Source of the DNA: an uncultured Gammaproteobacteria bacterium
GTDB taxonomy: Bacteria; Pseudomonadota; Gammaproteobacteria; Competibacterales; Competibacteraceae
DNA: 64,000 nt
Direction of reading: 5' to 3'
Assembly (NCBI GenBank): GCA_963715845.1
Contig: CAVQSJ010000036.1
Coordinates: forward strand, 47,710 to 111,709
In this document: one piece after another, positions 1-64,000 of the stretch
Layout of the letters: each line of letters opens with the position of its first letter
Numbering within the stretch: the first letter of the stretch is position 1
The notes under the pieces: model-generated
The model's database searches: none
Told to the model about the DNA's origin: nothing
The model's input: the letters and a program-made list of their open reading frames with translations, nothing else
Made by a program: the position numbers and the translations under genes

Positions 1-521
1 CCTTGCAGGCCGACCGTCTTGAGCAAATACGTGGACAGCGGCGCGATATACACCGAGGCCAAACCAAATCCGGATACCACGATGCCGGCGATCAGACCGG
101 TCTTGGCCGGCGGAAACCACTTCAGGGAGGGTGGCGTGGCCGAGGAGTAGCCAAACCCGAATCCCATGCCCGCCATAACCCCGAATCCCAGCACCCACAG
201 CCAGTAGCTGGTGGTCTGGGACAGCACGAGGAATCCAGCGCCGACCAGAAGACCGCCAAGAATTGCAGTCATTCGCGGGCCAAAGCGATCCTGACATTTC
301 CCACCCAGGATCATCGAAAAGGCGAACGCCAAACAGCAGACCGCATAGGGGTCGTTGATGGAGGCCAAATCCCATTGGAAAGCGTCTGGCCCTCCCCGTT
401 TGATCGAGTCGCTGATGGCGCCCTTGAAAATACTCCAGGTATAAAGAACGCCAAGAGCCAGATTGATGCCGGTAGCCGCCATTACGACGGTCCAGCCTTT
501 GTTCTTCAGAGATTGCGCCAT
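1..521 (-). CDS. MFS transporter, oxalate/formate antiporter (OFA) family; N-terminal part, runs off the window start
   Basis: Minus-strand translation from the ATG at 521 (RBS GGAGG at 527-533) gives MAQSLKNKGWTVVMAATGINLALGVLYTW...GGKCQDRFGPRMTA, the OFA-family signature. The gene continues past position 1. Confidence 0.8.
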   Translation of the reverse strand, partial: MAQSLKNKGWTVVMAATGINLALGVLYTWSIFKGAISDSIKRGGPDAFQWDLASINDPYAVCCLAFAFSMILGGKCQDRFGPRMTAILGGLLVGAGFLVLSQTTSYWLWVLGFGVMAGMGFGFGYSSATPPSLKWFPPAKTGLIAGIVVSGFGLASVYIAPLSTYLLKTVGLQ

Positions 522-533
522 GATTTGGCCTCC

Positions 534-1070
534 TTACGGTGTGTTCGTCTCAACTTGAGGGGTTGGCTTAGGTACGGGGTAATTTTCGCTGCCCGACTTA
601 ACCGCTGGGGGTGTCGGGGTATTTGAGCCTGCGCTCCCGAACAACCGGTCCATGGCCCGGCCCAGGCGTACGGTCTCTTCGTAAATGATCTGCAGAAAAC
701 GCCGCCGCGCCTCGGGATCCTCCAGGGGATAACCGAGCAGAATCTCGGTAAACGAGCGAATGCTGGTCAGGGGGGTGCGGATCTCATGGTTCAGGACCGT
801 GATCACCTCCCGATCCAATGGCAGAGGAAACAGCAACCCACCGCTGGGGAGATCCGCGCAGCGATGCTTCGCGGTGGGTTGCCGAGTGCGCCTCTCTCCG
901 CTTTCGTGGAGGCGACGCTCGCTCAATTCCTGAAATCTGGCACAGTCCTCATATCGGGAGGTGCAATGCCGGACGATGACTTCCACATGATAGGGCGAAA
1001 TATAGCCAGCCCCCACGTCACAGTGGTCGATGCTCTGCCCGTAAAAGGGGCAAACCCGCTGGCCATTCAT
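534..1070 (-). CDS. small HisKA-domain protein with an N-terminal Cys-rich motif and no HATPase_c domain
   Basis: The track ORF 534..1136 contains a canonical H-box (ITVLNHEIRTPLTSIRSFTEILL) but ends in a Pro-rich tail with no ATPase domain. The N-terminus has CPFYGQSIDHC...HC..DC. The preferred start is the ATG at 1070, with GGAG 7 nt upstream. Confidence 0.55.
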   Translation of the reverse strand: MNGQRVCPFYGQSIDHCDVGAGYISPYHVEVIVRHCTSRYEDCARFQELSERRLHESGERRTRQPTAKHRCADLPSGGLLFPLPLDREVITVLNHEIRTPLTSIRSFTEILLGYPLEDPEARRRFLQIIYEETVRLGRAMDRLFGSAGSNTPTPPAVKSGSENYPVPKPTPQVETNTP

Positions 1071-1110
1071 GTTCGCTCCATTCCCTGTTGTTGGCTGGCA
1101 CTCGACCAAG

Positions 1111-1126
1111 AGCAAGCCTTGTGCCA
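1111..1126 (-). promoter_or_regulatory. sigma-54 (-24/-12) promoter upstream of the HisKA-only protein and the MFS transporter
   Basis: The minus strand reads TGGCAC-AAGGC-TTGCT (plus strand agcaagccttgtgcca). This matches the TGGCAC-N5-TTGCW consensus and lies about 40 nt upstream of the ATG at 1070. It is immediately downstream of an NtrC-type activator gene. Confidence 0.5.
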
Positions 1127-1441
1127 GCGGCTTCAACCTGGCGCATCGGAATAAAATTCATATATTTTTTATTTGCTTAGGTAAACAGAGGGACGAGCGG
1201 TGGCGGGAGGCGAGCTTGCGGTGATGCGAAAGGCGGGATGCTCGGTCAAGAGGCGGCCACTGCGGACCACGCGGAAGTTTTTTATGAATGCTAAACAATA
1301 TCAGTAAGTTATTATGGTTAGGGAAATCGTGGCAGGTTTTCGCGGTTTTGCGCGAGGCAGTTTGCAGAAATGCCAAAAACCTCCTGGGTCAGTCGGTGAT
1401 CGCAACCACCGCCTCGACGGCCCGCGCCCTTAGGTCTGCGC

Positions 1442-2809
1442 TTAGCGCAATCCGTATTTTTTTATCTTCCGGTAGACGGTGGCGACATTCATACCCGCTT
1501 GATGGGCGACCTCCTCGATGTTTCCACCGCTGGCCTGGAGCAGCCGGGTCAGATATTCGGTTTCGAAGCGCGCCAATGCCGTGGCGTAATCGAGTTCACC
1601 GATATCTCGAGCGAGCGTGGCGTTCTGGTCTGGCAGTCCGATGAGTTGGGTCACGACCGCGGGTCCGATGTAGTCGCTGTTGTCGATAGCCATGGCGGCC
1701 TGCACCACGTTGCTGAGCTGGCGGATGTTACCTGGCCAGTCGTACTGGATCATGGCTTCCATCGCCTCGCGACTAAAACCTTTAACGTGAGTGCCAAAAC
1801 GCTTGTTCTGTTCCTTGACGAAATGGGCCAGGAGCAGGGGAATATCGGAGCGGCGCTCCCGCAACGGCGGGAGACGTAGATGGACCACGTTGAGACGGTA
1901 GTATAAATCCTCGCGGAAAGCGCCACTCTGCACGGCGACCTGCAGATCGAGATTGGTGGCGGACAGTACGCGCACGTCCACCTTGATGGGGGTAGTTTCT
2001 CCCACGCGGTAAAATTCCTGCTCTTGCAGGAACCGCAACAAGGTTTTTTGCACGTTCGGAGGCAGGGTTCCCACCTCGTCGAGAAACAGAGTGCCACCGT
2101 CAGCGGTTTCGATCAGACCCTTGTGATCGCGCTCGGCCCCCGTGAAGGCTCCCTTGCGATGGCCGAAGAGTTCGCTTTCCAGCAGCGCCTCCGGTATGGC
2201 CCCGCAATTGATGGCGACGAATTTGCCCTCCTTGCGCCGGGAGTAATGGCGGATCGCGCGAGCCACCAGTTCCTTGCCGGTACCGGATTCCCCGCTGATC
2301 AGCACCGGAATGTCGCGAATCGCCACTTTCCGCGCCGTTTCGAGAATGCTGAGCAGATGCGGCGAGTTGCCCACGATCGAACCCTGCCAGGCCGCCAGTT
2401 CTTGCTTGAGTTCGCGATTTTCCTTGATCAGTTCGGTTTGACGCAGCGCGTTGCGGACCCGCGACAACAACTCCTCGGGCTCGAAGGGCTTGGTCAGGAA
2501 ATCGTAGGCACCCTTGCGCAACGCTTGAATCGACAGATCGACCGTGGCGTGCGCCGTGATCATGATGACCGGTAGCGCCGGGTCCTGCTGCTTGACCTTT
2601 TGCAAGACATCGAGACCGTTCATCACCGGCATTTTGATATCGGTAATCACCAGATCGTAGCTGCCCGGCTCAAACCCCGTCATCGCATCGAGCGCATGGG
2701 TGTAAGCCGAGACGGCATAATCCCGATCCGACAGGATAGCCTCCACCATCCGGCACACGGCCTCATCGTTGTCGACCAGCAAAATCCGCTTCCGCCCGCC
2801 AGCCATCAC
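1442..2809 (-). CDS. sigma-54-dependent Fis-family response regulator (NtrC-like): receiver, AAA+ and HTH domains
   Basis: Receiver domain (LLVDND...DLVITDIKMP), the sigma-54 interaction motifs GESGTGKE and GAFTGA, and a C-terminal Fis-type HTH. Confidence 0.9.
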   Translation of the reverse strand: MMAGGRKRILLVDNDEAVCRMVEAILSDRDYAVSAYTHALDAMTGFEPGSYDLVITDIKMPVMNGLDVLQKVKQQDPALPVIMITAHATVDLSIQALRKGAYDFLTKPFEPEELLSRVRNALRQTELIKENRELKQELAAWQGSIVGNSPHLLSILETARKVAIRDIPVLISGESGTGKELVARAIRHYSRRKEGKFVAINCGAIPEALLESELFGHRKGAFTGAERDHKGLIETADGGTLFLDEVGTLPPNVQKTLLRFLQEQEFYRVGETTPIKVDVRVLSATNLDLQVAVQSGAFREDLYYRLNVVHLRLPPLRERRSDIPLLLAHFVKEQNKRFGTHVKGFSREAMEAMIQYDWPGNIRQLSNVVQAAMAIDNSDYIGPAVVTQLIGLPDQNATLARDIGELDYATALARFETEYLTRLLQASGGNIEEVAHQAGMNVATVYRKIKKYGLR

Positions 2810-4761
2810 ACGGACTCTCGGTGGGCTGGCAAACTCACGGTCACGGTCGTGCCCTCGCCCACCTCGCTGGCGACCTCGATCTTGCCGCCGTGTTGTTCCA
2901 CGATGGTCCGGGTGATCGCCAGTCCCAAACCCGTTCCTCGCGCCTTGGTGGTGAAGAAGGGCTCAAAAATTTTCTCCAGGTTTTCCGGCGAAATGCCGGA
3001 ACCCGAATCCTGGAAAGTGATGTTCACGCGGCCATTCTCGCCCGCCGCGGTACCCACCACCAGGCGACCTCCTTCGGGCATGGCGGCGCCCGCATTGAGC
3101 ATCAGGTTCATGGCAACCTGGCGGATCTGGTCGCCATCCACCCAAAGCCGGGGTAATTGGGAATCGAAGGTGGTGACGATGTTGACCGCGTCCATATCGG
3201 TATGATGGGCCGCGAAATCGACGATCTGTTCGAGGAGTGCGTTGATATCGGTTTCTTCCAGCACGGGCTTGGGCACGCGGGCGTAGCTCAGCAAATCCTG
3301 CACGATATTTTTGCAGCGCTTGCTTTCGCGCTTGATCTCCTGAATATATTTGAAGCCGGGGTCATCGGGATCCATTTTACTTTCCAAGTGGGCGGCATAG
3401 CCCAGGATGACACCCAGAGGATTATTGATCTCATGGGCCACCTCCGAGGACAGGACTCCGAGAGAAGCCATCTTGTTCTGCTGAGCGAGACTGGCCTCCA
3501 ATTCCTTGTTCTTGCGCAACACCTCCGTCATCCGATTGAAATCCGCGGCCAGTTCGCCCAGCTCGTCACTGGCCGTGACGGCGAGTTGGGTGTCCAACCG
3601 GCCCCGTTTGACTTCGCGCACTCCCGCCATCAGGCGTTGAATCGGATCGGTCAGGAACTTGGACACAAAAAATACGAGAATCACCGCGCATGAGCCCACC
3701 ACGAAAGTCAGTATGCCCATGCTGGACCAGATGCGCCTCTCGATCGCATTGGCTGATTCGTAGAACTCATTTTCGTAAGAGCCTACCGCGACGATCCAGT
3801 CCCAGGGTGCGAAATACTGATAGCGAACGATTTTCATGCGGGGAGCCGAGTCTGTCTCGTTCCGCCAGGGATAGCGTATCCAGCCATTCTTGCGCTCGAT
3901 CATCTCGCGGATGAAGTAACGGCCAGCCTGATCCTTTTCATCGTGGATGTTCTGTCCCTCCCGAAACGGGTGGATCGTCAGTTCTCCGCGCGTGGTCATG
4001 GCGTAAATATAGCCGGTCGCGCCGACCGCCTTATCCAGGATATTCTCCTTGAGTTCTTGCAGCGCTTGCTTTTCGAACGCCACATCTTCGTAGGTCTCTT
4101 CCAGATAACCACCCGCCGCGATGATCCAATCCCAAGGCTGAAAGTACATATAAGCTACGATTTTATTCCGAGGGCGGGTTTCTCCCAGGATCGGATTGCG
4201 CCAGGGATAGACGATATAAAGCACTTCGCCGGGTTTCGCGGCGACCGCCTTCTCGCACATCTCCCGGATGAAGCGGCGGCCTTTCTCATCTTCAGCGTCA
4301 TAGATATTTTCGCCTTCCTGGGCGACATGAATCGTCAGGTCGCCTTTCGAGGTCATGGCATAGAGATAGCCTGTTTCACCCACGCTAATGTTTTTGAACG
4401 CCTTTCTGGCTTCCTGTTGAACCTCCTCCAGGGCGTGCTGACCGCTCGCATACTGCTCGTGCTGAACCGCCACGAGGTTGTAGGCAAACCGCGCCAAAGT
4501 AGCCAGATCTTTGTAGACAGTCCGTCGCTTGTCTTCCTTGTACACCTCAAACTGCTCATAGTGAGCATTCAGGAGATCCAGCGTGAATTGGGCCATGTGC
4601 TCGAGATCGGCTCTAGTCGCCTGGGTAATTCCCAGATACGCTTGCTGCTCGGATACATAGCCGACGATTACACCTACGCTGAGGACAGGCAGTAGCACGA
4701 GTGGCACCACCGCCGCCAGCAGCTTTTCACGGATCTTCAGGTCGCGCATGAAACGCAGCAT
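2806..4761 (-). CDS. sensor histidine kinase with a tandem periplasmic Cache-like domain, HAMP, HisKA and HATPase_c
   Basis: Two repeated GYLYAMT.KG.LTIH / GYIYAMTTRGELTIHP modules flanked by transmembrane segments; H-box EVAHEINNPL; the ATPase G-boxes GTGLGL. The start was chosen at the ATG at 4761 (the track ORF extends to 4809). It overlaps the regulator gene start by ATGA. Confidence 0.85.
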   Translation of the reverse strand: MLRFMRDLKIREKLLAAVVPLVLLPVLSVGVIVGYVSEQQAYLGITQATRADLEHMAQFTLDLLNAHYEQFEVYKEDKRRTVYKDLATLARFAYNLVAVQHEQYASGQHALEEVQQEARKAFKNISVGETGYLYAMTSKGDLTIHVAQEGENIYDAEDEKGRRFIREMCEKAVAAKPGEVLYIVYPWRNPILGETRPRNKIVAYMYFQPWDWIIAAGGYLEETYEDVAFEKQALQELKENILDKAVGATGYIYAMTTRGELTIHPFREGQNIHDEKDQAGRYFIREMIERKNGWIRYPWRNETDSAPRMKIVRYQYFAPWDWIVAVGSYENEFYESANAIERRIWSSMGILTFVVGSCAVILVFFVSKFLTDPIQRLMAGVREVKRGRLDTQLAVTASDELGELAADFNRMTEVLRKNKELEASLAQQNKMASLGVLSSEVAHEINNPLGVILGYAAHLESKMDPDDPGFKYIQEIKRESKRCKNIVQDLLSYARVPKPVLEETDINALLEQIVDFAAHHTDMDAVNIVTTFDSQLPRLWVDGDQIRQVAMNLMLNAGAAMPEGGRLVVGTAAGENGRVNITFQDSGSGISPENLEKIFEPFFTTKARGTGLGLAITRTIVEQHGGKIEVASEVGEGTTVTVSLPAHRESV

Positions 4762-5021
4762 ATTGATCACCCGATCGCCTAACTTCTTGTAGTATATCCC
4801 AAGTTGCATCTTTCCCCGGCTTTGGCAACCACCTGGGCGACAATTGCCGACGCTGGGTTTGCCAGCAGTCGCGATCCCTCGGGGCTACGCGCCACCCCGC
4901 CGGCAAGCGGTGGCAGAGGTCATGCTCGTCAGTATAGACTGGGGTCCCCGCGCTACCATCAGGGGGATGAGTGGACGTGGTTTGTGTTAATCTGTAAAAA
5001 AATCGCTGCTGAAAGCTGCTG

Positions 5022-5825
5022 ATGCTGAAAATCGCTACCTGGAACGTAAATTCCCTGAACGTGCGTCTGCCGCAAGTGTTGGACTGGCTGCGCGACCGAC
5101 AGCCGGATATTCTGGCCCTGCAGGAAACCAAGCTCACCGATCCCGATTTCCCGACGCTGGACATCGCCAATGCTGGCTATCAGTCCGTGTTCGCTGGGCA
5201 GAAGACCTACAACGGCGTAGCGATTCTCAGCCGACTACCGGCTGGCGAAACGGTCACCGACCTGCCGGGACTGGACGATCCGCAGCGGCGGGTGCTGGGC
5301 GCGACCATCGACAGCGTGCGGGTGTTGAACCTCTACGTCCCCAACGGTCAATCCGTCGGTTCCGACAAGTACGCCTACAAGCTCGCTTGGCTGGATCGAC
5401 TTGCCACCTGGCTGGAAACCGAACTGGCCCACCATCCCCGGCTGGTGGTGCTGGGCGATTTCAACATCGCGCCCGAAGACCGCGACGTGCACGATCCCGC
5501 CGCCTGGGCCGGCCAAGTGCTGTGTAGCGACGCGGAACGAGTCGCGTTCCGCCGGTTGCTGGACCTGGGGTTTAAGGACACTTTCCGCCTGTTTCCGCAA
5601 GAAGAGCATGCCTTTAGCTGGTGGGACTATCGCGCCGCCGCCTTTCGCCGCAATCTCGGCCTGCGCATCGACCACATTCTCGCCAGTCCGGCGCTGGCGG
5701 CGGATTGCACGGCCTGTGGGGTGGACAAGGCCCCGCGCCGGCTGGAACGCCCGTCCGATCACGCGCCGGTGATCGCCGAATTCGCAATCACTGACCTCTG
5801 CCCCCCTGTGACCCCTGACCCCTGA
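5022..5825 (+). CDS. xthA: exodeoxyribonuclease III
   Basis: [16 protein letters not shown]...LALQETK...SDHAPV is diagnostic of the ExoIII/AP endonuclease family. Confidence 0.9.
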
Positions 5826-5840
5826 CCCCTGACCCCTCAA
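5800..5840. repeat. heptamer tandem repeat (TGACCCC)x4 covering the xthA stop codon
   Basis: The sequence gtgacccctgacccctgacccctgacccct is seen directly. It encodes the C-terminal TPDP tail of XthA and supplies its stop codon. Confidence 0.6.
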
Positions 5841-5842
5841 TC

Positions 5843-8431
5843 ATGGAACATCGTCCCCGCAACGTGCTGGTGACCGGCGGTGCCGGTTTCATCGGTTGCA
5901 ACTTCGTTCGCCACCTTCTGGCCACCGACCCCGATGTTTGCATCGTCACCCTCGACCTGCTGACTTACGCCGGCTCGCTGGACAACCTGCGTGACCTGCC
6001 CGACCCCGCCCGGCATGTCTTCGTTCAGGGCGACATCTGCGACCGGCCGCTGGTGGATTATCTGCTGCGCGAGCACGCTATCGATACCATCGCCCATTTT
6101 GCCGCCGAAAGCCATGTTGACCGTTCCATCACCGGGCCGGCGGCTTTCGTCGAAACGAATCTGGTCGGCACTTTCACCCTGCTGGAAGCAGCACGTCAGT
6201 TTTGGTTGATCGAAAAAACCCTGCCGGATATGCCCGTCCGCTTTCATCACATTAGCAGCGTGACGGGCGACACGCCGGTACTGGTGCGCAACAGGCAAAC
6301 TGACGAAGTGGTCTTGCAACCGATCGTCGATCTCGAAGCGCAAAACCTGGCCGATCTCGATATCCTCACCATGACGAATGATTATCAGGTTGGGTTTCAT
6401 CCCATCGGGAGCTTTATCAAGCATCCGGTGGATCGGGTCTATGAAATTACTTATAACGGCGGGGGCCGGATTCGGGCGACGGAATCCCACTCCGTATTCG
6501 TTTTCACCGAGCAGGGCATCATCGCCAAACCCTCCAACCAGTTGGAGATCGGCGACCTGTTAATCACGTTTGTGGGCCAAGACGCATCCAGTCGCCAACC
6601 CCACGTTTTTGACCTGAGCCAAAAACTCTCTGAATATTCCTACCAAGGGTTGGATGTAGCTCTGGAGAGGCGACAACATATTTTGCAAACCGTCGCCGTT
6701 GGCGGGAGATTCTCCCGCTCCAGCCTGAACGCCCAACTGGCTCCGGATATCAACGGTACCGCCGCCTACCGTTTGTTTGAAAAACTGGCTGAAGAGGGAT
6801 TCCTGACCCAGGAAAACGGTCTTTATCAGGCCACGGCCGCGACGCTCCAAGACTCCACGCTCCAAGCCGGGCGTCAGCGGTGGCAACTGATGAAAAACAA
6901 GCTTCACATCCCTTACGATACCTTGGCCGTAACACCCCTGCTGATGGAAGTGTTCGGCCTTTATCTGGCCGAGGGACATGGAGCCCGCACGCCGGCGGAA
7001 ATGCAAAGCTCCAATCGGAATGTCACGTTCACCATTGGATTGAACGAAACCCGGCAACTCGAATTGTTGCGGCGCTGCGCCGAGCAGGTTTTCGGCATTC
7101 ATGCCTCGGTTAGCCAGCGATCTTCCACCTACCAAGTGACCTATTCATCACGCTGGGTTCATGCGCTGTTTGCCGAATTTGGATGCACGGCGGAGACCAA
7201 GCGCCTGCCCGGATGGATATGGTCTCAACCGAAAGAATTCATCGTGGCGTTTTTCAAAGGTTACGAAGGAGATGCCACCTTGAAACGCGACGGACGGCGC
7301 TATTACACGACCGTCAACCGGCAGCTTGCCGAGAGCCTGCTATGGCTGGCTCGCCTAAACGATCTGAATGCATTGATCAGCAGTCGCACCATTCAGCAGG
7401 TTGCTGGCAAAGTTCCGCCGGGCATTACCGTCAGTCGCAAGCGGGAATTCTATGACTTGCAAATCACCGCCGAGAGTGCCCGCGATCATGACCACGATCA
7501 TTGGCGATCACCCATGGCACGCTGTATCCCCAATTCGTTTGTGATGAACCTGTTGGGATGTCGGTCCAATGGTGGCGTCCACGTTCACCGCAAGCCACTG
7601 ATCAGCAAGGGGCAGGTGCAACGACTGGCGGATACCTTCAAGTCCGTCCCGCCCAACCTCGCGGCGTTGCTCAATTCACCGATTGGTGTCGCTCAGGTGA
7701 AGAGCATCGAAAAAATCGAGGGGGCCACCATGGTCTATGACATTTCGGTGCCGGGCAACGAAAAGTTCTTTGGGGGTAACGTGCCCTGCCTGTTGCACAA
7801 CACCGACGAGGTGTACGGCACGCTGAAACGCGGCGACCCGCCGTTCACCGAAACCACGCCCTACGGACCCAATTCGCCCTACTCCGCCTCCAAGGCCGGT
7901 TCCGACCACCTGGTGCGGGCCTATTTCCACACCTACGGCCTGCCGGTGGTCACCACCAACTGTTCCAACAACTACGGCCCCTTTCAGCACGGCGAGAAAT
8001 TCATCCCCACGGTGATCCGTTCCTGCCTGCTGCAAAAGCCGATTCCCGTCTATGGCGACGGCAGCAATATCCGCGACTGGCTCTATGTCGAGGACCATTG
8101 CCGGGGCATCGAGGCGGTGATCCGGCGTGGCCGGCCGGGCGAAACCTACAACATCGGCGGTTGCAACGAATGGGCGAACATCAACATTGCCAAACTAATC
8201 TGCACGCTGTTGGACGAACGACGCCCGGAACACGCCCCGCACCAACGGCTGATCAGCTTCGTCACCGACCGGCTCGGCCACGATTGGCGCTATGCCATCG
8301 ACGCTGGCAAGATGGATCGGGAATTGGGCTGGCGACCTCGGGAGACGTTCGCTACCGGCATCGCCAAAACCGTGGACTGGTACCTGCAACGCCACGCCGC
8401 CGATCTCAATCACCCCGAACCGAAACCATGA
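5843..8431 (+). CDS. rfbB: dTDP-glucose 4,6-dehydratase precursor interrupted by an intein (347-aa extein plus 515-aa intein)
   Basis: N-extein: [11 protein letters not shown] Rossmann motif ... FHHIS. C-extein: TDEVYG...[15 protein letters not shown] (the YxxxK motif) ... The combined extein length is typical of RmlB. The gene overlaps the next gene by ATGA. Confidence 0.85.
6257..7801 (+). mobile_element. intein with a LAGLIDADG homing-endonuclease domain, inserted in the HIS|TDEVYG catalytic motif of RmlB
   Basis: The intein starts [10 protein letters not shown] (block A, Ser1), has a TxxH block B (ATESH), two LAGLIDADG motifs (GLYLAEGHG and FFKGYEGDA), and ends VPCLLHN followed by a +1 Thr. 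Its length, 1545 nt, is a multiple of 3. Confidence 0.75.
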
Positions 8432-11332
8432 CCCATCCCGCCTTTCAGCATTTGCGCAGCCATCCCGTTCCCGCCCTGCGGCTGGAGTTCCAGGAATACC
8501 GTCACAGCGCCACCAGCGCCAGACATATCCATCTGGCCGCCGACGATCAACATAACGCCTTCATGGTGGCATTCCTGACCGTGCCGCAAGACTCGACCGG
8601 CGTGGCCCACATCCTTGAGCACACCGCCCTGTGCGGCAGCCAGCGCTACCCGGTGCGCGACCCGTTCTTCATGATGATCCGCCGTTCGCTCAACACCTTC
8701 ATGAATGCTTTTACCAGCAACGACTGGACCGCCTACCCGTTCGCCAGCCAGAACAAAAAGGATTTCAACAACCTGCTGGACGTGTATCTGGACGCGACGT
8801 TTTTCCCGTTGCTGGACGAACGCGATTTCGCCCAGGAAGGCCACCGGCTGGAGTTCGCCAAGCCCACCGATCCCGATTCGGAACTGGTGTTCAAAGGGGT
8901 CGTGTTCAACGAGATGAAAGGTGCGCTGAGTGCGCCGGTACAACGGCTGGGACTGGCGCTGCAAAGCCGGCTGTTCCCCACCACCACGTATCATTACAAT
9001 AGCGGTGGCGATCCTGATGCGATTCCCGATCTCACTTACGAACAACTCAAGGCGTTCCACGCCCGCCACTACCACCCGTCGAACGCCATCTTCCTGACTT
9101 ACGGCGACATCCCCGCCGCCGAGCATCAAGAACGCTTCGAGACGCAGATTCTCAACCGGTTCCAAGCAATGAAGCTGGATTTGGCCATCCCCGATGAACG
9201 GCGCCATGCCGCGCCGGTCGTCGACTTGATTCATTACCCGCTGGACGGCGCCGACGACCTGCACGACCAAACTCATATCGTACTGGGCTGGCTGCTGGGG
9301 CCGATCACCGACCCGCTGGCAACGCTGCGGGCGCGGCTGTTGAGCGACGCGCTGCTGGACAACAGCAGTTCGCCACTACGGCACGCGCTGGAAACTTCCG
9401 AACTTGGCGCCGCGCCGTCGCCGATGTGCGGTTTCGATACCTCCACGCGCGAGGCCACCTTCGTTTGCGGCTTGGAAGGCTCCAACCCCGAACACGCCGA
9501 AGCGGTCGAAGCGTTGGTGTTCGACGTGCTGCAACAAGTCGCCGTCGAGGGCGTCCCGCAAGAGGCGGTGGACGCCGCCCTGCATCAACTGGAATTGAGC
9601 GAGCGGGAAATCACCGGGGACGGTTTTCCCTACGGCCTGCACTTGCTGATGGAAGCCCTCACCCCAGCGATTCACGGCGGCGATCCCGTCGCCGCGCTGG
9701 ACAGCGATCCGCTCTTGGAGCAGTTGCGGACGGAAAGCCGGGCAGTCAGATTTCATTCCGCGACTCGCCCGGCAACTGCTGCTGGAAAATCCGCACCGGG
9801 TACGGCTGACCATGGCCCCGGACCCGGAACTGAGCGCGAAACAGGCGGCGGCCGAGCAACAAAAACTGGCGACCATCCGCGCGGCGCTGGCCGAGGCCGA
9901 CCAAACCCGCATCGTCGTCCAGGCCCAGGCGCTGGCCGAACGCCAGCAACAGCAGGACGATCCCGAATTGTTGCCACGCGTCGGCCTGGAAGACGTGCCG
10001 CCGGACTTGAAAATCGCCGAGGGCATCGCCCGCCCGGTCGGCGCTTTGCCCGCCCATTGGTACGCTCAGGGCACCAACGGCATGGTCTACCTGCAAGCCG
10101 TTCTCGATCTGCCGGCGCTGGAATCCGACGAACTGGATTTGCTGCCACTGTTCTGCGCCTGTCTGACCGAAGTGGGCAGCGCGGGCCGCGATTACCGGAC
10201 CACCCAGGCCCGGCAGGCGGCGGTGACCGGCGGCCTCAGCGCCCGCGCCAATGTAAGGGGCGGGGTCGATGACGTACAGCAGGCCAAGGGCGTGCTGGTC
10301 ATCGCCGGCAAGGCGCTGGCCCGCCATCACGCCGACCTGTCCGAACTGCTGTGGGAAACCCTGACCAGCGCCCGTTTCGACGAACTACCCCGGTTGCGGG
10401 AACTGGTCGCGCAAATCCGCGCCCAGCGCGAGGAGTCCATTACCGACCACGGCCACATGCTGGCGCTCGCCGCCGCCAGCGCCGGGCTGAGTCCGGTGGC
10501 GGCGCTGAATCATCGCTGGGATGGGTTGCACGGTTTAAAACAACTCAAGACGCTGGACGATGCTCTGGACAATCCTGAAGCGCTGCGCGCGTTCGCCGAG
10601 CGGTTGGCACGGCTGCGGGACCGGTTGCAACACGTGCCTCGGCAATTGCTGGTCGTCAGCGAGGCCGAACGGCAGGACGTCATCGCCGAGGCGCTGGCCG
10701 CCCGCTGGCGGAATGGTCAGGCCGCGCTGGAACCGTTCGCGCTCGCCGTGCCGGAACCGCAACCGTCGCGACAGGGGTTTCGGGTCAACACCCAGGTCAA
10801 TTTCTGCGCCAAGGCTTACTCCACCGTCGCGCCGAACCATCCCGATGCACCGGCGCTGCAGGTACTGGGCGACTTCCTGCGCAACGGCTATCTGCACCGG
10901 GCCATCCGCGAACAGGGTGGCGCCTACGGTGGTGGTGCGGGCTATCACCCCGATAGCGGGGCATTCCGCTTCTATTCCTACCGCGATCCCCGACTGGCCG
11001 ATACGCTGGCCGATTTCGACCTGGCGCTGGACTGGCTGCAAACCCACAACCATCCAGCGCGGACCCTGGAGGAAGCCATTCTCGGCATCATCGCCGCCAT
11101 CGACAAGCCCGGCTCGCCCGCCGGCGAGGCGATCAGCGCCTTCTTCGGCACGCTGTTCGGCCGCACCCCGGAACAGCGCCGCGCTTACCGGCAACGAGTG
11201 CTGGAGGTCACGCTGGACGATCTCAGGCGGGTCGCGGCGGCTTACCTGCAACCGGAACGGGCCAGTTGCGCGGTCCTGAGCGACGCGCGGACACTGGCGG
11301 AACAGAAAAACTGGACTATCATCGCGGTTTGA
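8428..11332 (+). CDS. M16-family zinc metallopeptidase (PreP/insulinase-like) whose reading frame is broken near 9735
   Basis: HxxEH zinc motif ([11 protein letters not shown]). The track shows two overlapping ORFs, 8098..10272 and 9812..11332, which join through a +1 shift between LEQLRTE and [33 protein letters not shown]. Confidence 0.7.
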
Positions 11333-11362
11333 AACCAGCCGATGCCACCAAGGTTCACCTGA

Positions 11363-13816
11363 ATGCGTAAACCCTCCTCGCCACCACGCATCCGTCTCGA
11401 TGAACTGCCCACCCGGGAACTGATCGCCCGTGGCGAAACTCTGCTGTCGGCCCATGACTACAAGGATGCCATCGAGGTCTACAAGCTGCTGCTGAAGCGC
11501 GAACCGCAAGCCGAGGCTGGCTGGCGCGGATCGTTGGCCACGGCGTATCTGGAACGGGCTAAGCAACTGGCCCAGAAAGCGATGTACCGGGAAGCCATCG
11601 TGCTCTGGGAGAATATCCCCAATCTGTGCGGTCAAGCTCCCCAACCCAACCTGTACATCGACTGGCTGCTCCGCACCGGCCAGTACGCCAAGGCGATCCG
11701 CGCCTATGTCAGTCATGCGGCCGCGTTGCCCGCCGCCGATCTCGTCGAACCGGAAACCCTGCTTGCCGCGCTGGTCCTGGCCGGACAAAAGGAGGGTCTC
11801 CAGGCGCTGTCCCCGGAAGCGTCGCTATGCCGACAGTTACCCTCGGCCCAGACCGCCCTGCGCGCCTATTGCCAGGGCGAGGTCGAAGCCGCGGTGCGCG
11901 AGCATCTGCAAAACATCCCCATTCGCTCGCCCTACCGGGATTTGCGCCAAGCGCTCGCGGGCCTGCTGAAGCTGGAAACCGACCCAGCCGGCGCCCTGCC
12001 CCTGATCGAGCGCATTCCCCCGACTTCCCCTTACCACGGCATCGCCGAAATCGTGCGCGCCTGCGCCGCCAGCGAACCCACTCGGGCAATACTGGCGCTC
12101 GAACCGTCCCAGCGCGAACTGGCCGGCGGCCTGCTCGGTCTGGATCAGCGCCAGCTCAAACTGCTCCGGGAATGGGCGCGGCTCGGCGAAAAAACCAGCG
12201 ATAAAGCGATGTTCGACTTCATCACCGCCAACCTGGCGGCGTTCGACCGCGAACAGGCCCGGCGGGCCTGTCTGGCGCTGCTTCCCGCCCATACGCCGGG
12301 GCAGTCCGTCTACACCAAGCTGTTCGGGCCGCTGCCGCCGTTCGAGGCGCATCGTCTCAAGGCGCTGCGGGCGGAACGCGATCACGATTTCAGCCGAGCC
12401 CTGCTCGACTGGCGAGCCTGCGTCGATCTGCTGAGCCAGGATGCCACCAACCCGGATAGCCGGTTGATGGCGGCACTCGTCCTGCGCCACATGGCGCAAC
12501 TGTCGGAGCGGGAGGAACCCGACTGGTACGAACCCCCTAATACCGCTTCTTATCTGGAAGAAAGCTTGCGGTTCGATCCGGATGATCGCGACACCTATTT
12601 GCAACTGGCCAAGCTGCACCGGCAGGCCGGCGATGATAAGGAGTACCACCAGTGGGTGGAACGCGCTGTCAAGCAATTCCCCGACGACCCCCAGGTGCTG
12701 TTGGCCGCGGTGGAAACCGCCACCGCCCGCAAGGCTTACAAGAAAGCCGCCGGTTTCGCCACGCGGGTATTGGAATTGGACCCGATCAACAGCAAGGCCC
12801 GCAATATTCTGATCAACTCTTATCTGGCCCACGCCCGTAAACAGATTCTGGCCGGTAAATACGCCCTGGCGGAAAAGGAACTGGACAGCGCCGGCCAACT
12901 GGAACGGGACAACGCCCGCAGTGGCGTCGTCGAACTCAACCGGGGCCTGCTGGCTTATCAGCAACACCAGCGCGAGCGCATGAAGCACTGGCTCCAGGAA
13001 GGTGCCCGCCTCGCCGGCAGCCCCCTGCTGGCGTGGCTGCGGCTGGCGGTGGAAGCCACCCGTCTGCGGCTGGAACCGGCCGACTTCCAGCGCGATCTCG
13101 AACTCGACGACCCGCGCAAACTGACCGTCGACCGCGCCGATCTGCTGGCCCTGACCCGACTGATCAACGCCTACCGGGAAGAAGGCGTCCCCGATCTCGG
13201 CGCGGCCCTGGAAGACGTGGAAAAGCCGCTGAAACGCGCCATCAAGCAACTGACCGATGAGGACGACCTGCTGTCGGTCTGCGAATGTCTGCACCAGGCG
13301 CCGCATCACGAGTTGCTGGAGTACGTCGCCACCCACGCGCTCGACCGCCAGCCGGGCCGGCCCCTGTTCGTCTACTACCAGATTTTTGGCCGCGCCGAAG
13401 GCGAGATTGACGACGTGAAGGATCGCGACTACGACCGCTTGAAGCACGCCCTGAAACAGGCCGCCGCCGCCAAGGACCACCGCGCCGCCACTCTGATCGA
13501 CCGGTTCCTCAGCCAGGGACCGTTTTCGTTGCCCTTCCCCAGGCCAAGCAGCGGCCCGTTGCCGCTGCCGCCCAAGCTGCGAAATGACATGGAAGACCTC
13601 CGCAAGGAACTGGAGCGGCTACCGCCGGCGCTGCGGGATCGAATGCTGGACCAGATACTGGACTCCTTGCCGCTCGACGACGATTTCCCGCCCGAAGCGC
13701 AAAGGGCCCTCATGAAGGCCCTGTTGCTTGGCGGTGGGAGTCTTGAGAACCTGCTGGATGAGTTACCGGACTTCCCGCTGCCGGGCCGGGGCGGACGCAA
13801 ACACCGCCGGAGATGA
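11363..13816 (+). CDS. large TPR-like repeat protein, hypothetical, first gene of the Hsp70 operon
   Basis: 817-aa ORF with good high-GC codon usage, a helical repeat-rich composition and a C-terminal Pro-rich, Arg-rich tail. Its stop overlaps the next gene's start. Confidence 0.6.
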   Translation: MRKPSSPPRIRLDELPTRELIARGETLLSAHDYKDAIEVYKLLLKREPQAEAGWRGSLATAYLERAKQLAQKAMYREAIVLWENIPNLCGQAPQPNLYIDWLLRTGQYAKAIRAYVSHAAALPAADLVEPETLLAALVLAGQKEGLQALSPEASLCRQLPSAQTALRAYCQGEVEAAVREHLQNIPIRSPYRDLRQALAGLLKLETDPAGALPLIERIPPTSPYHGIAEIVRACAASEPTRAILALEPSQRELAGGLLGLDQRQLKLLREWARLGEKTSDKAMFDFITANLAAFDREQARRACLALLPAHTPGQSVYTKLFGPLPPFEAHRLKALRAERDHDFSRALLDWRACVDLLSQDATNPDSRLMAALVLRHMAQLSEREEPDWYEPPNTASYLEESLRFDPDDRDTYLQLAKLHRQAGDDKEYHQWVERAVKQFPDDPQVLLAAVETATARKAYKKAAGFATRVLELDPINSKARNILINSYLAHARKQILAGKYALAEKELDSAGQLERDNARSGVVELNRGLLAYQQHQRERMKHWLQEGARLAGSPLLAWLRLAVEATRLRLEPADFQRDLELDDPRKLTVDRADLLALTRLINAYREEGVPDLGAALEDVEKPLKRAIKQLTDEDDLLSVCECLHQAPHHELLEYVATHALDRQPGRPLFVYYQIFGRAEGEIDDVKDRDYDRLKHALKQAAAAKDHRAATLIDRFLSQGPFSLPFPRPSSGPLPLPPKLRNDMEDLRKELERLPPALRDRMLDQILDSLPLDDDFPPEAQRALMKALLLGGGSLENLLDELPDFPLPGRGGRKHRRR

Positions 13817-14127
13817 TGATCATGCCGAATCCGTTCGCCGTGCTGGGCATCGCCGAAACCGCCGCCGACGACGCCATCAAGAAAGCATATTTGCAACAGG
13901 TGCGCGAACACCCACCGGAGCGGGACTCCGAACGCTTCCAGACCATCCGCGCCGCCTACGAGGCTATCAAGACCCGCCAAGACCGGCTGCGCTACCGCTT
14001 GTTCGGGCAGGAAGCACCGGATTTGGCCGGGCTGGTGGCGTCCACCCTGCAACCCGGCCCGCGCCGCCGCCCGGCCGAGCAACAGTTGCGGCAACTGCTG
14101 CTCGCTCGCCTGACTGGCCAGAAGTAA
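13813..14127 (+). CDS. small J-domain (DnaJ-like) co-chaperone
   Basis: NPFAVLGIAETAADDAIKKAYLQQVREHPPERDSERFQTIRAAYEAI; the J-domain is seen directly; an HPD-equivalent HPPE is present. Confidence 0.7.
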   Translation: MMIMPNPFAVLGIAETAADDAIKKAYLQQVREHPPERDSERFQTIRAAYEAIKTRQDRLRYRLFGQEAPDLAGLVASTLQPGPRRRPAEQQLRQLLLARLTGQK

Positions 14128-14136
14128 AGACCCCAC

Positions 14137-14874
14137 ATGAATATCGAAACCAAGGAACAATTGCTGGAGCGCTTCCGCGCCTACCTGGACGAACTGCCCG
14201 AGGCCGTCCCGACCGAGGCAACCGAAGCCGACCGGCGGACCGACCTGTACTCGCTGTTCGCCGAACTGGTGGCGCTGAAAACCGAAGTCCGGCTGGAATC
14301 GCGCCAGGTGAAAACCGTGCTGGATGAATTCAAATCCGTCTTCGACACTCTGCAAGCCAGCCAGAGCCAACTCGGCGGCGAACTGGACCGCGCGCGCGGC
14401 GCGGTGGCCGAACAGCGGCGGGCAGCCCTGAAACCCCTGCTGCTGGAATTGGTGGACCTGCGCGACCGTCTGGAAGCCGGCCTGCGCGTCCTGCAGGGCT
14501 ATCGGCCCTCGCTGCTGGGCCGGCTGCTGGGGGTGGCCCGGCGGGAACGGACGCTGTTGCAAGCTGTTGTCCAGGGCCAGGACATCAGTCTGCGCCGGCT
14601 GGACCAGATGCTGAGTAACCAGCAAGTGGCCGCCCTGCCCGCCCAGGGCAACCCGCTCGACCCCCACACCATGCGCGCCGCCGAGTTGGACCAGCGGCCG
14701 GACCTGGCCAACGGTATCGTCACCGGGGAACTGCGCAAGGGCTACACCTGGCAGGGCGAGTTGCTGCGGCTGGCGGAAGTCAAGGTCAACCGCAAGCCGG
14801 AACCGCCCACCAGCGTCGATACTCCACCTGATGTCTCCTCACCAATCCAATGCGAGTCGCAAATTCATGACTGA
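14137..14874 (+). CDS. GrpE-like nucleotide-exchange factor (divergent)
   Basis: A long coiled-coil N-terminus and a C-terminus (GIVTGELRKGYTWQGELLRLAEVKVN) resembling the GrpE beta-domain. The stop overlaps the Hsp70 start. Confidence 0.55.
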   Translation: MNIETKEQLLERFRAYLDELPEAVPTEATEADRRTDLYSLFAELVALKTEVRLESRQVKTVLDEFKSVFDTLQASQSQLGGELDRARGAVAEQRRAALKPLLLELVDLRDRLEAGLRVLQGYRPSLLGRLLGVARRERTLLQAVVQGQDISLRRLDQMLSNQQVAALPAQGNPLDPHTMRAAELDQRPDLANGIVTGELRKGYTWQGELLRLAEVKVNRKPEPPTSVDTPPDVSSPIQCESQIHD

Positions 14875-16621
14875 AAAAATCATCGGCATCGATCTGGGCA
14901 CCACCAATTCCGAAGTGGCGGTGGTGGAAAACGGTCGCGTCACCGTCATCGACGCCAGTCCCGGCAACCCGATCCTGCCCTCCTTCGTCGGTCTCGCCGA
15001 CGACGGCTCGATTCTGGTGGGGGAACCGGCCAAGAATCAGTACGTCCTGTATCCGGAACGCACCATCAAATCCATCAAGCGGCGGATGGGCAGCGCCGAC
15101 CGGGTGCAAATGGGCGACGACAGCTACACGCCCCAGGAAATCTCCGCCATCATTCTGCGGCGATTGAAAGCCATCGCCGAGGCGCATCTGGGCGAAACGA
15201 TCCCCAAGGCGGTAATCACGGTTCCCGCCTATTTCTCCGATGCCCAGCGCCAGGCCACCCGGGAAGCCGGAGAAATCGCCGGACTGGAAGTGGTGCGGAT
15301 CATCAACGAACCGACCGCCGCCGCGCTGTCCTATGAAGCCAACCATCAGGGCCACAAGCGGGTGCTGGTCTACGACCTGGGCGGCGGCACCTTCGACGTG
15401 TCGGTGGTCGGCATCGAGGACAACGTGGTCGAGGTGCTGGCCAGCCACGGCAACAACCATCTGGGTGGCGATGATTTCGACGCCAAGATCGTCGAACACA
15501 TCGTCGGGCATCTGAAAGAACAGGGAGCCGATCCGAATTCCTCGCGCCGGGCCATGGCGCGTATCACCCGGGCGGCGGAAATCGCCAAGATTGCGTTGTC
15601 GGACCAGCCCTACTACCGGATCGAGGAGGAATACCTGCTGGAAAAAGCGGGCGCGCCGATCAACCTGTCACTGGAACTGTCCCGCCATGAATACGAGGAC
15701 ATGATCGCCGGCTACATCGACGAAACCCTGGAAGCCGTGCATGTGGCGCTGAAGGGCGCCAACCTGACCGTGTCGGACATCGACGAAGTGCTGCTGGTGG
15801 GCGGTGCCACCCGCACGCCGCTGATCGGCCAGCGGCTGGAGGAGGACCTGGGTCTGCTGGTGCGGGCGGAGGTCAACCCGGAACTGTGTGTCGCCACCGG
15901 CGCGGCCATCCAGGCGGCGATGCTGGCCGGCGAGACGGTCTCGGCGGTGCTGGTGGACGTCACTCCCTATACCTTCGGCACCAGCGCCTTGAGCGAAATG
16001 AACGGCATGCCCTACCCCTTCGTCTACGTGCCGCTCATCCATAAGAACACGCCGATCCCGGTCACCAAGAGCGAGGTGTTCTACACCTTGCGCGATCATC
16101 AGGAAGCGGTGAACGTGCATGTTTACCAGGGCGAGGATCCGGATGCGCTGAACAACATCCAAATTGGTCAGTTTAACGTGGAGAACCTGAGCAAAGCGCC
16201 GGCCGGCAACCCGATCATCCTTCAGTTCGCGCTGGACTTGAACGGCATCATGCAGGTGTCGGCCCGCGAGAAGAACACTGGGCTGGAGAAATCCATCCGC
16301 ATCGACAACGTGCTGTCCCGCTTCCAGGAGGGCGAGTTGGAAACAGCGCGGGCGCGGGTCAACGCCCTGTTCGCGGGCGAGGAAATGGCGGCGCAGCCTG
16401 CCGGGACGGCCGGTGGCGCCACCGAGCATCAGTTGACGGCGCAGGCGCGGGCCCTGGTGGAAAAGGCCGAACGGCTGCTGGACAGCGCCGCCGAGGACGA
16501 TCGCGAGGAGATGATCAATCTGATCGAAGCGATCACGGACGCACTGGCTGGTGGCGATTTCACCGCGTTGTCCGCGCCGATGGCCGCGCTGTCGGACATC
16601 CTGTTCTATCTGGAGTCCTGA
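14867..16621 (+). CDS. Hsp70-family ATPase, HscC-like paralog (not the canonical DnaK)
   Basis: IIGIDLGTTNSEVAV, DLGGGTFDVS and VLLVGGATRTPL are diagnostic of the Hsp70 nucleotide-binding domain; the substrate-binding domain is shortened and divergent. Confidence 0.85.
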   Translation: MTEKIIGIDLGTTNSEVAVVENGRVTVIDASPGNPILPSFVGLADDGSILVGEPAKNQYVLYPERTIKSIKRRMGSADRVQMGDDSYTPQEISAIILRRLKAIAEAHLGETIPKAVITVPAYFSDAQRQATREAGEIAGLEVVRIINEPTAAALSYEANHQGHKRVLVYDLGGGTFDVSVVGIEDNVVEVLASHGNNHLGGDDFDAKIVEHIVGHLKEQGADPNSSRRAMARITRAAEIAKIALSDQPYYRIEEEYLLEKAGAPINLSLELSRHEYEDMIAGYIDETLEAVHVALKGANLTVSDIDEVLLVGGATRTPLIGQRLEEDLGLLVRAEVNPELCVATGAAIQAAMLAGETVSAVLVDVTPYTFGTSALSEMNGMPYPFVYVPLIHKNTPIPVTKSEVFYTLRDHQEAVNVHVYQGEDPDALNNIQIGQFNVENLSKAPAGNPIILQFALDLNGIMQVSAREKNTGLEKSIRIDNVLSRFQEGELETARARVNALFAGEEMAAQPAGTAGGATEHQLTAQARALVEKAERLLDSAAEDDREEMINLIEAITDALAGGDFTALSAPMAALSDILFYLES

Positions 16622-16902
16622 TGGAACGCTGCCCGGTCTGCCGCGCCCGCTCCAAGGGCGATCCGGTCTGCTATCGCTGCGGCGCGGACTTGAGCGCCCT
16701 GCTGGCCATTGAAGCCGAAGCCGCAACGCTGGAACGAAGGGCCGCGGTCCTGCTGGGCGCCGGCGAACTGCTCGAGGCGCGCCAGGCGGCCGAACGCGCG
16801 CTGACGCTCCAGTACAGTCCGTTGGCGTTCGCCGTGCGGGACTTCGCCCGCAAGGAACTGGTGGCCAACGAGGCGCGGCTATTCGAGCGGTTGTTGCAAT
16901 AA
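16621..16902 (+). CDS. small zinc-ribbon protein translationally coupled to the Hsp70 gene
   Basis: CPVC-x9-CYRC motif; TGATGG stop/start overlap with the Hsp70 gene. Confidence 0.5.
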   Translation: MERCPVCRARSKGDPVCYRCGADLSALLAIEAEAATLERRAAVLLGAGELLEARQAAERALTLQYSPLAFAVRDFARKELVANEARLFERLLQ

Positions 16903-16920
16903 CGCCCGCGAGAACAAGCT

Positions 16921-17604
16921 TCAATCGGCCGCTTGCCGCAGCACTTTCATGAAAGCCTGGTGTTCCGCCGTCTGCAGCGAGCACTGCACGGCGGCCAGCA
17001 CCCGCGCCAGATCGCCATCGAGCAGGGCTCGGACATCGAGCGCCAGCCCCGGAAAAATCCGGCTGCGTAGCAACCCATCCGTTCCAGGCTCAAGCGGCTG
17101 GTACTCACCGTCCTCCAGAACAAACCAAAGCATCCGCTTTTCGCGCACCAGCCACACCAGATATTCCCGTACCCCGTTGCGGCGATACACCTTGCGCTTG
17201 TCGTGCAGGTCGTGGGAGGCGCTGGTCGAGGCGATCTCGACGATCAGTTCGGGAGCGCCTTCCAGATAATCATCCTGGCTGATGCGAGACTGGCCGCCCG
17301 CCCGTTCCGGCAGACGCAACAGAGCGTCGGGCTGAAATTCGTTGTCGGCGTCCAATCGTAGGGTAGCGTTGTCGGCCAGGCGAACGCCGGGAGTGGCGGC
17401 CCAGTAGGTCGCCAACCAACCCATGACAAGCGCGTGCGGCTCAGCATGTTGTTCGAAATGTAGCGGCGAGGGCATGAAAACGGTTCCTTCGATCAATTCG
17501 GCCTTCTTGAGTCGCGGCATGGCGTGATACCGCCGTTCGAATTCCTGGCAGGTCAAATGGTCGCCGTTTTCCAAAGGTGGGATGTCGAGTGCCAAAGTGT
17601 GCAT
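16921..17604 (-). CDS. Uma2-family (DUF820) PD-(D/E)XK putative endonuclease
   Basis: The LTCQEFERRYHAM...AELIEG...PELIVEIASTS pattern is typical of Uma2/DUF820. Confidence 0.8.
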   Translation of the reverse strand: MHTLALDIPPLENGDHLTCQEFERRYHAMPRLKKAELIEGTVFMPSPLHFEQHAEPHALVMGWLATYWAATPGVRLADNATLRLDADNEFQPDALLRLPERAGGQSRISQDDYLEGAPELIVEIASTSASHDLHDKRKVYRRNGVREYLVWLVREKRMLWFVLEDGEYQPLEPGTDGLLRSRIFPGLALDVRALLDGDLARVLAAVQCSLQTAEHQAFMKVLRQAAD

Positions 17605-17825
17605 GACGGGTTCCTGTGGGCTGGACAGCCGGCTTCGATTTTGAGGAATACACCCAGGCGATTCAAGCAGCCATGCAAGCGCCCCGCAGCGCGAGTCAGG
17701 CGCGCATGGCGATTTGCGCCAGTTTAGATTAACCTTGCAAAAACTGGAGGATAGCCCTGTGCTCTCCCATTACTTGGCCTGGGAGCCTACCGGCAGGAAC
17801 GCCATCGTTCATAGGAACAAACACC

Positions 17826-18593
17826 ATGGAAATCTTCGTTTATCACACGCCAGACCAAGTTCCGGACTTAAGCAAAAAGGCCCGCAAGGGTGGCCTCAGC
17901 CTCGATCTGCCCGCCTGCGCCATCGTGATCGACGTATTGCGCGCCACCACCACCATGGCGACGGCATTGCAGTCCGGCGCGGAAGCGATTCAGGTGTTCG
18001 ACGACCTCGATGAACTGTTTCGTCTCAGCAAGCGCTGGCCGGTCGAACGCCGCCTGCTGGCTGGCGAGCGCGGCGGCGAAAAACTGGAGGGTTTCGATCT
18101 CGGCAATTCGCCGTCGGAATGCATGCCCGCGCGGGTCGGTGGCAAGCGACTGTTCATGAGCACCACTAACGGCACCCGCGCTCTGGAACGAGTACAGCGA
18201 GTCCCGATTCTGCTGACGGCTTCACTGACCAACCGCGCGGCGGTGGTACGCTATCTGTTGCAGGAGCAACCGCACACGGTCTGGATCGTGGCGGCTGGCT
18301 GGCGCGGCGGCTTCTCGCTGGAGGACACCATCTGTGCCGGGGCCATCGCCTGCGCGCTGAGCGTCGAACGCGGCAGCGACTGCGCGGGGGACGACGAATC
18401 CATCGCCGCCATGGCGCTGTTCGAACAGTGGCAGAACCGGCTGCCGCAACTGCTACGCTATGCCCACCACGGGCGTGGCCTGGCGGCCTTGGGCTGCGAA
18501 GAGGATTTGGACTATTGCGCCCGGCTCGACAGCGTCAACGTGGTGCCACTGCAAACCGAGCCGGGGGTGTTAAAGCCGGCGCTGTTGGATTGA
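17826..18593 (+). CDS. 2-phosphosulfolactate phosphatase (ComB) family protein
   Basis: AIVIDVLRATTTMATAL...GERGG...GFDLGNSP are ComB-family motifs. Confidence 0.75.
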   Translation: MEIFVYHTPDQVPDLSKKARKGGLSLDLPACAIVIDVLRATTTMATALQSGAEAIQVFDDLDELFRLSKRWPVERRLLAGERGGEKLEGFDLGNSPSECMPARVGGKRLFMSTTNGTRALERVQRVPILLTASLTNRAAVVRYLLQEQPHTVWIVAAGWRGGFSLEDTICAGAIACALSVERGSDCAGDDESIAAMALFEQWQNRLPQLLRYAHHGRGLAALGCEEDLDYCARLDSVNVVPLQTEPGVLKPALLD

Positions 18594-18630
18594 TACCGGA
18601 GCACTGCGCAACCATGGCGGAGGGCCGCGA

Positions 18631-19083
18631 ATGATCACCGCTAAAGCCGACGTTCTGGTGTTTCAGAAGATCGAACGGGTCTACCAGTTCGTCGCCCTGG
18701 ATTTCGTCGCGAATTATCCCCGCTGGTCGGCGGAGGTGGTGGACCTCAAACCATTGTCGGCCGGCCCGGTGCAACTGGGCTACCAAGCCCGACAAGTACG
18801 CGTGGATCAGGGGCACAAATCGGAATCGACCTTCGAGGTGGCCGAACTGGAACCGCTCAAGCGAATCTGTTTCAAGGGCATTTCGGCTCCCTATCGCTCC
18901 ATCTATGAATTCGACAACCTCAGTCCGTCCACGCGTCTGACCTTCACGTTCGAATTGGAAAAACTCGAGCCACGCATGCGTCCGTTCGAAAAGCTGGTTC
19001 GCATCGCGGTGCAAGACGGCGCCAAGCGCACCGTGCGAAAACTGAAGTTGCTGATCGAGAAAGACATGCTGGACAACGGCTAG
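18631..19083 (+). CDS. SRPBCC (polyketide cyclase/dehydrase-like) family protein
   Basis: 150-aa ORF with the composition and length of Polyketide_cyc2-like proteins. Confidence 0.6.
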   Translation: MITAKADVLVFQKIERVYQFVALDFVANYPRWSAEVVDLKPLSAGPVQLGYQARQVRVDQGHKSESTFEVAELEPLKRICFKGISAPYRSIYEFDNLSPSTRLTFTFELEKLEPRMRPFEKLVRIAVQDGAKRTVRKLKLLIEKDMLDNG

Positions 19084-19138
19084 AGATGCGGTGCGCAGCG
19101 GCATTGCTTCGAGGCTTCGAATTCCATGGGAGGTTCTC

Positions 19139-19570
19139 ATGTTCACGACGGCAAAAGATGATGGCTTGATTCCTTATGTTCTGACGCAGATTCTGGATGC
19201 CTGCGTCAATGGCATCACTCTGTCCGATCCGGATTTACCCGACAATCCCATCGTATACGCCAACAAGGTTTTCGAGGAAATATCCGGCTATTCACAGGAC
19301 GAGATCGTGGGCCGCAACTGCCGGTTTCTCCAGGGAGACGACCGCGAGCAGGAGGCGTTAGTGACGATCCGCGCGGCGCTGGCGAAAAAGGAAGCATGCG
19401 TGGTGACCTTGCGGAACTATCGTAAGAACGGCGAGTTGTTCTTCAATCGTCTGTCGATTCGCCCGCTGGTGGATCGCGAGGGCAACGTCATTTACTACCT
19501 GGGCGTGCAATACGACATTACCGATCAGGTCAGGGCCAGGGGGGAAATCGATCAGCTCAGCTTTGGGTAG
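19139..19570 (+). CDS. short LOV-domain (PAS) blue-light sensor protein
   Basis: The hallmark GRNCRFLQG motif with the flavin-adduct cysteine; about 143 aa with no effector domain; GGGAGG RBS 5 nt upstream of the ATG. Confidence 0.8.
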   Translation: MFTTAKDDGLIPYVLTQILDACVNGITLSDPDLPDNPIVYANKVFEEISGYSQDEIVGRNCRFLQGDDREQEALVTIRAALAKKEACVVTLRNYRKNGELFFNRLSIRPLVDREGNVIYYLGVQYDITDQVRARGEIDQLSFG

Positions 19571-20055
19571 CATGTGCCAGAGAGCCGGGATGGTTCTGTT
19601 TTCGGTGCCGCCCATCATCGCGCTGACCGCCATCGCCTGAAGGAAAGACGAGCGGCGGAGCCTGGAGCCGGCCGTAACGGCCACCTGACCAAGCCCGCCC
19701 GCAAGGGGATGATAGTGACCGTCGCCGCGCTGGAGGCGAAGCGCAAGGCGTTGGTTTCGAACACGAAGTACACCGCTATCCCAACCCTGGCTCGTTCAAC
19801 CGAGCGACGTTGCTGACCCGCCGATTGGTTTAGCTGCAATGCAGCGTACTTTCTGCTAGCGCAACCAGGAGCATGTAATTTGCCCTGGGTTGATGCCCGG
19901 CGGCGAGCCGGCGTTACCCCGTCGGGGCGATCAGGTCAGGGAGTAGCTTCTACAAAAGCGAATACGGGAGGAGAACCGATCATGCAACAAACGGAAAGTG
20001 AAAGACGGCGGTAAAAGCGGGCAACATTGTGAAGTAAATCGCGGCGGTTTAGACC

Positions 20056-21045
20056 ATGGCCGACTTTGATAGCGGCTACAAGCTGCTGTTTTCGCACCCA
20101 GAACTGGTGGCGGATTTGCTGCGCGGTTTCGTGCCGGAGCCGTGGGTGGCGGAGGTGGATTTCGCCACGCTGACGCCGGTCAAAGGCAGTTATGTCAGCG
20201 ACAGCCTGCGCCAGCGGCACGACGACGTGGTGTGGAAGGTTCGGCTGCGGGAGCAGTGGCTGTATGTCTATGTGGTCATCGAGTTTCAGTCGGAGCCGGA
20301 CCCGTTCATGGCGCTGCGGTTGCTGGTGTATGTGGGACTGCTGTATCAGGATTTGCTGCGGCGAGATGAATTGCCAGCGGACGGGCGGTTGCCGCCGGTG
20401 CTGCCGCTGGTGTTGTACAACGGCACACCGCCGTGGACGGGGGCCGTGGAGTTTGGAGAGTTGCTGACACCGGTGCCGCCGGGGCTGGAGCGTTATCAGC
20501 CACGTTTCCGGTATCTGTTGCTGGACGAAGAACGCTATCCGCCAATGGCGCTGGCGGGGATGGAGAATCTGGCGGCGGCGTTGTTCCGACTGGATCGGAG
20601 CCGCGGCTACGACGAGTTGCAGGCGGTGGTGGATGATCTGTTGGCGTGGCTGGCGACGCCCGAGCAACGATCCTTGCGGCGGGCGTTCGGCATCTGGCTG
20701 CGGCGGGTTTTTCTCCGACGACGACTGCCGGGCGTCGTTATCCCGGAGATTGATGACTTGCGCGAGGTGAAGGCGATGTTGGCGGAACGGTGGGAACAGT
20801 GGACGCGGGAATGGGAGCAGCGCGGTTTGCAGCAGGGTTTGCAGCAGGGACTCCAGCAGGGACTCCAGCAGGGACTCCAGCAGGGAGAAGCACGATTGCT
20901 GCTCAAACTATTGCGACAACGTTTTGGCGAGCTACCCCCTTGGGTGATGGAACGCTTGGCAGCGGCGGAGACCGCCCAGTTGGAAGCCTGGGTGGAGGAG
21001 ATTTTCAACGCGGCGAGCCTGGAGGAATTAATGGGGCGGGAATGA
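20056..21045 (+). CDS. Rpn-family recombination-promoting nuclease / putative transposase (PD-(D/E)XK, C-terminal DUF4351)
   Basis: N-terminus DSGYKLLFSHPELVADLLRGF (Transposase_31/YhgA-like), C-terminus RFGELPPWVMERLAAAETAQLEAWVEEIF, with a (GLQQ)n linker. Confidence 0.8.
   Translation: MADFDSGYKLLFSHPELVADLLRGFVPEPWVAEVDFATLTPVKGSYVSDSLRQRHDDVVWKVRLREQWLYVYVVIEFQSEPDPFMALRLLVYVGLLYQDLLRRDELPADGRLPPVLPLVLYNGTPPWTGAVEFGELLTPVPPGLERYQPRFRYLLLDEERYPPMALAGMENLAAALFRLDRSRGYDELQAVVDDLLAWLATPEQRSLRRAFGIWLRRVFLRRRLPGVVIPEIDDLREVKAMLAERWEQWTREWEQRGLQQGLQQGLQQGLQQGLQQGEARLLLKLLRQRFGELPPWVMERLAAAETAQLEAWVEEIFNAASLEELMGRE
20821..20882 (+). repeat. in-frame 12-nt tandem repeat encoding (GLQQ)x5 in the Rpn linker
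   Basis: ggtttgcagcag ggtttgcagcag ggactccagcag x3, seen directly. Confidence 0.8.
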
Positions 21046-21658
21046 CGTCCGGTTTCCTTAAACTGCCGGCGTATCTGAAGCTGTGAACGCTGGCTCGGTC
21101 GGAAATCAGTCACTTGCCTGAATTGAAAAAATTTGATTCCCGACCAATATGCTTGGTTGCATTGCATCATGGTTTCTGCTATAGGAAAATAACATTAGGA
21201 TTGAAACATAAAAACCAAACCTGCCGCGAGACAGGGGCAGAAAGTCACGGGTCTCGAACACAGACAGCCGGACTGCCGAGGATGACCAGCGTGAAGGTCG
21301 TACGAGGTAGTGCGGCTTTTTTGTTGTTGGATGAAGAAGAGTCTTTTCGATGAGACTGGCTGGGGATACTGCGATTCGGCTTTAGATGAGACTCCTAAGT
21401 GTCGCTGGCCGTCACTCCATTTGCTCTTCCCGGCTAGCGTGCTGCATAACTAAACCGTCGGAGTGTTATGCGGAAACCATATAATTATTTGTTAGGGCGG
21501 GTGGATTTTTCTCTCCATCCCGACCAACTGTCTGGGGTGGTAAGAACCGGCGCGTGGGGTGCGATAAGAGCGCCCGGCCGGTAGCAACGTGAACCCGCTG
21601 TGCGCTGTTTCAAGGCAGGGCGGCAGTTCGGAAACAGTGGTTTCTTGAAACCGCGTCA

Positions 21659-21719
21659 GCCCTAACTGAACGCTCCAGCCGACCGTGCTACGCCGGCGGC
21701 TGAGCTTAGATCGTTAGGC
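21659..21719 (+). repeat. attC site 0 (R'' GCCCTAAC ... R' GTTAGGC)
   Basis: Imperfect inverted repeat ctaactgaacgctccagccg / cggctgagcttagatcgttaggc. The cassette boundary G|TTAGGC falls at 21713/21714. Confidence 0.6.
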
Positions 21720-21843
21720 GACAGACCTGAACATCGCTAAGATAGACTTTGGACACGTTGCTGAAAGCCCCGCAGATCGGGTTCGAAATAAGGTTAGAAC
21801 GAGAGTACTAATCGCTGGTAAATTCAACGAAGGAGAATTGACA

Positions 21844-23055
21844 ATGAACATAAAAATCACTGCTACCGCCTCCGGAAGCCTCACTCCCCCGACGGCACCA
21901 CCGACTGACACTGTTACAAACGGAGATTTTCTGATCGGACCAAATCCTGGAGGCGCGATAACGGGTGATGGCCAAGATGAGGAGACAAGCTGGACATTCA
22001 AGTTTGCTGGTGACCCGAATTTTCCGCTTTTTTCACCTTCGCGGTCGTTGACATCCGCGCTTCTCACTTTGACTCTGACACCAAAAGACGGTTTGATCAC
22101 TACCGACGGCGTTTTGATAGAAGGGCTGGGAATCATTGGTGGTTCTACTCCTAATGCTCCAGAGATCCATGGCCTCCCCGTCGGTGTCACTAACACCATC
22201 CACATGCAGTTGCTCAACAGATTGCCTGGATACAGTTCTACTGCCATCCTTGGGGTCTTCAGCGCGGGGGGTGGCCAAATCCCAATGCGCTATGCCGACG
22301 ACTCTATCGTCTCTTCGGCCAAGCTCGAGCTGATTCAAGAATCCCCGGCTTTACAGTACGCAGCGAAATTCGTTTGCGGAAAATCGGCTGGTGAGGTTGT
22401 GGCGCCCGGAGTCTATTTCACCGCAGTTAACGTACACAATCCGACCTACACAGCGATCCGCTTTCGCATAAAGATCGCGGTCGCGTTGCCAGGGCTGAAG
22501 CCCGGCCCTGTGTCCAAGTTCTTTGATGCTAAACTCGGCCCGGATCAAGCGCTGGAAATCGACTGCCCGGACATCTTTAAGTACGCTGAAACTGAGGCCG
22601 ATTTCCTGAAGGGATTTGTCGTTATCGAGAGCGACGTCGAACTTGACGTGGTCGTCGTGTATACGGCGGCCGGCAGGGACGGACAGGTCGAAACGCTGCA
22701 CACTGAACGCGTCTCTCCACGACGCCTTGAACTTGGGCTGCCGGATTTGATCCCCGTTCCCGATGAAAATGGTTCCTTTTGCAAACGGAAAGATTTAACG
22801 TTAACGGTCACCGTCAAAAATCAAGGAACCGGCGGGGCAGGACCCTCAGTTACAGAGGTCGATTTCTTTGCTTTTGGTAAGGTTTCCATGCCAACGCCGC
22901 CATTGGGCCCAGGCGCGTCAGTGGATCTCCTCTTCCCAATACGACCTGGCTGCTTTAACCCAGATTGTGAGTTTCAAATTACCGTCGATGCCAACAACCA
23001 GGTAAATGAATCCAATGAAGGAAACAATATCGCCAAGGGTATATGCTTAGGCTAG
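21844..23055 (+). CDS. cassette 1: large hypothetical protein with a C-terminal CARDB (cell-adhesion-related) domain
   Basis: The C-terminus DLIPVPDENG...TLTVTVKNQGTGGAGPSVTEVDFF...VDANNQVNESNEGNNIA matches the CARDB consensus (...E.nE.NN). The N-terminal ~300 aa have no recognisable family. GAAGGAG RBS. No obvious signal peptide. Confidence 0.7.
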   Translation: MNIKITATASGSLTPPTAPPTDTVTNGDFLIGPNPGGAITGDGQDEETSWTFKFAGDPNFPLFSPSRSLTSALLTLTLTPKDGLITTDGVLIEGLGIIGGSTPNAPEIHGLPVGVTNTIHMQLLNRLPGYSSTAILGVFSAGGGQIPMRYADDSIVSSAKLELIQESPALQYAAKFVCGKSAGEVVAPGVYFTAVNVHNPTYTAIRFRIKIAVALPGLKPGPVSKFFDAKLGPDQALEIDCPDIFKYAETEADFLKGFVVIESDVELDVVVVYTAAGRDGQVETLHTERVSPRRLELGLPDLIPVPDENGSFCKRKDLTLTVTVKNQGTGGAGPSVTEVDFFAFGKVSMPTPPLGPGASVDLLFPIRPGCFNPDCEFQITVDANNQVNESNEGNNIAKGICLG

Positions 23056-23075
23056 CACGAATTCCGTGTAAACTT

Positions 23076-23142
23076 GCCTCTAACAAGTCATTTGAGCGGA
23101 CGCGGCAAAATCACGCCGTGCCGCTCAATTCAAGCGTTAGGC
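23076..23142 (+). repeat. attC site 1 (R'' GCCTCTAAC ... R' GTTAGGC)
   Basis: Internal pairing of gagcggacgcgg with ccgtgccgctc; lies 21 nt after the stop of the CARDB ORF. Confidence 0.65.
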
Positions 23143-23191
23143 GTTGAGTCGCACGGCGTACGCCATCACTGAACTGGGAGGAATCTCGATA

Positions 23192-23695
23192 ATGTTGGCA
23201 GACGATTTTATCTTCGACGACTTCAAGTTGGCGCTCGACTACCTCAAGGGGCAGTTTAGCCGCTTGTGGCAGCGATTTAACTTCTTCCTGACCGTCCAGA
23301 TGGCCCTATTTGGCTTTTTCGGTTGGTTGGCTTTCGAAAAGGATAATCTCCCGGCTACACGCCTAGTATGCATGTTAGGAGTTTTTATCTCCGCCCTGTG
23401 GTATATCGTCGCTGCGCAGGATCGAGCCCTTGTCGAAATCTATCGAGAACGGCTGGAGAAAACGGCGAAGAAACTCGCCCAGATTACCTCACTCAACAGT
23501 CCTGATTACGGCACTGACTTTGTCGGTATCGAGGCGCCCTCGCAGTTTCGAACTTGGTGCGTTGTTTGGTATTGTCGACCCCTTAGTATTACCATCCTAC
23601 CGGTTTGGCTTGCCCTGCTGCATCTGTTAGTTTGGATGGCCCTTCTGGCTGTAGGTACCGATTGGTTGGAGGCTATTAGCCGAAAACCTACTTAG
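23192..23695 (+). CDS. cassette 2a: hypothetical multi-pass membrane protein
   Basis: GGGAGG RBS followed by an ATG; 3-4 hydrophobic helices (FFLTVQMALFGFFGWLAF..., VCMLGVFISALWYIVAA..., ILPVWLALLHLLVWMALLAV). Confidence 0.55.
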   Translation: MLADDFIFDDFKLALDYLKGQFSRLWQRFNFFLTVQMALFGFFGWLAFEKDNLPATRLVCMLGVFISALWYIVAAQDRALVEIYRERLEKTAKKLAQITSLNSPDYGTDFVGIEAPSQFRTWCVVWYCRPLSITILPVWLALLHLLVWMALLAVGTDWLEAISRKPT

Positions 23696-23762
23696 CCGAT
23701 TAGTCGAGTGACGCATCTCTAGACAAGCGTCGCACACTTCAATACGATTAGGAGGAGATAAA

Positions 23763-24137
23763 ATGAGTGCTGAATCCGGGTTGATCGAGTTGGTTCGTCA
23801 ACTTATCGAGGCAGAGAACGAGCATGACAGGGAGAAAGCCGAGCCCATCTTGGCAGAGGACTTCACTGCGATTACTAGAGCAAGGGGCGAAGAGCAGAAC
23901 CGAGACGCTCTACTAGAGGAAATCGCCAATCCTAAAAACCCAAACCTCCTCCGCAAGCTCGACCCTGGGGCTTGGGAGCGGGAATCTGGGGACCTTGGTG
24001 TGGTGAGAAGTTTCATCACGATGATGGACCGAACAAATCCCCAAGCCGAGCCTGGAAGGTTTCGGAACATCCACGTGTTTCAGAGGCAACAGGGGCGATG
24101 GCTGTGTGTGACCTGGCAAGTGACTGGCCTGAAATAG
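23763..24137 (+). CDS. cassette 2b: SnoaL-like / DUF4440 (NTF2-fold) protein
   Basis: AGGAGG RBS; ~124 aa with the acidic N-terminal helix pattern LVRQLIEAENEHD...FTAI typical of DUF4440. Confidence 0.55.
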   Translation: MSAESGLIELVRQLIEAENEHDREKAEPILAEDFTAITRARGEEQNRDALLEEIANPKNPNLLRKLDPGAWERESGDLGVVRSFITMMDRTNPQAEPGRFRNIHVFQRQQGRWLCVTWQVTGLK

Positions 24138-24178
24138 GCCTGCACGTGCTGGTTCATATCGATGTCGATTCACTCCCA

Positions 24179-24242
24179 GCCTAACTTGGCACTGCACCGG
24201 ACCGCTCCCTTCGGTCGCGGCCGGTGAGTTTCGCCGTTGGGC
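24179..24242 (+). repeat. attC site 3 (R'' GCCTAAC ... R' GTTGGGC)
   Basis: agcctaacttggcactgcaccggaccgctcccttcggtcgcggccggtgagtttcgccgttgggc. It shares its architecture with the site at 26681 (ctgcaccggac...ccggtgag). Confidence 0.65.
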
Positions 24243-24326
24243 ACCATGGGTGACCTGAGAGCCGCGGCTGAAATGCCATTCGTCTCGCTGCAACCATCCT
24301 AGGATGGGATGACAAAGGAGGTGGTC

Positions 24327-24593
24327 ATGCGCACTGTAGTCATCATTGTTTTGGGTTTTGTCCTGTGGGGAGGTTGCCTGGGAGTTGCAAAGCTATTGGC
24401 CAGTTCGAGTAGTTCAGCAATGACAACGGCGACCCTAGCGTTTCTCGGGTTCTGGTTCGTCGCAGCAGCGGCCAACATGTGGATTGGTGTATCGCAAGCC
24501 GGGTACTCGTTTCTGGAAGAACTGCCAATCTTTTTGTTGATCTTCTTGCTGCCCTCTGCGGTGGCAGTATTTGTCAAGTGGAAGTTCCTCTAA
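24327..24593 (+). CDS. cassette 3a: small two-TM membrane protein
   Basis: AAGGAGG RBS 5 nt upstream of the ATG at 24327 (an alternative ATG lies at 24309); hydrophobic segments VVIIVLGFVLWGG and IFLLIFLLPSAVAVFV. Confidence 0.5.
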   Translation: MRTVVIIVLGFVLWGGCLGVAKLLASSSSSAMTTATLAFLGFWFVAAAANMWIGVSQAGYSFLEELPIFLLIFLLPSAVAVFVKWKFL

Positions 24594-24637
24594 GCGCGAC
24601 TACTCACTCGCGCCACAACTCGTGAAGGAGAAGCGTC

Positions 24638-25393
24638 ATGAGCAAGCACACACTGAAAGGGAAAGTTGCCGTCATCGGTGGCGGCGCCAAGAATCTGGGC
24701 GGCCTCCTCAGTCGCGAGTTCGCCAAAGGCGGTGCCAAGGTCGTTGTGCACTACCACAGCAACACCACCCGTCCGGACGCGGATGCCACAGTCAACGCCA
24801 TCAAGGATCTCGGCGGTGATGCGTATGCTACCCAGGGCGATTTGACCAAGCCCGCCAACGTCACCGCTTTGTTCAAATCCGCCAAGGATCGCTTCGGTGG
24901 CATCGACATCGCCGTCAACACTGTCGGTATGGTATTGCGTAAGCCGATCGTGGAGACTACCGAGGAAGAGTTCGACACGATGTTTGATGTCAACGCCAAG
25001 TCGGCGTACTTCTTCATCAAGGAAGCCGGCATCCATCTGAACGACGGCGGCAAGATCATCACCATCGTGACATCGCTACTGGCAGCATTCACGGACGGTT
25101 ACTCGACGTACGCTGGTGGCAAGGCTCCGGTGGAGCATTTCACGCGTGCTGCGGCAAAAGAGTTCGCCTCGCGCGGTATCTCGGTCACCTGCATTGGGCC
25201 GGGTCCGATGGACACGCCGTTCTTCTACGGACAGGAAACACCCGAGCGTGTGGCCTATCACAAGTCTCAGGGCATGGGCGGCCAACTGACCCAAATCGAA
25301 GACATCGTGCCTATCGTACGATTCCTAGCCACCGAGGGCTGGTGGATCACCGGACAGACCATATTCGCCAACGGCGGATACACAACACGATAG
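24638..25393 (+). CDS. cassette 3b: SDR-family short-chain dehydrogenase/reductase
   Basis: GKVAVIGGGAKNLGG (Rossmann fold), NTVG, and the catalytic S...YxxxK motif (YSTYAGGKAPVEHFTRAAAKE). Confidence 0.85.
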   Translation: MSKHTLKGKVAVIGGGAKNLGGLLSREFAKGGAKVVVHYHSNTTRPDADATVNAIKDLGGDAYATQGDLTKPANVTALFKSAKDRFGGIDIAVNTVGMVLRKPIVETTEEEFDTMFDVNAKSAYFFIKEAGIHLNDGGKIITIVTSLLAAFTDGYSTYAGGKAPVEHFTRAAAKEFASRGISVTCIGPGPMDTPFFYGQETPERVAYHKSQGMGGQLTQIEDIVPIVRFLATEGWWITGQTIFANGGYTTR

Positions 25394-25403
25394 CGATGAT
25401 GGT

Positions 25404-25461
25404 GCCCAACAAAAGCATGCAGCCGACGCGCTACGCGCGCGGCTGATGCTAATCGTTAGGC
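25404..25461 (+). repeat. attC site 4 (R'' GCCCAAC ... R' GTTAGGC)
   Basis: Pairing of gcagccgacgcgc with gcgcgcggctg; lies 11 nt after the SDR gene stop. Confidence 0.7.
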
Positions 25462-25503
25462 GTCACAGAAACGACGGTTCATCTACCACCTGAAAGGAAT
25501 GCC

Positions 25504-25914
25504 ATGGCCACGCTGCCAAGTCGCTCCAAAGAAAATCCGTGGAAGCTGAAGACGCCGCCGGGCACTTCTGAGTACACGATGCATACCGACGAGAAGGACG
25601 GCAAGAAGATCCTCGTCTGCACGGTGGGCAGCACAGTGCTGCACTACGACGCGCGGTGCATTAACGACCTGCACGCCATGCTCAAGAAGGCAGGCGACTG
25701 GGTGGAACTTGGCGGAGCCGATGAACAGAAGCCAGCCAAAGAAGGAACGGTAGAGGCCTGGGGGCGTTCTGAAGCGAACCCGGTCGGTGGCTGGTACGGC
25801 CTGAAGAAGGGCCTGCGCGGCCGCTTCGGAGTGTATGTACCTCCGCTCATGGAGGAGCTCGGGCTATGTGAGCTTGAGCACAACGCCAAGAACAATAGAA
25901 TGCGCGCCAAGTGA
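25504..25914 (+). CDS. cassette 4: hypothetical protein (136 aa)
   Basis: GAAAGGAA RBS-like sequence; single ORF between attC sites 4 and 5; no family recognised from sequence alone. Confidence 0.5.
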   Translation: MATLPSRSKENPWKLKTPPGTSEYTMHTDEKDGKKILVCTVGSTVLHYDARCINDLHAMLKKAGDWVELGGADEQKPAKEGTVEAWGRSEANPVGGWYGLKKGLRGRFGVYVPPLMEELGLCELEHNAKNNRMRAK

Positions 25915-25929
25915 GCGAAGTGACGCCGG

Positions 25930-26001
25930 ACATCGGCTTGCAGCGGCGCCGAAAACAGCGGTGTTGCCGCTGTTTCATCCCGCTGAAGCCGGGCGTTAGC
26001 C
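25930..26001 (+). repeat. attC site 5 (R' GTTAGCC; a strong central hairpin aacagcgg/ccgctgtt)
   Basis: Pairing of cggcttgcagcgg with ccgctgaagccg. The R' core deviates by one base from GTTRRRY. Confidence 0.55.
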
Positions 26002-26020
26002 GACAAAAGAGGAGTCACAC

Positions 26021-26437
26021 ATGATCGAACCAAAAAGCTCATTTCCCGTATTTACCGTTAAGAATCTCGATGCAGCGAAATCCTTCTACACAGAGAACCT
26101 TGGCTTTGATGTTGTCTTTTCGGGTGATTGGTATATTCACTTGGTTTCGAAGTCGGGCGTTCAGATTGGTTTTCTGTTGCCAGACCAACCCACCCAACCA
26201 CCAATATTCCAAAAACCATACTTTGGCGAAGGCGTTATTTTCAGCTTGGAAGTGGAAGACGCAGACACCGCTTTCGCAGTAGTAAAATCGAAATCACTTA
26301 ATATCGTGCTTGAATTACGGTCCGAGGATTGGGGGCAGCGGCACTTCTGTATCCAAGACCCGAACGGGATATATTTGGACATTGTTCAGTCTTTTGAGCC
26401 AACCGAAGAATATCAGAGTGATTATGTCTCGGAATAA
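26021..26437 (+). CDS. cassette 5a: VOC / glyoxalase-bleomycin-resistance family protein
   Basis: GAGGAG RBS; FTVKNLDAAKSFYTENLGFDV...HFCIQDPNGIYLDIV shows the characteristic VOC beta-alpha-beta-beta-beta repeats. Confidence 0.75.
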   Translation: MIEPKSSFPVFTVKNLDAAKSFYTENLGFDVVFSGDWYIHLVSKSGVQIGFLLPDQPTQPPIFQKPYFGEGVIFSLEVEDADTAFAVVKSKSLNIVLELRSEDWGQRHFCIQDPNGIYLDIVQSFEPTEEYQSDYVSE

Positions 26438-26482
26438 AAACCTCACAGACCTCAAAATATCGGCAAGAAAATTGCCGGTCGG

Positions 26483-26686
26483 TTGAATGAAGTCGGGATC
26501 TTTTCCGAAGACGATTTAAGGCTCGTTGGTGCTGTTGGCGCACATCGCATGATCAAGGAGAGGCATCCGGATGAGACATTGCCGGTCTGTTACTACCTGT
26601 ATTCATTTGAAGGGGCTTTGACTGACAAGCATTGGGATGAAATCGGTGAGCATAGAAAACAGCAGCTTAAGGCACAAATCGGCTAA
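26483..26686 (+). CDS. cassette 5b: TfoX C-terminal-domain protein, probably 5'-truncated by a frameshift
   Basis: An ATG at 26424 opens a frame that terminates after 20 codons, while the TfoX_C homology (NIGKKIAGRLNEVGIFSEDDLRLVGAVGAHRMIKE) continues in the +1 frame. A one-base deficit in the aaaa run at ~26452 would explain this. Confidence 0.5.
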   Translation: MNEVGIFSEDDLRLVGAVGAHRMIKERHPDETLPVCYYLYSFEGALTDKHWDEIGEHRKQQLKAQIG

Positions 26687-26752
26687 CAAGGCGCTGCACC
26701 GGACGGCAATTCCGCTGCGCTTCATTGCCGCCGGTGAGCTTTGACGTTAGGC
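26681..26752 (+). repeat. attC site 6 (R'' GGCTAAC containing the TfoX_C stop codon ... R' GTTAGGC)
   Basis: ggcTAAcaaggcgctgcaccggacggcaattccgctgcgcttcattgccgccggtgagctttgacgttaggc. The next ORF's ATG lies 4 nt after the site. Confidence 0.7.
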
Positions 26753-26755
26753 CCC

Positions 26756-27214
26756 ATGAATCATCATCCAGGTGGGCGTCCGCGAAGTCGTCGGGTCTTG
26801 CTCGCTGCCGCGCTCTACTTCGGCATCGTGTTCGGGGTCGGCGTCTTGCTCGGCGCCGTGCGCGCGCCCTTGCTTGTCCCACGCCTCGGCGAGCGCGTTG
26901 CCGAACTCGCGGAGATGCCGCTCATGTTCGTCGCCATCTTCCTGGCCGCCGGCCACGTCGTCAGAAAATACGGCGCCTCAGTGGCGCCGCTGGGCTGGGT
27001 GCGGGTCGGCGCCCTATCCCTGGCGTTCCTCGTGGCCGCCGAGCTGCTTCTGGCGGTTGCGCTGGCGGGTCGCGGCATCGGCGAGTACATCGCCGGTCGA
27101 GACCCGGTCTCTGGCTCGGTGTACCTTGCCATGCTGGTGGTGTTCGCGGCGATGCCGTGGTTGCGGCGTAGGCTGGGCTCCGGCCTTTCGGGCGGGCAGT
27201 CACACGGGGCCTAA
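26756..27214 (+). CDS. cassette 6: hypothetical membrane protein (about 4 TM segments)
   Basis: The ATG lies 4 nt after attC 6; segments LLAAALYFGIVFGVGVLLGAV, MFVAIFLAAGHVV, LSLAFLVAAELLLAVALAG, LAMLVVFAAMPWL. Confidence 0.55.
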   Translation: MNHHPGGRPRSRRVLLAAALYFGIVFGVGVLLGAVRAPLLVPRLGERVAELAEMPLMFVAIFLAAGHVVRKYGASVAPLGWVRVGALSLAFLVAAELLLAVALAGRGIGEYIAGRDPVSGSVYLAMLVVFAAMPWLRRRLGSGLSGGQSHGA

Positions 27215-27340
27215 CGATCGTGTCGTTGGAACGTCACCCCGGACGATGAAAGTCCGTACTTTCATGGCAACCCCTCGCTCGAACGGACCTGCAACGGCAT
27301 GCCGCTGCGGTCCGCCTCGCTCGCACGCTCGGCGTTCAAA
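27209..27340 (+). repeat. possible long degenerate attC site 7 (R'' GCCTAAC with an embedded stop codon; R' degraded to GTTCAAA)
   Basis: The R'' core is canonical and there are internal hairpins (atgaaagtccgtactttcat; cggcatgccg), but the R' core is non-canonical, so the boundary is uncertain. Confidence 0.35.
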
Positions 27341-27352
27341 CAGGAAAGGCCT

Positions 27353-28468
27353 ATGGCCATGATGACGAGAAGAACGTTCATCACCACTGCCGCCGCTACG
27401 GGTCTGGGTGCCACAGGAGTTCTTGCTTTCCACTCCTTCCGCGAGGGCCGCGCGGAGTATGAGCAGGCCGTGAAGCAGATCTGGCGTCATGGTGAGCGCG
27501 GTGCGAGCGACGCGCCCGCCGTACTGCGCGAACTGGTGCGCTACGCCACCCTCGCACCGTCCAGTCACAACACCCAGTGCTGGAAGTTCGGGCTGGGCGA
27601 CCGGTCGGTTTCCATCCTGCCCGATTATCTACGCCGGTGTCCGATCGTCGATCCAGACGATCACCACCTCTTTGTCAGCCTCGGCTGTGCCGCCGAGAAC
27701 CTCGTGCAGGCAGCGTCCGCCCTGGGCTTTCGCGGCGAGGCCGTATTCAATACGGGAACGAACGAGTCGTTGGAAATCTCCCTGGTGCGCGCACCGGCGG
27801 TGCGAACGCCGCTGTTCGAGGCCATCCCGCGCCGGCAGTCGACCCGGGCTGAATTTGATGCCAAGCCCCTTTCAAACGACGAATTGAGGCGTCTGGAAAC
27901 GGCCGGCTCGGGAAACGGCGTCCGGGTTCACCTGCTCGCGGATCGACGGGCGATGGAGAATGTGCTCGACTTCGTGGTTCAGGGAAACACCGCACAGATG
28001 CGGGACCCGGCCTTCGTGCGCGAACTCAAAGGCTGGTTACGTTTCAACGGCGGGCAGGCCGCGAGACAGGGCGACGGACTGTTTTCGGGTTCTTCCGGCC
28101 ACCCGACGGCCCCCGGTTGGCTGGGCGGCCTGCTGTTTGATGGGTTCTTTACCGAAAAGGCCGAAAACGACCAGTACGCGCGACAGGTGCGAAGCTCCGC
28201 CGGCATCGCGGTATTGGTTTCAGAGCTGGAGGACAAGCATCACTGGATCGAGGTGGGTCGTGCCTTTCAACGGTTTGCGTTGCAGGCAACGGCGATGGCT
28301 GTTCGAACCGCTCACCTCAATCAACCAGTGGAAGTCGCATCACTCAGGCCACAGTTCGCCGAATCAATCGGAATTACGAGTGGCAGGCCTGATCTTGTCA
28401 TTCGGTTTGGTCGTGGTCCCGAGATGCCCAGATCCCTGCGCCGCTCAGTCGATGCAGTTATCATTTGA
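27353..28468 (+). CDS. cassette 7a: Tat-secreted nitroreductase-family (Acg-like) oxidoreductase
   Basis: AGGAAAGG RBS; twin-arginine signal MTRRTFITTAAATGLGATGVLA; two nitroreductase-like halves. Confidence 0.7.
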   Translation: MAMMTRRTFITTAAATGLGATGVLAFHSFREGRAEYEQAVKQIWRHGERGASDAPAVLRELVRYATLAPSSHNTQCWKFGLGDRSVSILPDYLRRCPIVDPDDHHLFVSLGCAAENLVQAASALGFRGEAVFNTGTNESLEISLVRAPAVRTPLFEAIPRRQSTRAEFDAKPLSNDELRRLETAGSGNGVRVHLLADRRAMENVLDFVVQGNTAQMRDPAFVRELKGWLRFNGGQAARQGDGLFSGSSGHPTAPGWLGGLLFDGFFTEKAENDQYARQVRSSAGIAVLVSELEDKHHWIEVGRAFQRFALQATAMAVRTAHLNQPVEVASLRPQFAESIGITSGRPDLVIRFGRGPEMPRSLRRSVDAVII

Positions 28469-28490
28469 TGAGTCCCGAGGAGGCAAACCC

Positions 28491-29120
28491 ATGCAGCACC
28501 ATCCATTCATCAAAATTCTCCTGGCTTCTCTCGTGGCTGTTGTGGTGCTGGCGGGCTGCGCCAGCACGCCGCCCCCACGGTCCGGGTTCCTGGTCGATTA
28601 TCCCGATCTCAAACCGGATCCTGGCAATCCGCAGTTGCTCTGGTGGGAAAAGCCCGACTTTGACTGGAAGCGCTATCAGAAACTGATGATCGATCCGGTG
28701 GTGATGTATTACGACCCGAAAGCCAAAAATCAGGAAATCCGACCTGACGACCTGAATCGGCTGGCCGATGAGTTTCGAGACGTCGTCGTTGCTGAGCTAG
28801 GGAATCGTTTTCCTGTGGTTAATGCACCAGGCCGGGATGTTCTGCGTGTACGCGCCGCCATTACCGAAATCATTCCCGCAAGCCCGGCGCTGAACGTGGT
28901 GACGACGCTGGTCGCGTTTGTACCGCTCGACATGGGGGGTGCGGCGATCGAGGCCGAGTTCATCGATTCAATGACCAACGAACGTGTGGCGGCCATGGTG
29001 GAGCGCAAGCTAGGCACGCCTTTTGATTTGAAATCCGGCTTCACTTCGCTGGGTCATGCCAGAGCTTCGTTCAAGTCCTGGGCAGCGGAACTGAAACGAG
29101 CGCTCGAGACCGGGCCGTGA
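28491..29120 (+). CDS. cassette 7b: DUF3313-family lipoprotein
   Basis: GAGGAGG RBS; lipobox LAGC in MQHHPFIKILLASLVAVVVLAGCAS; DUF3313-like body. Confidence 0.65.
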   Translation: MQHHPFIKILLASLVAVVVLAGCASTPPPRSGFLVDYPDLKPDPGNPQLLWWEKPDFDWKRYQKLMIDPVVMYYDPKAKNQEIRPDDLNRLADEFRDVVVAELGNRFPVVNAPGRDVLRVRAAITEIIPASPALNVVTTLVAFVPLDMGGAAIEAEFIDSMTNERVAAMVERKLGTPFDLKSGFTSLGHARASFKSWAAELKRALETGP

Positions 29121-29148
29121 GAACCCCGATACAGAATAAACAATAAAA

Positions 29149-29210
29149 TGCCTGACAACAGCATCCAGCGGACGCGCCAAAAGCGCGCGCCGCTGATGCT
29201 TGGCGATATA
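29149..29210 (+). repeat. degenerate attC site 8 (R' decayed to GATATAC)
   Basis: cagcggacgcgcc aaaa gcgcgcgccgctgatgct parallels site 4 (gcggctgatgctaatcGTTAGGC), but the core is mutated. Confidence 0.4.
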
Positions 29211-29304
29211 CATAACTCAATTGACTGGGTTGATAAACTCGAAGACCTTATAATTAATAATTAGGGAAAGGTGACATATTTACTTTCTGGTGGTGTGCCA
29301 CTTT

Positions 29305-29368
29305 TCCTAACAACGGCTCGCAGCGGAGCGCTCTTTTCAGTCGCGTCCGCTGAAGCCTAGCGTTCTAC
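29305..29368 (+). repeat. terminal attC-like site 9 (R'' TCCTAAC ... R' GTTCTAC), preceded by an ORF-less AT-rich spacer at 29211-29304
   Basis: Pairing of ctcgcagcggagcgc with gtcgcgtccgctgaagc. It is the last recognisable site before the flanking minus-strand genes. Confidence 0.45.
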
Positions 29369-29457
29369 AACGGCCAGCAAACCGGCATTCAGGCGAACAG
29401 CAACGCCAAGTTCAACCAACCGCCGTGTCCATAATCGGGTAATCCCTCATACCTAAC

Positions 29458-29482
29458 CACTCTCCCGCAAGCGGGGGAGTGG
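29458..29482. repeat. REP-like GC-rich palindrome (ccactctcccgc aa gcgggggagtgg)
   Basis: Seen directly; the same core (ctctcccgcaagcggga) occurs at 33434. Confidence 0.45.
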
Positions 29483-29516
29483 CGCGAACGACCGGCCAAA
29501 GCTTCGGCTTCGGCGC

Positions 29517-31052
29517 TCACTCCCGCACCCAGGCAAAGCCGCTGATGTTGCGCTGTTCCCGGCTGAAGTTGATCCCGATCAGCGTGACCCGCTGCCCGGC
29601 GTAGCGCTGGTGGTAACCGCGCGCCTTGATCTGTTCCAGCGCCGAATCAGGCCCGGCCACCTCATCCAGCTTGCACTCCAGCAGCCAGACGCGATCCTGA
29701 AAGCGAATCGCCAGATCCACCTGCCCCCGATGGCTCACCTCCTCTGGCCGTACATCCACGCCCAGCGCGGCGAAGTAGCAATACACCACCGAAGCATAAT
29801 AACCCTCGTATTCCGCCAACCGGTTGCGGCGATACCAGTCGTGTGGAATCGAAGCGAAAAAGGCGTGCAGCGCCTGATGCAGCGCCTCGGGATCGTCCTG
29901 GCGCAGGGCTTCGGCCAGGCGATCCCGGGCGACCTGACCTTGGCGGGCATTGGGAACGTAACGTTGCAATTGCGCCCTGGGCAAGCTCAGGCGCACTTCG
30001 CGGTTGGGATAAGACAATCGATAGCGGTACCCGCTCATATCCCAACGCCGCTCCTGGATAGTCAAATAACCGGTTTGAAACAGCAATGCCTCGGGTTCGA
30101 TGGTATCGACATCAAAGCTCCCGAGAATCGCTTCATCGGTCTCTACCCCGTCCAGTTCCGCCAAAGTGATCTGGCGTCGTTCCAACACCTGGAACAAAAA
30201 ACTGGGCGTCCCCGTCTCGAACCAGTGGGACCGGAATTCCCGGCTGTCGAGATAGAGCAACACATCAAACGGGTTGTAGACCGGCTCACCCAGGAAGTTA
30301 TAACCGTTGTACCACTCGCGCACCCGCGCCACGTCCACCCCGTCCAGCCAGTCGGCAAACACCGTGACCAGTTCGTCGTGGGTGTAGCCGCACAGCGTCG
30401 CGTAGCGCGGATCGAGGGTGACGTCCTTGAGATTGTTCAGCCCCGAAAACAGCGAGACCTTGGAAAACTTGCTCACGCCGGTAAGCAACACGAACCGCAG
30501 ATGGGCATCCTGTCCTTTGATCACCGAATAAAAATTCCGCAAGCCGTCGCGCATCACCCGCGCCACGTCCGGCCGTTCCAGATTATCCAGAATCGGCTTG
30601 TCGTATTCGTCGATGAGAATCACCACCCGTTCGCCGAACTGATGATGCGCGGCTTCGATCAGGCGGGCAAACGCCAAATGAATTTCATCCTGCTGACAGG
30701 TCACATCAAATTTTTCGTAATGTTTCCGTAACTGGTCCCAGAGCGTGGCATTTAATCCCTCCGGTTGTTGCAACACCCCGCCGCCCAAATCAACGCGCAC
30801 CACCGGACAGGCGCGGTCCCAGTCCCAGTGTTGCTCCATATACAAGCCGGCAAAAGAGGCGCGGTGACCGGCGAAGGCTTCGGCGAGGGTATCGACCAGC
30901 AGACTCTTGCCGAAGCGGCGCGGCCGGGCCAGAAAGTAATACCGCCCCTCATCGACCAGCCGGGCGATGAGGGGGGTTTTATCGACATAGGCGTAGTTCT
31001 CCGCCAGAAAGTCGGCAAAGGTCTGAATGCCAATCGGGAGTTTTTTCTTCAT
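29517..31052 (-). CDS. predicted AAA-ATPase (PF09820-like) fused to a PD-(D/E)XK nuclease domain (PDDEXK_9/DUF1703)
   Basis: N-terminus IQTFADFLAENYAYVDKTPLI...FLARPRRFGKSL; C-terminal conserved nuclease-like region. Confidence 0.7.
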   Translation of the reverse strand: MKKKLPIGIQTFADFLAENYAYVDKTPLIARLVDEGRYYFLARPRRFGKSLLVDTLAEAFAGHRASFAGLYMEQHWDWDRACPVVRVDLGGGVLQQPEGLNATLWDQLRKHYEKFDVTCQQDEIHLAFARLIEAAHHQFGERVVILIDEYDKPILDNLERPDVARVMRDGLRNFYSVIKGQDAHLRFVLLTGVSKFSKVSLFSGLNNLKDVTLDPRYATLCGYTHDELVTVFADWLDGVDVARVREWYNGYNFLGEPVYNPFDVLLYLDSREFRSHWFETGTPSFLFQVLERRQITLAELDGVETDEAILGSFDVDTIEPEALLFQTGYLTIQERRWDMSGYRYRLSYPNREVRLSLPRAQLQRYVPNARQGQVARDRLAEALRQDDPEALHQALHAFFASIPHDWYRRNRLAEYEGYYASVVYCYFAALGVDVRPEEVSHRGQVDLAIRFQDRVWLLECKLDEVAGPDSALEQIKARGYHQRYAGQRVTLIGINFSREQRNISGFAWVRE

Positions 31053-31103
31053 GGTGCTTGGCGTCTGGCCCAAACCGATGTTCCGCGGGAACGACAGCGT
31101 GGC

Positions 31104-32897
31104 TCAGGGCGCCTTGACTGGCGCGGCGGGCGCCGACGGCGGACTGCCAGCCGCCTGACCGAGTCCACGGGCGACCGTGCTGTTGCCGAGAAAACCGAAG
31201 ATGGCCGCCGCCGCCGGCAGCGATCCACTACCAGCGCCGCCGCCCTCCACCAGCACGCTCGGCACTTTCACGGCTTCGGGGTTAGCGGCGATGAAGGCCA
31301 GTACATCCTTGACCATCGCCAGTTGGTAGGTCAACTCCCGTCCCAGTACGCTGGCTTGGGCCTGCTGGCCGGTGGCGATTTCCTGCAAGCGCAATTTCTC
31401 ACCCTCGCCACGCAATTGAGCCGCCGCGCGGTCCTGCTTGGCGACTTCGACCTGGATTTCCGCTCGCACCAGTTCCGGCTGCTGCTCGGCGGTGGCGCGC
31501 GCCTTCTCGGTTTTGATCCGCTCCTCCTGCGCTTGTTGCTCCTTCTGGAAGGTCGTGGTCATCTGCTGGGCCAGTTGTTCGCGCTTGCGGGCCAACAACA
31601 GTTCCGGCGGTAGCGCCGGGTCGCCGAAACGGACTTCGCGCACAGAGACTCCCGCATTGCGGGCCTCGGGAATCAGCGCTTCCAATACCGCCTGTTCCAG
31701 TTGCGGCCGCTTGTCCTGTAAATCCAGCACCCAATGCACGCTCTGAAGGCTGTCGCCTGTTGACGCACTCGCCGCCGGGGCTACGTAGGAACCGGTGACG
31801 TTGCGGACGATGCTGCGCACCGTCGGGGTCATGATCTTGTCCTCAACCGCTTGTAAGTCACCCACGGAAGCCACCACGAACGGCGCGTCTTCCGGCGTGA
31901 CCTGGGCCAGCACCCGCAAATCCTGCGGGATTTCCCAACCCTCGACCCGCAACAGGACAGCGGTATCGGCGGCGTTTTTGGGAGTCACCACTTCCTCCCG
32001 TTCCGCCGTCTGCTCGATCTGGCCGTTCTGATTCAGAGTCAGGTTGATCCGCCGCCGGACATAGCCCCCCTGATACTGCCAAGTCTGAATGCGAGTATCC
32101 ACCAGGGCGACTTCATAGGCCCGTTTGTTGAGGTAGTAAGTGCCCGGCAGCATCGGCTCGCTCCACACGCCCCGGCAACCCTTGGGCACCAACGGTACCG
32201 ACAGTTTGGCGGCATGTTCGTCGCGGATCGGTTGACAGGCGTCGGCGGGTTGGTCCTGCACGTTCGACTTGATCACCGCCACGAACCCGGCCGGTACCGA
32301 AGTCGCCTGGAACGGTTCGCCCTTGGTGTAGACATCGAACAAATATTGGTTCAGCCGGTAACGGCCCGGTCGGAGCACGGTCAGTTGTGGTCCCTTCTGC
32401 CCCTTACCCTCGGTGAGATAATAACGAGCTTCGAGCATCTTCTGCTCGTCGCGCCAGGCGTCGGCCAGGAATTGATCCGGGCGCAGCGGCGACCCGTCGC
32501 GGGCGACGATGAAGCCGTAATGGTTTTCTGGAATCTCCGTGATCGGCTTCTCTTCGACCTCGTACAGCAAGTTCAGCAACGGCTTGAAGTTGAAACCGGG
32601 ACCGAGAATTTCCGCCTGCGGACCGGCCTCGCCGTTCATGGCGATGATATGGCCGGGCGGCAGCTTCGCGACGCCGTAAATCAGCTTCAGGTGGCCGACC
32701 TTGTCCTGATCGACGATGACGAACGAAGTGGCTAGCGCCATGAACACGGCTGCCAGCGACAGGGTAATGCGCGCGCCGGTCCGGAGCCAACCCAGCGACA
32801 AGGCCCGTCCGCCGCGCGTGGTTCTGGTTTCTGGAATAAAGCGCGGCAGGAAAATCGCGCCAAGAGCAAAGAGGATGATCAGCAATAGAATGGTCAT
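31104..32897 (-). CDS. SPFH/band-7 (flotillin-like) membrane protein with a long coiled-coil tail
   Basis: N-terminal TM helix, an SPFH-like core, and a QEQQAQEERIKTEKARATAEQQ coiled coil characteristic of flotillin/YqiK-like proteins. Confidence 0.7.
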   Translation of the reverse strand: MTILLLIILFALGAIFLPRFIPETRTTRGGRALSLGWLRTGARITLSLAAVFMALATSFVIVDQDKVGHLKLIYGVAKLPPGHIIAMNGEAGPQAEILGPGFNFKPLLNLLYEVEEKPITEIPENHYGFIVARDGSPLRPDQFLADAWRDEQKMLEARYYLTEGKGQKGPQLTVLRPGRYRLNQYLFDVYTKGEPFQATSVPAGFVAVIKSNVQDQPADACQPIRDEHAAKLSVPLVPKGCRGVWSEPMLPGTYYLNKRAYEVALVDTRIQTWQYQGGYVRRRINLTLNQNGQIEQTAEREEVVTPKNAADTAVLLRVEGWEIPQDLRVLAQVTPEDAPFVVASVGDLQAVEDKIMTPTVRSIVRNVTGSYVAPAASASTGDSLQSVHWVLDLQDKRPQLEQAVLEALIPEARNAGVSVREVRFGDPALPPELLLARKREQLAQQMTTTFQKEQQAQEERIKTEKARATAEQQPELVRAEIQVEVAKQDRAAAQLRGEGEKLRLQEIATGQQAQASVLGRELTYQLAMVKDVLAFIAANPEAVKVPSVLVEGGGAGSGSLPAAAAIFGFLGNSTVARGLGQAAGSPPSAPAAPVKAP

Positions 32898-33012
32898 GAG
32901 CGATCCCGCTGGACGAAGAAGTGGGTTCGCTACATTCTAGCCAACCTCCGCTCCCACTGCCCGGAGCGAATTCGCCCCTGTAAAGTTTGCCATGCCTGCA
33001 TCGGGCGCCCCC

Positions 33013-33393
33013 CTAACTCCGAGCCGCGTGAACATCCTCCAGCGAGGCCCATTCCGCCTCGGTGAACAGGCGCGACCGGGTCAGAAAGCGCAGGCCTTCC
33101 GGCCCTTCCAGGGAGAACATTCCGCCACGTCCGGGCACGACATCGATAGTGAGCTGGGTGTGTTGCCAGTATTCGTATTGAGCGGCGCTCATGTAAAACG
33201 GACAGCCACCGATTTCGCCCAACAGCACGTCGCTGTCGCCTATCAGCAATTCGCCGTCGGGGTAGCACATCGGCGAACTGCCGTCGCAGCAACCGCCGGA
33301 CTGGTGAAACATCAGTGGACCGTGTTTGGCCTTGAGTTTGGCGATCAGTACCAGGGCCGCATCGGTGGCCAATACGCGGGAAATGGCGGTCAT
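33013..33393 (-). CDS. DUF779-family protein (conserved partner of aldehyde dehydrogenase)
   Basis: ATDAALVLIAKLKAKHGPLMFHQSGGCCDGSSPMCYP is diagnostic of DUF779. Confidence 0.75.
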   Translation of the reverse strand: MTAISRVLATDAALVLIAKLKAKHGPLMFHQSGGCCDGSSPMCYPDGELLIGDSDVLLGEIGGCPFYMSAAQYEYWQHTQLTIDVVPGRGGMFSLEGPEGLRFLTRSRLFTEAEWASLEDVHAARS

Positions 33394-33433
33394 GGCAATC
33401 TCCATCGTGCTGAGATCGACCCTCACCCCATCT

Positions 33434-33455
33434 CCTCTCCCGCAAGCGGGAGAGG
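33434..33455. repeat. REP-like perfect palindrome (cctctcccgc aa gcgggagagg) in the ALDH-DUF779 intergenic spacer
   Basis: Seen directly; related to the element at 29458. Confidence 0.45.
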
Positions 33456-33469
33456 AGGAGCGGGTTAAC

Positions 33470-34969
33470 TCAGAAAAATCCCAATGCCTTGGGGCTGTAG
33501 CTCACCAGCAGATTCTTGGTCTGCTGGTAATGATCGAGCATCATCTTGTGGTTTTCCCGCCCGATTCCCGATTGCTTGTAACCGCCGAAGGCCGCGTGCG
33601 CGGGATAAAGATGATAGCAATTGGTCCAGACCCGTCCCGCCTTGACGCCGCGCCCCATGCGATAAGCCGTGTTGATATCGCGACTCCATACCGCGGCACC
33701 GAGACCGTACAGGGTCTCGTTGGCGATGGCCAGCGCCTCGGCGGCATCCTTGAACGTCGTCACCGATACGACTGGACCGAAGATTTCCTCCTGGAAAATC
33801 CGCATCTTGTTATGTCCCTGGAACACCGTTGGCTGGATATAGAAACCATCCTTGAGTTCGCCGCTCATCTCGGCGCGATGACCGCCGGCCAAACATTCCG
33901 CCCCTTCCTGCCGGCCGATGTCGAGATAGCTGAGAATTTTCTCCATCTGCTCGGTGGAGACCTGAGCCCCCACCATCGTGGTGGTATCCAGGGGATCGCC
34001 CTGCTTGATCTGGGCGACGCGCCGCAGGGCGCGTTCCATGAAGCGGTCATAGATGGATTCCTGGATCAGCGCCCGCGAGGGACAGGTACACACTTCACCC
34101 TGATTCAAGGCGAACATCACGAAGCCCTCGATGGCCTTATCAAAGAAGTCATCATCCTGGGCGCACACGTCGGCGAAGAAGATGTTGGGCGATTTACCAC
34201 CCAGTTCGAGGGATACCGGGATCAGGTTTTGTGAAGCGTACTGCATGATGAGCCGCCCGGTCGTGGTTTCGCCGGTAAAGGCGATCTTGGCGACGCGCCG
34301 GCTCGACGCCAGCGGCTTGCCCGCTTCCAAACCGAAACCGTTCACCACGTTGAGCACGCCCGCGGGCAGCAGGTCTTCAATCAACTCCAGCAGCATCAGG
34401 ATGGAAGCCGGGGTCTGTTCCGCGGGTTTCAATACCACACAGTTACCAGCCGCCAGGGCGGGGGCTAGCTTCCAGGTTGCCATCAGAATGGGGAAATTCC
34501 AGGGGATGATTTGCCCGACCACGCCGAGTGGTTCGTGAAAGTGATAAGCGACGGTGTCGTCGTCGATCTCGGACAGCGAGCCTTCCTGCCCGCGAATGCA
34601 GCCCGCGAAATAGCGAAAATGATCGATAGCCAGCGGCAGGTCCGCCGCCAGGGTTTCTCGCACCGGTTTGCCGTTGTCCCAGGTTTCCGCCACCGCCAGC
34701 ATTTCCAGGTGGGCTTCCATCTGGTCGGCGATCTTGTTGAGCAGGCCGGCCCGGTTTGCGACCGCGGTTCGGCCCCAGGCATCGGCGGCGGCGTGGGCGG
34801 CATCCAGCGCCAGGTCGATGTCTTCCGCCGTCGAGCGGGGCACTTCGCAGAATACCTTGCCGGTGACCGGGCTGACGTTCTCGAAATACTCGCCTTTCAC
34901 TGGAGGAGTCCATCGGCCACCAATGAAATTGTGGTAACGGGATTTGAAACCGACTTTCGAGTACAGCAT
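33470..34969 (-). CDS. NAD-dependent aldehyde dehydrogenase (AcoD/ExaC-like)
   Basis: ELGGKSP and the catalytic cysteine in GEVCTCPSR; [19 protein letters not shown]-terminus; GAGGAG RBS. Confidence 0.9.
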
Positions 34970-35208
34970 GGCTTTTCTCCTCAAAATCGCCTGGTGGTTG
35001 TCGCCAGCGCCAGCGTTTGGGTATCCACGCATGGCTTTCGAGTCGACTACTGGCCGGGCATCTATCGGGGCAAAGCAACATGACCTGGAAAATCAACACA
35101 GCCCGTTACCCTAGCCATCCATCCCGCGCAGTAAGCACTCTACAATAGGCATAGTTCTTTAAGCTCCAAAAAACAACACAGTTCACCACTATCGTTGAAT
35201 GAGCCGTT

Positions 35209-38200
35209 ATGACCGACTCTCCCGACCCCGCTTCCACCCGCTGGCAATTCTGGATCGACCGGGGCGGCACGTTTACCGATGTGGTGGCCCGCCGGCCCGA
35301 CGGCCGGCTGGTAACCCGCAAGCTGCTGTCGGACAATCCCGAGCATTACGCCGACGCCGCCCTGCAGGGTATTCGCGAACTGCTGGGCGTACCGGCGAAC
35401 CAACCGATTCCCGCCGCTCAAATCGCGGCGGTAAAAATGGGCACCACCGTCGCCACGAACGCTTTATTGGAACGCAAGGGCGACCGCACCCTGCTGCTGA
35501 TCACCCAGGGTTTTCGGGATGCCTTGCGCATCGCTTACCAGAATCGGCCCAAACTGTTCGCCCGCAACATCGTATTGCCCGAACTGCTATACGAACGGGT
35601 GGCGGAAGTACCGGAACGGGTCTCGGCGCGGGGTGAAATTATCGTCCCGTTCGATCCCGCCGGCACCCGCGAACCGCTGGAGCACGCCTGGCACGCCGGC
35701 ATCCGCGCCGTCGCCATCGTGTTTCTGCACGGCTACCGCTACCCGGAACACGAGAGACAAGCGGCGGAATTGGCGCGGGAAATCGGTTTCACCCAAATTT
35801 CGGTTTCCCACCAGGTCAGTCCTTTGATGAAGCTAGTCGGGCGTGGCGACACGACCGTGGCGGATGCTTATCTGTCACCGATTCTGCGCCGCTACGTGGA
35901 TCGGGTGGCCATCGAACTGGGCGATGCGCGGCTGTTGTTCATGCAGTCCCACGGCGGCCTGGCCGACGCCCATCATTTCCAGGGCAAGGACAGCATTTTG
36001 TCCGGTCCGGCTGGTGGTATCGTCGGCGCTGCGCGCACCGCCACCAGCGCCGGATTCGAGCGGATCATCACTTTCGACATGGGCGGCACGTCCACCGACG
36101 TCGCCCATTACGCCGGCGAGTACGAACGCGCCTTCGAAACCCAGGTGGCCGGAGTGCGACTGCGGGCGCCGATGCTGCATATCCACACCGTGGCTGCCGG
36201 CGGAGGCTCGATCTGTCGCTTCGACGGGACTCGGCTGCGGGTGGGCCCGGAATCGGCCGGTGCCAACCCTGGACCGGCCTGTTACCGGCGCGGCGGGCCA
36301 CTGACCGTGACCGACTGCAACGTACTGCTGGGACGGATTCAACCGGACTTCTTCCCCCGCGTCTTCGGCCCTAATCAGGATCGGCCACTGGACCGGGAAG
36401 CGGTCGTTCGCCGGTTCGCAAGCCTCGCCGCCAAAGTCCAGACCGTCACCGGCAAGGTGTACACCCCCCCTGAACTGGCCGAGGGCTTTCTCAAGATCGC
36501 CATCGAGAACATGGCGAACGCCATCAAGCAAATCTCGACCCAGCGCGGCTACGACGTAACCGAATACACCCTGTGCTGCTTTGGCGGCGCCGGTGGCCAG
36601 CACGCCTGCGCGGTAGCCGACGCGCTGGGAATGCCGGCCATCTTCATTCATCCATTCGCCGGGGTGCTGTCGGCTTACGGCATGGGACTGGCTGACGCCC
36701 GACTGTTGAAGGAACACGCAGTCGAAGCGCCGCTGATCGCCGACCTGTCGCCAACACTGGAAGGCGTTTTCGCCGAACTGGAACAGACGGGGCGGGAGGC
36801 AATGCAGGCACAGGATATTCCCGCCGCCCAGATTCACACTGTCCGTGCCGTCCGCCTGCGCTACGCCGGCAGCGACACCGCTCTGAGCGTTGCCGCCGAT
36901 GACCTGACTCAACTGCAAGCACGCTTCGAGACCGCTCACCGCCAACGCTATGGTTTTGTCATGTCCGACAAGGAACTCATCGCGGAGGCGGCGACGGTCG
37001 AAGTGATCGGTGGTGGGTTTGACCAAGCCAACTACCCCGTTGCTAACGCGCCACCCCTTGTTGAAAAGGAGGAGAAAGCCCGGTATCTGACTTTGCAACC
37101 CGCGGCAACAGTCCCGCTACGTGTTGCCGATGCTGACGCCTCCGCCCCACTTTACCGGCGAGACGAGTTGCGTCCCGGCGATTGCATCCTCGGTCCCGCG
37201 ATCATCAGCGAAGCCGGCGCCACCACACTGATCGAACCCGGCTGGCGGGCCAAAGTCACGACGTGCAATCATCTGGTGTTGACCCGTCATGAACCACGCC
37301 CGCAACAAGTAGCAATTGGTACCGCCGTGGATCCGATTATGCTGGAGGTATTCAACAACCTGTTCATGGCCATCGCCGAGCAAATGGGCGTGACCCTAGC
37401 CAACACCGCACATTCGGTCAACATCAAGGAGCGGCTGGATTTTTCCTGCGCACTGTTTGACCGGGACGGCCAACTGATCGCCAATGCTCCGCATATTCCG
37501 GTGCATCTCGGCTCGATGGGCGAGGCGGTGCGGGCCATCATTCAGGCGAATCAGGGCCGGTTCGAGCCCGGCGATGTTTACGCCACCAACGCGCCCTACA
37601 ACGGTGGTACCCACCTGCCGGATATCACGGTCATCACCCCCGTTTTCGACGAGGCAGGACGGGAGGTGCGGTTCTACGTCGCCTCGCGCGGCCACCACGC
37701 CGACATCGGCGGCATCACACCCGGCTCGATGCCACCGGACAGCATCACCATCGATCAGGAAGGCGTGTTGCTGGACAGCTTCCTACTGGTGACCGGTGGT
37801 CGGTTCCGCGAACGGGAGTTGCTGGAGCGTTTGACCAGCGGTCCCTGGCCGGTACGCAATCCCCGGCAGAATCTGGCCGACCTGCAGGCACAAATCGCCG
37901 CCAACAAAAAAGGCGCGCGGGAATTGCGGCGGATGGTGGCGCACTTCGGGCTGGAGGTCGTCCACGCCTACATGGGACACGTGCAGGACAACGCCGCCGA
38001 GCAAGTGCGGCGGACGCTGGATCGGTTGCGAGATGGCGTGTTCGCCTACGAAATGGACAACGGCGCGGTGATCCGGGTCACCATCACCCTGGACCGGGCG
38101 CGACGCTCTGCCAGGATTGATTTCACTGGAACCTCACCACAGCAAGCCAGCAATTTCAATGCCCCGCACGCGGTGTGCCTCGCAGCGGTGCTATACGTGT

Positions 38201-38859
38201 TTCGCACCCTGGTGGACGACGACATTCCGCTCAATGCCGGATGTCTGCGCCCGCTGGAGATCGTCATCCCCGCAGGCTGCCTGCTCGATCCCCTCCCGCC
38301 GGCGGCGGTGGTTGCAGGCAACGTGGAAACCTCGCAATGCGTCGTCGATGTGCTATACGGCGCGCTTGGCATCATGGCCGCCGCCCAGGGGACGATGAAC
38401 AATTTCACCTTCGGCAACGACCGCCACCAGTATTACGAAACGATCTGCGGCGGCGCCGGCGCGGGTCCGGGTTTCGACGGTGCCTCGGCGGTGCATACCC
38501 ACATGACCAATTCGCGCTTGACCGACCCGGAAGTGCTGGAGTGGCGGTTTCCGGTGCGGGTGGAGGAATTTCGCATTCGTGAGCACAGCGGCGGTGCGGG
38601 CCGCTGGCACGGCGGCGATGGGGTAATCCGGCGCATCCGCTTTTTGGAGCCGATGACCGCCGCGATTCTGTCCGGCCATCGTTGCATTCCACCCTATGGC
38701 TCGAACGGCGGCGAACCGGGCCGGGTCGGTCGCAATGCCACGGAACGGGTTGACGGCCACACCGAGGAATTGCCCGGTACAGCGCAGGTAGTGATGCAAG
38801 CGGGCGATGTATTCGTCATCGAAACGCCGGGCGGTGGTGGGTATGGCAATCCCGCTTAA
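35209..38859 (+). CDS. 5-oxoprolinase/hydantoinase-family protein (fused HyuA-like N-half and HyuB-like C-half)
   Basis: The 1216-aa ORF starts [15 protein letters not shown] (hydantoinase A N-terminus); the hydantoinase_B region contains [18 protein letters not shown]. Confidence 0.85.
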
Positions 38860-38883
38860 TACCGATAGCTCGCTTCAGTCGTG

Positions 38884-39321
38884 CTACCAATACTGGCCAA
38901 AATCCGGCTCCCGCTCCGGCAGCTTGCGCGGTGCGCCGTCGCTGTCGACGGCAACGTAAACGATCACGGCCTCGGTGACCTTGGTGGAATGCAGCGTGCC
39001 GTCATGTGCCCGTTGAGCGAACACCTCGACCTTGACCGTGATCGAGGTCGAGCCCACCTTCTGAATGCGGGCGAAGCAGCTCACCAGATCGCCCACGTTC
39101 ACCGGCCGGTGGAATTCCATTGACGTGACCGCCACGGTCACCACCGGACCCCCGGCATATTCCAAGGCCACCACGCCGCCCGCAACATCCATCTGCGCCA
39201 TGATCCAGCCGCCGAAGATGTTACCGTTGGGGTTGGTATGGGCCGGCATCGCCAGAATCCGGACGGTCGGCTGCCGGTCGCGTGGAAAGAAATCCTGTCC
39301 TTCCTGTTCGATTGCAGACAT
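38884..39321 (-). CDS. acyl-CoA thioesterase, hotdog fold (YciA-like)
   Basis: TNPNGNIFGGWIMAQMDVAGG; the start was chosen at the internal Met (MSAIEQ). Confidence 0.7.
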   Translation of the reverse strand: MSAIEQEGQDFFPRDRQPTVRILAMPAHTNPNGNIFGGWIMAQMDVAGGVVALEYAGGPVVTVAVTSMEFHRPVNVGDLVSCFARIQKVGSTSITVKVEVFAQRAHDGTLHSTKVTEAVIVYVAVDSDGAPRKLPEREPDFGQYW

Positions 39322-39489
39322 GGGAACTCCCGAAGACGAAGACGCGACCCGACCAAGTCCGGGGCGCGGAATGGATGCAACAGTCGACGCCAGCGGGATT
39401 TTGGCTCGCCGGCTCGCCAAGCTCATGACAAACTCGACTATGATAATCTATGGGAGAGTCGCGCTCCCAAGACGAGGATCGAGAAGCAC

Positions 39490-40449
39490 ATGGCACGAAG
39501 TAGAACAGTGGCCGTTTACACCGGCGATGAACTGGGTCGCTACGGATTCGATGATCACCCCTTCGGCGAAGACCGAATCCATGCCTTTTGGGATGAAATG
39601 CACATCCGCCACCTCGATTATCAGGTGCGCGTCCTGCATCCCGCCATCGCGACCGAAGACCAGATCAAACTGTTCCACACCCCGGAATATGTCGAGAAGG
39701 TCAAAATCTACTCCGAAGTAGGTGACGGTTTGCTGGATTACGGCGATACGCCGGCCTACAAGGGAGTGTTCGAAGATGCCGCAACGGTGGTTGGCACCGT
39801 CGTCGATGCCACCCGCAAGGTCATGAACAACGAGGTTCGGCGTATTTTCGTGCCCATCGCCGGCCTGCACCACAGCATGCCCGATACTGCTTCCGGTTTC
39901 TGCGTATTCAACGATGTCGGGGTCGCCATCAAGCTGCTGCAACAGGAATATGGCCTGGAGCGCATCGCCTACGTGGATATCGACGCCCACCACGGTGACG
40001 GCCTGTTTTACCCGTTCGAATCCGACCCGACCGTCATCTATGCCGACATCCACGAGGACGGCCGCTACAACTTCCCGCAGAGCGGCTTCTCGCACGAAAT
40101 CGGCAAGGGTCCAGCCAAGGGCCGCAAGCTCAATATTCCGCTGCTGCCGCTGTCGGCCGACGACGACTTCATGATGATGTGGGACAAGATCGAGGAATTC
40201 CTGCGCAAGTGGGAACCGCAATTCATCTTCATGAACTGCGGGGCCGACGGCCTGAACGGCGACCCGCTGGCCCACCTGCACTACTCGGCTCGGACGCACA
40301 GCCGCGCCGCCCGCAGCCTGTGCCAGATTGCCGAGGACTTCGCCGAGGGGCGCATCGTCGGCGTCGGCGGTGGCGGCTATGACCTGCGCAACATCGCCAA
40401 GGCCTGGACCGCCGTGGTGGATTCCTTCCTGGAAACCCCAATGCGCTGA
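39490..40449 (+). CDS. histone deacetylase-family protein (AcuC/acetoin utilisation-like)
   Basis: The DIDAHHGDG zinc/active-site motif is seen directly. Confidence 0.8.
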   Translation: MARSRTVAVYTGDELGRYGFDDHPFGEDRIHAFWDEMHIRHLDYQVRVLHPAIATEDQIKLFHTPEYVEKVKIYSEVGDGLLDYGDTPAYKGVFEDAATVVGTVVDATRKVMNNEVRRIFVPIAGLHHSMPDTASGFCVFNDVGVAIKLLQQEYGLERIAYVDIDAHHGDGLFYPFESDPTVIYADIHEDGRYNFPQSGFSHEIGKGPAKGRKLNIPLLPLSADDDFMMMWDKIEEFLRKWEPQFIFMNCGADGLNGDPLAHLHYSARTHSRAARSLCQIAEDFAEGRIVGVGGGGYDLRNIAKAWTAVVDSFLETPMR

Positions 40450-40642
40450 GAATGCCGTCCCGCCCGAAGACGTTCCTGTCGCAAGCTTCGGCAGAAAGGG
40501 CTTCGACCGCGCATCCACCACCCCTGTTTCCCGCAACCCGCCCCCTGACTCCCACCGATAAAGTGGAGTACAATTTGATTTCCCTTAGTTCGCCCGCTCT
40601 TTCGTCCGAAGCTGCGGGCGCTCGCCTTTGCAGAGGTCGCGA

Positions 40643-41896
<1,254 letters not shown>

Positions 41897-41927
41897 TTGC
41901 CAACGGCGGGCGCGCGAGACGGCGGCG

Positions 41928-42401
41928 ATGCATTGTCCGTTCTGTGGCATACCCGATACCCGGGTGATCGACTCGCGGCTGTCGGCGGAAGGCGACAAGG
42001 TCCGCCGCCGGCGCGAGTGTTCCCGCTGCAACGCCCGCTTTACCACCTACGAAGTGGCTGAACTGCTGATGCCGCCGGTGGTGAAGCGCGACGGCCGCCG
42101 CGAGCCGTTCCTGGAGGAAAAGTTGCGGATCGGATTGCTGCGGGCGCTGGAAAAACGGCCGGTCGGCGCCGAAAGGATCGAGGAAACCGTGCTGCGCATC
42201 AAGAATCGCGTCCGGGCCAGCAGCGAGCGGGAACTGAGCAGCCAGCAGATCGGTGAATGGGTGATGGAGGAGTTGCGTAACCTGGATCAGGTTGCCTACG
42301 TCCGCTTCGCCTCAGTCTACCGCAGCTTCGAGGATGTGAATGCCTTCCGCGAGGAAATCGAGCGGCTGCAAAAAGTATCCGGCGCGACGGATTCCGGGTA
42401 A
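41928..42401 (+). CDS. nrdR: transcriptional repressor NrdR
   Basis: MHCPFCG...[11 protein letters not shown] zinc ribbon followed by an ATP-cone domain. Confidence 0.95.
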
Positions 42402-42505
42402 TGCCACCCGACAACGCCATCACTCCATCCCCTCGCTTTCTTCCTCCCAACCCCACTCCCTCAAGGGGAGAGGGGAGCGAATGGTTATCCGACGATTACC
42501 GCTAT

Positions 42506-43579
42506 ATGGCGCGGGCTCTGATGCTCGCCCAGCGCGGCCTGTACGGTACCGATCCCAACCCGCGGGTGGGTTGCGTGCTGGTCAAGGATGGAATGATTGT
42601 CGGCGAAGGCTGGCACCAGCGGGCCGGTGACCCCCATGCCGAAGTCAACGCCCTTGACACGGCCAGCGACCGAGCGCGCGGCGCGACCGCCTACGTGACA
42701 CTTGAACCGTGCTGCCATTACGGCCGCACCCCGCCTTGTACCGATGCGCTGCTGAATGCCGGGATCGCGCGGCTGGTGGCCGCCATGTCGGACCCGAATC
42801 CGCAAGTGGCTGGTAAAGGCTTGACGATTCTGCGGGATGCCGGCGTCACGGTGGAATGCGGCTTGTTGGAAGTGGAAGCGCGGGCGCTGAATCCCGGCTT
42901 CATCCAGCGCATGACTCAGGGTCGACCCTGGGTCCGGGTCAAATTGGCGATGAGTCTGGACGGGCGCACGGCGCTGGCTTCGGGCGAAAGCCGGTGGCTA
43001 ACCGGCGAGGCCGCGCGGCAGGATGCGCAGCGGCTGCGGGCGCGCGCTTCGGCGGTCCTGACCGGCAGCGGCACGCTGCTGGCCGACGACCCCAGCCTCA
43101 ACGTCCGCCTGCCGGAAACCACGCGCCAACCGTTGCGGGTGATCCTCGACACGGAACTGCGTACGCCGCCCACCGCCAAGATCCTGCGGCTGCCTGGTTC
43201 GGTGCTGATTTTTACCGCCGCCGCCGATCCAGCCGCGCAAGAACTGCTGCTGGCGGCGGGCGCGGAAATCGTGGTTATGCCGCGCGCCGAACGTGGTCTA
43301 AATCTGCGCTCGGTGATGGCGGAACTGGCCCGCCGTGAATGTAACGAACTCCAGGTGGAATGCGGCCCGACCTTGGCCGGTGCGTTGTTGCAAGCCGGAT
43401 TGGTGGATGAACTGGTGATTTATATGGCCCCACTGCTACTGGGCAACCGGGCGCGTGGGCTGTTTCAATTGCCGGAATTGACGCGGATGCAGGAACGACG
43501 GGAATTGGAGATTCTTGAAACACGGGCGGTAGGAAGGGATTGGCGGCTGACCTTACAATTCACGAACGGGCGCCAATAG
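42506..43579 (+). CDS. ribD: bifunctional riboflavin-biosynthesis deaminase/reductase RibD
   Basis: Deaminase zinc motif HAEVNAL...EPCCHYGRTPPC, followed by a reductase domain. The start was chosen at the ATG at 42506 (the track ORF extends upstream). Confidence 0.9.
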   Translation: MARALMLAQRGLYGTDPNPRVGCVLVKDGMIVGEGWHQRAGDPHAEVNALDTASDRARGATAYVTLEPCCHYGRTPPCTDALLNAGIARLVAAMSDPNPQVAGKGLTILRDAGVTVECGLLEVEARALNPGFIQRMTQGRPWVRVKLAMSLDGRTALASGESRWLTGEAARQDAQRLRARASAVLTGSGTLLADDPSLNVRLPETTRQPLRVILDTELRTPPTAKILRLPGSVLIFTAAADPAAQELLLAAGAEIVVMPRAERGLNLRSVMAELARRECNELQVECGPTLAGALLQAGLVDELVIYMAPLLLGNRARGLFQLPELTRMQERRELEILETRAVGRDWRLTLQFTNGRQ

Positions 43580-43785
43580 TGAAAAATCCAATTTCCCTAT
43601 TTATTCATGGAGGCGCGATATGAAATACAAAATCACCCTCAATAAATCGGAAAGGTTTGTGACGGTTCCCCGCAATAATCCCATCAATGCGCTTTCACCA
43701 TGGGCGGCATAGCACAGGACGCAGGATTCACGGTAGCTGAGTTCCAGAAGTTGTTATAGCGCCCTAATTTGCGGCACGGACTGAG

Positions 43786-43809
43786 CATATTTCTTTCGCA
43801 TATTTCTTT
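43786..43809 (+). promoter_or_regulatory. direct repeat catatttcttt x2 (13-nt spacing) upstream of ribE; a possible operator, unverified
   Basis: Seen directly in the 300-bp ribD-ribE spacer. No FMN-riboswitch conserved blocks could be found in this spacer. Confidence 0.2.
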
Positions 43810-43883
43810 ACTGTTACCATGCGGATTATCCATAGACCGCGTCTAACCCTTCACTACCGCCTCGTTTCTTCGAGCACACCACC

Positions 43884-44540
43884 ATGTTCACCGGCATCAT
43901 CACGGCAGTCGGCAGCATCACCGCGCTCCAGCCGCGCGGTGGCGACGTTCGCCTGCGCATCGCCACCGGCAAGCTGGATTTGAGCGACGTGCAACTGGGT
44001 GACAGCATCGCCGTCAGCGGCGTCTGCCTGACCGCCGTCGAACTGTCCGGCGACGGCTTCTGGGCCGACGCCTCGCGCGAGACCCTGGAACGCACCATCC
44101 TCGGTGAGGCTGCACCCGGCATGAGGGTCAACCTGGAAAAGGCCCTCACCCCGACCACCCGGCTCGGTGGCCATCTGGTCAGCGGCCACGTGGACGGCAT
44201 CGGCGCCGTCACTGAATGGCGCCCGGACGGCCGCTCCTGGCGGTTGCGGATTCAGGCGCCGGACGTGCTGGCCCGCTATATCGCCGAAAAGGGCTCGATT
44301 TGCGTGGACGGGGTCAGCCTGACCGTCAATCGGGTGGACGGCGCGGCCTTCGAACTCAACATCGTCCCGCACACGCTGGCGGAAACTACCTTCGTGGATT
44401 TTAAAATCGGCCGACGGGTCAATCTGGAAGTAGACCTGATCGCCCGCTATCTGGAGCGGTTGCTGCTGGGCGACCGAGCCGCGCAGCCCGGCGGCGGTCT
44501 GACCGAAGCCTTATTGCGCGAACACGGTTTCTGGAAATAG
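43884..44540 (+). CDS. ribE: riboflavin synthase (alpha subunit)
   Basis: MFTGIITAVG with duplicated lumazine-binding halves. Confidence 0.9.
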   Translation: MFTGIITAVGSITALQPRGGDVRLRIATGKLDLSDVQLGDSIAVSGVCLTAVELSGDGFWADASRETLERTILGEAAPGMRVNLEKALTPTTRLGGHLVSGHVDGIGAVTEWRPDGRSWRLRIQAPDVLARYIAEKGSICVDGVSLTVNRVDGAAFELNIVPHTLAETTFVDFKIGRRVNLEVDLIARYLERLLLGDRAAQPGGGLTEALLREHGFWK

Positions 44541-44542
44541 TC

Positions 44543-45646
44543 ATGGCACTGAACAGCATCGACGAAATCCTCGCCGACCTCCGGCAAGGCAAGATGGTCA
44601 TCATCATGGACGACGAGGATCGGGAAAACGAGGGCGACCTACTGATGGCCGCCTCGCTGGTTCGTCCCGAGGACATCAATTTCATGGCCCGTTACGGGCG
44701 TGGCCTGATCTGCCTGACCCTGACCCGCGAACGCTGCCAGCAATTGCGCCTGCCGCTGATGGTGCAGGACAACGCCACGCCCTACTCCACCAACTTCACC
44801 GTTTCCATCGAAGCCGCCCAGGGCGTCACCACCGGCATTTCCGCCTACGACCGCGCCCACACCGTCCGCACCGCCGTGCGGCCCGACGCCCGGCCTGAGG
44901 ATCTGGTGCAGCCTGGCCACATCTTCCCGCTGATGGCTCAGCCCGGCGGCGTGCTGACCCGCGCCGGCCACACCGAGGCCGGTTGCGACCTGACCCGGCT
45001 GGCTGGCCTGGAACCGGCGGCGGTCATCGTCGAAATTCTTAACGAGGACGGCGGCATGGCGCGCCGGGCCGACCTGGAAGCGTTCGCCGAACAGCATGAC
45101 CTGAAAATCGGCACCATCGCCGCGCTTATCCGCTACCGGATGCAGAACGAAAAGACCGTCGAACGGGTGGCCGATATCCAGATGACCACCGAATTCGGCC
45201 CGTTCCGGGTGCTGACCTATCAGGACGTGGTCAGCCGGCAAGTACATTTCGCCCTGGTCAAGGGCGACATCCATTCCAGCGAACCGGTTTTGGTGCGGGT
45301 CCACGTCCAGCATCTGCTGAGCGATCTGCTCACCCTCCGGCTCCCCGACAGCGGCTGGCCGCTCCGCGACGTCCTGCAACGGGTGGCGCGCGAACCAGCC
45401 GGCGTGCTGGTGTTTCTGAGCCACCCCGAAGAGCCGGCCGCATTGATCCGGCGGATGCGCGGCTACCAGTTTGGCTCCAGCGAAACGCCGCGCGCCGCCG
45501 ACCAAAGCGCCGAATTGCGCACTTACGGTATCGGCGCCCAAATCCTGCTCGACATCGGCGTGCGGCGGATGCGGGTGCTGAGCGCTCCCAAGCGCATCAC
45601 CGGGCTGTCCGGCTTCAATCTGGAAGTCGTGGAATACGTCTCCTGA
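44543..45646 (+). CDS. ribBA: 3,4-dihydroxy-2-butanone-4-phosphate synthase with a C-terminal GTP cyclohydrolase II-like domain
   Basis: The DHBP synthase motifs [11 protein letters not shown] and RAGHTEA are present. The C-terminal domain lacks obvious zinc-binding cysteines, so it may be an inactive RibA-like domain. Confidence 0.85.
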
Positions 45647-45680
45647 GTCCCATTCATCAGCCACCGTCACGGAATTCCCC

Positions 45681-46160
45681 ATGCATGACATCACCACCAT
45701 CGAAGGCGATTTCACGCCGCCGCAGGATGCCCGCTTCGCCCTGGTCGCGGCGCGGTTCAACAGCTTCATCGTACAGAGCTTGATCAACGGCGCGGTCGAT
45801 GCCCTGCGCCGGCACGGCGTTCCCGAGGCCAGCATCGATCTGATCTGGACGCCCGGGTCCTTCGAGCTGCCGCTGGCCGCGCAACGGCTGGCCGCCAGCG
45901 AACGCTACGATGGCATCGTCGCCCTCGGCGCGGTCATCCGCGGCGGCACCCCGCATTTCGAATACGTCGCCGGCGAGTGCGTCAAGGGGCTGGCGAACGT
46001 TTCGCTGCAATATAATATTCCGGTCGGTTTTGGCGTGCTGACGGTGGACACCATCGATCAGGCGGTCGAGCGAGCTGGCACCAAGGCCGGCAACAAGGGC
46101 GCCGAGGCGGCGATGTCGGTGCTGGAAATGGTCAGTCTGCTGCGCCGACTGGAAGGTTGA
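45681..46160 (+). CDS. ribH: 6,7-dimethyl-8-ribityllumazine synthase
   Basis: ARFNSFIV...[14 protein letters not shown] is diagnostic. Confidence 0.95.
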
Positions 46161-46163
46161 GTC

Positions 46164-46616
46164 GTGGGCAATCCCGTGCGCAAAAACCTGCCCGGAAAGC
46201 GCGGTTGGGCGCGGCGCTGCGCCGTGCAAGCGCTGTATCAGTGGCAGTTGACCGGCGAGGACCTGACCCTGATCGAAACGCGGTTCCTGGCCGACCAGGA
46301 TTTAGGCAAGGCCGATCCCGCTTACTTCCGGGAACTGGTCCAGCAAATTCCGGCCCGTGCGGAGGAAATCGACACCGTACTGACACCCTTCCTGGACCGG
46401 CCGATGCCGCAGGTGGATCCGGTGGAGCGCGCCATTCTGCGCATCGGCGGTTACGAACTGATGCAGCGCCCGGACATCGCCTACCGGGTCGTCATCAACG
46501 AGGCGGTGGAACTGGCCAAGGTGTTCGGTGCCGAGCAAGGGCATCGCTTCGTCAACGGCGTACTCGACAAAGTGGCCCGCGCGGTGCGACCGGTCGAGTT
46601 CGAGGCGCATTGCTGA
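46164..46616 (+). CDS. nusB: transcription antitermination factor NusB (GTG start)
   Basis: ARRCAVQALYQW...; the gene follows ribH, as in the canonical operon. Confidence 0.9.
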   Translation: MGNPVRKNLPGKRGWARRCAVQALYQWQLTGEDLTLIETRFLADQDLGKADPAYFRELVQQIPARAEEIDTVLTPFLDRPMPQVDPVERAILRIGGYELMQRPDIAYRVVINEAVELAKVFGAEQGHRFVNGVLDKVARAVRPVEFEAHC

Positions 46617-46655
46617 GCGGCCTACAATCGCGCCACTTCGCGAACTACACTCTGG

Positions 46656-47369
46656 ATGAACCCAACGGCGAGGCCGGACGCCATGATGTCACAACCCATC
46701 ACCATCACCCACGAAATCTTCCAGGTGGGCGGCTATGGTCTGACCGCCCCCGAAGACGCCGCCATCTATCTGCTCGACTTCGACGGCCACGCGGCGCTGG
46801 TGGACGCCGGCACCGGTCGTGCTCAGAAGCGCTTGCTCGACCATCTCGCCACCACCGGGGTACGTCCCGAGCAAATCGAGTATCTGCTGCTTACCCACTG
46901 CCATTATGACCACACGGGGGGTGCCCGTGGCCTGCGCGAGAAGCTGGGCTGTCCGGTAGTCGCCCACGAACTGGATGCCGATTTTCTGGAACGCGGCGAC
47001 AACGAGGTCACGGCGGCCAGTTGGTATGGCACCAAACTCTATCCCTGCCCAGTGGACCGCCGACTGAGCGGTGCGCGGCAAACGCTGACCTTGGGCGAAC
47101 GCTCGATCACCGCCCTGCACATCCCCGGCCACTCCCCCGGCTCGCTGGCCTACCTAACCGAATCCGAGGGTCAAACCGTGCTGTTCGCCCAGGACGTACA
47201 TGGGCCACTGGACCTTCGGCTGCGCTCGAACCGGACCGATTACCGGGCTTCGCTGGAACGGATGCTGGCACTGGAGGCCGATATTCTCTGCGAGGGACAC
47301 TACGGTATCTTCCGGGGCAAGCCGGTGGTGGCCGAATTCATTCGCTCGTTCCTGGACGAAGCGTACTAA
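46656..47369 (+). CDS. MBL-fold metallo-hydrolase
   Basis: THCHYDHTGG (HxHxDH) and the later His/Asp ligands; an alternative start lies at 46683. Confidence 0.75.
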   Translation: MNPTARPDAMMSQPITITHEIFQVGGYGLTAPEDAAIYLLDFDGHAALVDAGTGRAQKRLLDHLATTGVRPEQIEYLLLTHCHYDHTGGARGLREKLGCPVVAHELDADFLERGDNEVTAASWYGTKLYPCPVDRRLSGARQTLTLGERSITALHIPGHSPGSLAYLTESEGQTVLFAQDVHGPLDLRLRSNRTDYRASLERMLALEADILCEGHYGIFRGKPVVAEFIRSFLDEAY

Positions 47370-47478
47370 CGGGAACCTCCTGCCCCAACCGGCCGGCAGC
47401 GAAAACGAATCATGGCAGGGCTGGTGGCCTTTGCCAGGCTAACAGGCACCACTCGCCCGCTTCTCTCCGGAGGACATC

Positions 47479-47967
47479 ATGGATTACGCCATTCGCACCA
47501 TGTTGTGCGCCACCGACCTCGGCCCGCGCGGCCCGGACGTTTTGCGGCACGCCGCCGGTCTGGCGCACCACTTCGGTGCCCGGTTGCACATCATTCATGC
47601 CATTGAACCGCTAAGCGATTTCGCCCAGTTCTGGATCAACACCACCGTTCCCGAGGCGACGCGTCAGACCCATCGCAGCGAGATTTTCGCCAGCGTCCAT
47701 CAGGCTCTGCAGCAGCGGCTGGATGCGTATTGCCGGGAGGTGTTGGAAAGCCACGCCGAGGGTCTGATCGCCGATATCCAGATCATCGAGGGACCGCCCG
47801 TGCGGATCATTCTGGAAGAGGCCCGGCGAACAAGCGCGGAAATGATCGTGCTCGGCTCGCACGGGCATTCCGCCATCGGCGAGGCGATGCTGGGGTCGGT
47901 GGCGCACAAGGTCACCATGAAAGCCACCGTCCCGGTGTTGCTGGTACCGATCGGACATCGGGGATAG
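47479..47967 (+). CDS. universal stress protein (UspA family)
   Basis: Typical Usp fold motifs at both ends (C-terminus VLGSHGHSAIGEAMLGSVAHKV). Confidence 0.8.
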   Translation: MDYAIRTMLCATDLGPRGPDVLRHAAGLAHHFGARLHIIHAIEPLSDFAQFWINTTVPEATRQTHRSEIFASVHQALQQRLDAYCREVLESHAEGLIADIQIIEGPPVRIILEEARRTSAEMIVLGSHGHSAIGEAMLGSVAHKVTMKATVPVLLVPIGHRG

Positions 47968-48002
47968 CAAGCCGACAAGTCGTACTCATTGCCCGCTTGG
48001 CC

Positions 48003-48392
48003 TTACATCGGCGCCTCGAACAATTCCAGCGCCCGTTTCAGCGCCGCGCGAGTCGTGTCGTTATTATCCGGTGCCGCCAGTGTCTGCCGCATGAATTCCA
48101 CGGTCTTGGGCGGATTCTGGGAAAAGCGGTAAGCAACGGCGAACGCCCCGGTTGCCTTCTCGCCATCGTTCATCGCCCCGTACACCTGGCCGAGGTTGAA
48201 CCAGGACGATGACCGCCCCGGCGATAGCGAGATCGCATACACCAGTTGATGCTCCGCGCGCTTGAACTGGCCGAGCTTCAAATTGGCGTAACCGAGATTG
48301 CCGGCCACCTCGACATCGGCCGGATCGGCGATCTGGGCCTGCTGGAAAGCGGTCGCTGCGACCTGATAGTTAGTGTCTGGCCGAAAATCCAC
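48003..48392 (-). CDS. TPR-repeat protein, possibly an N-terminally truncated remnant (GTG start 4 nt after the intron's 3' end)
   Basis: Two to three TPR-like repeats (AGNLGYANLKLGQFKRAEHQL..., SSWFNLGQVYGAMNDGEKA...). There is no RBS, because the upstream sequence is the intron. Confidence 0.45.
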   Translation of the reverse strand: MDFRPDTNYQVAATAFQQAQIADPADVEVAGNLGYANLKLGQFKRAEHQLVYAISLSPGRSSSWFNLGQVYGAMNDGEKATGAFAVAYRFSQNPPKTVEFMRQTLAAPDNNDTTRAALKRALELFEAPM

Positions 48393-48396
48393 GATG

Positions 48397-49084
48397 ATCG
48401 GGTCGGGCTGACGGGATTGCGCCCGTCAGCCCTCCCACACCACCGGACATGCGGTTTTCCGCATCCGGCGGTTGAGCCCAGCGGGCTTAGCCCGCGAGCA
48501 CCCACGGTAGAGTGAATTACTGATGTCTACCGTGTTGCTCATTGAACCTCTTCTGACGTCTGTGCTCGCTGTCCGCCGCGACTCGATGGGCACGTGCCGC
48601 CCCTCCGCAGGAATCCACCTGCTCGGCTTGGCCCGCCGGTCCGGGAGCTGCCGCAGTTGCCGCTCCGAACCCGTGTCGCCCGTCTCCGTGCCGCTGGGAA
48701 CGGATGCAGACTGTGGTCCTCTCGTGACTCTTCGGCCCTTCGCTCGACCGGCCTTTCGGCCGGTGTCCACACTACTACGGCCTCTGCTGACTCCTGGCAC
48801 GCTCTCACGCGTCAGGTCTCCCCGAGTAAGAACAGATACTTTCGACCCGTGCCGCCAGGCTCTACCGGATACGTCTTTCGGTGACGGTTGGATTTCGCGT
48901 TCCCTAGCACGCTCATCGCCCGTACCCGGCCTCACTGCCTGTTCGTGTTCCTGCGGTCGTGTCTTGGCTACGCCCTTCTTTCAGCTTGGCCTCGCGGCTT
49001 CCACCTTGGGTTTCGCTACGCTTCTCGTCACTCTTCGCGGTTACCTCCTCTCAGGTAACAAGTACATGCCCATGTCGGGCACAC
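48397..49084 (-). mobile_element. ORF-less bacterial group IIC intron ribozyme (domains I-VI; ~688 nt)
   Basis: On the minus strand the 5' end GUGUGCCCGACAUGGGCAUG matches the group II GUGYG + CCCxGAxAxGGG start. Internal blocks (CUUACUCGGGGAGACCUG...AGUCAGCAGAGGCCGUAGUA; GGAACACGAAC) resemble IIC introns such as the O. iheyensis intron. There are many GNRA-closed helices. Domain V is ACCGCCGGAUGCGG-AAAA-CCGCAUGUCCGGUGGU, with a 2-nt bulge and a CGC triad, and is followed by GGUGUG. Domain VI is a hairpin followed by ...GACCCGAU. No RT ORF is present on either strand. Confidence 0.55.
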
Positions 49085-49086
49085 TA

Positions 49087-49112
49087 GGTTGGGGTGACGA
49101 AGGAACCCCAAC
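49087..49112 (-). terminator. terminator-like hairpin (gttggggttccttcgtcaccccaac on the minus strand) located 2 nt upstream of the intron's 5' end
   Basis: Perfect 7-bp G/C-rich stem; a second similar hairpin lies at 49137-49162. IIC introns characteristically insert just after such hairpins. Confidence 0.4.
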
Positions 49113-49785
49113 ATTAAATTCCATCGCCAGCAATCAGTTGGGGTTCGCAAGCTCACCCCAACCTACAAAATTTGCGACCTGTACGATTAGAAAAAAAATC
49201 AGCATAATCAAAGACTATAGTCTTACCGCCAGAGGTAGCCAGCATGCGCAATATCATAGTCAGCATCAACGTGGGGTTTAGGGAAATAGAAAATCTTGCC
49301 ACGGAAAGCGATGGCGTTGAAAGAATGGATGACGGGTCATTTAGAATGGTTCTTGACCATCAAGCCGAATTCAATATCGACCGCTTGGAAAACGCGCTGC
49401 TGCAAACCAGCTACCCGGCGTTACGGAAGGCCTTGTCCGACCATTCTCGAACGGGCCTCTAAAAAAAAGCCTGCGAAATGATCAGCCTCGCTGGGAGCGG
49501 CCGCGTTGAAGAACATCCCAATCTTTACCAGGTGGATGGGGAGGTCGGGCGGTTCACCTTCAAGACCTACGACGTAGAAGGCGAAGATGGAAAGCCTCGA
49601 TTTGAGGGCATCGAGCTGTTTCCCCCATGCCACGGACGGCAGTGGTACCAGACCCATGGATTCAAAGAGATCGCGTTGTTGTGTGGGGCCGCGCAACGCA
49701 GTTACCGACAAACCACCAGCCCTTTTAACGTGGTTATAAATCAATGACTTAGTTAAAGTCACTGACCTTAACTTCAGGAGGTCGC

Positions 49786-51144
49786 TCAATCCTTCCTCGC
49801 AAGGAGTCTCGCAGTAGATACATGAGGTTTTCCAACAAATTGGTTCTTAGGTTTCGCCGGTTGCTTGGGACCTCGCTTGCTCTTTTTAAATCTCCACAGT
49901 TCTATTTTTAATGCGAAATCAATCAATAGCTGACTAACTTCTTGAGTACTTCCATCCCTGAAAACCGTCCATTCCTGATCCTCAACAATCAGGACCATGC
50001 CGGTATAAGTCGCTGAGATTTCTTCGGCAATGTAATAGTCCGAAATCTCATCATTAATGGCTTCATCGGGGTAAGCAGCACGCAACGCCGCCATCACCAC
50101 TGCATAAACATTAAAGGCCACCAGCGCCAAGCAAAACCCAAATAAAGCCGCTTTTGGATAACCGAGAGTATTGATCTCCGAATGGAAATATTTTTCTAAT
50201 TTTTGGAAAGCAGTTTCAATTCCCCAGCGGTGTCTGTAAAGCTCAGCCACTTGCAGTCCATCGACAACTTCTGGGAGAAGGTTCGTGAAGATCGCGATGG
50301 TCTTTTCTCCATCTCGGGTCGGGTTTTTTAGGTAAACAATCAGGCGCCGCGCCTCATAGGTTTGCCCCCCAGACGAACTCAGTTCGACCGGTTGTTCAAA
50401 CACCCTCCCGGTTGCACTGTTACCCACAAATTTCTCTTCAGACAATGGCTTATACGGCATATTCTGATGATGGCGAATCACGAAATACGCCCCTTTATCG
50501 TGGATCCCCCAGAGGAAATCCTGCACACAAAAATTGCGGTCAGCGATCCAAATTTCTTTCGGTTGAACCGTTTCTAAGACTTGATCCAATAATGCCCTCT
50601 CTTGCGTATAAGCATCCTCACACGGAAAAACATTGATCGCTAGCTCAACCTCAGGATCAAAAACCACTAACGATTTTCCCGGCAAAGCTCCCGCTTTCGT
50701 GCCGCGAAGAACCTGAAGACGGTGTTCCGTCTTTTCTATACAATTCCCATCTAATAATCTGACTTTGTAGCCCGGAACCCACGGCGGATTGGTTCCGTTC
50801 ATCTCGCGGATAATGCTCTCGGCTTCACCAGCAATATAGCGCACAATTCCCGCCGAGGTTTGGGTTTCAACCCCTTTCAACTTATTATAAACCGCAACCA
50901 CCGAATTACTAATGAAATCCGAATGCCGATAGGCTGCATGGACACTGTTCCGGATGCGACACACCACATGCAGCATCAAATAAACTAAGGAGGAAAACAG
51001 AATATGTCGGGTATATTGTACTTGGCAGTTGGTATTAAACCACTCATCTATTTTCTCCTTGGCTAACAGACGCTCTAATAAACCATGCACCATAACCGTG
51101 ACAGGACTCTTCTCCGAAAACTTCTGCAAAATAACTCCAAGCAT
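49786..51144 (-). CDS. DDE transposase, IS4-like superfamily (the IS spans ~49.75-51.25 kb, AT-rich)
   Basis: 452-aa ORF with ...YRHRWGIETAFQKLEKYF (the YREK-type C-terminal motif of IS4-family Tnp); a sharp GC drop across the element. Confidence 0.85.
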   Translation of the reverse strand: MLGVILQKFSEKSPVTVMVHGLLERLLAKEKIDEWFNTNCQVQYTRHILFSSLVYLMLHVVCRIRNSVHAAYRHSDFISNSVVAVYNKLKGVETQTSAGIVRYIAGEAESIIREMNGTNPPWVPGYKVRLLDGNCIEKTEHRLQVLRGTKAGALPGKSLVVFDPEVELAINVFPCEDAYTQERALLDQVLETVQPKEIWIADRNFCVQDFLWGIHDKGAYFVIRHHQNMPYKPLSEEKFVGNSATGRVFEQPVELSSSGGQTYEARRLIVYLKNPTRDGEKTIAIFTNLLPEVVDGLQVAELYRHRWGIETAFQKLEKYFHSEINTLGYPKAALFGFCLALVAFNVYAVVMAALRAAYPDEAINDEISDYYIAEEISATYTGMVLIVEDQEWTVFRDGSTQEVSQLLIDFALKIELWRFKKSKRGPKQPAKPKNQFVGKPHVSTARLLARKD

Positions 51145-51296
51145 GGCCCACTCTCTCGCTTTATGTTAAAAACTATATTTTACAATATGTTAGAATCACA
51201 TTAAAAGAGCTGCGACAAACCACCCAAGGGTTCAACCGCAGCCGCCATCAAGAATCTGGTGGCACACCTCTGAACACGTTACGCGATGGCGCACAG

Positions 51297-52367
51297 GTGG
51301 AAGGGCTGAAGGTCATTGATTTTCTGACCAGAAAAAGCCAAAGCATACTCAAGGAACACGGATTTGATCCGCGCGGGGTGCCGGGGTCGGAATGCGCGGC
51401 CCTCCAGCAGATCAAGGAACCGGCCAATGTTGAAGCAAAGGCGCTGCAACCGGCGCTGGCCGCCGTTTGCAAGGACATGGGTAAAAAAGGCTTTTCCGCG
51501 GCGGACATCGAACAAGCGCGGGAAACCCTCGGCGCCAAGAAACCCTATGAACTAGCCGTGCGCTGCGTCTACATCCACCTCGACGACGTGGGGGTCAAGG
51601 AACAAAAACCGCACCGGAATAAACCGGGTGCGGCCCAAGAACCTGTTGCAGATCAAAAGGATACGGCAAAGGGTAACCGCCCGACGGTCCAAAACACGGT
51701 CGCGCACATTCAAAATGCCAACAAAAGCTTTACCTTGACGGGCCGAAGCGTCGCCGAGGTTTTACGGTTCGTCTTGGGGTTCTTGCTGAACAACGCCTTG
51801 CTGGGCCTGAATCTCAAGGTCTGCATCGATGGTCAGCGTAGCCTTCAAGATGCGATCCTCCGCTTTTTTTCATGGCACCCCCATTTGACCTTGTTGCTGG
51901 ACTGGTTCCATGTGGTCAAGAAATTCAAGGAGGACTTGAGTCTGGCGTGTAAGGGGCGGGAAATCCGCAACCGCCATCTCAAGAACCTACTGACGCTGCT
52001 GTGGTTTGGTTTGATCGACAAGGCCCAGGCGTATTTGGTGGCCATGACCGCAACGGACATCAAAGACGACCAGGCCATCGCCCGGCTCATTGCTTACTTG
52101 GAACGCAACCGCCAATGGATTCCGTGCTACGCCATGCGGAGCAAGCTGGGGTTGCCGAATTCCAGCAATCCAGTGGAACGGTGCAATAACTGGGTGACCG
52201 CCAGGCGTCAAAAACACCACGGGATGAGTGGGTCTGAAAAGGGGTCGTATGCATTGACCTCATTAGCGGCGGTCACCCTCAACAACGCAACGCGGCAATG
52301 GATAGAAAACCGCACTATCCCTTTTACGTGGGTGGTTAAAGCGGCTAAAGCGGTTAAAGCGGCTTAG
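51297..52367 (+). CDS. DDE transposase, tentatively ISKra4-like, apparently lacking its N-terminal region
   Basis: Candidate DDE residues are YIHLDDVG, CIDGQRSLQ and NPVERCNNWV. At 356 aa it is short for the family, and it starts just after the IS4-like element, which suggests disruption. The family call is from memory and is uncertain. Confidence 0.5.
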   Translation: MEGLKVIDFLTRKSQSILKEHGFDPRGVPGSECAALQQIKEPANVEAKALQPALAAVCKDMGKKGFSAADIEQARETLGAKKPYELAVRCVYIHLDDVGVKEQKPHRNKPGAAQEPVADQKDTAKGNRPTVQNTVAHIQNANKSFTLTGRSVAEVLRFVLGFLLNNALLGLNLKVCIDGQRSLQDAILRFFSWHPHLTLLLDWFHVVKKFKEDLSLACKGREIRNRHLKNLLTLLWFGLIDKAQAYLVAMTATDIKDDQAIARLIAYLERNRQWIPCYAMRSKLGLPNSSNPVERCNNWVTARRQKHHGMSGSEKGSYALTSLAAVTLNNATRQWIENRTIPFTWVVKAAKAVKAA

Positions 52368-52410
52368 GTTAATCGTACAGGTCGAAAATTTGGGGGTTTT
52401 CGTTCAGACA

Positions 52411-52668
52411 CTAGTTATTCTGCTTCAGCGCAGCCAACCCCTGCTGATTGAGGGCGCGGGCTTCCTTCACGTTCTGGTGGGCCGGCCTGGAGACGCCCTC
52501 CAACTGTTGCCGGGTCGCGTTCAAACCCGTCTCATCGTTGTTGACCGATTGGCCCAGCATCCGCTGGACCTGGCCAAACACGGTGTCGTACTGGCCGGCC
52601 TGAACCGGCGCAGCCAGATTCAACGATGCAATCAGTATCAGTATTTTCAGTGTCTTGCTCATTGCCAC
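52411..52668 (-). CDS. small secreted hypothetical protein
   Basis: Signal-peptide-like MAMSKTLKILILIASLNLAAPVQA; 85 aa. Confidence 0.35.
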   Translation of the reverse strand: MAMSKTLKILILIASLNLAAPVQAGQYDTVFGQVQRMLGQSVNNDETGLNATRQQLEGVSRPAHQNVKEARALNQQGLAALKQNN

Positions 52669-52684
52669 GCCCTCCCGCTGTGCT

Positions 52685-53425
52685 CTATTTCCGCCGTTGC
52701 AGGAATCGCGTCACTTCCAGCGCGAACGACTCCGCGCGCCAGGTGTTGGTCGCGGTGACATGGGTCGCGCAGGGCATGACCCAGAGCCCACAGTTGGGAA
52801 TCGCTCCGAACATCTCCAGAATCTGATCCAGCGGCGCCACCGGGTCCCGGTCGCCGACCACGAGCAACGTCGGCTGGGTGATGCGATCCAGAATTTCCAG
52901 ATCGTGCGCATGGTCGGTGGTGGCCGGTTCCAACGCCTCCGACACCCGGCCGATCACCGCCTCCCAGGCGTCCGGCCCGCCCTGCGGCCGGTGGACATCG
53001 CTCAGCCACTTGTGCATGCCGACGCCGCGCCAGTAGGCCGGATCGGCCATGTCGCGGGTGCCGGCGCGGGTCTCCTCGTCCTTGCGGTAACCGACCCGGT
53101 ACAGCACCAGCTTGCTCACCCGCTCGGGATGATGGATGGTGAGCCACAGCGCCACCGCGCCGCCCATCGACGATCCCACCAAACCCGCCTGGGGTAGACC
53201 CAGTTCGTCCAGCAATTCCAGCACGGCGCAGCCCATATCGCCGACGGTCAGTTTCTCGGCCACCATCGGGCTGCGGCCATGCCCCAGATGGTCTGGCACA
53301 ATCACCCGGAAATTTCGCGCGAACAACGGGATTTGCGGCTTCCACTCCGCGCCGCTCATGCCGCCGCTGTGCAACAGGAACAGCGGATCGCCCTGGCCGC
53401 TTTCGGTGTAATGCAAGGTGGCCAT
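52685..53425 (-). CDS. alpha/beta-hydrolase-fold protein
   Basis: HG oxyanion motif (FLLHSGG) and nucleophile elbow GSSMGG; the start was chosen at MATLHYTE. Confidence 0.75.
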   Translation of the reverse strand: MATLHYTESGQGDPLFLLHSGGMSGAEWKPQIPLFARNFRVIVPDHLGHGRSPMVAEKLTVGDMGCAVLELLDELGLPQAGLVGSSMGGAVALWLTIHHPERVSKLVLYRVGYRKDEETRAGTRDMADPAYWRGVGMHKWLSDVHRPQGGPDAWEAVIGRVSEALEPATTDHAHDLEILDRITQPTLLVVGDRDPVAPLDQILEMFGAIPNCGLWVMPCATHVTATNTWRAESFALEVTRFLQRRK

Positions 53426-53525
53426 ACCGGCATCCTCTTTCGATGGTGAATGGCGGCTTATTATAGCCACCCCGCTGCGCTTGCCCGATAATGCGGCGAC
53501 AATCACCACAAGAGAGAACTGGTCC

Positions 53526-54377
53526 ATGGCGATGACATCCCACACCTACCGCGCGCTCGGTCCCCACGGCTTCCACCGGGTTCACTACACCGAATGGGGC
53601 GAACCCGACAATCCCAAGGTGCTGATCTGCGTCCACGGCCTGACCCGCACCGCGCGCGACTTCGACTTCCTGGCCGCCGCGCTGGAACATGAGTACCGGG
53701 TAATCTGCCCGGACGTGGTCGGGCGCGGCAAGAGCGACTGGCTGGACGACAAGACCGACTACACCTACCCGCTCTACGTCAACGACTTGGCCATGCTGCT
53801 GGCGCGGATCGACGCCAAGCGGATCGACTGGGTCGGCACCTCGATGGGCGGCTTGATCGGCATTTTTCTAGCCAGCTATCCGGGTACGCCGATTCACAAA
53901 CTGGTGGTCAACGACGTCGGGCCGCGCATTCCCGCCGCTGGTCTGAAACGGGTCGCCGACTACGTCGGACAGGTGGTCGCCTATGACAGTTTCGAAGCCT
54001 TGGATCGCGCTCTGCGCGTCTACGCCGCCACATTCGGCAAGCTGACGGAGGAGCAGTGGCGACACATGCTCATCCACAGCTCCCGGCAATTGGAAGACGG
54101 GCGCTATACGACGGGCTATGACCCTGGCATTGCCGACAACTTCAAGAATATGGAACTGAAGGACATCGACCTATGGCCGGTCTGGGACAGCATCCGCTGC
54201 CCAACCCTGGTGCTGCGCGGGGTGTATTCCGACGTGCTGGATCACCCCGACGCCGTCGCCATGACCGAGCGTGGTCCCAAGGCCAAATTGATCGAATTCC
54301 CTGGCATGGGTCACGCCCCGGCGCTGATGGCCGACGATCAAATTGCGGTGGTACGCGACTGGTTGCTGGCGGATTGA
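53526..54377 (+). CDS. alpha/beta-hydrolase-fold protein
   Basis: VHGLTRTARDF and GTSMGG nucleophile elbow; encoded divergently from the previous hydrolase. Confidence 0.75.
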   Translation: MAMTSHTYRALGPHGFHRVHYTEWGEPDNPKVLICVHGLTRTARDFDFLAAALEHEYRVICPDVVGRGKSDWLDDKTDYTYPLYVNDLAMLLARIDAKRIDWVGTSMGGLIGIFLASYPGTPIHKLVVNDVGPRIPAAGLKRVADYVGQVVAYDSFEALDRALRVYAATFGKLTEEQWRHMLIHSSRQLEDGRYTTGYDPGIADNFKNMELKDIDLWPVWDSIRCPTLVLRGVYSDVLDHPDAVAMTERGPKAKLIEFPGMGHAPALMADDQIAVVRDWLLAD

Positions 54378-54380
54378 AGC

Positions 54381-55261
54381 GTGCTGCTGCGTATCGCCGG
54401 GATCGTCTTCCCGGTGTTCGCCGTAGCCGGCATCGGCTGGCTGTACGCCGGCTGGAAGCGGCCCGATCTGACGGTCGTCAACGATCTCAACATGGACGTG
54501 CTCGCCCCCTTGTTGGTGTTCTGGGCGCTGACCGCCAAGCCGTTCAGCGCCCTTGAATTTCTGGACCTGAGCCTCGGCGGAACGGCGGTGACCCTTGGCT
54601 CCGGCCTGCTGCTGTTGCCGGTGATCCCGCTGCTGAAGGTGCAACTCAAGACCTTCCTGCCGCCCATGATGTTCACCAATACTGGCAACATGGGCATTCC
54701 GCTGGCGCTGTTCGCTTTTGGCGAAGCGGCGCTGCGAGCGGCGGTGCTGTTGTTCATCATTGAGGTAGTGCTGCATTTCACGGTCGGGCTGTACATCATG
54801 GACCACCGCACCCGACCCTGGGAACTGCTGCGAATGCCGATCATCGTGGCGCTGCTGGCCGGACTGGTTTGCGCCTTTGGGGGTTGGTCGCCGCCGACGC
54901 CGGTGCTGGATACCTTGAAGTTGCTGGGCGAGGCATCGATTCCGCTGATGCTGTTCGCTCTGGGCGCGCGGTTCTGCGAGGTCGGTTTTGGCGACTGGCG
55001 GATCGGGCTGTGGGGTGCGCGCTGCTGTGCCCGCTGTCGGGCGTGATCGCGGCGCTGCTGGTCCGACCGTGGCTGGATTTGTCGGCGATGCAGACCAGCC
55101 AATTGCTGCTGTACGGGGCACTGCCGCCGGCGGTCATGAACTACCTGGTCGCCGAACGCTACGGGCAGGAACCGGAGAAGGTCGCCGCTATCGTGCTGGT
55201 CGGCAACCTGGGCAGCCTGGTTGCGGTGCCGGCGACATTGTATTTCGCCTTGCCGCACTGA
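54381..55261 (+). CDS. AEC-family (auxin efflux carrier-like) transporter, frame broken near 54990
   Basis: The track ORFs 54381..55046 and 54869..55261 together make a typical ~300-aa AEC protein; the frame switches between ...RIGLWG and ALLCPLSGVIAALLV. Confidence 0.65.
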
Positions 55262-55264
55262 AGC

Positions 55265-56176
55265 TCAGACTGCCCGACGCCCATAAACCGTCGCCAGCCA
55301 GATACCCAGCGCGATCAGGGCGATGCCGGCGGCATGGAAGGCGTACAGCCGCTCGCCCAGAAAGATCATCGCCAGCACCGCGCCGAAAGCCGGCATCAGG
55401 TGTAAAAACTGGCCGGTGCGGTTGGCGCCCAATTCCGCCACCGCCCGATTCCAGAAGATGTAGGCGAGAATCGAAGGAAACAGCGCCAGATACAGGATGC
55501 TGCCCACGGTCGCGGCGTTGACTGCGACGGTGCGGCCCTGGACCAGATCCCAACCGTACAGCGGCGTCAGGATCGCCATCCCGATCAGCATGGTCGCGGC
55601 CTGAAAGTTCAGCGGCCTGAGTTCCGCCGGTCGCCAACGCAGGCAAACCGAATACAGCGCCCAACTGGTCACCGCCGCCAGTATCCACAAATCGCCGGGG
55701 TTGAACTGGCGGGCCAGCAATGCCCCCACATCGCCCTGGCCGACGATCACCAGCACCCCGGCCAGCGAGACCCCGATACCCAGCCCCTGCCAGCCGGTCA
55801 CGGTCTGGCGCAGCAGCAGGAACGACAGCGCCACGATCAGCACCGGCGTCACCGACAGCATGATCACGGCGTTGGTGGCGGTGGTCGATTGCAGACCGAT
55901 GTAGACAAAAGTGTTGAAGTTGACTACGCCGAGGATGCTGAGTAGCAGCAAAATCGGCCCGTGCCGGCGAACTAGCGACCCCTGTTCGCGCAGAGACGCC
56001 CACACGAACGGCAACAGAATCGCCAGCGCAACGACCCAGCGCCAGAATGACAAGGTGAACGGGGTAAAGACGGCATGCACCGCCCGCCCCAGCACAAAAT
56101 TGCCGGACCAGAACAGGGTGGTCAGCACCAGCAGCAGATAAGGCGAGGGATGCCAGGCGGTCAAGGAATTCAGCAT
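55265..56176 (-). CDS. DMT-superfamily transporter (two EamA domains)
   Basis: Ten predicted TM helices and the duplicated EamA pattern (FWSGNFV...; ...LYLALFPSILAYIFWNRAV). Confidence 0.8.
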   Translation of the reverse strand: MLNSLTAWHPSPYLLLVLTTLFWSGNFVLGRAVHAVFTPFTLSFWRWVVALAILLPFVWASLREQGSLVRRHGPILLLLSILGVVNFNTFVYIGLQSTTATNAVIMLSVTPVLIVALSFLLLRQTVTGWQGLGIGVSLAGVLVIVGQGDVGALLARQFNPGDLWILAAVTSWALYSVCLRWRPAELRPLNFQAATMLIGMAILTPLYGWDLVQGRTVAVNAATVGSILYLALFPSILAYIFWNRAVAELGANRTGQFLHLMPAFGAVLAMIFLGERLYAFHAAGIALIALGIWLATVYGRRAV

Positions 56177-56221
56177 GGTGGGAACGTGGCGTTTCTTGTT
56201 GATTGTAGGTACAATTAACCC

Positions 56222-56500
56222 ATGATCACCTGGGATGAACCGAAACGCCAGGAGAGCCTGCGCAAGCACAGGCTGGACTTCGCCGGCTGTGAAGCCGTGT
56301 TCAATCATCCAGTCGTCACTTGGGATGATGACCGCGAAGCCTATCACGAACAGCGCCTGAATCTGATCGGCTGGCTGAACGGTTGGCTGGTCCGTTTAAC
56401 CTACACAGAGCGCGGCGAGAATTTACACGTCATCTCACTGCGCAAGGCAGAGAAACATGACATCCGACGTTATCAAAAGATCTTTCCCCACCACCCCTGA
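56222..56500 (+). CDS. brnT: BrnT-family toxin (DUF497)
   Basis: MITWDEPKRQESLRKHRLDF...RVISLRKAEKHD is the BrnT signature. Confidence 0.8.
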   Translation: MITWDEPKRQESLRKHRLDFAGCEAVFNHPVVTWDDDREAYHEQRLNLIGWLNGWLVRLTYTERGENLHVISLRKAEKHDIRRYQKIFPHHP

Positions 56501-56795
56501 AGAGTGGGAAGCGCTGATTGCGGAAGCGCCAGGTGATGACACGCCACTCGACCCCGAAGAAGAACGCCGATTCTGGGAAAATGCGGTCGTGGTTTACGAA
56601 GGCGGCCCTGACGCCGTCCGCGCGGCGCTGGCGGCCAAACGCCGCGCCGGCCAGCGCGGCAAGCAAAAAGCGCCTACCAAGCAGCGGATCACGCTCCGCC
56701 TGTCGCCCGAGGTGCTGGCTCACTTCCGCGCCACCGGCAGGGGCTGGCAAACCCGCATGGATGCAGCCCTGCGCGAGTGGATCGCACGGCAATGA
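56457..56795 (+). CDS. brnA: BrnA-family antitoxin (DUF4415, RHH-like)
   Basis: The C-terminus RITLRLSPEVLAHFRATGRGWQTRMDAALREWI is typical; the gene overlaps the brnT 3' end. Confidence 0.75.
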   Translation: MTSDVIKRSFPTTPEEWEALIAEAPGDDTPLDPEEERRFWENAVVVYEGGPDAVRAALAAKRRAGQRGKQKAPTKQRITLRLSPEVLAHFRATGRGWQTRMDAALREWIARQ

Positions 56796-56867
56796 CCGGT
56801 TGGGTTCAAATCCTGTCTGCGCGGATCGAATCCTCCGCTGAATCATACGCAACTTTCGGATACCCTG

Positions 56868-58287
56868 ATGTCCCAACGTATGCAACACGCTCAAGCCCCC
56901 TGGACGCCGGCAAGCTGGCGGGACAAACCGGCGGCGCAACTGCCGGATTACGACGATGTTCCGACGCTGGCCGAGGTTGAGGAACGCTTGGCCCACTCGC
57001 TGCCGCTGGTGTTCGCGGGCGAAATTCGCACCCTGCGCCAGCAATTGACCGAGGTCGCCGCCGGTCGGGCATTCCTGCTCCAAGGCGGCGACTGCGCCGA
57101 GAGCTTCGCCGACTTCCGCGAGTCCACGATCACCGACACCTTCCGGGTGTTGTTGCAAATGGCGGTTATTTTGACCTTCGCCGCCGCCTGCCCGGTGGTC
57201 AAAGTCGGGCGGATGGCCGGGCAGTTCGCCAAGCCGCGCAGCGCGCCGACCGAAACCCGCGCCGGCGTGACCCTGCCCAGCTATCGGGGCGATATCGTCA
57301 ACGATCTCGACTTCAGCACCGGAAGCCCGCCGACCCGATCCGCGCCGGCAGTTGCGCGCCTACTCGCAGTCGGCGGCGACCTTGAACCTGCTGCGAGCGC
57401 TGGCGCAGGGAGGTTTCGCCGATCTGCACCGAGTGCAGCAATGGAATTTGGAATTTCTGCGGGCCAGTCCCCAAGGCGAACGTTACCGCGATCTCGCCAA
57501 CCGCATCAGCGAAACGCTGGCCTTCATGCGCGCCTGCGGGCTGGACACCGCCACCGATCCCCAGGTGCGGCAGGTGCAGTTCTACACTTCGCATGAGGCG
57601 TTGTTGCTGGGTTACGAACAGGCCCTGACCCGGCGCGAACCGACAACCGGCGATTGGTACGACGGCTCGGCGCATTTCCTGTGGATCGGCGAGCGCACCC
57701 GGCAACTGGACGGCGCGCACGTCGAATTCGCCCGCGGCATTGCCAATCCCATCGGTCTCAAGCTGGGGCCGACGGTTGACCCCGACACCTTGTTGCGGCT
57801 GTTGGATGCGCTGAACCCCAACGACCAGCCCGGCCGGCTGACCCTGATCAGCCGGATGGGCGCGGCCAAAATCGAAACCGCGCTGCCGCTGCTGATCCGG
57901 GCGGTTCAGCGCGAGGGCCGGCAGGTCGTGTGGTCTTGCGATCCCATGCACGGCAATACTCAGGAAGCCAGCACCGGCTACAAGACCCGCCCGTTCGTCC
58001 GCATTCTCGACGAAGTACGGCAATTCTTCGCTATCCATCGCGCCGAGGGCAGCATTCCGGGCGGGATGCACTTCGAGCTGACCGGCCAGGACGTAACCGA
58101 ATGTCTGGGGGGCGCACAGGCGATCACCGAGCAGGGTTTGGCCGACCGTTATCACACGCTCTGCGATCCACGCCTGAACGCCTCGCAAAGTCTGGAACTG
58201 GCGTTTCTGATTGCCGAGACCTTGAAGGATTACCGGCGGGCGATGCGGGTGGATGTTGATGGGACCGAGGTGGACGGCGATCCATGA
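56868..58287 (+). CDS. 3-deoxy-7-phosphoheptulonate (DAHP) synthase, class II, frame broken near 57320
   Basis: The track ORFs 56868..57596 and 57352..58287 join to give a class II AroA-like protein (...[14 protein letters not shown] | (S)[37 protein letters not shown]...). Confidence 0.75.
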
Positions 58288-59025
58288 CGCACGAACCGCC
58301 GCGCCTGTTGTTGGTGATGCAGGCCCGCGACGCCAGCGCCGGCCGGTGCGGGCGCATGTTGCGGGAACGCGGGTTACCAGATCGATTATTGCTATCCGCT
58401 GGCCGGCGAACCGCTGCCGGCGGGCATGGACGGCTACGCCGGCGCGATGGTGTTCGGCGGACCGATGAGCGCCAACGACGATGGCAAGTTGCCCGGCATC
58501 CGGGCGCAACTGGACTGGATTCCCCACGCATTGGCCTCCGGTCGGCCGTTTCTGGGGATTTGCCTGGGCGCGCAACTGCTGGCGCGGGCCTTGGGCGCGA
58601 ACGTCAAACAGCATCCGGCAGGACTGGCGGAAATCGGTTATTTCGCGGTGCGGCCGACTCCGGCGGGACAGGCGGTGTTCGACGCGCCGCTCCACGTCTA
58701 CCACTGGCACCACGAGGGCTTCGCTCTGCCGGCCGGGGCCGAACTGCTGGCGACTGGGGAACGCTTTCCACATCAGGCTTATCGCTACGGCGCCAACGCT
58801 TTCGGGGTGCAGTTCCATCCGGAGGTGCATCAGAAGATTCTCGAAGCGTGGCTGGTGGAAGGAGCGAAGGAACTGACCGCACCCGGCGCCCAGTCGGCCG
58901 CCGAACAACGCGATCACCACACCCGCCACGACGCGGCGCTGGATCGGTGGTTCGAGGGTTTTTTGGAGGGGTGGCTGCGGGCTGGTGCTACTCACTCCGC
59001 GACAAAGCCAACTCAGCCAGATTGA
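58284..59025 (+). CDS. class I glutamine amidotransferase-like protein, frame broken near 58375
   Basis: The N-terminus [16 protein letters not shown]...RMLRERG continues in another frame as [32 protein letters not shown]...GICLGAQLL (catalytic Cys). An extra t in gggttacc accounts for the shift. Confidence 0.65.
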
Positions 59026-59353
59026 TGGGAAATCGGGCGTTTTTCATACCGTTCCAAGTCAGCAGGACCATCGTTGGCTTGCTATAGTGATACTCAGCGA
59101 TTGAGTTTTGGGGGAATGGACCGCGCCTCATGCGCAGGGCAATACGAACAAAGGAGAAACAATGACTGTTCAGCAATTCCCGCTCTCTTTATTTATGCCT
59201 GCTTTTTAATAAGGCCGTTGGTGATTATAAAACAATCCAATAATAAAGACAAAAAACACCCTTAGCGTTCAGAAACGCCCAATCAACTCTAATAAACATC
59301 ACCCTGCTTTTCAGACTAAAGAAAGAGAACACAGCCTACAGACCATCGAGAGA

Positions 59354-60724
59354 CTAAGAAGTGTTGGGCTGTAAGAATCCACCACCATGTCCATAAATAA
59401 TTGCACACCATAGTGACTCCCAATTTTTAATAAAGAACTCTTTAAAGAGTCCTTTGATTTTGATCCATAACGAGGTGCGCGAATGAAAACGCTGACGAGC
59501 TGCTTGGAAAAAAGCACAGCCGTATTCCTGCACTTGATCGATTAGAAAAGCCAGCATCATCAACATCGCGAAAACCGTCGCTAAATGTTGTTCCCCATGT
59601 CCGTAGTTGTGCTCAAACTCATAGTCTTGATGCTTCAGAGTGTTAAACGTCTGGTTTTCAATATGCCAGCGACTGCGACCTCCTTTCATCACGAAGTGGA
59701 CATTACCGGCCGTGAGTTTTATTTCGGTAATCCACGAAAAGTTAAATTCTTTGCCATCGCGAATCTCCCAATAGTCGAGAAAATTGACCAGCAGATCGGG
59801 ATGCGATTTATTCAAAGGAATCTCGTTAATCCACCGATAACCACGGAGAATCTTATCCTCTCCCAACACCTCAAATGCTTCGCTTTGACCCTTCAGGACG
59901 CGATTTCTAACCGCGAGAAATAGCGATTCCTGACCCTCGGGCTTTACCGAAATAATATAACCAATATTCAATTCTTTCAATAAGTTAATGTGAGGACCGT
60001 TCGCCGATAAGCTATCTTCGACCACGCGCAAAGGCCAGGTAGGCAAGGCTTCGCGAAGCTGTTTCAAGAGGCGTTTACTCGCATTCGCTTCACAGTCATT
60101 CTTGGTCGCGCCATCTTGATGCGTAATCGCTTCAGGAAAGAGAGGTAAGACTTGATCCCGATCCGGATGAACGATAACCGCCCCTAATAATTGATGATAA
60201 TAGCTCACTTGGCCATTTTTATGATGACGAACACAACATTCTGGGCAACTGATGAGTGATGAAGAGAATTGCCCCGTCCCATCCACACTGACTAAAAAAC
60301 CATCTAAATAATGGAAACCTTCCAAAAAATTTTGATGATACAATTGCTGGTGAATTTGAATGAAGGGTGCCCGAAGTTCTGCCGGATTGACCCGATCAAG
60401 GACGGATCGAAGTTGCGTATCACAGGGGGCTTGTTCAACACCATATAATGATTTTAGATTCGCTCGAATTCGCTCCTCATTACGTTGTTCATCAAACTTC
60501 AACAAGGAGGGATATTTCAAGCCAAAGATGGCCAAACCTGACATGAGGACATCGGGTAATGAAAATTGCTGACCATAACGGCGTGGATCAGGGATCTTTT
60601 CAAAAGACCGCCGAACCTGATTGAGCAGGGCAGGCGCGGATACGTATTTATTTAAAGAGGTTAGTGAAGGGGGAGAAGTTAATTTCTTCATGATCAAACC
60701 ATACCTGATAAATTTTAAATCCAA
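59354..60724 (-). CDS. DDE transposase, IS4-like superfamily (second, unrelated copy; the IS spans ~59.1-60.8 kb, AT-rich)
   Basis: ...GGRSRWHIENQTFNTLKHQDYEFEHNYGHG C-terminal motif; the start may be at 60691 (MKKLTSPP). Confidence 0.8.
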   Translation of the reverse strand: MDLKFIRYGLIMKKLTSPPSLTSLNKYVSAPALLNQVRRSFEKIPDPRRYGQQFSLPDVLMSGLAIFGLKYPSLLKFDEQRNEERIRANLKSLYGVEQAPCDTQLRSVLDRVNPAELRAPFIQIHQQLYHQNFLEGFHYLDGFLVSVDGTGQFSSSLISCPECCVRHHKNGQVSYYHQLLGAVIVHPDRDQVLPLFPEAITHQDGATKNDCEANASKRLLKQLREALPTWPLRVVEDSLSANGPHINLLKELNIGYIISVKPEGQESLFLAVRNRVLKGQSEAFEVLGEDKILRGYRWINEIPLNKSHPDLLVNFLDYWEIRDGKEFNFSWITEIKLTAGNVHFVMKGGRSRWHIENQTFNTLKHQDYEFEHNYGHGEQHLATVFAMLMMLAFLIDQVQEYGCAFFQAARQRFHSRTSLWIKIKGLFKEFFIKNWESLWCAIIYGHGGGFLQPNTS

Positions 60725-60812
60725 AACCTCTAAAAACTCAAAATCGAGGTTAAGAAGTACCCTTTATAATATATTGATTATATAGAACTTTTCAAGAGAC
60801 CGGGAATTGCTG

Positions 60813-61277
60813 ATGACTGTTCCAGATAATTCAAGGCTAATCTTCATCAGCTACAGCCATAAGGACAAAAAGCTGTTTCAGGAATTCAAGAAAATGCTGG
60901 CACCGGCCATACAGAAAGGCGTCGTTGATCTTTGGGATGACACCAAGATTGTGCCAGGAGCGAAATGGCGGGAGGAAATTAGAGCAGCGCTCGCATCCGC
61001 CAAGGTGGCGGTTCTCCTGGTTAGCCCAGATTTTCTGGCCTCGGACTTCATTGCAAAACACGAACTGCCACCCTTGTTGAAGGCGGCAGAGCAAAAAGGC
61101 GCTACCGTCTTCTGGGTCTACTTTAGCGCTTGCCTCTACGAGCAGACAGAGATAGCCGCTTATCAGGCAGCGCACAATATCTCGAAGCCTTTGGATCAGC
61201 TACCCAAACCCAAGCGCCAAGCCGTTTTTAGTGCGGTTTGCGCAAAGCTGATCGAGCTTGCCCAAAACCCCAAGTAG
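60813..61277 (+). CDS. TIR-domain protein (bacterial TIR_2-like)
   Basis: [16 protein letters not shown]...[17 protein letters not shown]...[25 protein letters not shown]. The conserved Glu lies in the KHEL context. Confidence 0.8.
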
Positions 61278-63787
61278 GCCCATCGCCAACCATCGGCGCA
61301 GCGCCGGTGGGCCATAAAAACGCGCCCAAAATCGACCTCACCAAACTCCCCGCCGGCGCCGCCGACTTTCTTGGCCGCGAAGCTGAACTCAAGCTGCTGG
61401 ATGACGCCTGGGCCGATGTCGGCCATACCCAGGTGGTGGAACTGGTCGCGCCGGGCGGAGTCGGCAAAACCTCACTGGTCAAGCGCTGGCTGGATCGCCT
61501 CAAGGCCGAGGGCTGGCGCGGGGCACAGCGGGTGTATGGCTGGAGCTTCTTCAGTCAGGGCACGAGTGACGACCGGCAGGCGTCCGATGACAGCTTCTTG
61601 AGCGCCGCTCTCGGCTGGTTCGCGGTGGAACACGACCCTGCCCTCTCGCTCTGGGACAAGGGCAAACTCTTGGCCGACGCAGTGGCCGCCAGCCGTACCC
61701 TGCTGGTGCTGGACGGCGTGGAGCCACTGCAATACCCGCCCGGCCCGATGGCCGGTCAGTTGCGCGTCCCCAGCCTGAAGGCGTTGCTGACCCAACTGGT
61801 GAGTAGCGGCCAGCCAGGCTTGTGCATTCTCACCACCCGCGAGCGCATTCAGGACCTGGCGGAATACGAGCGCAGTAACGATCACCCCACCGGCGCGGTC
61901 GTCCGCCACGACCTGGGAAACTTAAGCGAAGCCGACGGCGCCCGGCTGCTGCACAAGCTTGGCGTCCGTCGCGCCGGCGCCGCGGACATCGCCGCCGACG
62001 ATGCCGCCGACGATGCCGAGCTGAAGCAAGCCAGCCTGGAGGTCCATGGCCACGCCCTCACCCTGAGCCTGCTCGGCAGCTTGCTCGCCGCCGCCTATGA
62101 AGGTGACATCCGCCAGCGCGACAAAGTCGAGTTCGATCAAGCCGACGACGAAACCCGAAGTGGCTACGCCTTCAAGGTCATGGCCGCCTATGAGACATGG
62201 TTCCAGCGCGAAGGCGAGCGGGGCGCTCGCGAACTGGCTACGCTGCGCTTGCTGGGCTTTTTCGACCGCCCCGCCGATACTGGTTGCTTGGCCGCCCTGC
62301 GCTGGGCCCCGCCCATTCCCGGCCTGACCGAGCCGCTGGTGGACTTGAGCACCGCCCAGTGGAACGTCACCCTAAGCCGGCTCAAAGCTTGCGGCTTGAT
62401 CGAACCGACCCAACCCGATTCGTCCGCCATCGACGCGCACCCACTGGTGCGCGAGTACCTGGCCAAGGGCTTGCGCGAGCGCCAGCCCGATGCCTGGCGC
62501 GAAGGCCACCGGCGGCTTTACGAGCACCTCAAGGCGAGCGTGCCTTACCGGCCGGAAGGACTGATCGGCCTGCAACCTCTCTACCAGGCCGTGGCCCACG
62601 GCTGCCTGGCGGGTTTGCAGCAGCAGGCTTGCGATGAGGTCTATCGCGATCGCATCCTCCGGGGAGCCGGGCATGGCGGGTACTACAGCGCAAAAAAACT
62701 CGGTGCGTTCGGCGCCGATCTGGGCGCGGTAGCCTGCTTTTTCGAGGAGCGTTGGCAGCGGCTGTCCCCGGCTCTGTCCGCAGCCGATCAAACCTGGTTG
62801 CTCAACGAGGCGGCCACCCGCCTACGCGCCCTGGGCCGGCTGACCGGGGCGCTGGAGCCGATGCGGGCGGGGTTCGATGGGGCGGTCCACCTTGAAGACT
62901 GGAAGAACGCCGCCATTCGCGCCAACAACCTGAGCGAACTGGAACTGACGCTGGGCCGGGGGGCGGCCGCGGTGCAGGATGGGGAGCAGGCGGTGGAATT
63001 CGCCGACCGCAGCGGCGATGCGTTTCTGCGCATGGTCAATCGCACAACGCTGGCGGATGCCTTGCATCAGCAGGGCCAACGCGAGCCGGTGCTGGAACGC
63101 TTCCGCGAGGCCGAAGCCATGCAGGCGCAGCAGCAGCCCGACTACCCGCTGCTCTACTCGCAGAGGGGCTTCCGCTATTGCGACCTGCTGCTGGCAGAGG
63201 CCGAGCGCGCCGCCTGGCAGCGACAACTGGCTCCCTCGCCTTGGCAGGGAGAAGGCCGGGGTGAGGGTATCGACGCCTGCCACGCCGTCGAGCAGCGGGC
63301 GGCGAAGACGCTCGACTGGTGGGTAAACCACTTTACCAACGCGCCGCTCCTCGACATCGCCCTCGACCACCTCACCCTCGGCCGCGCCACACTGCTCCGG
63401 GCCGTGCTGGACAATTCCGCATTCCGCACTCCGCATTCCGCATTAACCCAGGCCGCCAAGGAATTCGCCGACGCCGTCGACGGCCTTCGCGCCGCCGGAG
63501 ATCAGGAGTTCATCCCCCGCGCCCTCCTCACCCGCGCCTGGCTCCACGCCATCACCCACAACGCCACCGCCGCCCGCGCCGACCTGGACGAAGCCTGCCA
63601 GATCGCCTCCCGCGCCGACATGCGCCTGCACATGGCCGACATCCACCTGCACCGCGCCCGCCTGTTCCGGGACAAGGAAGAACTGAAAAAGGCCCGCGAT
63701 CTCATCGAGCAGTGCGGCTACTGGCGACGGAAGGAAGAGTTGGAAGATGCGGAGGCGGCATCGGCCCTTTGGGAAGCAAGAGAGTAG
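61238..63787 (+). CDS. NB-ARC/STAND P-loop NTPase with C-terminal TPR-like sensor repeats; may be a single ORF with the upstream TIR gene
   Basis: Walker [14 protein letters not shown] and Walker [10 protein letters not shown]. The N-terminus [24 protein letters not shown] is typical of the linker that follows an effector domain in TIR-STAND proteins. The ORF starts inside the TIR ORF in a different frame; an alternative start is the GTG at 61305. Confidence 0.8.
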
Positions 63788-63865
63788 TGCTTCACCCGAC
63801 CTGAGTTGACTTTAAGCGGCACATGAGTTTTCCTGGAAGGGTGCCCCCCGACCCGGAGTCTGACC

Positions 63866-64000
63866 ATGCCACTGCCGAAATACATCGTCCGCCTGACCAC
63901 TGAGGAGCGCACCGAACTGGAAGACCTGATTCATACCGGGAAGCGGGCCGCATCGGTGTTGATCCATGCCCGCATTTTGCTCAAGGCCGATGCCGGCGCG
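63866..64000 (+). CDS. IS630-family transposase, N-terminal HTH part (runs off the window end)
   Basis: MPLPKYIVRLTTEERTELEDLIHTGKRAASVLIHARILLKAD is typical of the IS630/Tc1-like N-terminus. Confidence 0.55.
   Translation, partial: MPLPKYIVRLTTEERTELEDLIHTGKRAASVLIHARILLKADAGA

What the first reader, a model, noticed from the sequence alone, without database searches (positions are those of the whole stretch)
6257..7801. Full-length LAGLIDADG intein inserted in the catalytic HIS|TDEVYG motif of dTDP-glucose 4,6-dehydratase (RfbB/RmlB)
The 862-aa ORF is a 347-aa RmlB with a 515-aa insertion exactly between Ser and Thr of the conserved HISTDEVYG active-site motif. The insert has Ser1 in block A (SVTGDTPV), a TxxH block B (ATESH), two LAGLIDADG motifs, and a terminal HN followed by a +1 Thr. 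Known inteins are concentrated in replication and repair proteins. An intein in a nucleotide-sugar dehydratase of the rhamnose/LPS pathway, using a Ser1/Thr+1 nucleophile pair, is unusual. The host enzyme's activity would depend on splicing.
Basis: seen in the sequence. Interest (0 to 1): 0.75.

Follow-up and report, generated by a model that had tools for sequence, protein, structure and literature searches.

The report
Homing intein inside rhamnose-pathway dehydratase RmlB
The gene for a sugar-nucleotide enzyme (RmlB) is interrupted, right at its catalytic threonine, by a textbook self-splicing, self-copying protein element (an intein with a homing endonuclease); the element is real and looks active, but it is an ordinary example in a host gene that I could not find described.

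Summary
ORF 5843-8431 (+) encodes 862 aa. Residues 139-653 (nt 6257-7801) are a 515-aa in-frame insert between Ser and Thr of HIS|TDEVYG.

With the insert removed, the 347-aa protein is a bona fide dTDP-glucose 4,6-dehydratase. It scores 470 bits on TIGR01181 (cutoff 365) and aligns without a gap across the junction to Salmonella RmlB.

The insert is a canonical class-1 intein. It has Ser1, the Ser1-specific KH "NX" motif, block B TxxH, a C-terminal HN and Thr+1. It carries a nested two-motif LAGLIDADG endonuclease and a probable winged-helix insert. Pfam Intein_splicing passes its threshold, and a confident AlphaFold model matches PI-PkoII, TliVMA, PI-PfuI and I-DmoI.

The same allele occurs in about 37 protein clusters, from Competibacteraceae, Chloroflexota and hyperthermophilic archaea. 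More than 120 closest RmlB relatives, in the same xthA-rmlB-preP locus, lack it.

Purifying selection (dN/dS 0.11 overall, 0.07 in the endonuclease) and intein/host divergence that disagree both point to a splicing-competent, recently mobile element.

The "unusual" claims are overstated. Ser1/Thr+1 inteins and inteins in sugar-nucleotide enzymes are already known. Verdict: a new member of a known kind, of modest interest.

The parts
5843..6256 (+). N-extein of rmlB (138 aa). Contains the Rossmann NAD-binding part (GGAGFIG) and ends ...FHHIS.
6257..7801 (+). Intein, 515 aa, Ser1 to Asn515.
   Evidence: Pfam PF14890 above its cutoff; AF2 plus Foldseek match to PI-PkoII, TliVMA, PI-PfuI and PI-SceI; the same boundaries in 34 homologues.
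6257..6280 (+). Block A, SVTGDTPV. Ser1 is the first nucleophile.
   Evidence: Ser1 is invariant in 34/34 alleles at the RmlB/Gmd site (33 RmlB, one Gmd).
6419..6424 (+). K55-H56, the 'NX' motif histidine typical of Ser1 (oxyester) inteins.
   Evidence: His56 is invariant. It aligns with the SRH of the MjaTFIIB intein. The motif is defined in PMC10189870.
6476..6490 (+). Block B, ATESH (Thr75, His78).
   Evidence: His78 is invariant.
6662..6835 (+). Probable winged-helix DNA-binding insert between the Hint N-lobe and the endonuclease (residues ~136-193).
   Evidence: Weak Pfam HVO_A0261_N match, E=1.4e-4, below its cutoff. The AF2 secondary structure is H-H-H-strand-strand. This is the least conserved intein segment.
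6950..6982 (+). LAGLIDADG motif 1, [11 protein letters not shown] (catalytic Glu239).
   Evidence: G-Y-AEG is invariant. It aligns with GYYVSEG of PI-PkoII.
7250..7276 (+). LAGLIDADG motif 2, FFKGYEGDA (catalytic Asp339).
   Evidence: GYEGD is invariant. It aligns with GYFIGDG of PI-PkoII.
7730..7801 (+). Blocks F and [25 protein letters not shown] (His514, Asn515).
   Evidence: YD, GGN, LLHN are invariant. NCBIfam intein_Cterm scores 19.8 against a cutoff of 15.6.
7802..7804 (+). The +1 Thr codon (ACC). It is the second splicing nucleophile and also the catalytic Thr133 of the RmlB [ST]DE...YxxxK signature.
7802..8431 (+). C-extein of rmlB (209 aa plus stop). Starts TDEVYG and contains YSASK.

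Best explanation
**What it is.** The chromosomal rmlB gene (dTDP-glucose 4,6-dehydratase) of a Competibacteraceae-like gammaproteobacterium carries a class-1 intein with a nested LAGLIDADG homing endonuclease. The intein sits exactly between Ser132 and the catalytic Thr133.

**Splicing (inferred from conserved chemistry).**
1. The 862-aa precursor folds its Hint domain.
2. Ser1 makes an N-to-O acyl shift, helped by Thr75/His78 and the Ser1-specific His56.
3. The hydroxyl of Thr+1 attacks that ester.
4. Asn515 cyclises, helped by His514, and releases the 57-kDa intein.
5. An O-to-N shift restores HIS-TDEVYG, giving an active ~39-kDa RmlB.

The precursor is expected to be inactive, because the insert separates the NAD-binding half from the Thr-Asp-Glu catalytic residues.

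**Homing (inferred).** The freed intein acts as a site-specific endonuclease. It cuts intein-free rmlB alleles at the conserved HISTDEVYG-coding site, and recombinational repair then copies the intein into the cut allele.

**What is shown here and what is not.** Shown: anatomy, fold, family-wide conservation, purifying selection, patchy distribution, and intein/host divergence that disagree. Not shown: actual splicing and actual DNA cleavage.
For: **Anatomy and fold.**
- The boundaries and all motifs are present.
- Pfam Intein_splicing is above its gathering score.
- The AF2 model (pLDDT 86.7) matches intein homing endonucleases: PI-PkoII E=1e-27, TliVMA 8e-21, PI-PfuI 3e-19, and I-DmoI for the endonuclease core.

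**Host protein.**
- The spliced extein passes the TIGR01181 equivalog cutoff, 470 against 365 bits.
- It aligns without a gap to RmlB 1G1A across the junction, giving T133/D134/E135.
- The [ST]DE...YxxxK signature is taken from PMC8987622.

**Conservation.**
- 34 alleles at the RmlB/Gmd site (33 RmlB, one Gmd) share the site. Ser1, His56, His78, Glu239, Asp339, His514 and Asn515 are conserved.

**Selection, window against Ca. Contendobacter odensis.**
- Intein dN/dS is 0.11.
- The LAGLIDADG domain is 0.07.
- The exteins are 0.05.

**Mobility.**
- More than 120 RmlB clusters at 84-90% identity are intein-free.
- Intein-free alleles sit in the same xthA-rmlB-preP locus.
- The window's nearest host relatives (rmlB dS 0.46) lack the intein. 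The more distant C. odensis (host dS 1.7) carries an intein with dS of only 0.68.
- Across phyla the inteins are 52-59% identical while their hosts are ~50% identical. Within a group the inteins are generally more diverged than the exteins.
- The intein often has lower GC than its flanks.
- The -1 Ser codon is AGY in all nine bacterial intein-bearing alleles and TCN in 5/5 empty Competibacteraceae alleles. This fits co-conversion of flanking sequence during homing.
Against: - No experimental evidence of splicing or DNA cleavage exists for any member.
- No Pfam LAGLIDADG model hits the window's own sequence at E<0.1. Only the archaeal-type homologues carry a precomputed PF14528 hit.
- Extein dS values are close to saturation, so the dS contrast is semi-quantitative.
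- The Ser-codon contrast rests on only five empty alleles.
- A second, intein-free rmlB elsewhere in the genome cannot be excluded from a 64-kb window.
- No rmlA, rmlC or rmlD gene lies next to this gene.
Confidence: 0.85

Rival explanations
1. The intein still splices, but its endonuclease no longer cuts DNA. On this view it is a stranded passenger that persists only because imprecise loss would destroy RmlB.
For: - No Pfam LAGLIDADG hit for the window's sequence.
- Inactive endonuclease domains in otherwise intact inteins are documented, for example the VMA inteins in PMC8966425 (listed).
- Most Competibacteraceae lack the element. That pattern could also arise from vertical descent in a few lineages.
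Against: - Both catalytic acidic residues and the surrounding motifs are invariant across 28-85% identical homologues.
- The endonuclease domain is among the most constrained parts of the intein, with dN/dS 0.07 and 93% identity.
- Intein and host divergences disagree.
Confidence: 0.2
2. The intein has been co-opted as a post-translational switch. Splicing would be conditional (temperature, pH, substrate or stress) and would gate dTDP-rhamnose supply for envelope or exopolysaccharide synthesis.
For: - The insertion is at the catalytic Thr, so activity strictly requires splicing.
- Conditional splicing has been proposed for other inteins (PMC4760082).
- The same clade repeatedly occupies the equivalent catalytic site of GDP-mannose 4,6-dehydratases.
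Against: - Insertion at catalytic, highly conserved sites is the general rule for selfish inteins and needs no regulatory explanation.
- Most close relatives do without the intein.
- The splice junctions have no catalytic cysteines, so the known redox-type control is unlikely.
- No data bear on splicing kinetics.
Confidence: 0.06
3. The insert has inactivated the gene, so this is a non-splicing insertion and rmlB here is a pseudogene.
For: - The neighbouring preP gene carries a frameshift in this window. Either some gene decay or some sequence error is therefore present locally.
Against: - The 2.6-kb reading frame is intact.
- All splicing residues are conserved.
- The exteins are under strong purifying selection, dN/dS 0.03-0.07.
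- The same architecture is kept in dozens of lineages.
Confidence: 0.03
4. The architecture is an assembly or binning artefact that joins an archaeal intein to a bacterial rmlB.
For: - The window probably comes from a metagenome assembly.
- Some homologues labelled 'Marinimicrobia' closely resemble alleles from Methanothermococcus and Thermococcaceae, which suggests binning errors elsewhere.
Against: - The junctions are exactly in frame.
- Independent assemblies show the same structure: Ca. Contendobacter odensis Run_B_J11, several Competibacteraceae MAGs, and the complete genome of Methanocaldococcus sp. 28A.
- The intein's GC3 (0.66) is close to the host's (0.72-0.80).
Confidence: 0.01

Closest known systems
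PI-PkoII / PI-TkoII (Tko Pol-2 intein, PDB 2CW7)
   Same: - Best structural match: Foldseek E=1e-27, TM 0.65.
- Sequence match over the LAGLIDADG domain.
- Ser1 intein with oxyester chemistry (PMC10189870).
- Large multi-domain intein with a two-motif LAGLIDADG endonuclease.
   Different: - The host is the archaeal family-B DNA polymerase, not an SDR enzyme.
- Only ~17% identity.
- The accessory DNA-binding domains differ.
MjaTFIIB / MvuTFIIB inteins (PDB 5O9J, 5O9I)
   Same: - Closest solved Hint domain by sequence: E=3e-13 over both Hint lobes.
- Cited as a functionally characterised Ser1/Ser+1(Thr+1) intein.
- Shares the (K/R)H NX motif and a ...LHN C-terminus.
   Different: - The host is a transcription factor in methanogens.
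- The crystallised forms are engineered mini-inteins without the endonuclease.
UDP-glucose dehydrogenase inteins of Euryarchaeota (for example Mja UDP-GD)
   Same: A precedent for inteins in nucleotide-sugar metabolism rather than in replication or repair proteins (PMC4760082 Table).
   Different: - A different enzyme family and a different site.
- Not shown here to be related to this intein.
Sister alleles of the same intein clade (SV[TS]GDTP...P[IV]LLHN). Hosts: GDP-mannose 4,6-dehydratase, RFC small subunit, FlaI/VirB11-like ATPases, CDC48-like AAA ATPases, cysteine desulfurase.
   Same: - The same block A and block G signatures, with Ser1 and Ser/Thr+1.
- The GMD alleles sit at the homologous [ST]SE catalytic motif of a paralogous SDR.
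   Different: - Different host proteins.
- 23-35% identity.
- The GMD site is either the same position (P0038, QMS|SSEMFG) or shifted one residue (L019, P0196, P0201, P0209: QASS|SE[MI][FMY]G).

Membership tests
Class 1 intein (Hint/HINT splicing domain) | N-terminal nucleophile (Cys/Ser) in block A | tested here: met
   Ser1 in SVTGDTPV, invariant in 34/34 alleles.
Class 1 intein (Hint/HINT splicing domain) | Block B TxxH | tested here: met
   T75-E-S-H78. His78 is invariant.
Class 1 intein (Hint/HINT splicing domain) | C-terminal His-Asn followed by a Cys/Ser/Thr +1 residue | tested here: met
   ...LLHN|T. HN is invariant. The +1 residue is Thr in all 33 RmlB alleles with resolved boundaries and Ser in the GMD alleles.
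Class 1 intein (Hint/HINT splicing domain) | Hint fold / profile match | tested here: met
   PF14890 scores 53.7-56 bits against GA 35.8. TIGR01443 is above its cutoff and TIGR01445 just below, 23.6 against 24.5. Foldseek matches solved inteins.
Class 1 intein (Hint/HINT splicing domain) | In-frame insertion whose removal restores a colinear host protein | tested here: met
   The spliced sequence aligns gap-free across the junction to RmlB 1G1A and to >120 intein-free orthologues.
Class 1 intein (Hint/HINT splicing domain) | Autocatalytic protein splicing | not testable with these tools
   Requires expression and detection of ligated exteins and the free intein.
Ser1 / oxyester ('cysteine-independent') intein subgroup | NX-motif histidine preceded by Lys/Arg, plus Ser1 and Ser/Thr+1 | tested here: met
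   K55-H56. The His is present in all 34 alleles. It aligns to the SRH of MjaTFIIB. The motif is defined in PMC10189870.
LAGLIDADG homing endonuclease (monomeric, two-motif) | Two LAGLIDADG helices, each ending in an acidic residue followed by Gly or a small residue | tested here: met
   GLYLAE239G and GYEGD339A, invariant. Aligned to the PI-PkoII motifs.
LAGLIDADG homing endonuclease (monomeric, two-motif) | LAGLIDADG fold / profile match | tested here: inconclusive
   The fold is met: Foldseek matches I-DmoI (E~2e-5, TMt 0.6-0.69) and intein endonucleases. No Pfam LAGLIDADG model hits the window protein at E<0.1. PF14528 is precomputed on the archaeal-type homologues P0031-35.
LAGLIDADG homing endonuclease (monomeric, two-motif) | Site-specific cleavage of the empty allele, and homing | not testable with these tools
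   Only indirect support: patchy distribution, intein dS below host dS, and the flanking Ser-codon switch.
dTDP-glucose 4,6-dehydratase (RmlB/RfbB, TIGR01181) | Equivalog HMM above the curated cutoff | tested here: met
   470.2 bits against a cutoff of 365.1 for the spliced extein.
dTDP-glucose 4,6-dehydratase (RmlB/RfbB, TIGR01181) | GxxGxxG NAD site and the [ST]DE...YxxxK catalytic signature | tested here: met
   GGAGFIG is present. T-D-E is restored by splicing. Y-S-A-S-K is present.
dTDP-glucose 4,6-dehydratase (RmlB/RfbB, TIGR01181) | Enzymatic activity / role in the dTDP-rhamnose pathway | not testable with these tools
   No rmlA, rmlC or rmlD was found next to the gene. The xthA-rmlB-preP arrangement is the family-wide locus.

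The most novel reading that the evidence does not exclude
This would be one member of an undescribed, currently mobile group of intein alleles. The group specifically targets the catalytic [ST][DS]E motif of nucleotide-sugar SDR dehydratases (RmlB, GMD and relatives). It would have crossed between hyperthermophilic archaea, Chloroflexota and Gammaproteobacteria. In the wastewater Competibacteraceae it would also act as a conditional switch on dTDP-rhamnose (envelope or exopolysaccharide) synthesis.
Probability: 0.06. Interest if true: 0.6.

Novelty: new member of a known kind. Interest (0 to 1): 0.33.

Why it matters
- **For intein biology.** It adds a metabolic, non-replicative host (RmlB, with sister alleles in GMD) to the catalogue. 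It is another clean case of an intein using the host's own catalytic residue as its +1 nucleophile.
- **For studying homing.** Filled and empty alleles at one syntenic locus occur in co-occurring activated-sludge bacteria (Competibacteraceae and Chloroflexota), with related alleles in archaea. This makes a convenient natural system for studying recent homing and cross-phylum or cross-domain spread.
- **For protein engineering.** A Ser1/Thr+1 intein from a mesophile could be useful where cysteine-independent splicing is wanted.
- **For annotation.** These genes are mislabelled 'GDP-mannose 4,6-dehydratase' and the intein is not flagged.
- None of this changes current understanding of how inteins work.

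Tried and rejected
- **Exact-protein lookup of the window's ORF.** It is not on record, so the source record could not be named. The cluster lookup gave no name for P0001. The Competibacteraceae assignment rests on synteny and on 88-92% identity of neighbouring genes to Competibacter MAGs.
- **Viral vector.** A scan of IMG/VR with the intein profile found only distant matches (22-34%) to the endonuclease domain alone, and no RmlB intein. There is no evidence for phage carriage.
- **Literature.**
  - intein + dTDP-glucose: 0 papers.
  - intein + '4 6-dehydratase': 0 papers (matching of the comma was not verified).
  - intein + rmlB/rfbB: only irrelevant co-occurrences.
  - Broader survey searches found no description.
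  - The supplements of Novikova et al. are not held.
  - The part of the InBase Ser1 list that I read in PMC10189870 contains no RmlB or GMD allele.
- **Pfam LAGLIDADG models.** No hit on this sequence. The endonuclease assignment rests on motifs, PDB sequence alignment and fold.
- **Second copy in the window.** tblastn with the extein and the intein found only the gene itself.
- **Pseudogene, non-intein domain insertion and assembly chimera.** Each was considered and rejected; see the rival explanations.
Full report
**1. The observation**

ORF 5843..8431 on the + strand encodes 862 aa. Translating 6257-7801 gives a 515-aa segment that begins SVTGDTPV and ends CLLHN. It is preceded by ...VRFHHIS and followed by TDEVYGTLK. 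Joining the flanks gives a 347-aa protein that contains HISTDEVYG.

- Ser1.
- ATESH at intein residues 74-78.
- Two LAGLIDADG-type motifs: [11 protein letters not shown] at 232-242 and FFKGYEGDA at 332-340.
- A terminal HN, followed by Thr+1.

**2. Is the insert an intein?**

- Pfam Intein_splicing (PF14890) hits the insert at 56 bits, and the whole ORF at 53.7 bits. The gathering score is 35.8. The Epimerase and GDP_Man_Dehyd models are each split into two stretches around the insert.
- NCBIfam intein_Cterm is above its cutoff. intein_Nterm is just below (23.6 against 24.5).
- Against PDB sequences, the Hint lobes match the MjaTFIIB and MvuTFIIB mini-inteins (E=3e-13). The central part matches the endonuclease of PI-PkoII (E=1e-8). 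The PI-PkoII motifs GYYVSEG and GYFIGDG align to GLYLAEG and GYEGDA.
- An AlphaFold2 model built on a 16-sequence intein alignment is confident (mean pLDDT 86.7, pTM 0.85).
- Foldseek against the PDB returns intein homing endonucleases first: PI-PkoII 2CW7 (E=1e-27, TM 0.65), TliVMA 7QSS, PI-PfuI 1DQ3, PhoVMA and PI-SceI. After these come mini-inteins for the Hint part and I-DmoI for the endonuclease core.
- No Pfam LAGLIDADG model hits this sequence at E<0.1. The endonuclease call therefore rests on motifs, alignment and fold.
- Residues ~136-193 form a helix-helix-helix-hairpin unit in the model. They give a weak, sub-threshold match to the winged-helix family HVO_A0261_N. This is probably an accessory DNA-binding domain, of the kind other large inteins carry.

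**3. The host protein and the site**

- The spliced extein scores 470 bits on TIGR01181 (dTDP-glucose 4,6-dehydratase, equivalog, cutoff 365).
- It aligns without any gap across the junction to Salmonella RmlB (1G1A/1KEU/1KEW, E=6e-122). There, rfHHISTDEVYG corresponds to residues 127-138, so the junction lies between Ser132 and Thr133.
- According to the nucleotide-sugar dehydratase review PMC8987622, dTDP/UDP-glucose 4,6-dehydratases are defined by [ST]DE...YxxxK. The Thr/Ser belongs to the SDR triad, Asp is the acid and Glu is the base.
- The intein's +1 nucleophile is therefore the catalytic Thr itself. The 515 aa separate the NAD-binding half from Thr-Asp-Glu.
- That the precursor is inactive is an inference, though a strong one.

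**4. Relatives**

A search with the intein alone found 51 clusters.
- 37 of them are RmlB-type proteins; 33 have both junctions resolved by pattern matching and carry the intein at the identical site H(I/V)S|SV(T)GDTP...LLHN|TDEVYG. A further cluster (P0038) is a GDP-mannose 4,6-dehydratase with the intein at the homologous site.
- Their labelled sources are Candidatus Competibacteraceae, other Pseudomonadota, Ardenticatenales, Anaerolineae, Caldilinea and 'Marinimicrobia'.

In the species-representative genomes, the same allele is present in the following:
- Ca. Contendobacter odensis Run_B_J11 (85% intein identity).
- A Pseudomonadota MAG (72%).
- Six Chloroflexota MAGs (50-62%).
- At 33-34% identity, archaea: Pyrodictiaceae, Desulfurococcales, Thermococcaceae, Methanothermococcus, and the complete genome of Methanocaldococcus sp. 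28A.

Conservation across these sequences:
- Ser1, His56, His78, Glu239, Asp339, His514 and Asn515 are conserved.
- K55-H56 corresponds to the 'NX' motif. Pasch et al. 2023 identified this motif as specific to Ser1 (oxyester) inteins, and it aligns with the SRH of MjaTFIIB.

More distant members of the same clade share SV[TS]GDTP...P[IV]LLHN and a Ser/Thr+1. They sit in the following hosts:
- GDP-mannose 4,6-dehydratases, at the homologous [ST]SE motif. The position is either the same or shifted by one residue.
- RFC small subunit.
- FlaI/VirB11-like ATPases.
- CDC48-like AAA ATPases.
- Cysteine desulfurases.
- Primase-like proteins.

An exhaustive profile search of 1.84 billion representatives found 151 proteins at E<=1e-30. 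Only a handful of these were end-to-end RmlB-type matches.

**5. Evidence that the element is functional and mobile**

The spliced extein has more than 120 intein-free relatives at 84-90% identity, 334-350 aa long. Nearly all are labelled Competibacter, Contendobacter or Competibacteraceae.

Four distinct intein-free places show the same xthA-rmlB-preP arrangement as the window (L023 and L024 are two assemblies of the same Contendobacter place). One of them (L047) also shares the upstream sigma-54 regulator and Cache histidine kinase. So this is the orthologous locus, filled here and empty there. The DNA of the empty alleles is contiguous across CAC ATY TCN | ACC GAY GAG.

Nei-Gojobori estimates for the window against C. 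odensis:

| Region | dN/dS |
|---|---|
| Whole intein | 0.11 |
| LAGLIDADG domain (93% aa identity) | 0.07 |
| C-terminal Hint lobe | 0.06 |
| Exteins | 0.05 |

Both the intein, including its endonuclease, and the host enzyme are under purifying selection. This argues against a pseudogene and against a decayed endonuclease.

Divergence of host and intein disagree.
- The window's rmlB, xthA and preP are closest (dS 0.46-0.6) to intein-free Competibacter genomes.
- Against C. odensis the host gene has pS 0.67 (dS ~1.7), but the intein has only pS 0.45 (dS 0.68).
- Against the Pseudomonadota MAG L002 the pattern is reversed: host dS is 0.75 and the intein is saturated.

Between Competibacteraceae and Chloroflexota the inteins are 52-59% identical and their hosts ~50%. 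Within each group the inteins are, with few exceptions, the more diverged partner.

In several loci the intein has much lower GC than its flanks, for example 0.45 against 0.59 in L002. In the window, GC3 is 0.66 for the intein against 0.72-0.80 for the exteins.

The Ser codon immediately upstream is AGY in all nine bacterial intein-bearing alleles. It is TCN in five of five empty Competibacteraceae alleles. That is a two-step codon change, which fits co-conversion of flanking sequence during homing. The sample is small.

Together these results favour repeated horizontal gain over vertical inheritance with many precise losses. The extein dS values are near saturation, so the contrast is semi-quantitative.

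**6. Mechanism**

The best-supported model is standard class-1 splicing through oxyesters:
1. Ser1 makes an N-O shift, assisted by Thr75/His78 and His56.
2. Thr+1 carries out transesterification.
3. Asn515 cyclises, assisted by His514.
4. An O-N shift follows.

This regenerates HISTDEVYG and releases a 57-kDa monomeric two-motif LAGLIDADG endonuclease. The endonuclease targets the empty HISTDEVYG-coding site. Anatomy, fold, conservation and selection are shown here. Catalysis and DNA cleavage are inferred.

**7. Comparison with what is known, and novelty**

- Ser1 with Ser/Thr+1 is a recognised minority subgroup: 58 InBase inteins in 16 alleles, with PI-TkoII and MjaTFIIB characterised.
- Inteins in nucleotide-sugar enzymes have a precedent in UDP-glucose dehydrogenase.
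- I found no paper that mentions an intein together with dTDP-glucose, RmlB or RfbB.
- The part of the InBase Ser1 list that I read contains no RmlB or GMD allele.
- Public protein names call these ORFs 'GDP-mannose 4,6-dehydratase' or 'NAD-dependent epimerase/dehydratase'. One JGI name does say 'intein/homing endonuclease'.

I therefore file it as a new member of a known kind: a canonical intein at an apparently undescribed insertion site and host. The points of interest are its cross-domain distribution, its recurrence in paralogous SDR dehydratases, and the good natural filled/empty contrast in activated-sludge bacteria.

**8. What led nowhere**

- The exact ORF is not in the contig index.
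- IMG/VR holds no RmlB intein.
- No second rmlB or intein copy is present in the window.
- No rmlA, rmlC or rmlD lies nearby.

**Verdict**

The finding is real and correctly interpreted. It is an ordinary, apparently active homing intein in a host protein that I could not find described. Interest is about 0.33.

Noticed in passing
window 8428-11332 (+): The PreP-like M16C peptidase gene directly downstream of rmlB overlaps the rmlB stop codon (ATGA). It is split by a frameshift near 9749-9753 into 8428-9738 and 9812-11332. Orthologues in L023, L025 and L046 are single ORFs of 968-980 aa. This is either a sequencing or assembly error or a real pseudogene.
   Followed up: partly
window 11363-17604: A block encoding a TPR protein, a DnaJ-domain protein, GrpE, an Hsp70 and an Uma2-family endonuclease lies between preP and the 2-phosphosulfolactate phosphatase gene (17826-18593). 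In relatives L023 and L046 those two genes are adjacent. The non-canonical Hsp70 module therefore looks like an insertion in this lineage.
   Followed up: partly
window 48397-49001 (-): Rfam finds a group II intron D1-D4 region (48831-49001, 95 bits) and domain V/VI (48397-48473, 44.5 bits) only ~360 nt apart. No reverse-transcriptase ORF is evident between them. A DDE transposase gene lies just upstream (49786-51144, -). This may be an ORF-less or truncated group II intron.
   Followed up: no
window 21204-21280 (+): A c-di-GMP-I riboswitch (49.5 bits, gathering score 35) lies upstream of a 405-aa ORF with a CARDB domain (21838-23055).
   Followed up: no
P0038; L019 8001-9266; P0193, P0195, P0196, P0201, P0209, P0228, P0242, P0249: Related inteins of the same clade interrupt GDP-mannose 4,6-dehydratases at the homologous catalytic [ST]SE motif. 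In some the intein sits before the triad Ser/Thr (QMS|SSEMFG). In others it sits one residue later (QASS|SEMFG). This suggests several independent invasions of SDR dehydratases.
   Followed up: partly
window 6254-6256; L001-L014, L023-L025, L046-L047 at the junction: The Ser codon just upstream of the intein is AGC/AGT in the window and in 12 of 14 other intein-bearing rmlB alleles. It is TCC/TCG in all five intein-free Competibacteraceae alleles examined. The two Ser codon classes are not linked by a single synonymous step, which fits co-conversion of flanking sequence during homing.
   Followed up: partly
window 5811-5838 (+): A heptamer tandem repeat, ACCCCTG x ~3.5, spans the end and stop codon of xthA, immediately upstream of the rmlB ATG. 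No obvious Shine-Dalgarno sequence lies in between.
   Followed up: no
window 8390-8431; L023 7035-7298; L025 7041-7298: In some relatives an 85-87-aa hydrophobic ORF ending ...EPKP separates rmlB and preP. In the window, and in the intein-free allele P0054/L046, that ORF is missing and RmlB itself ends ...EPKP. A deletion therefore appears to have fused the rmlB 3' end to the tail of the small ORF.
   Followed up: partly
P0002, P0172-P0174, P0180, P0182 (public records): NCBI names the intein-bearing RmlB proteins 'GDP-mannose 4,6-dehydratase' or 'NAD-dependent epimerase/dehydratase', without flagging the intein. Some RefSeq versions are N-terminally truncated (673 or 713 aa instead of ~835-855). 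Some contigs labelled 'Marinimicrobia' carry alleles nearly identical in type to those of Methanothermococcus and Thermococcaceae, which hints at binning errors.
   Followed up: no

Follow-up and report, generated by a model that had tools for sequence, protein, structure and literature searches.

The segment between positions 21660 and 29368 is very probably a genuine integron gene-cassette array without a local integrase (a CALIN), lying in the chromosome of a member of the Competibacteraceae. It contains eight validated attC sites and about twelve unrelated small genes, all on the + strand. The window, i.e. the whole stretch of DNA that was analysed, is 64 kb long and belongs to a contig of 238 kb. 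The host is placed in the Candidatus Competibacter / Contendobacter group, from wastewater; Competibacteraceae are abundant glycogen-accumulating bacteria of wastewater plants. CALIN elements are already well known, and the present locus is real but ordinary.

The eight attC sites are as follows. Scores in bits are those of R1, a covariance model trained on these eight window sites alone.

21660-21719, + strand: attC S1; R'' CCCTAAC, R' GTTAGGC; perfect L box; the bottom strand folds at -16.8 kcal/mol (z -3.85), its '' arm carrying two bulges; 55.8 bits, the site itself being in the training set
23078-23142, + strand: attC S2; R'' CTCTAAC, R' GTTAGGC; recovered by strict scan and fold; 66.1 bits
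24179-24242, + strand: attC S3; R'' GCCTAAC, R' GTTGGGC; recovered by strict scan and fold; 67.2 bits
25404-25461, + strand: attC S4; R'' GCCCAAC, R' GTTAGGC; the best-folding site (-22.6 kcal/mol, z -5.6); 68.3 bits
25925-26001, + strand: attC S5; degenerate R'' GCCGGAC, R' GTTAGCC; L box intact; fold z -3.94; 55.7 bits
26681-26752, + strand: attC S6; R'' GGCTAAC, containing the stop codon of the TfoX_C gene, R' GTTAGGC; recovered by strict scan and fold; 66 bits
29150-29211, + strand: attC S8; R'' GCCTGAC, R' G+ATATAC, the sequence departing exactly after the crossover G; fold z -3.72; 62.8 bits
29305-29368, + strand: attC S9, the last site; R'' TCCTAAC, R' GTTCTAC, which beyond GTT is not complementary to R'', as expected of an array/chromosome junction; fold z -1.88; 62.8 bits

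These + strand sites share one layout: R'' and R' cores, a spacer of 5 or 6 nt, and an L box made of 3 bp, a bulge, 6 bp and a bulged T (bottom strand). A scan for the strict form of this geometry (R'' ending in AAC, 5 nt, a 3+1+6 L'' perfectly paired with L', 6-7 nt, GTT) returned five perfect sites, all on the + strand between 21660 and 26752, versus none in 40 Markov shuffles. S5 was missed only because its R'' lacks AAC. S1-S4 and S6 have AAC...GTTRGGC cores with at most two R-box mismatches, and the R cores of S5 (GCCGGAC), S8 (G+ATATAC) and S9 (GTTCTAC) are partly degenerate. The array as a whole was judged to carry inverse core sites, of the form R'' RYYYAAC at the 5' and R' GTTRRRY at the 3' end of the top strand. 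A preliminary description of this DNA had read the core positions correctly (GTTAGGC at 21713, 23136, 25455 and 26746; GTTGGGC at 24236; GTTAGCC at 25995), and the TAA stops that it placed inside R''-type cores at 26684-26686 and 27212-27214 are confirmed. Its rightward decay gradient of the cores does not hold as a smooth trend, S5 in mid-array already having a degenerate R''.

The same description had proposed that the folds be inspected for extrahelical bases. Indeed, these are found on the '' arm of all eight sites when the bottom strand is folded as DNA: the L-box stem carries two one-sided bulges there, the first a single base after 3 bp of the L box, the second a T (G in S5) 6 bp beyond it. 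A 6/5-nt unpaired spacer is likewise present in all eight hairpins. The minimum-energy fold shows R-box pairing in only four of them (S1, S2, S4 and S6). When each site was compared with 200 shuffles, six of the eight folds were unmatched, while S6 was matched by 7 and S9 by 10. Across the eight sites the L-box helix is 98.8% paired, with changes on both sides in 6 of its 10 pairs. The covariation score of the L box is 0.363 versus 0.113 in shuffles (0 of 500 reach 0.363), and slid registers reach only 23-41% pairing. The sites are 58-77 nt long, with a mean pairwise identity of 59%.

The R1 model recovers both attC sites of a class 1 integron, with exact ends and on the correct strand: attC-aadA1 at 43.3 bits (E 6e-12) and attC-dfrA1 at 22.1 bits (E 4e-5). 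The next match after both true sites has 12 bits. In the 64-kb window nothing outside the array exceeds 18 bits, and 498 kb of unrelated metagenome loci gave one match. No attC-type Rfam family scores over the attC sites in either gathering or E-value mode. The heptamer GTTRGGC itself is not over-represented in the 64-kb window (17 found, 19.5 expected). Seven units have a stop-to-attC distance of 0-41 nt, and every ORF is on the + strand.

About nine attC-bounded cassettes had been claimed originally; eight sites withstood validation, and the 130-bp site at 27210-27340 (S7) failed. It was rejected as an attC on the grounds that its fold shows no R/L-box pairing, that there is no matching L' and that its R' reads GTTCAAA. 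Its R1 score is at most 10 bits, confined to 27209-27231. The left half of S7 has the attC layout (GCCTAAC GATCG TGT C GTTGGA A), and the site is probably a broken or fused one. A second candidate, S0 (21082-21162, in the stretch that separates the Rpn gene from the riboswitch described below), has an attC-like L box including a C bulge. It was rejected as well: the relaxed scan has a chance rate of about 31 matches per 64 kb, and R1 does not score S0.

The units delimited by these sites hold the following genes.

21844-23055, + strand: cassette 1 ORF; CARDB-domain protein of 403 aa (Pfam CARDB, E 6e-12)
23192-24137, + strand: cassette 2; 8xMP membrane protein (23192-23695) and DUF4440/SnoaL-like protein (23763-24137), from Pfam
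24309-25393, + strand: cassette 3; 94-aa membrane protein (24309-24593) and SDR oxidoreductase (24638-25393; adh_short_C2, E 2e-45)
25504-25914, + strand: cassette 4 ORF; DUF6855 protein (Pfam, E 7e-71)
26021-26686, + strand: cassette 5; VOC/glyoxalase protein (26021-26437) and TfoX_C gene, from Pfam
26756-29120, + strand: ORFs of the S6-S8 interval; 152-aa membrane protein (26756-27214), Tat-signal nitroreductase (27353-28468) and DUF3313 lipoprotein (28491-29120)
29212-29304, + strand: ORF-less cassette body; AT-rich, GC 0.34

The preliminary description spoke of ten or eleven unrelated, co-oriented ORFs. The Pfam families are unrelated and the strand is the same throughout, as it said; the count now stands at twelve. 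Most integron cassettes carry one ORF. Four inter-attC intervals of this array contain two or three each, and the three ORFs between S6 and S8, in which TRRTF and LAGC motifs can be read, have no valid internal attC among them. As read from the sequence, the TfoX_C gene of cassette 5 loses its frame at an A-run near 26454: the ATG stands before it, at 26425, and the frame 26483-26686 after it. The Pfam match of TfoX_C begins at profile position 20. The GC content of the cassettes ranges from 0.34 to 0.69, versus 0.61-0.63 in the flanks.

The cargo is rare. The CARDB protein of cassette 1 forms a singleton cluster at 90% identity, and the three cassette proteins examined each stand alone when about 15 billion proteins are clustered at 90%. 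An exact-protein look-up of seven window proteins gave no match, probably due to differing recorded start codons. The gene order of cassette 1 is also present in the Logan contig L003 (ERR11561443), whose gene calls support the ORFs of cassette 2. Homologues of the CARDB protein at 80 metagenome loci lie on soil contigs and align only over residues about 165-403. No cassette context was found around these 80 loci, nor any information on an integrase or on the left junction.

One cassette has moved between contexts. The TM + SDR cassette (24237-25455) recurs in two metagenome contigs, L001 (JGI 3300045572) and L002 (Logan SRR11449212), with 99.8-100% identity, and in each it stands behind a different upstream attC. 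The homology of these contigs to the window starts at the G|TT crossover point of the S3 R' (24234/24235). This cassette, and only this one, is thereby demonstrated to be a discrete mobile unit. At least one cassette of the array circulates between arrays in wastewater metagenomes.

The integrase search covered the 64 kb of the window out of the 238 kb of the contig. Tyrosine-recombinase motifs of an integron integrase (RHSFA, LGH...Y box) are absent from the six frames of the window, and the best match of IntI1 by tblastn over the same 64 kb has E = 0.32. Both results bear out the earlier claim that the window is without intI. To our knowledge, attI and Pc are too poorly conserved to search for. 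With no intI in the 64-kb window, the locus does not qualify as a complete integron. A CALIN is defined as a cluster of attC sites lacking an integron-integrase (Cury et al. 2016 / IntegronFinder, PMC4889954). The thresholds applied here were two or more attC sites, adjacent ones within 4 kb of each other, together with the absence of intI up to 4 kb away and of an intI pseudogene up to 10 kb away. The eight attC sites are separated by at most 2.4 kb (S6 to S8), and IntI1 tblastn and recombinase motifs in six frames reveal no integrase in the 64-kb window. Since intI is missing from the window and the attC tests were passed, the term 'CALIN-like' used in the preliminary description is right under the definition of Cury et al. 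2016 (PMC4889954).

The array occupies part of a 12.5-kb variable region (18.6-31.1 kb) with conserved flanks on both sides. The flanking ORFs encode ComB, PAS, Rpn, AAA-ATPase and Band_7 proteins, and the features closest to the array are these.

20056-21045, + strand: left-flank Rpn/YhgA-like PD-(D/E)XK protein (Transposase_31 + DUF4351, Pfam)
21204-21320, + strand: c-di-GMP-I riboswitch, consisting of an aptamer (21204-21281) and an intrinsic terminator that shares the 3' strand of the aptamer
29517-31073, - strand: right-flank AAA-ATPase_like + PDDEXK_9 protein (Pfam)

In blastn comparisons with 20 Competibacteraceae loci, synteny with relatives restarts at about 31100. No array was found next to Band_7 or ComB in the related Competibacteraceae/Contendobacter loci, the exception being two decayed sites in the MAG locus L022. 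Among the 20 loci L022 alone scored with R1, and the syntenic side of Band_7 is without an array in 19. The attC-like sites of L022 flank the Band_7 gene on the side that corresponds to the array.

Like the CALINs of Cury et al. 2016, the locus has no nearby intI and no recognisable intI pseudogene within 10 kb, and its cargo is mostly of unknown function and without resistance genes. CALINs average 5 sites and 83% have fewer than six (PMC4889954), which puts the array slightly above the mean. There is no difference in kind; the local oddities are an upstream co-oriented c-di-GMP riboswitch, the multi-ORF intervals and one broken junction. The sites also have a layout identical to that of the class 1 attC sites aadA1 and dfrA1, in the order R''(7) - 5 nt - 3 bp - bulge - 6 bp - bulged A (bottom T), then variable stem - 6 bp - 3 bp - 6 nt - R'(7). 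The aadA1-type layout, whose reference sequence occurs at 100% identity in 1962 plasmids, is matched base for base. However, the first bulged top-strand base is C, T or G here, and not only C as in class 1 attC. Unlike class 1 integrons, the locus has no IntI1, attI1, Pc, 3' conserved segment or resistance cargo, and its host, in contrast to those of the mobile class 1 elements, is an uncultured environmental Competibacteraceae bacterium. With sedentary chromosomal integrons (the Vibrio superintegron with its VCR repeats) it shares a chromosomal location and a strain-specific, ORFan-type cargo, and the decayed sites next to Band_7 in L022 are a further likeness. That class is recognised by more than 19 attC sites or presence in all genomes of a species, and by homogeneous attC sites, whereas this array has 8 heterogeneous sites (59% mean identity), no integrase, and 19 of the 20 related loci lack it at the syntenic position.

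The history of the array and its present competence for recombination can be inferred from these features. Each cassette is a single ORF or a pair, mostly lacking a promoter, with an attC site behind it. The bottom strand of this site forms a hairpin in which the R and L boxes pair and some bases are extrahelical. Integron integrases recognise such a hairpin and cut it at the A|C opposite G|TT; the cassettes would therefore have been captured singly, by IntI-mediated recombination. The array would later have been parted from the integrase by deletion or rearrangement, or else would have been built at a secondary GTT site by an integrase encoded elsewhere. The orientation of the sites and ORFs suggests that the attI/intI side lay to the left. 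By their structure S1-S4 and S6 look intact and could still be excised by IntI acting in trans. The right-hand part of the array is probably frozen because the R boxes of S5, S8 and S9 are damaged and the S7 junction is broken.

A tentative but serious alternative is that the array belongs to a complete, working integron. Its integrase would be encoded beyond the 64-kb window, on another replicon or, following a rearrangement, elsewhere on this chromosome. This would make the array an active cassette reservoir and not a relic. The five structurally intact sites fit this proposal, as does the finding that about half of CALINs share their replicon with IntI (Cury et al., PMC4889954). Moreover, metagenomes from wastewater contain one cassette in other contexts, so that community has an integrase that acts on these attC sites. 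However, 21 kb to the left and 34 kb to the right are devoid of attC and integrase, and the TfoX_C frameshift together with the damaged S5, S7, S8 and S9 indicates decay. The locus, moreover, remains a CALIN under the 4-kb and 10-kb criteria (PMC4889954).

It is rather unlikely that the array never stood beside attI, its cassettes or a multi-cassette circle having been inserted at a secondary chromosomal GTT site. Off-target insertion is named among the origins of CALINs (PMC4889954), and such a route for cassettes is reported by Loot et al. (bioRxiv 10.1101/2022.09.11.507474). The R' of S9 (GTTCTAC) keeps only GTT and is otherwise non-complementary to R'', as at a junction of attC with a secondary site, but the distal end of a normal array shows a hybrid last R' too. 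No intI pseudogene is detectable beside the array, which would agree with insertion away from attI, yet the left junction was not located, S0 being at chance level and without an R1 score.

Most improbable, and already disfavoured, is the view that the palindromes are gene-end hairpins (intrinsic terminators) or a REP/MITE-like repeat family: they are GC-rich hairpins directly after stop codons, and bare GTTRGGC is at chance frequency in the window, but they have no T-tract and go unreported by a terminator scan, their conserved AAC/GTT cores, fixed spacers and one-arm bulges are foreign to terminators, the R1 model built from them recognises true attC sites, the rest of the window and 19 of the 20 related loci have no copies, and the cassette junction falls at G|TT.

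The favoured reading, a CALIN, leaves the riboswitch to be considered. The preliminary description gave the left flank as an Rpn-family gene and a 600-bp non-coding stretch. The Rpn gene is there; the stretch is not featureless, since it contains the c-di-GMP-I riboswitch (Rfam RF01051, 49.5 bits with a gathering score of 35; RF03167, 53.2 bits). This element is co-oriented with the array. It is found 340 nt upstream of S1, and the stretch of about 340 nt that precedes S1 contains no ORF. It is doubtful that the riboswitch acts as the promoter-proximal control element of the array, or else is the cargo of an ORF-less cassette ending at S1. As a control element, it would bind c-di-GMP and form the aptamer, thereby sequestering the 5' arm of the terminator; transcription would then run on through attC S1 to the CARDB cassette and past it. 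In this way the missing Pc promoter would be replaced by a switch that responds to a second messenger. The riboswitch was not found in L105, L022 or L003, and a literature search linking c-di-GMP riboswitches with cassettes returned nothing.

No paper on integrons in Competibacter or the Competibacteraceae was found in the literature, and the locus documents integron cassettes in this family. It adds one more CALIN to those catalogued as stores of rare accessory genes and leaves the understanding of integrons unchanged. The riboswitch pointing into the array is the sole element that could lead further. If it does exert control, it would explain how cassettes in integrase-less arrays are expressed without Pc.

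The locus at 21660-29368 (+ strand) is a real cassette array and belongs to a well-described class. [quoted passage not shown] 2016, PMC4889954). With eight attC sites (S1-S6, S8 and S9) and no local intI, the locus is a CALIN under this definition. The preliminary description of a CALIN-like cassette array was thus correct: attC architecture, cassette organisation, exchange of one cassette at the G|TT crossover point and the lack of a local integrase are all directly observed. It does not amount to a complete integron within the window, and in size and homogeneity it falls short of a sedentary chromosomal integron.

The core coordinates of the preliminary description all agree with the sequence. 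Taken alone, the heptamer GTTRGGC shows no enrichment across the window (17 observed versus 19.5 expected). Both strands were scanned for a composite of the outer (R''/R') and inner (L''/L') boxes: R'' ending in AAC, a spacer of 4-6 nt and L'' of 3 + 1 + 6 nt, whose 9 paired bases must match L' 5-7 nt ahead of GTT, with at most 2 mismatches in the R box. The L box is perfect in five window sites, each of them on the + strand and within 21660-26752; 40 first-order Markov shuffles contained no such site, or 0.5 on average with one mismatch permitted. Three further sites keep the L-box layout and have damaged R boxes:

25925-26001, + strand, S5, R'' = GCCGGAC
29150-29211, + strand, S8, R' = G+ATATAC
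29305-29368, + strand, S9, R' = GTTCTAC

In single-stranded DNA folds, the bottom strand of each of the eight sites forms an L-box stem whose 3' ('') arm carries two single-base bulges, the extrahelical bases to be expected if the initial reading was right. The first sits 3 bp inside the L box and the second, a T (G in S5), 6 bp deeper. This layout is shared base for base with attC of the aadA1/aadA7 type (GTCTAAC AATTC GTT C AAGCCG A ... CGGCTT AAC TCAAGC GTTAGAT), a reference that 1962 plasmid records match at 100% identity. In four sites, S1, S2, S4 and S6, the minimum-energy fold also has the R box paired and the 6/5-nt spacer unpaired. None of 200 shuffles matches the fold of six of the eight sites, while 7 match S6 and 10 match S9. 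In an alignment of the eight, the L-box helix is 98.8% paired with both-side changes in 6 of 10 pairs; the covariation score is 0.363 versus 0.113 in shuffles (0/500 reach it), and sliding the register lowers pairing from 89% to 23-41%. Since mean pairwise identity is 59%, it is the structure that is conserved and not the sequence. Such conservation of structure above sequence is a hallmark of attC sites.

No attC family scores in an Rfam search of the window. A covariance model (R1), trained on the eight window sites only and run with filters off, was applied to the class 1 integron of pSE08-00436-1 (L024: intI1-dfrA1-aadA1-qacEdelta1-sul1). It found attC-aadA1 (L024 7001-7060; 43.3 bits, E 6e-12) and attC-dfrA1 (6110-6204; 22.1 bits, E 4e-5), both with exact ends and on the correct strand, the next-best match scoring 12.3 bits. 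Across the window R1 gives nothing above 18 bits outside the array; there is one match in 498 kb of unrelated metagenome loci, and in 294 kb of related loci a single one (L022, below) scored. This scarcity disposes of the alternative, entertained initially, that the motif is a dispersed repeat family, at least over the ~0.85 Mb searched.

About nine cassettes with attC sites had been proposed. Eight sites pass, but the 130-bp site at 27210-27340 (S7) fails both fold and R1 and is not attC: it has no complementary L', its R' reads GTTCAAA, it folds into unrelated hairpins, and R1 gives at most 10 bits. Its left half is in attC layout (GCCTAAC GATCG TGT C GTTGGA A). The S6-S8 interval consequently comprises three ORFs, the first of them followed by a broken junction. 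This junction (27209-27340, +), past the 152-aa membrane gene, has the attC-like left half and then unrelated hairpins at 27246-27267 and 27285-27313, of which the second lies between copies of an imperfect direct repeat, CCTCGCTCG(A/C)ACG; the junction may be a small insertion or two fused sites. Another candidate, S0 (21082-21162), is within the chance rate of the scan and obtains no R1 score.

About 12 + strand ORFs fill 21.8-29.1 kb, and their Pfam families are mutually unrelated:

21844-23055, +, CARDB protein (Pfam)
23192-23695, +, 8xMP membrane protein (Pfam)
23763-24137, +, DUF4440/SnoaL protein (Pfam)
24309-24593, +, 94-aa membrane protein
24638-25393, +, SDR oxidoreductase (Pfam)
25504-25914, +, DUF6855 protein (Pfam)
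26021-26437, +, VOC/glyoxalase (Pfam)
26483-26686, +, TfoX_C (Pfam)
26756-27214, +, 152-aa membrane protein
27353-28468, +, nitroreductase with twin-arginine signal (Pfam)
28491-29120, +, DUF3313 lipoprotein (Pfam)

Cassette GC ranges from 0.34 to 0.69, as against 0.61-0.63 in the flanks, and each of three cassette proteins looked up is a singleton cluster at 90% identity, consistent with cargo acquired independently. The TfoX_C gene (26425-26686, +) is frameshifted: its ATG at 26425, overlapping the VOC stop codon, leaves the frame at an A-run near 26454; the frame picks up again in frame with TTG 26483, and the first profile position covered by the Pfam match is 20. Either the gene is a pseudogene or the break is a homopolymer sequencing error. 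Only residues ~165-403 of the CARDB protein have relatives (at most 82% identical, in the soil/rhizosphere metagenome loci L025-L104), none there in cassette context; its N-terminal 165 residues had no match in the scan of these loci.

Two short metagenome contigs, L001 (JGI 3300045572) and L002 (Logan SRR11449212), encode the identical SDR protein. Both match the window at 99.8-100% identity starting only at 24234/24235, which is G|TT in R' of S3, and 5' of this breakpoint each bears a different attC, both ending GTTGGGC. The membrane-protein and SDR genes thus move together as one cassette, through the canonical crossover. In a third contig, L003 (Logan ERR11561443), cassettes 1 and 2 follow each other as they do in the window.

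The claim that the window lacks intI holds: all frames are free of tyrosine-recombinase box motifs, and the best IntI1 tblastn match across the entire window is at E 0.32. The array is flanked by:

20056-21045, +, Rpn/YhgA-like gene, left (Pfam)
29517-31073, -, AAA-ATPase/PDDEXK_9 gene, right (Pfam)

In the former, CAGCAGGGACTC-type units (Q-Q-G-L repeats; 20826-20885, +) are repeated in tandem and in frame just 5' of DUF4351. The host is a member of the Competibacteraceae. The Band_7 protein nearby shares 84-93% identity with Candidatus Competibacter MAG proteins, and ComB groups with Candidatus Contendobacter proteins. Synteny with 20 relatives ends at ~31100 and that with a Contendobacter contig (L105) at 18599, exactly the end of ComB, placing the array within a 12.5-kb variable region whose left edge is at this point. 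In L105 (10948-13050; GCA_029624675.1, JARSSP010000041.1) the gene after ComB encodes a large Flg_new_2/CARDB surface-type protein, where the contig ends. Locus L022 (CAVOGC010000008.1, MAG MFD09964.bin.1.117) has two decayed attC-like sites (20095-20153 and 20895-20955; R1 26.2 and 16.7 bits) that bracket small genes, among them a VOC/glyoxalase, and are 8 kb away from the Band_7 orthologue. They share the side of Band_7 and the orientation of the window array, the locus ending short of the array's extent; this hints that cassette arrays recur in the Band_7 neighbourhood.

Elsewhere in the window, group II intron RNA domains at 48397-49001 (-) (RF02001 D1-D4, 95 bits; RF00029 D5-D6, 44.5 bits) are separated by only ~360 nt; the minus strand there shows no reverse-transcriptase ORF, which makes the intron look truncated or devoid of an ORF. 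It adjoins a low-GC segment (49-52 kb) with a DDE_Tnp_1 transposase (49786-51144, -). A second DDE transposase (DDE_Tnp_1 + DDE_Tnp_1_assoc, 59354-60724, -) sits in a low-GC island (0.43-0.44 at 59-61 kb versus ~0.65 around).

The 600 bp left of the array, taken initially as a non-coding stretch, hold by Rfam a c-di-GMP-I riboswitch directly upstream and in the same orientation. The aptamer (21204-21281, +; RF01051 49.5 bits, gathering score 35; RF03167 53.2 bits) is followed by a U-tract terminator (element 21204-21320) whose 5' arm is the aptamer 3' strand, an overlap suggestive of an ON switch. No ORF occurs for ~520 nt beyond, making the first cassette the next gene; the regulated gene is either missing or this cassette. 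The predicted riboswitch may read into the array, be cargo of an ORF-less cassette or be orphaned. A literature search returned no paper linking c-di-GMP riboswitches with integron cassettes.

The cassettes were probably inserted by IntI acting on folded bottom strands, with the attI side presumably on the left, as sites and ORFs run left to right. The integrase may have been lost by deletion or by rearrangement, or the array may stem from off-target insertion at GTT, a route described in 10.1101/2022.09.11.507474. Among CALINs, 95% have no recognisable intI pseudogene nearby (Cury et al. 2016, PMC4889954). S5, S7, S8, S9 and the TfoX_C frameshift indicate decay. It does not follow the simple left-to-right gradient first proposed, since S5, in mid-array, is already damaged. 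An integrase supplied in trans might still act on S1-S4 and S6.

Follow-up and report, generated by a model that had tools for sequence, protein, structure and literature searches.

The minus strand of the 64-kb window (the whole stretch of DNA that we analyzed) carries, from 49084 to 48397, a real and structurally intact group IIC intron of 688 nt that has no open reading frame (ORF). On the basis of sequence comparisons, this intron is very probably a non-autonomous, ORF-deleted element that is mobilized in trans and that forms, at this locus, one layer of a block of mobile DNA. An ORF-less group IIC intron behind a DNA hairpin had been proposed in the preliminary description, and all of the sequence features listed there were found where they had been placed. 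The intron and its domains are as follows.

48397 to 49084, minus strand: ORF-less group IIC intron, 5' GUGUG...CCCGAU 3' (RF02001, RF00029, ends as in the full-length relatives, identical copies L007 and L037)
48821 to 49079, minus strand: domain 1 (D1), intron positions 6-264 (constrained fold, covariation; RF02001 covers 49001-48831)
48789 to 48820, minus strand: domain 2 (D2) (constrained fold; helix 14 with 3 compensatory pairs)
48783 to 48788, minus strand: J2/3 linker, AGCAGA (constrained fold; invariant in the family)
48734 to 48782, minus strand: domain 3 (D3) (constrained fold, covariation; helices 15-17)
48473 to 48733, minus strand: domain 4 (D4) without an ORF (fold, alignment to full-length copies)
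48439 to 48472, minus strand: domain 5 (D5) with an AAAA loop (RF00029, fold)
48399 to 48437, minus strand: domain 6 (D6) with the bulged branch-point A at 48403 (RF00029, fold)

The Rfam group II covariance models for D1-D4 and for D5/D6 both matched above their curated thresholds. RF02001 (group-II-D1D4-3) aligned to 49001-48831 over the full model (1-170) with 95.2 bits (gathering threshold 32, E 5e-18), and RF00029 aligned to 48473-48397 with 44.5 bits (gathering threshold 40). [quoted passage not shown] The fold was computed by constrained RNAalifold, with the two basal helices of D1 fixed on the basis of homology, which cost no energy, and covariation was counted on the family alignment A2. 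An unconstrained RNAalifold fold paired the 5' end locally and mis-nested D2; the basal-D1 constraint gave the canonical layout at equal energy. For the resulting six-domain fold (139 pairs, 13 family members), 97.6% of the cells were paired in comparison to 32-41% in slid controls, and 31 pairs were compensatory versus 4-11 in those controls, with none of 500 shuffles reaching the observed values. D1 is closed by the pairing of CCCGA (49079-49075) with UCGGG (48825-48821), and 2 of the compensatory pairs are found in D6. The present copy breaks 3 of the 185 consensus pairs, two of which are also broken in one full-length copy; its mismatches are an A.C in D2 and a U.C in helix I(ii). D1-D3 occupy 351 nt and D5-D6 plus the ends occupy about 76 nt, a size in the range of a compact ribozyme (~400-430 nt without D4).

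The catalytic region was inspected individually. D5 reads ACCGCCGGAUGCGG-AAAA-CCGCA-UG-UCCGGUGGU (48472-48439), with the catalytic triad CGC at 48470-48468 and the 2-nt bulge UG at 48449-48448. Its loop is AAAA rather than GNRA, as in the full-length copies, and the domain is invariant in all 12 copies aligned through it and therefore offers no covariation information. The CGC that had been remarked upon as replacing the AGC triad is indeed present, but it is not an anomaly since CGC is a known variant of the group II catalytic triad (PMC4424553). The bulged A of D6 (48403) is position -7, 7 nt from the 3' end, within the 7-8 nt looked for. The present copy is predicted from its sequence to be competent for splicing.

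The intron belongs to class IIC, an assignment backed by the CGC triad, the type of its cognate reverse transcriptase (RT), and the pattern of insertion sites. The RT was assigned to class C on the cognate full-length relatives, by profile and PDB-match scores. Their 418-aa protein consists of RVT_1 and GIIM domains only, with no DNA endonuclease domain, and matches TIGR04416 at 356 bits; against solved structures it scored 366 bits with the GsI-IIC RT and 279 bits with the E. rectale IIC RT, versus 114 bits with LtrA (5g2x) and 86 bits with the 6me0 group II RT. Two elements of the intron are predicted to pair with the target.

48903 to 48906, minus strand: EBS1, 5'-UAGG, in loop GCUAGGGA of hairpin 48912-48897 (complementary to IBS1 CCUA; predicted placement)
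48862, minus strand: candidate EBS3 (G223), one of two unpaired bases (AG) in GGUAGAGCC (counterpart in RF02001: the unpaired AA of consensus GUAAA; predicted placement)

IBS1 is the CCUA at 49088-49085, and IBS3 is the C at 48396. The EBS1 of IIC introns sits in the D1d terminal loop (PMC10190682), and by analogy the UAGG of loop GCUAGGGA, which is invariant in 13 family members, would be EBS1 here. Placement in the internal loop GGUAGAG was considered and dropped, as the terminal loop gives a 4-bp match and fits the IIC structures. The candidate EBS3 G agrees with the 3' exons, which begin with C in 13 of 14 copies. In the present copy the stem ends at 49088 and is followed by CTA|C (the bar marking the insertion point), such that the intron is inserted 3 nt after the hairpin. 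Of 50 insertion sites in the family, 39 have CTA as their last bases, and 34 have a perfect stem of at least 6 bp that ends no more than 5 nt away. Two copies identical over 688 nt (L007 and L037) occupy sites without a significant hairpin (z ~0), which is atypical for IIC targeting.

The origin of the ORF-less state was examined by alignment to the relatives, with attention to the following parts of D4.

48544 to 48719, minus strand: D4a arm, long and structured, intron positions 366-541 (covariation, retention in ORF-less lineages)
48519 to 48542, minus strand: remnant of the RT ORF start, ATG plus codons 2-8, MSNTVDIS (tblastn, 8/8 identical; alignment to full-length copies)
48487 to 48516, minus strand: remnant of the RT ORF end, last 9 codons, FTLPWVLAG, plus TAA (tblastn, 9/9 identical)

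The alignments identify the 688-nt intron as a clean ~1.2-kb deletion derivative of an 1889-nt intron that encodes the 418-aa class-C RT. Relatives L047 and L171 are 96% identical to it over positions 1-566 and 99% identical over positions 568-688, with a 1202-nt RT segment between; in D1-D4a, identity to the nearest full-length copies is no higher than 96%. As had been noted earlier, D4 holds no RT or maturase ORF: a tblastn search of the whole 64-kb window with the cognate RT found nothing beyond residues 1-8 (48542-48519) and 410-418 (48516-48490). The start remnant is preceded by the Shine-Dalgarno sequence GAAGAGG, and the end remnant is out of frame with its ATG. The D4 stem is kept because CACGGTAGA (48534-48526) pairs with TCTACCGTG (48511-48503), one strand being located in each RT remnant. 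The parent contains 7-nt direct repeats (TGGATTC); a deletion between them does not give the observed junction. The D4a arm shows 18 compensatory pairs in helices 18-26 and is kept in all four independent ORF-less lineages. In a IIC holoenzyme, D4a serves as the anchor of the protein and contributes to the cleft in which the DNA stem is held (PMC10190682), and by analogy to that structure (E.r. IIC holoenzyme, PMC10190682) D4a is presumed to be the docking platform for the intron-encoded protein.

The insertion target was defined by a hairpin search and by comparison to metagenome copies.

49085 to 49167, minus strand, with the last bases C and A at 48396-48395 beyond the intron: GTAG-tagged REP doublet, the target of the intron (hairpin search, metagenome copies)

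A perfect hairpin directly at the 5' exon end, as previously described, is present at 49088-49112 (GTTGGGGT/ACCCCAAC), and a second hairpin with the same stem is found at 49137-49162. The description of the first as terminator-like did not hold: it lacks a U-tract (CUA|CAUCGUGG follows the stem) and was not called by the terminator scan. Sequence comparison identifies it as the right arm of a GTAG/CTAC-tagged REP doublet (REP and REP doublet as defined in PMC3733652 and PMC3337134), a repeat family found in many metagenomes. The doublet is laid out as TGTAG-GTTGGGGTGAGCTTGCGAACCCCAAC, a 24-nt spacer, and GTTGGGGTTCCTTCGTCACCCCAAC-CTA; written with its tags, it is GTAG-GTTGGGGTGAG..CGAACCCCAAC, the 24-nt spacer, and GTTGGGGTTC..TCACCCCAAC-CTAC. 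Without the intron the doublet reads TGTAG...CCAACCTACATCGT, with the uninterrupted right end ...CACCCCAACCTACATCGT, and exon ligation is expected to yield the junction ...CCAACCUA|CAUCGUGG (49085|48396). The stem matched twice in the window and never in 100 shuffles, and the doublet, once the intron is taken out, folds into a single extended DNA hairpin (-24.8 kcal/mol, z -6.9). L036 and L084 carry the right arm of the doublet without an interruption, as ...CACCCCAACCTAC. When metagenomes were scanned with the 16-mer from the left end, 120 stretches were retrieved and 86 matches carried the REP hairpin; the 39 matches with enough flank are complete doublets ending ..CCAACCTAC. The 64-kb window itself contains one copy of the doublet. 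GTAG-type REPs have a conserved CTAC tag, which may offer the intron family an IBS1/IBS3 already in place beside a hairpin; if so, one mobile element would be parasitic on the repeats of another. A specialization of the family on REP doublets was set aside as doubtful, with about 10 of 50 sites being of that type.

The intron had also been described as sitting in a cluster of IS elements, and the flanking IS elements were confirmed. A 4039-bp block at 48373-52411, here called element X, comprises terminal repeats, an ISKra4-like IS with a nested IS4, the REP doublet, and the intron. Its components and the gene that it interrupts are as follows.

48373 to 48390, no strand assigned: left terminal inverted repeat of element X, 18 bp, GTGTCTGGCCGAAAATCC (versus GTGTCTGAACGAAAACCC at 52394-52411)
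52394 to 52411, no strand assigned: right terminal inverted repeat of element X, 18 bp, GTGTCTGAACGAAAACCC (inverted-repeat search)
48367 to 48372, no strand assigned, second copy at 52412-52417: 6-bp target-site duplication, TAACTA on the minus strand (single copy in the empty-site contig L172)
49168 to 52391, plus strand: ISKra4-like IS inside element X, bounded by 22-bp terminal repeats (NCBIfam NF033572, below its cutoff at 59 bits)
49718 to 51212, minus strand: IS4-family IS, nested in the ISKra4-like transposase gene (NF033592, 119 bits, cutoff 115; Pfam DDE_Tnp_1)
48003 to 48366, minus strand: 3' fragment of the TPR gene, codon Y84 to stop (intact homologs, empty-site contig)
52418 to 52662, minus strand: 5' fragment of the TPR gene, signal peptide plus the first ~82 codons (intact homologs, empty-site contig)

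According to these comparisons, element X is an insertion, with a 6-bp duplication, in what was an intact 204-aa TPR gene, which it splits at codon 83/84. The duplication is implied by the intact proteins (..KQNNYQV..), and the empty-site contig L172, whose identity is 99.4% on one side and 97.7% on the other, possesses a single TAACTA and an uninterrupted TPR gene. A 3-bp duplication (CAG) was rejected, as it left the reconstructed TPR protein 4 residues short; the homologs and the empty site give the 6-bp TAACTA. An intact relative of the ISKra4-like IS (L050, 91-92% identical) ends at the same 22-bp repeats. Because the L050 IS ends at these inner repeats, the outer 18-bp pair is assigned to another element that encloses the IS, and the alternative that the two inverted-repeat pairs represent a single IS end of ~49 bp split by the intron was discarded. 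The boundaries of the IS4-family IS were taken from the comparison to L050 and from its 12-bp duplication, CGACAAACCACC. A search for the 98%-identical transposase fragment P0179 found no contig.

The block is absent from the 99.4%-identical relative, and the nested layers are therefore either very recent or arrived together. In line with the second option, the intron may have come as cargo of the 4039-bp block: it would have occupied the REP doublet of element X before the entire 4 kb transposed into the TPR gene. We regard this scenario as possible rather than probable. The block is bounded by the 18-bp inverted repeats and the 6-bp duplication, it is wholly missing from the relative, and its REP doublet is the sole one in 64 kb, such that the host genome may not be rich in the target; however, a mobile 4-kb version of element X is hypothetical, a search of the window and of the first 50 fetched loci gave no further copy of its terminal repeats, and it is just as possible that the layers were inserted one after another into a locus that was already dead and tolerated them.

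Mobility of the intron on its own is addressed by its other copies. L007 and L037 are identical to the present copy at 688 of 688 positions, share its deletion junction, and occupy two other sites in a public MAG; the flanks of the three copies diverge exactly at the intron ends. The identical copies elsewhere suggest that the protein of a relative still moves the intron. A second ORF-less lineage (L003, L008, and L049; 97-99.6% identical) is found at 3 sites in 2 genomes, and divergence within one ORF-less lineage reaches 3%. At least four different deletion junctions were distinguished among the relatives, all of which keep D4a and the D4 stem. Many other relatives are truncated fragments of 142-500 nt. 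The full-length relatives at 96% identity reside on metagenome contigs whose REP type matches that of Competibacteraceae MAG contigs. A scan of the MAG holding L007 and L037 found no full-length copy, the precise junction of the deletion (26 nt) had no match in the metagenome scan, a comparison of the window with the fetched loci for signs of a common genome gave no shared DNA outside the intron, and no sigma-70-like promoter was detected within 47900-49900.

The preliminary description had allowed for either a trans-mobilized ribozyme or a degenerate intron, and the former fits better, with 3 of 185 pairs broken and three identical copies at three sites. A dead relic, in which an inserted intron lost its RT gene in situ and was left as an immobile, non-splicing fossil, would agree with the lack of an RT gene in the 64-kb window, the surrounding graveyard of mobile elements, and the many truncated relatives. 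We consider it improbable: deletion in situ cannot give the same junction and 688/688 identity at three unrelated sites, all catalytic elements are intact with D4a kept, and spread of a relic by segmental duplication conflicts with flanks that differ immediately at the intron ends. For the trans-mobilized intron that we favor, the RNA, once transcribed, would be bound, at D4a, by an RT that a full-length relative at another place in the genome supplies. The bound RT would help the intron to splice, the resulting RNP would reverse-splice into single-stranded DNA that presents CCTA|C behind a stem-loop, and the inserted intron would then be copied into DNA by the RT. At the present locus the intron would have no role in host gene expression. 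A broader proposal is that RT loss is recurrent in this IIC family of Chromatiaceae and Competibacteraceae (at least four junctions, ~28 classifiable copies), with mini-introns that keep D4a, persist, spread between sites and genomes, are about as common as autonomous copies, and perhaps exploit the REP CTAC tag; we put it forward tentatively, as nearly an even call.

The intron resembles the known IIC introns (O.i.I1, B.h.I1, GsI-IIC, and the E. rectale intron) in its compact ribozyme, its CGC triad, the 4-bp EBS1-IBS1 and single-base EBS3-IBS3 pairings, insertion a few nucleotides after a DNA stem-loop, and a cognate RT that likewise has no endonuclease domain and is closest to the GsI-IIC RT. 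It differs from them in that the present copy lacks the RT gene, its target is a REP doublet and not an intrinsic terminator or an attC site, all family members have an AAAA loop in D5, and D4a is an arm of ~175 nt. The ORF-less introns of Thermosynechococcus elongatus keep N- and C-terminal ORF remnants, and their mobilization in trans has been shown by experiment (PMC2882425). That TeI3 family (PMC2882425) is similar in its internal D4 deletion leaving such remnants, in having identical copies at several sites, and in having ORF-containing relatives as a possible source of protein. The TeI3 introns are not of class IIC, however, and derive from one deletion event as opposed to at least four junctions here; their helper is in the same genome, whereas none was seen here in the 64-kb window or in the MAG with the identical copies, and trans mobilization, experimental in that case, is only inferred in ours. 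As with the group IIC-attC introns of integrons, the target is a structured single-stranded DNA that is not a terminator and is part of another mobile system; in contrast to them, it is a GTAG/CTAC REP palindrome and not attC, no integron is present, and the REP-doublet type accounts for only ~10 of the 50 sites of the family. The parallel with MITEs is that internal deletion drops the enzyme gene, keeps the parts recognized by the enzyme, is recurrent, and is followed by spread through the enzyme of autonomous relatives. The retained "ends" of the intron differ from those of MITEs in being a whole ribozyme that carries out the integration chemistry, and the intermediate is RNA.

These results bear on the long-standing question of how introns could shed their own protein and come to rely on a shared trans-acting apparatus for splicing and mobility, as is proposed to have happened on the way to spliceosomal introns. 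The IIC example combines a compact RNA of 688 nt, a defined helper protein, namely the class-C RT of 418 aa, and a simple structured DNA target, a hairpin with CCTA|C, and its independent deletion lineages are natural replicates that show which parts must stay.

The TPR gene had been described as starting 4 nt downstream of the intron with no room for its own RBS. The supposed start, GTG at 48392, is located in the terminal inverted repeat and is no gene start, and with it the puzzle of the missing RBS disappears; the true gene is split, as the homologs and the empty site show. Functional coupling of the intron to this gene, such as splicing or read-through needed by an RBS-less ORF, was suggested by a mechanically called ORF that begins at that GTG, 4 nt past the intron on the same strand, and has virtually no chance of being correct: the first 25 nt of the ORF are inserted block (in order, the GTG, which straddles the 6-nt spacer and the terminal repeat, then what is left of the repeat, and the 6-bp duplication), the intact homologs are 204 aa with a signal peptide and their N-terminal 83 codons are found here 4 kb upstream (52662-52412), and the empty-site contig carries the gene uninterrupted, which refutes the reading. 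We conclude that the TPR gene is a pseudogene in this genome, split by 4 kb of nested mobile DNA. For annotation, both this apparent TPR gene start and the pyrimidine-rich "ORF" antisense to the intron are artifacts.

On the minus strand, the ORF-less intron spans 688 nt (49084-48397), with the ends 5' GUGUGCCCGACAUGGGCAUG and 3' ...CCCGAU. Two Rfam group II covariance models matched it: group-II-D1D4-3 reached 95.2 bits over the full model at 49001-48831 (E 5e-18; gathering score 32), and the D5/D6 model Intron_gpII reached 44.5 bits at 48473-48397, against a gathering score of 40. Because both matches exceed the curated thresholds, the preliminary description's proposal of a group II intron, which it would have given up had these models returned no significant hit and the six-domain fold failed, stands. 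A 252-aa ORF at 48523-49281 on the plus strand runs antisense to the intron, and similar long antisense ORFs lie over the copies at L007 and L037, two loci of one public MAG; this ORF is an artefact, produced by the composition of the purine-rich ribozyme strand, that an annotation could mistake for a gene.

A 5' 22-mer was used as the query in a family scan of one genome per species, and 49 loci were obtained, most of them from Chromatiaceae (Thiodictyon, Lamprocystis, Thiocapsa, and Thiohalocapsa) and Achromatium and some from Competibacteraceae and Oxalobacteraceae. A consensus fold was built from 13 family members over positions 1-545, with the two basal D1 helices imposed by homology at no energy cost, and it recovered the canonical group II layout.

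Domains of the 688-nt intron in the consensus fold
49079-48821, minus strand, D1
48820-48789, minus strand, D2
48788-48783, minus strand, J2/3 (AGCAGA)
48782-48734, minus strand, D3
48733-48473, minus strand, D4
48472-48439, minus strand, D5
48437-48399, minus strand, D6

In the family alignment, 97.6% of cells were paired, compared with 32-41% when the 3' partners were slid, and 31 pairs were changed on both sides, compared with 4-11 in the slid controls; none of 500 shuffles reached the observed covariation values. Eighteen of the compensatory pairs are held by a ~175-nt D4 arm (48719-48544). Only three of the 185 consensus pairs are broken in the window copy, and two of these are likewise broken in a full-length copy. 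D5 has a UG bulge; in D6, the bulged nucleotide is an A (48403) lying 7 nt from the intron 3' end. The CGC that the preliminary description read in place of the AGC triad (48470-48468, its G paired with U) is a recognised variant of the catalytic triad (PMC4424553) and not a defect. Instead of the usual GNRA, the terminal loop of D5 (48458-48455) reads AAAA in every family member, with or without the ORF.

The full-length relatives at L002, L022, and L045 are 1885-1911 nt long and that at L171 is 1889 nt; a further RT-encoding relative, L047, is cut by its own contig end. All five encode a reverse transcriptase of about 418-425 aa. The only domains of the cognate RT (418 aa) are RVT_1 and GIIM, and the protein scores 356 bits against TIGR04416. 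Its best solved relatives are of class IIC (GsI-IIC RT, 366 bits; E. rectale IIC RT, 279 bits; fragments 5HHJ/5HHL), with LtrA (114 bits) and the group II RT of 6me0 (86 bits) scoring lower. In the intron RNA, the loop GCUAGGGA of the hairpin at 48912-48897 includes UAGG, a motif that is invariant across the family and complementary to CCUA (49088-49085), the final four bases of the 5' exon. The G at 48862 takes the place of an unpaired AA in the Rfam consensus and fits the C of the 3' exon. Their positions, read with the help of the holoenzyme structure from E. rectale (PMC10190682), suggest that UAGG and G48862 are EBS1 and EBS3, respectively. Among 50 insertion sites, 39 end in CTA, and at 34 a perfect stem of 6 bp or more ends no further than 5 nt from the site; 13 of the 14 known 3' exons start with C. 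We conclude that, by the defining features tested, the element qualifies as a group II intron of subclass IIC and that it fits a known category, the ORF-less bacterial introns.

The stated lack of an RT ORF was borne out: tblastn with the cognate RT found two short remnants, residues 1-8 at 48542-48519 and residues 410-418 at 48516-48490, and no further match in the 64-kb window. L047 and L171 are 96% identical to the window copy over positions 1-566 and 99% identical over 568-688, the two matching parts being separated by a 1202-nt RT-encoding segment. What is left in the window copy is, in order, the Shine-Dalgarno sequence, the ATG with seven codons, 2 nt, and the last nine codons with the stop, which are now out of frame with the ATG remnant. 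The remnants contain CACGGTAGA and TCTACCGTG, and since these pair with each other, the stem of D4 that enclosed the ORF is kept as a hairpin.

L007 and L037 carry the same 688 nt with no differences and an identical deletion junction, in unrelated flanks that diverge exactly at the intron ends. Different junctions are found in the ORF-less copies at L003/L008/L049, L026, and L029, which makes at least four independent ORF deletions in the family. The L003/L008/L049 lineage occupies three sites in two genomes at 97-99.6% identity. The classifiable copies comprise five to seven with an RT, eight ORF-less copies of 660-690 nt including the window copy, and several shorter ones. In the shortest derivative (~142 nt; L019 686-825), D5-D6 follows immediately after the first ~60 nt of the intron; further short derivatives, of ~375 and ~460-500 nt, are among those at L042, L021, L036, and L017. 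Each independent deletion spared the ATG region together with the D4 stem and the long D4 arm (D4a). In the IIC holoenzyme, the protein is anchored by a long D4a hairpin that also contributes to the DNA-stem cleft (PMC10190682), a role that would explain the retention of D4a. The 688-nt intron parallels the TeI3 introns of T. elongatus, which are likewise ORF-less with N- and C-terminal ORF remnants and for which mobilisation in trans was shown experimentally (PMC2882425). From this analogy and the sequence comparisons, we infer that the 688-nt intron was probably mobilised in trans. Reviews describe ORF-less bacterial introns as comparatively rare and as usually found together with a relative that still has its ORF (PMC4424553, PMC3245105). 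Against mobilisation in trans, no helper RT was found in the 64-kb window or in the L007/L037 MAG, a 26-mer spanning the deletion junction had no match in a scan of the metagenome collection, and the two identical copies lie at hairpin-less sites. The 5' exon sides read CCTA|C at L007 (~3195) and CCTG|C at L037 (~7818), with no significant upstream hairpin at either site (z ~0). Such sites are not typical IIC targets, and ectopic retrotransposition may account for them.

The hairpin next to the intron had been called terminator-like, but no U-tract follows it and a terminator scan makes no call there. Its stem GTTGGGGT/ACCCCAAC is present twice, at 49088-49112 and 49137-49162 (0 of 100 shuffles). 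On the minus strand, 49167-49085 reads TGTAG-GTTGGGGTGAGCTTGCGAACCCCAAC, a 24-nt spacer, and GTTGGGGTTCCTTCGTCACCCCAAC-CTA, and the repeat resumes as CA beyond the intron. Without the intron, this 89-nt sequence forms a single long DNA hairpin (-24.8 kcal/mol, z -6.9). Intron-free units stand in tandem on the Lamprocystis contig L036, and a metagenome search with the left-end 16-mer returned 120 stretches; the hairpin was carried by 86 metagenome matches, and 39 with sufficient flank were complete doublets ending in ..CCAACCTAC. Given these intron-free copies in L036 and many metagenome contigs, we conclude that the hairpin pair is a REPIN-like doublet of the GTAG-tagged REP superfamily (PMC3733652, PMC3337134). 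The units at L036 900-1110 are complete, with a 109-nt period and an uninterrupted right arm identical to that of the window. The intron is inserted within the REP tag, at CTA|C. About 10 of the 50 family sites are of the TAGG...CCTA type, so REPs are a recurrent but non-exclusive target; group II introns in REPs were noted earlier in P. putida (two of nine copies; PMC1525189). Across the family, the ORF was lost repeatedly and independently, D4a was retained, the mini-introns spread, and REP tags were used as sites. This pattern, as read from draft genomes, goes somewhat beyond published descriptions and deserves specialist attention.

The TPR gene start placed 4 nt downstream of the intron proved to be an artefact, as the GTG (48392) overlaps an 18-bp terminal repeat (48373-48390; partner at 52394-52411) along with the 6-nt spacer. 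When joined, the ORF fragments (52662-52412 and downstream) are 94-96% identical over their full length to intact 204-aa TPR proteins from Competibacter/Contendobacter-like bacteria, and the junction reads ..KQNNYQV... The JGI contig L172 (99.4% identical to 46069-48372 and 97.7% to 52412-53013) holds an uninterrupted TPR gene with a single TAACTA; with this empty site, 48373-52411 (4039 bp; element X) is recognised as an insertion with a 6-bp duplication. Besides the REP doublet and the intron, it contains two IS elements.

Insertion sequences within element X
49168-52391, ISKra4-like IS with its own 22-bp repeats, at which an intact 91-92% relative (L050) ends
49718-51212, IS4-family IS that splits the ISKra4-like transposase gene, with a 12-bp duplication, CGACAAACCACC

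The 688-nt intron is without bearing on TPR expression and may have arrived at the locus as cargo of the 4039-bp block. The ISKra4-like reading frame is additionally broken near 49460, and no obvious target duplication flanks the copies in the window and L050. The inverted repeats of element X are GTGTCTG(AA/GC)CGAAAA(C/T)CC (18 bp; duplication TAACTA), and no second copy was found in the window or the first 50 fetched loci. Stripped of the intron and the IS elements it carries, element X would be MITE-like and ~127 bp long, formed around the REP doublet. Some metagenome doublets, at L066, L074, L081, and L109, are part of longer elements whose inverted arms, of the type TAGAAYCTRTCTCAAAAT, resemble those of element X in layout; most REP doublets lack such arms.

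The neighbouring genes at 43884-47967 and 52685-54377 are ordinary. Upstream of the TPR gene are two alpha/beta-hydrolase-like ORFs; downstream are riboflavin genes, nusB, and genes for a metallo-beta-lactamase-fold protein and a universal stress protein, an order kept in L172. A c-di-GMP-I riboswitch aptamer at 21204-21280 on the plus strand (RF01051, 49.5 bits, gathering score 35) is unrelated to the intron.

Follow-up and report, generated by a model that had tools for sequence, protein, structure and literature searches.

The locus and its two reading frames

The 3′ end of the window (the whole 64,000-nt stretch of DNA analysed) encoded a TIR domain and, in another frame of the same strand, a large STAND ATPase with the following features:

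60813-61277, + strand: TIR domain open reading frame (ORF), 0-frame, 154 aa; ATG at 60813, TAG at 61275-61277, ending ...AQNPK-UAG
61271-63787, + strand: −1-frame coding region, comprising the linker QVGPSP..., then KIDLTKLP...FLGRE, a STAND NTPase, winged-helix/helical domains and a TPR-like sensor
61454-61471, + strand: STAND P-loop GGVGKT, from the ORF list
about 61700-61723, + strand: STAND Walker B LLVLDGVE, from the ORF list
about 62441-63784, + strand: TPR-like sensor, from the predicted structure and a fold search
63785-63787, + strand: STAND stop codon TAG

The TIR ORF matched both Pfam TIR_2 (E=2.4e-13, 51.1 bits, cut-off 28) and Pfam TIR (7.7e-6, 26.3 bits, cut-off 21.3) above cut-off, and its best PADLOC match was a ThsB-like TIR (5.8e-20). 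Glu84, within KHELPP, aligned with the Glu of the AbTIR NYELDG motif (7uwg/8g83), the catalytic residue of that protein, and was invariant across all seven N-domains compared. Glu84 is thus the putative catalytic Glu, and the original prediction of a TIR domain with a catalytic-site Glu, to be checked against TIR profiles, was borne out at a length of 154 aa.

The STAND frame, −1 relative to TIR, was open from 61232, giving a mechanical ORF of 61238-63787, and its annotated start was a GTG at 61307 that lacked a Shine-Dalgarno (SD) sequence. All Pfam matches to this ORF were sub-threshold, including AAA_16 (1.7e-6, 29 bits, cut-off 32.6), NACHT (2.8e-3, 17.9 bits, cut-off 26.7) and TPR_12 (1.3e-3), and NB-ARC gave no Pfam match. 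No sequence relatives of the STAND part were found in the PDB, and NCBIfam had no match to it. The AlphaFold model was good (pLDDT 89, pTM 0.83), and its best PDB fold matches were the STAND-TPR protein 6mfv, Apaf-1, MalT, CED-4 and a plant resistosome. Since these were the best matches, the description of an NB-ARC-like STAND protein with TPR-like repeats holds at the fold level. Sequence and model showed both Walker motifs, A and B, with helical and winged-helix domains after them, in agreement with the earlier reading of a P-loop STAND ATPase with C-terminal TPR-like repeats in a second frame. The proposed PADLOC-style scan recognized the TIR half as above, whereas none of the PADLOC-DB 2.0 models, including Avs1-5, matched the STAND ORF at E<=0.01.

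Insertion sequence and genomic neighborhood

Upstream and downstream of the pair, the window contained the following:

58284-59025, + strand: glutamine amidotransferase (GATase) gene, found by tblastn with the L012 orthologue and split over two frames near 58372
59151-59171, + strand: original 5′ end of the TIR gene, with the native SD AAGGAG (59151-59156) and the left copy of a target-site duplication, ATGACTGTTC (59162-59171)
59172-60812, − strand: ISNCY/IS4-like insertion sequence (IS; ends at about 59170/59172 and 60812/60813), transposase ORF 59354-60724
63866-64000, + strand: start of an ORF after the STAND gene, with only 45 aa within the window

A repeat search placed the terminal inverted repeats of the IS at 59170-59189 and 60794-60813 (20 nt, 95%). 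The element was flanked by a 7-10-bp direct repeat, and the reconstructed empty site aligned with the IS-free upstream region of a metagenomic relative (L005). The IS is, judged from these sequences, a secondary insertion at the TIR start codon that parted the TIR ORF from its native SD and promoter. With both gone, expression of the locus may be weak or absent here, and the position of the IS hints that a costly immune gene was recently silenced in this genome. The element had been described as IS4-like at 59354-60724; its transposase did give a weak match to Pfam DDE_Tnp_1, placing it in that superfamily, but its relatives were annotated as ISNCY transposases and the element was larger than its ORF.

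In relatives (L006-L012), the TIR-STAND pair was situated between the GATase gene and a Glu-Cys ligase gene, the latter on the opposite strand and directly downstream of the STAND gene, with no IS. The Glu-Cys ligase gene was not seen in the 213 window bases past the STAND stop. The ORF at 63866 had been read as an IS630-family transposase; its 45-aa window part gave no Pfam or plasmid match to confirm this. Neighbors in relatives were housekeeping genes (DAHP synthase/GATase and Glu-Cys ligase; elsewhere TonB and nuo genes), no defence-island context was seen around the relatives examined, and no relatives were found in viral contigs. The suggestion of a mobile defence islet between IS elements was not supported, as the chromosomal position of the pair was shared by relatives that had no IS there, and the upstream IS was secondary. 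The locus had also been described as AT-richer than the core, which fitted the IS (GC 0.43) and the TIR part (0.51) but not the STAND part (0.67), whose GC content was above the window mean of 0.60. It is the domain architecture that suggests an antiphage role.

Fused and split homologues

Many homologues were single TIR-STAND-TPR proteins of 950-1000 aa, colinear with the trans-frame product and covering 97-99% of the hypothetical fusion at 50-74% identity. The N-terminal effector was swapped among close homologues, which carried TIR, SEFIR, DUF4062, nucleoside phosphorylase, ParA-like or metallophosphatase domains. The earlier observation that one inserted base would fuse the two frames is therefore in keeping with existing fused proteins, and the homologue check that it called for showed that the pair is often one polypeptide. 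Of its idea of a single frameshifted TIR-STAND gene, the single gene is likely given these fused homologues; a split caused by mutation or sequencing error is not, given a conserved junction and selection on both ORFs.

We identified 14 distinct junctions, in independent assemblies including Acidobacteriota and Binatia metagenome-assembled genomes, at which an N-domain ORF ended in UAG and a large STAND ORF lay in the −1 frame. Split loci that agreed in stop and −1 offset and had a near-identical junction were only 53-85% identical in their STAND parts. Seven of the 14 junctions belonged to the window's own clade (window, L001, L005, L006, L010, L011 and L012) and shared one nearly identical cassette, so the lineages are not all independent; five of these seven (L006-L012) represented one syntenic locus, the L001 contig began at its TIR gene, and the L005 neighbors were left out. 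Across split loci, dN/dS was 0.14-0.25 for the N-domain and 0.25-0.43 for STAND, with 0.15 for the window TIR against L005, a comparison in which dS was ~1 in TIR and saturated in STAND. Both ORFs are under purifying selection.

A frameshift pseudogene or assembly indel, with the TIR-STAND gene of the window simply broken, merits hardly any credence. The TIR gene is indeed disrupted by the IS at its 5′ end, and the DAHP synthase and GATase genes of the window had frame breaks not seen in relatives, so indels or pseudogenes do occur in this assembly. Against this, the junction recurred identically in no fewer than 13 others, all distinct and taken from independent assemblies; neither ORF was interrupted, and dN/dS stayed far below 1 even where STAND identity fell to 53% and dS was saturated. 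A systematic shared assembly error is implausible because sequencing projects and junction variants differed, and sequencing error or pseudogenization is rejected because L001, L005 and L006-L012 had the same junction and because of the dN/dS values. Resequencing had been advised in case the split was an error; the shared stop, offset and junction in independent assemblies and the selection on both ORFs speak against that.

A scan of a genome collection with the query P0001 returned only L002, a degraded copy with multiple frameshifts that was uninformative, and a metagenome scan with a 20-mer yielded one true locus (L005); L003 and L004 from the same scan were chance matches. The frameshift cassette was absent from plasmid TIR homologues (Microcystis, Spirosoma and Acaryochloris) and from viral-contig TIR loci. 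Among the 120 best profile hits, 62 of 77 short TIR ORFs ended in Asn-Pro or Asn-Pro-X.

A conserved cassette at the junction

The split junctions shared a compact cassette in which 5 nt separate an X_XXC_CCY heptamer from a GC-rich stem of 9-10 bp that carries compensatory changes. In the window its elements were:

61265-61271, + strand: candidate −1 slippery heptamer A_AAC_CCC, of X_XXY_YYZ form in the TIR frame
61272-61276, + strand: spacer AAGUA, 5 nt; the 0-frame stop UAG is at 61275-61277
61277-61313, + strand: putative stimulatory stem-loop, in which the 5′ arm 61277-61285 (GGCCCAUCG) pairs with the 3′ arm 61305-61313 (CGGUGGGCC)

At the same place, other loci had U_UUC_CCC, A_AAC_CCU or G_GGC_CCU, so that 13 of 14 junctions fitted X_XXY_YYZ in four versions; the exception, L023, had an imperfect A_GAC_CCC in which only C_CCC was kept. 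We predicted the G_GGC_CCU version from a protein ending in '...GP' and only then read it in the DNA, and U_UUC_CCC was found with an unrelated SEFIR-like N-domain. The last base of the heptamer was only ever C or U across the 14 junctions. In Escherichia coli, CCC and CCU are the better-shifting CCN codons, and heptamers with CCN in the A site are on average weaker shifters than those with AAN or UUN (PMC4066793). The heptamer-to-stem spacer was 5 nt in 14/14 junctions, with the 0-frame stop, UAG in every one, either directly after the heptamer or one codon later. The longest exact run between the window and L005 (23 nt) was at the junction and contained the heptamer. In L023, L012 and L016, the −1 frame opened only 6-12 nt upstream of the heptamer, and the shift site is therefore pinned.

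Stem pairing was supported by covariation, with 92.5% of cells paired compared to 27-50% for slid controls; four pairs showed compensatory changes, and the observed value was reached in 0/500 shuffles. Folding z-scores of the junctions ranged from −2.0 to −5.6, and a covariance model recovered the stem out of sample. The window junction itself scored only −2.0 and its minimum free energy fold favored an inner hairpin; such an inner GC hairpin can form within the stem-loop, and the GTG at 61307 falls inside the 3′ arm. Rfam had no family at the junction.

Through near-identical junctions, the cassette linked two STAND families to three or more unrelated kinds of N-domain, including two of TIR and the SEFIR-like one. 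This feature, together with an N-domain GC content 9-13 points below that of the STAND part, could be expected if the GC-rich palindrome were a DNA-level element with no translational role, either a site where N-terminal effector modules are exchanged by recombination or shuffling, or an insertion of REP-like type. We regard this as very improbable, as it leaves unexplained the translation of STAND without start or SD, the heptamer variants and the strand-specific placement relative to the reading frames; moreover, when 180 kb of flanking sequence were searched with the covariance model, no further copies turned up, nor was there a second copy in the window. A DNA-level element and a frameshift signal are not mutually exclusive ideas.

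Forms of recoding other than tandem −1 slippage on the same cassette were also considered. A stop codon and stem-loop right after a Pro codon resemble the take-off site of phage T4 gene 60, and a CCC or CCG codon recurred downstream in the −1 frame of several loci, where a ribosome that took off at the Pro or Lys codon ahead of UAG and hopped across the stem-loop might find a matching codon to land on. Slippage of a single P-site tRNA on C_CCY would likewise suit L023, which retained only C_CCC. Such mechanisms seem quite improbable, slightly less so than a DNA-level element: the −1 frame was open through the stem-loop in 14/14 junctions, loop length differed twice, each time by 3 nt, and X_XXY_YYZ in 13/14 junctions with a 5-nt spacer is the classical −1 geometry. 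Gene 60 bypassing is treated in a review (PMC5009743). Transcriptional slippage was ruled out as no homopolymer exceeded 4 nt, and +1 frameshifting at CCC_N as the offset was −1 in all loci.

Start codons of the downstream ORF

An independent start for the downstream ORF was missing in some relatives. L015 had no ATG, GTG or TTG in the 67 codons upstream of the P-loop, and L016 had only a TTG, beyond the FTGRE motif. No SD preceded any candidate start at or near the junction in any locus, the only weak matches being far downstream (L016 +35, L023 +47 and L010 +58). In the window's clade, an (A/G)UG was found 29 nt downstream of the stop, at codon +12, and a TIR-less STAND may be initiated there, independently or by coupling. 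L022 and L023 likewise had an NTG at codon +12, and L013 a TTG at +11, while the same position was GGU in L015 and GCG in L016.

These codons, lying within the 3′ arm of the stem, are the main attraction of an arrangement as two operon genes, a free TIR and an effector-less STAND protein, with STAND starting at the (A/G)UG by termination-reinitiation and the stem hiding that start until a terminating ribosome opened it. Gene callers do annotate two genes, Kaur, Burroughs, Iyer and Aravind have reportedly described two-gene effector and STAND systems with effector-associated domains (EADs) in bacteria, and some TIR homologues carried EAD-type Pfam domains (PF19955/60/62). We nevertheless consider two genes unlikely, though the least unlikely of the alternatives, because no locus had an SD before the junction NTG, L015 and L016 lacked the NTG itself, and L015 had no start at all before the P-loop. 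Two genes would also give no reason for a heptamer pattern kept in four versions and would leave unexplained a constant 5-nt heptamer-to-stem spacing while the stop moved by 3 nt; Pfam found no adaptor domain in either protein.

Programmed −1 frameshifting as the probable link

From sequence comparison, the TIR and STAND ORFs probably form one translational unit through programmed −1 ribosomal frameshifting. Ribosomes translating the TIR frame would arrive at A_AAC_CCC (61265-61271) with the base of the GC-rich stem 5 nt downstream, at the mRNA entry channel. Some would slip back one base, with tRNA-Asn moving from AAC to AAA and tRNA-Pro from CCC to CCC, and would read the linker QVGPSP... 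into STAND-TPR, yielding a TIR-STAND-TPR protein of ~991 aa, whereas the remaining ribosomes would stop at UAG, leaving a free TIR domain of 154 aa. The ~991-aa product may then act like bacterial NLR-like/Avs-type proteins, in which case the TPR sensor would bind a trigger, the NTPase would oligomerize and the clustered TIR domains would hydrolyze NAD+. Slippage at the heptamer, its efficiency, the NADase activity and the immune role are all proposed here as parts of this putative mechanism.

Like NLR-like/Avs proteins, the locus combined an effector, a STAND NTPase and a helical-repeat sensor, with a swappable N-terminal effector and an Apaf-1/MalT/STAND-TPR fold, but it differed in having effector and NTPase in separate frames, in the lack of a PADLOC match for the STAND part and in the housekeeping context of its relatives. 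With two-gene EAD systems it shared a stand-alone TIR ORF beside a STAND NTPase gene and EAD-type domains in some TIR homologues; here, in contrast, the STAND ORF continued the linker directly in the −1 frame and there was no adaptor. The resemblance to Thoeris was confined to the ThsB-type TIR model, as this TIR had its homologues in the N-terminal domains of TIR-STAND fusions and its partner was STAND-TPR; no ThsA (SIR2/Macro-SLOG) partner was found in 58.5-64 kb of the window.

Among known frameshifted genes, E. coli dnaX (tau/gamma) likewise has an X_XXY_YYZ heptamer, a short spacer and a downstream stem-loop, and makes two products with a common N-terminus at a set ratio. dnaX, however, slips on A_AAA_AAG with an SD-like stimulator upstream, and frameshifting there yields the shorter protein, whereas here X_XXC_CCY would give a long frameshift product, following the logic of GagPol or IS3 orfAB. 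In IS3 orfA/orfAB and the phage tail chaperone G/GT, too, a short upstream ORF is fused to a large downstream domain by a −1 shift close to its end, with a 0-frame stop just past the shift site and a stem-loop stimulator. Those are mobile-element or phage genes with sites of the A_AAA_AAG or G_GGA_AAG type, unlike the present gene family, which is chromosomal and of immune type, has heptamers with a Pro codon in the A site and always had UAG as its stop.

Implications for NLR-like immune genes

In bacteria, NLR-like/STAND immune proteins are viewed either as one polypeptide or as the products of a multi-gene operon. Our literature searches returned no report tying frameshifting to TIR, STAND or Avs genes. 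A bolder extension, which we think doubtful, is that NLR-like immune genes of bacteria widely use the cassette as a recoding signal that has so far escaped notice, and that the frameshift is functional and not just tolerated, setting the ratio of free TIR to TIR-STAND or tuning it to the state of translation during infection. The responsive elements could be the invariant UAG (RF1-specific), the Pro A-site codon or the Asn/Phe/Gly P-site codons. Free TIR might either co-assemble with activated sensor oligomers, leading to more NAD+ destruction, or buffer the sensor against auto-activation.

If a conserved −1 frameshift signal does lie between effector and sensor, translational recoding would join the ways in which NLR-like/STAND immune genes are built and dosed, through a cassette that is short and portable across at least three N-domain types and two STAND families. 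It would account for the numerous short TIR ORFs that stand alone and end just past Asn-Pro, and for the 'start-less' STAND ORFs next to them, which gene callers truncate, sometimes downstream of the P-loop. It would also provide annotation and defence-finder pipelines with a concrete motif.

Domain architecture of the TIR and STAND ORFs

Two overlapping ORFs made up the locus:

60813-61277, forward strand: TIR ORF, 154 aa
open from 61232, ending at 63787, forward strand: STAND ORF, in the −1 frame relative to the TIR ORF

The TIR ORF matched Pfam TIR_2 (E=2.4e-13) in the TIR profile search that the original prediction had named, and its Glu84 aligned to the NYELDG Glu of AbTIR, an NADase; its C-terminus read AQNPK, followed by TAG. 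The STAND gene, publicly annotated from a GTG at 61307 (protein P0001), encoded a P-loop (GGVGKT) and Walker B motif (LLVLDGVE), with only sub-threshold Pfam similarity to AAA_16, NACHT and TPR_12 and zero matches in PADLOC, NCBIfam or PDB sequences. Its AlphaFold model was confident (pLDDT 89, pTM 0.83), and a fold search with it recovered the STAND-TPR crystal structure 6mfv, Apaf-1, MalT, CED-4 and a plant resistosome. The Pfam and PADLOC TIR matches, motifs and predicted fold thus bear out the proposed architecture, a TIR domain and then an NB-ARC-like STAND ATPase whose sensor consists of helical repeats. The defence HMM scan suggested for the locus succeeded for the TIR part, whose best PADLOC model was a ThsB-type TIR (5.8e-20), and gave no match for the STAND part. 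The locus had been described as AT-richer than its surroundings, which held for the upstream IS and TIR part (GC 0.43 and 0.51) but not for the STAND part (0.67, against a window mean of 0.60).

Fused and split homologues

A hypothetical TIR-STAND fusion used as query retrieved >2000 homologues. Many were single TIR-STAND-TPR polypeptides of 950-1000 aa (97-99% coverage of the fusion, 50-74% identity), colinear with the window's trans-frame product; others swapped TIR for a SEFIR, DUF4062, nucleoside-phosphorylase, ParA-like or phosphoesterase domain. In close STAND homologues P0010, P0012, P0077, P0085, P0090 and P0093, a short N-terminal coiled-coil of ~60 aa replaced the enzymatic effector. 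The closest STAND relatives were also annotated without an N-domain and with the same MGH/MGQ start residues, and in every case their DNA held an N-domain ORF ending in TAG, then exactly 29 nt, then a −1-frame (A/G)TG. Three unrelated N-domain types were found on near-identical junctions (L numbers denote homologous loci from other assemblies):

window, L005: 154-aa TIR
L001, L010, L012: 175-aa TIR
L006-L009, L011: 176-aa SEFIR-like domain

Across split loci, dN/dS was 0.14-0.25 for N-domains and 0.25-0.43 for STAND, and both ORFs are under purifying selection. Between the window and L005, STAND identity was 53% and dS was saturated, yet the longest exact nucleotide run was the 23-nt junction, GCCCAAAACCCCAAGTAGGCCCA. 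Because the junction is exactly conserved at this divergence, a sequencing error, which had been offered as one explanation of the split, or a recent pseudogene can be ruled out. A true pseudogene was available for comparison in L002 (4001-6047; MAG of an uncultured gammaproteobacterium), where a degraded STAND copy lay in several frames, with an unrelated 375-aa TIR-containing ORF ~1.3 kb upstream.

A conserved cassette at the junction

In the TIR frame the junction read GCC CAA AAC CCC AAG TAG, giving a slippery heptamer A_AAC_CCC (X_XXY_YYZ), a 5-nt spacer and a GC-rich stem, GGCCCAUCG...CGGUGGGCC; SEFIR-type loci had U_UUC_CCC at the equivalent place. An N-domain profile search returned mainly short TIR ORFs (about 170-177 aa) from varied sources, a few bearing the names Pyrinomonadaceae, Candidatus Binatia and a cyanobacterium. 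Among the profile matches listed, 62 of the 77 TIR ORFs of <=200 aa ended in Asn-Pro or Asn-Pro-X; a few short ones ended in Gly-Pro, Asp-Pro or similar. DNA was read for six distant groups (L013, L015, L016, L022, L023 and L028/L029), each of which had a large STAND ORF in the −1 frame and UAG as 0-frame stop. Their heptamers were A_AAC_CCU, A_AAC_CCC, G_GGC_CCU and, once, an imperfect A_GAC_CCC. Of these, G_GGC_CCU was predicted in advance of the DNA, from a protein ending in '...VGP'. The heptamer-to-stem spacer was 5 nt in all 14 junctions, with UAG directly 3' of the heptamer in four loci and one codon further in the other ten. The 0-frame stop was UAG in 14/14, never UGA or UAA, even where it fell wholly inside the spacer. 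These junctions come from the window (stop at 61275-61277), L001, L005, L006, L010-L013, L015, L016, L022, L023, L028 and L029.

Aligning a 10-bp stem across 12 junctions gave 92.5% paired cells, against 27-50% in slid-partner controls, with compensatory double changes at four pairs (e.g. C-G to U-A, A-U to G-C), a covariation reached by none of 500 column shuffles. Loop length differed twice, each time by 3 nt. Hairpin ΔG ranged from −17 to −22 kcal/mol, with folding z-scores of −2.0 in the window and −3.0 to −5.6 at other junctions. A covariance model trained on these 12 junctions, leaving out L028 and L029, placed the cassette exactly at the TIR ORF end in both, and scanning ~180 kb of flanking DNA with it yielded no further cassette. 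An Rfam search at the junction returned no matching family.

Frameshifting or separate initiation

On this sequence evidence, −1 programmed ribosomal frameshifting is probably what joins the N-domain to STAND. Coupled reinitiation, in which terminating ribosomes uncover an (A/G)UG start for STAND, could operate in the window's clade, where such a codon lies at +12 within the stem 3' arm, but we consider it unlikely as the general mechanism. None of the candidate starts located at the junction or close to it was preceded by a Shine-Dalgarno; codon +12 was GGU in L015, with no ATG, GTG or TTG among the 67 codons before the P-loop, and GCG in L016, whose sole candidate was a TTG past the conserved FTGRE motif. 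Gene callers consequently placed starts 548 nt downstream in L013 and 272 nt downstream in L015, the latter past the P-loop. Nor does reinitiation offer a reason for the heptamer pattern or the fixed heptamer-stem distance. In L023, L012 and L016 the −1 frame becomes open just 6-12 nt 5' of the heptamer, which confines any shift there to the heptamer. We consider other kinds of recoding, bypassing for example, very unlikely. For E. coli, one study reports that CCN A-site heptamers are weaker on average than AAN/UUN, and that among them the all-pyrimidine CCC and CCU shift better (PMC4066793). The last heptamer base was only C or U in the junctions examined.

Genomic context

Two features bore on the position of the locus:

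58284-59025: GATase gene, the same as the GATase of L006-L012
59170-59189 and 60794-60813: inverted repeats of the upstream IS (~1.64 kb; ISNCY/IS4-like transposase)

In L006-L012, IS elements were absent and the N-domain/STAND pair had the GATase gene on one side and a Glu-Cys ligase gene on the other. The direct repeat ATGACTGTTC flanking the IS (59162-59171, 60813-60822) is identical to bases 1-10 of the TIR gene. The insertion point was the TIR start codon itself, with 7-10 bp of target duplicated; to the left of the IS remained the native SD, AAGGAG, and a stub ORF of 15 codons. Removing the IS in silico restored AAGGAG-N5-ATG and an upstream region that aligned with the IS-free L005. As relatives are also IS-free, the IS elements arrived secondarily and did not carry in a defence islet; the IS-bracketed mobile islet originally envisaged is not upheld. 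Within the IS end, every promoter-like site faced away from the TIR gene, and from sequence the IS probably lowers or abolishes TIR-STAND expression here; insertion at this point may represent silencing of a costly immune gene.

Further relatives lay in a neighbourhood of housekeeping genes and the viral contigs searched held no cassette, so an antiphage role is suggested only by the domain architecture. L023 (7725-8522) is the only relative with a possibly defence-like neighbourhood: its TIR-STAND pair adjoined a large AAA_13/AAA_23 (SMC-like ATPase) gene, with PDDEXK_3 and 23S_rRNA_IVP genes near. Compared with their L012 orthologues, the window's DAHP synthase (56868-58287) and GATase were each divided between two frames, the breaks lying near 57317 and 58372. 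Relatives share the TIR|STAND junction but not these breaks, which are assembly indels or pseudogenes.

Elsewhere in the window, a 356-aa ORF (51297-52367) beside the second transposase ORF had no Pfam match, and three other features were found:

21204-21280, forward strand: c-di-GMP-I riboswitch (RF01051, 49.5 bits)
48397-48473 and 48831-49001, reverse strand: group II intron domains (Rfam RF00029, RF02001)
49786-51144, reverse strand: second DDE_Tnp_1 transposase ORF (E=3e-15), within an AT-rich 49-52 kb stretch

Predicted products and novelty

The predicted products are a free 154-aa TIR domain from standard decoding and, from frameshifting, a ~991-aa TIR-STAND-TPR protein. If it behaves like Avs/NLR-like proteins, this longer product would serve as the sensor-effector; the free TIR might join the sensor in one assembly, act as its buffer or arise as a by-product. 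At least two STAND families are linked by the cassette to TIR or SEFIR domains: the window's own type, and one (L016, L028) comprising Pfam NB-ARC, DUF7779 and TPR_10/12. In several loci the N-domains were 9-13 points lower in GC than the STAND part, a pattern suggestive of effectors being exchanged upstream of a cassette that is kept. In TIR protein P0275 the sequence ...ENPQEGPSLL... lay in a single frame and resembled the cassette product, suggesting that frameshift-dependent and fused forms have interconverted during evolution.

Literature searches returned no report of recoding in TIR, STAND, NLR-like or Avs genes, nor did term searches of a GeneTack survey (PMC3711429), a 2016 review (PMC5009743) and a 2025 preprint return any. 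Whilst −1 frameshifting as a mechanism class and the TIR-STAND architecture are already known, their conserved combination in one cassette appears to be new, and is open to direct test.
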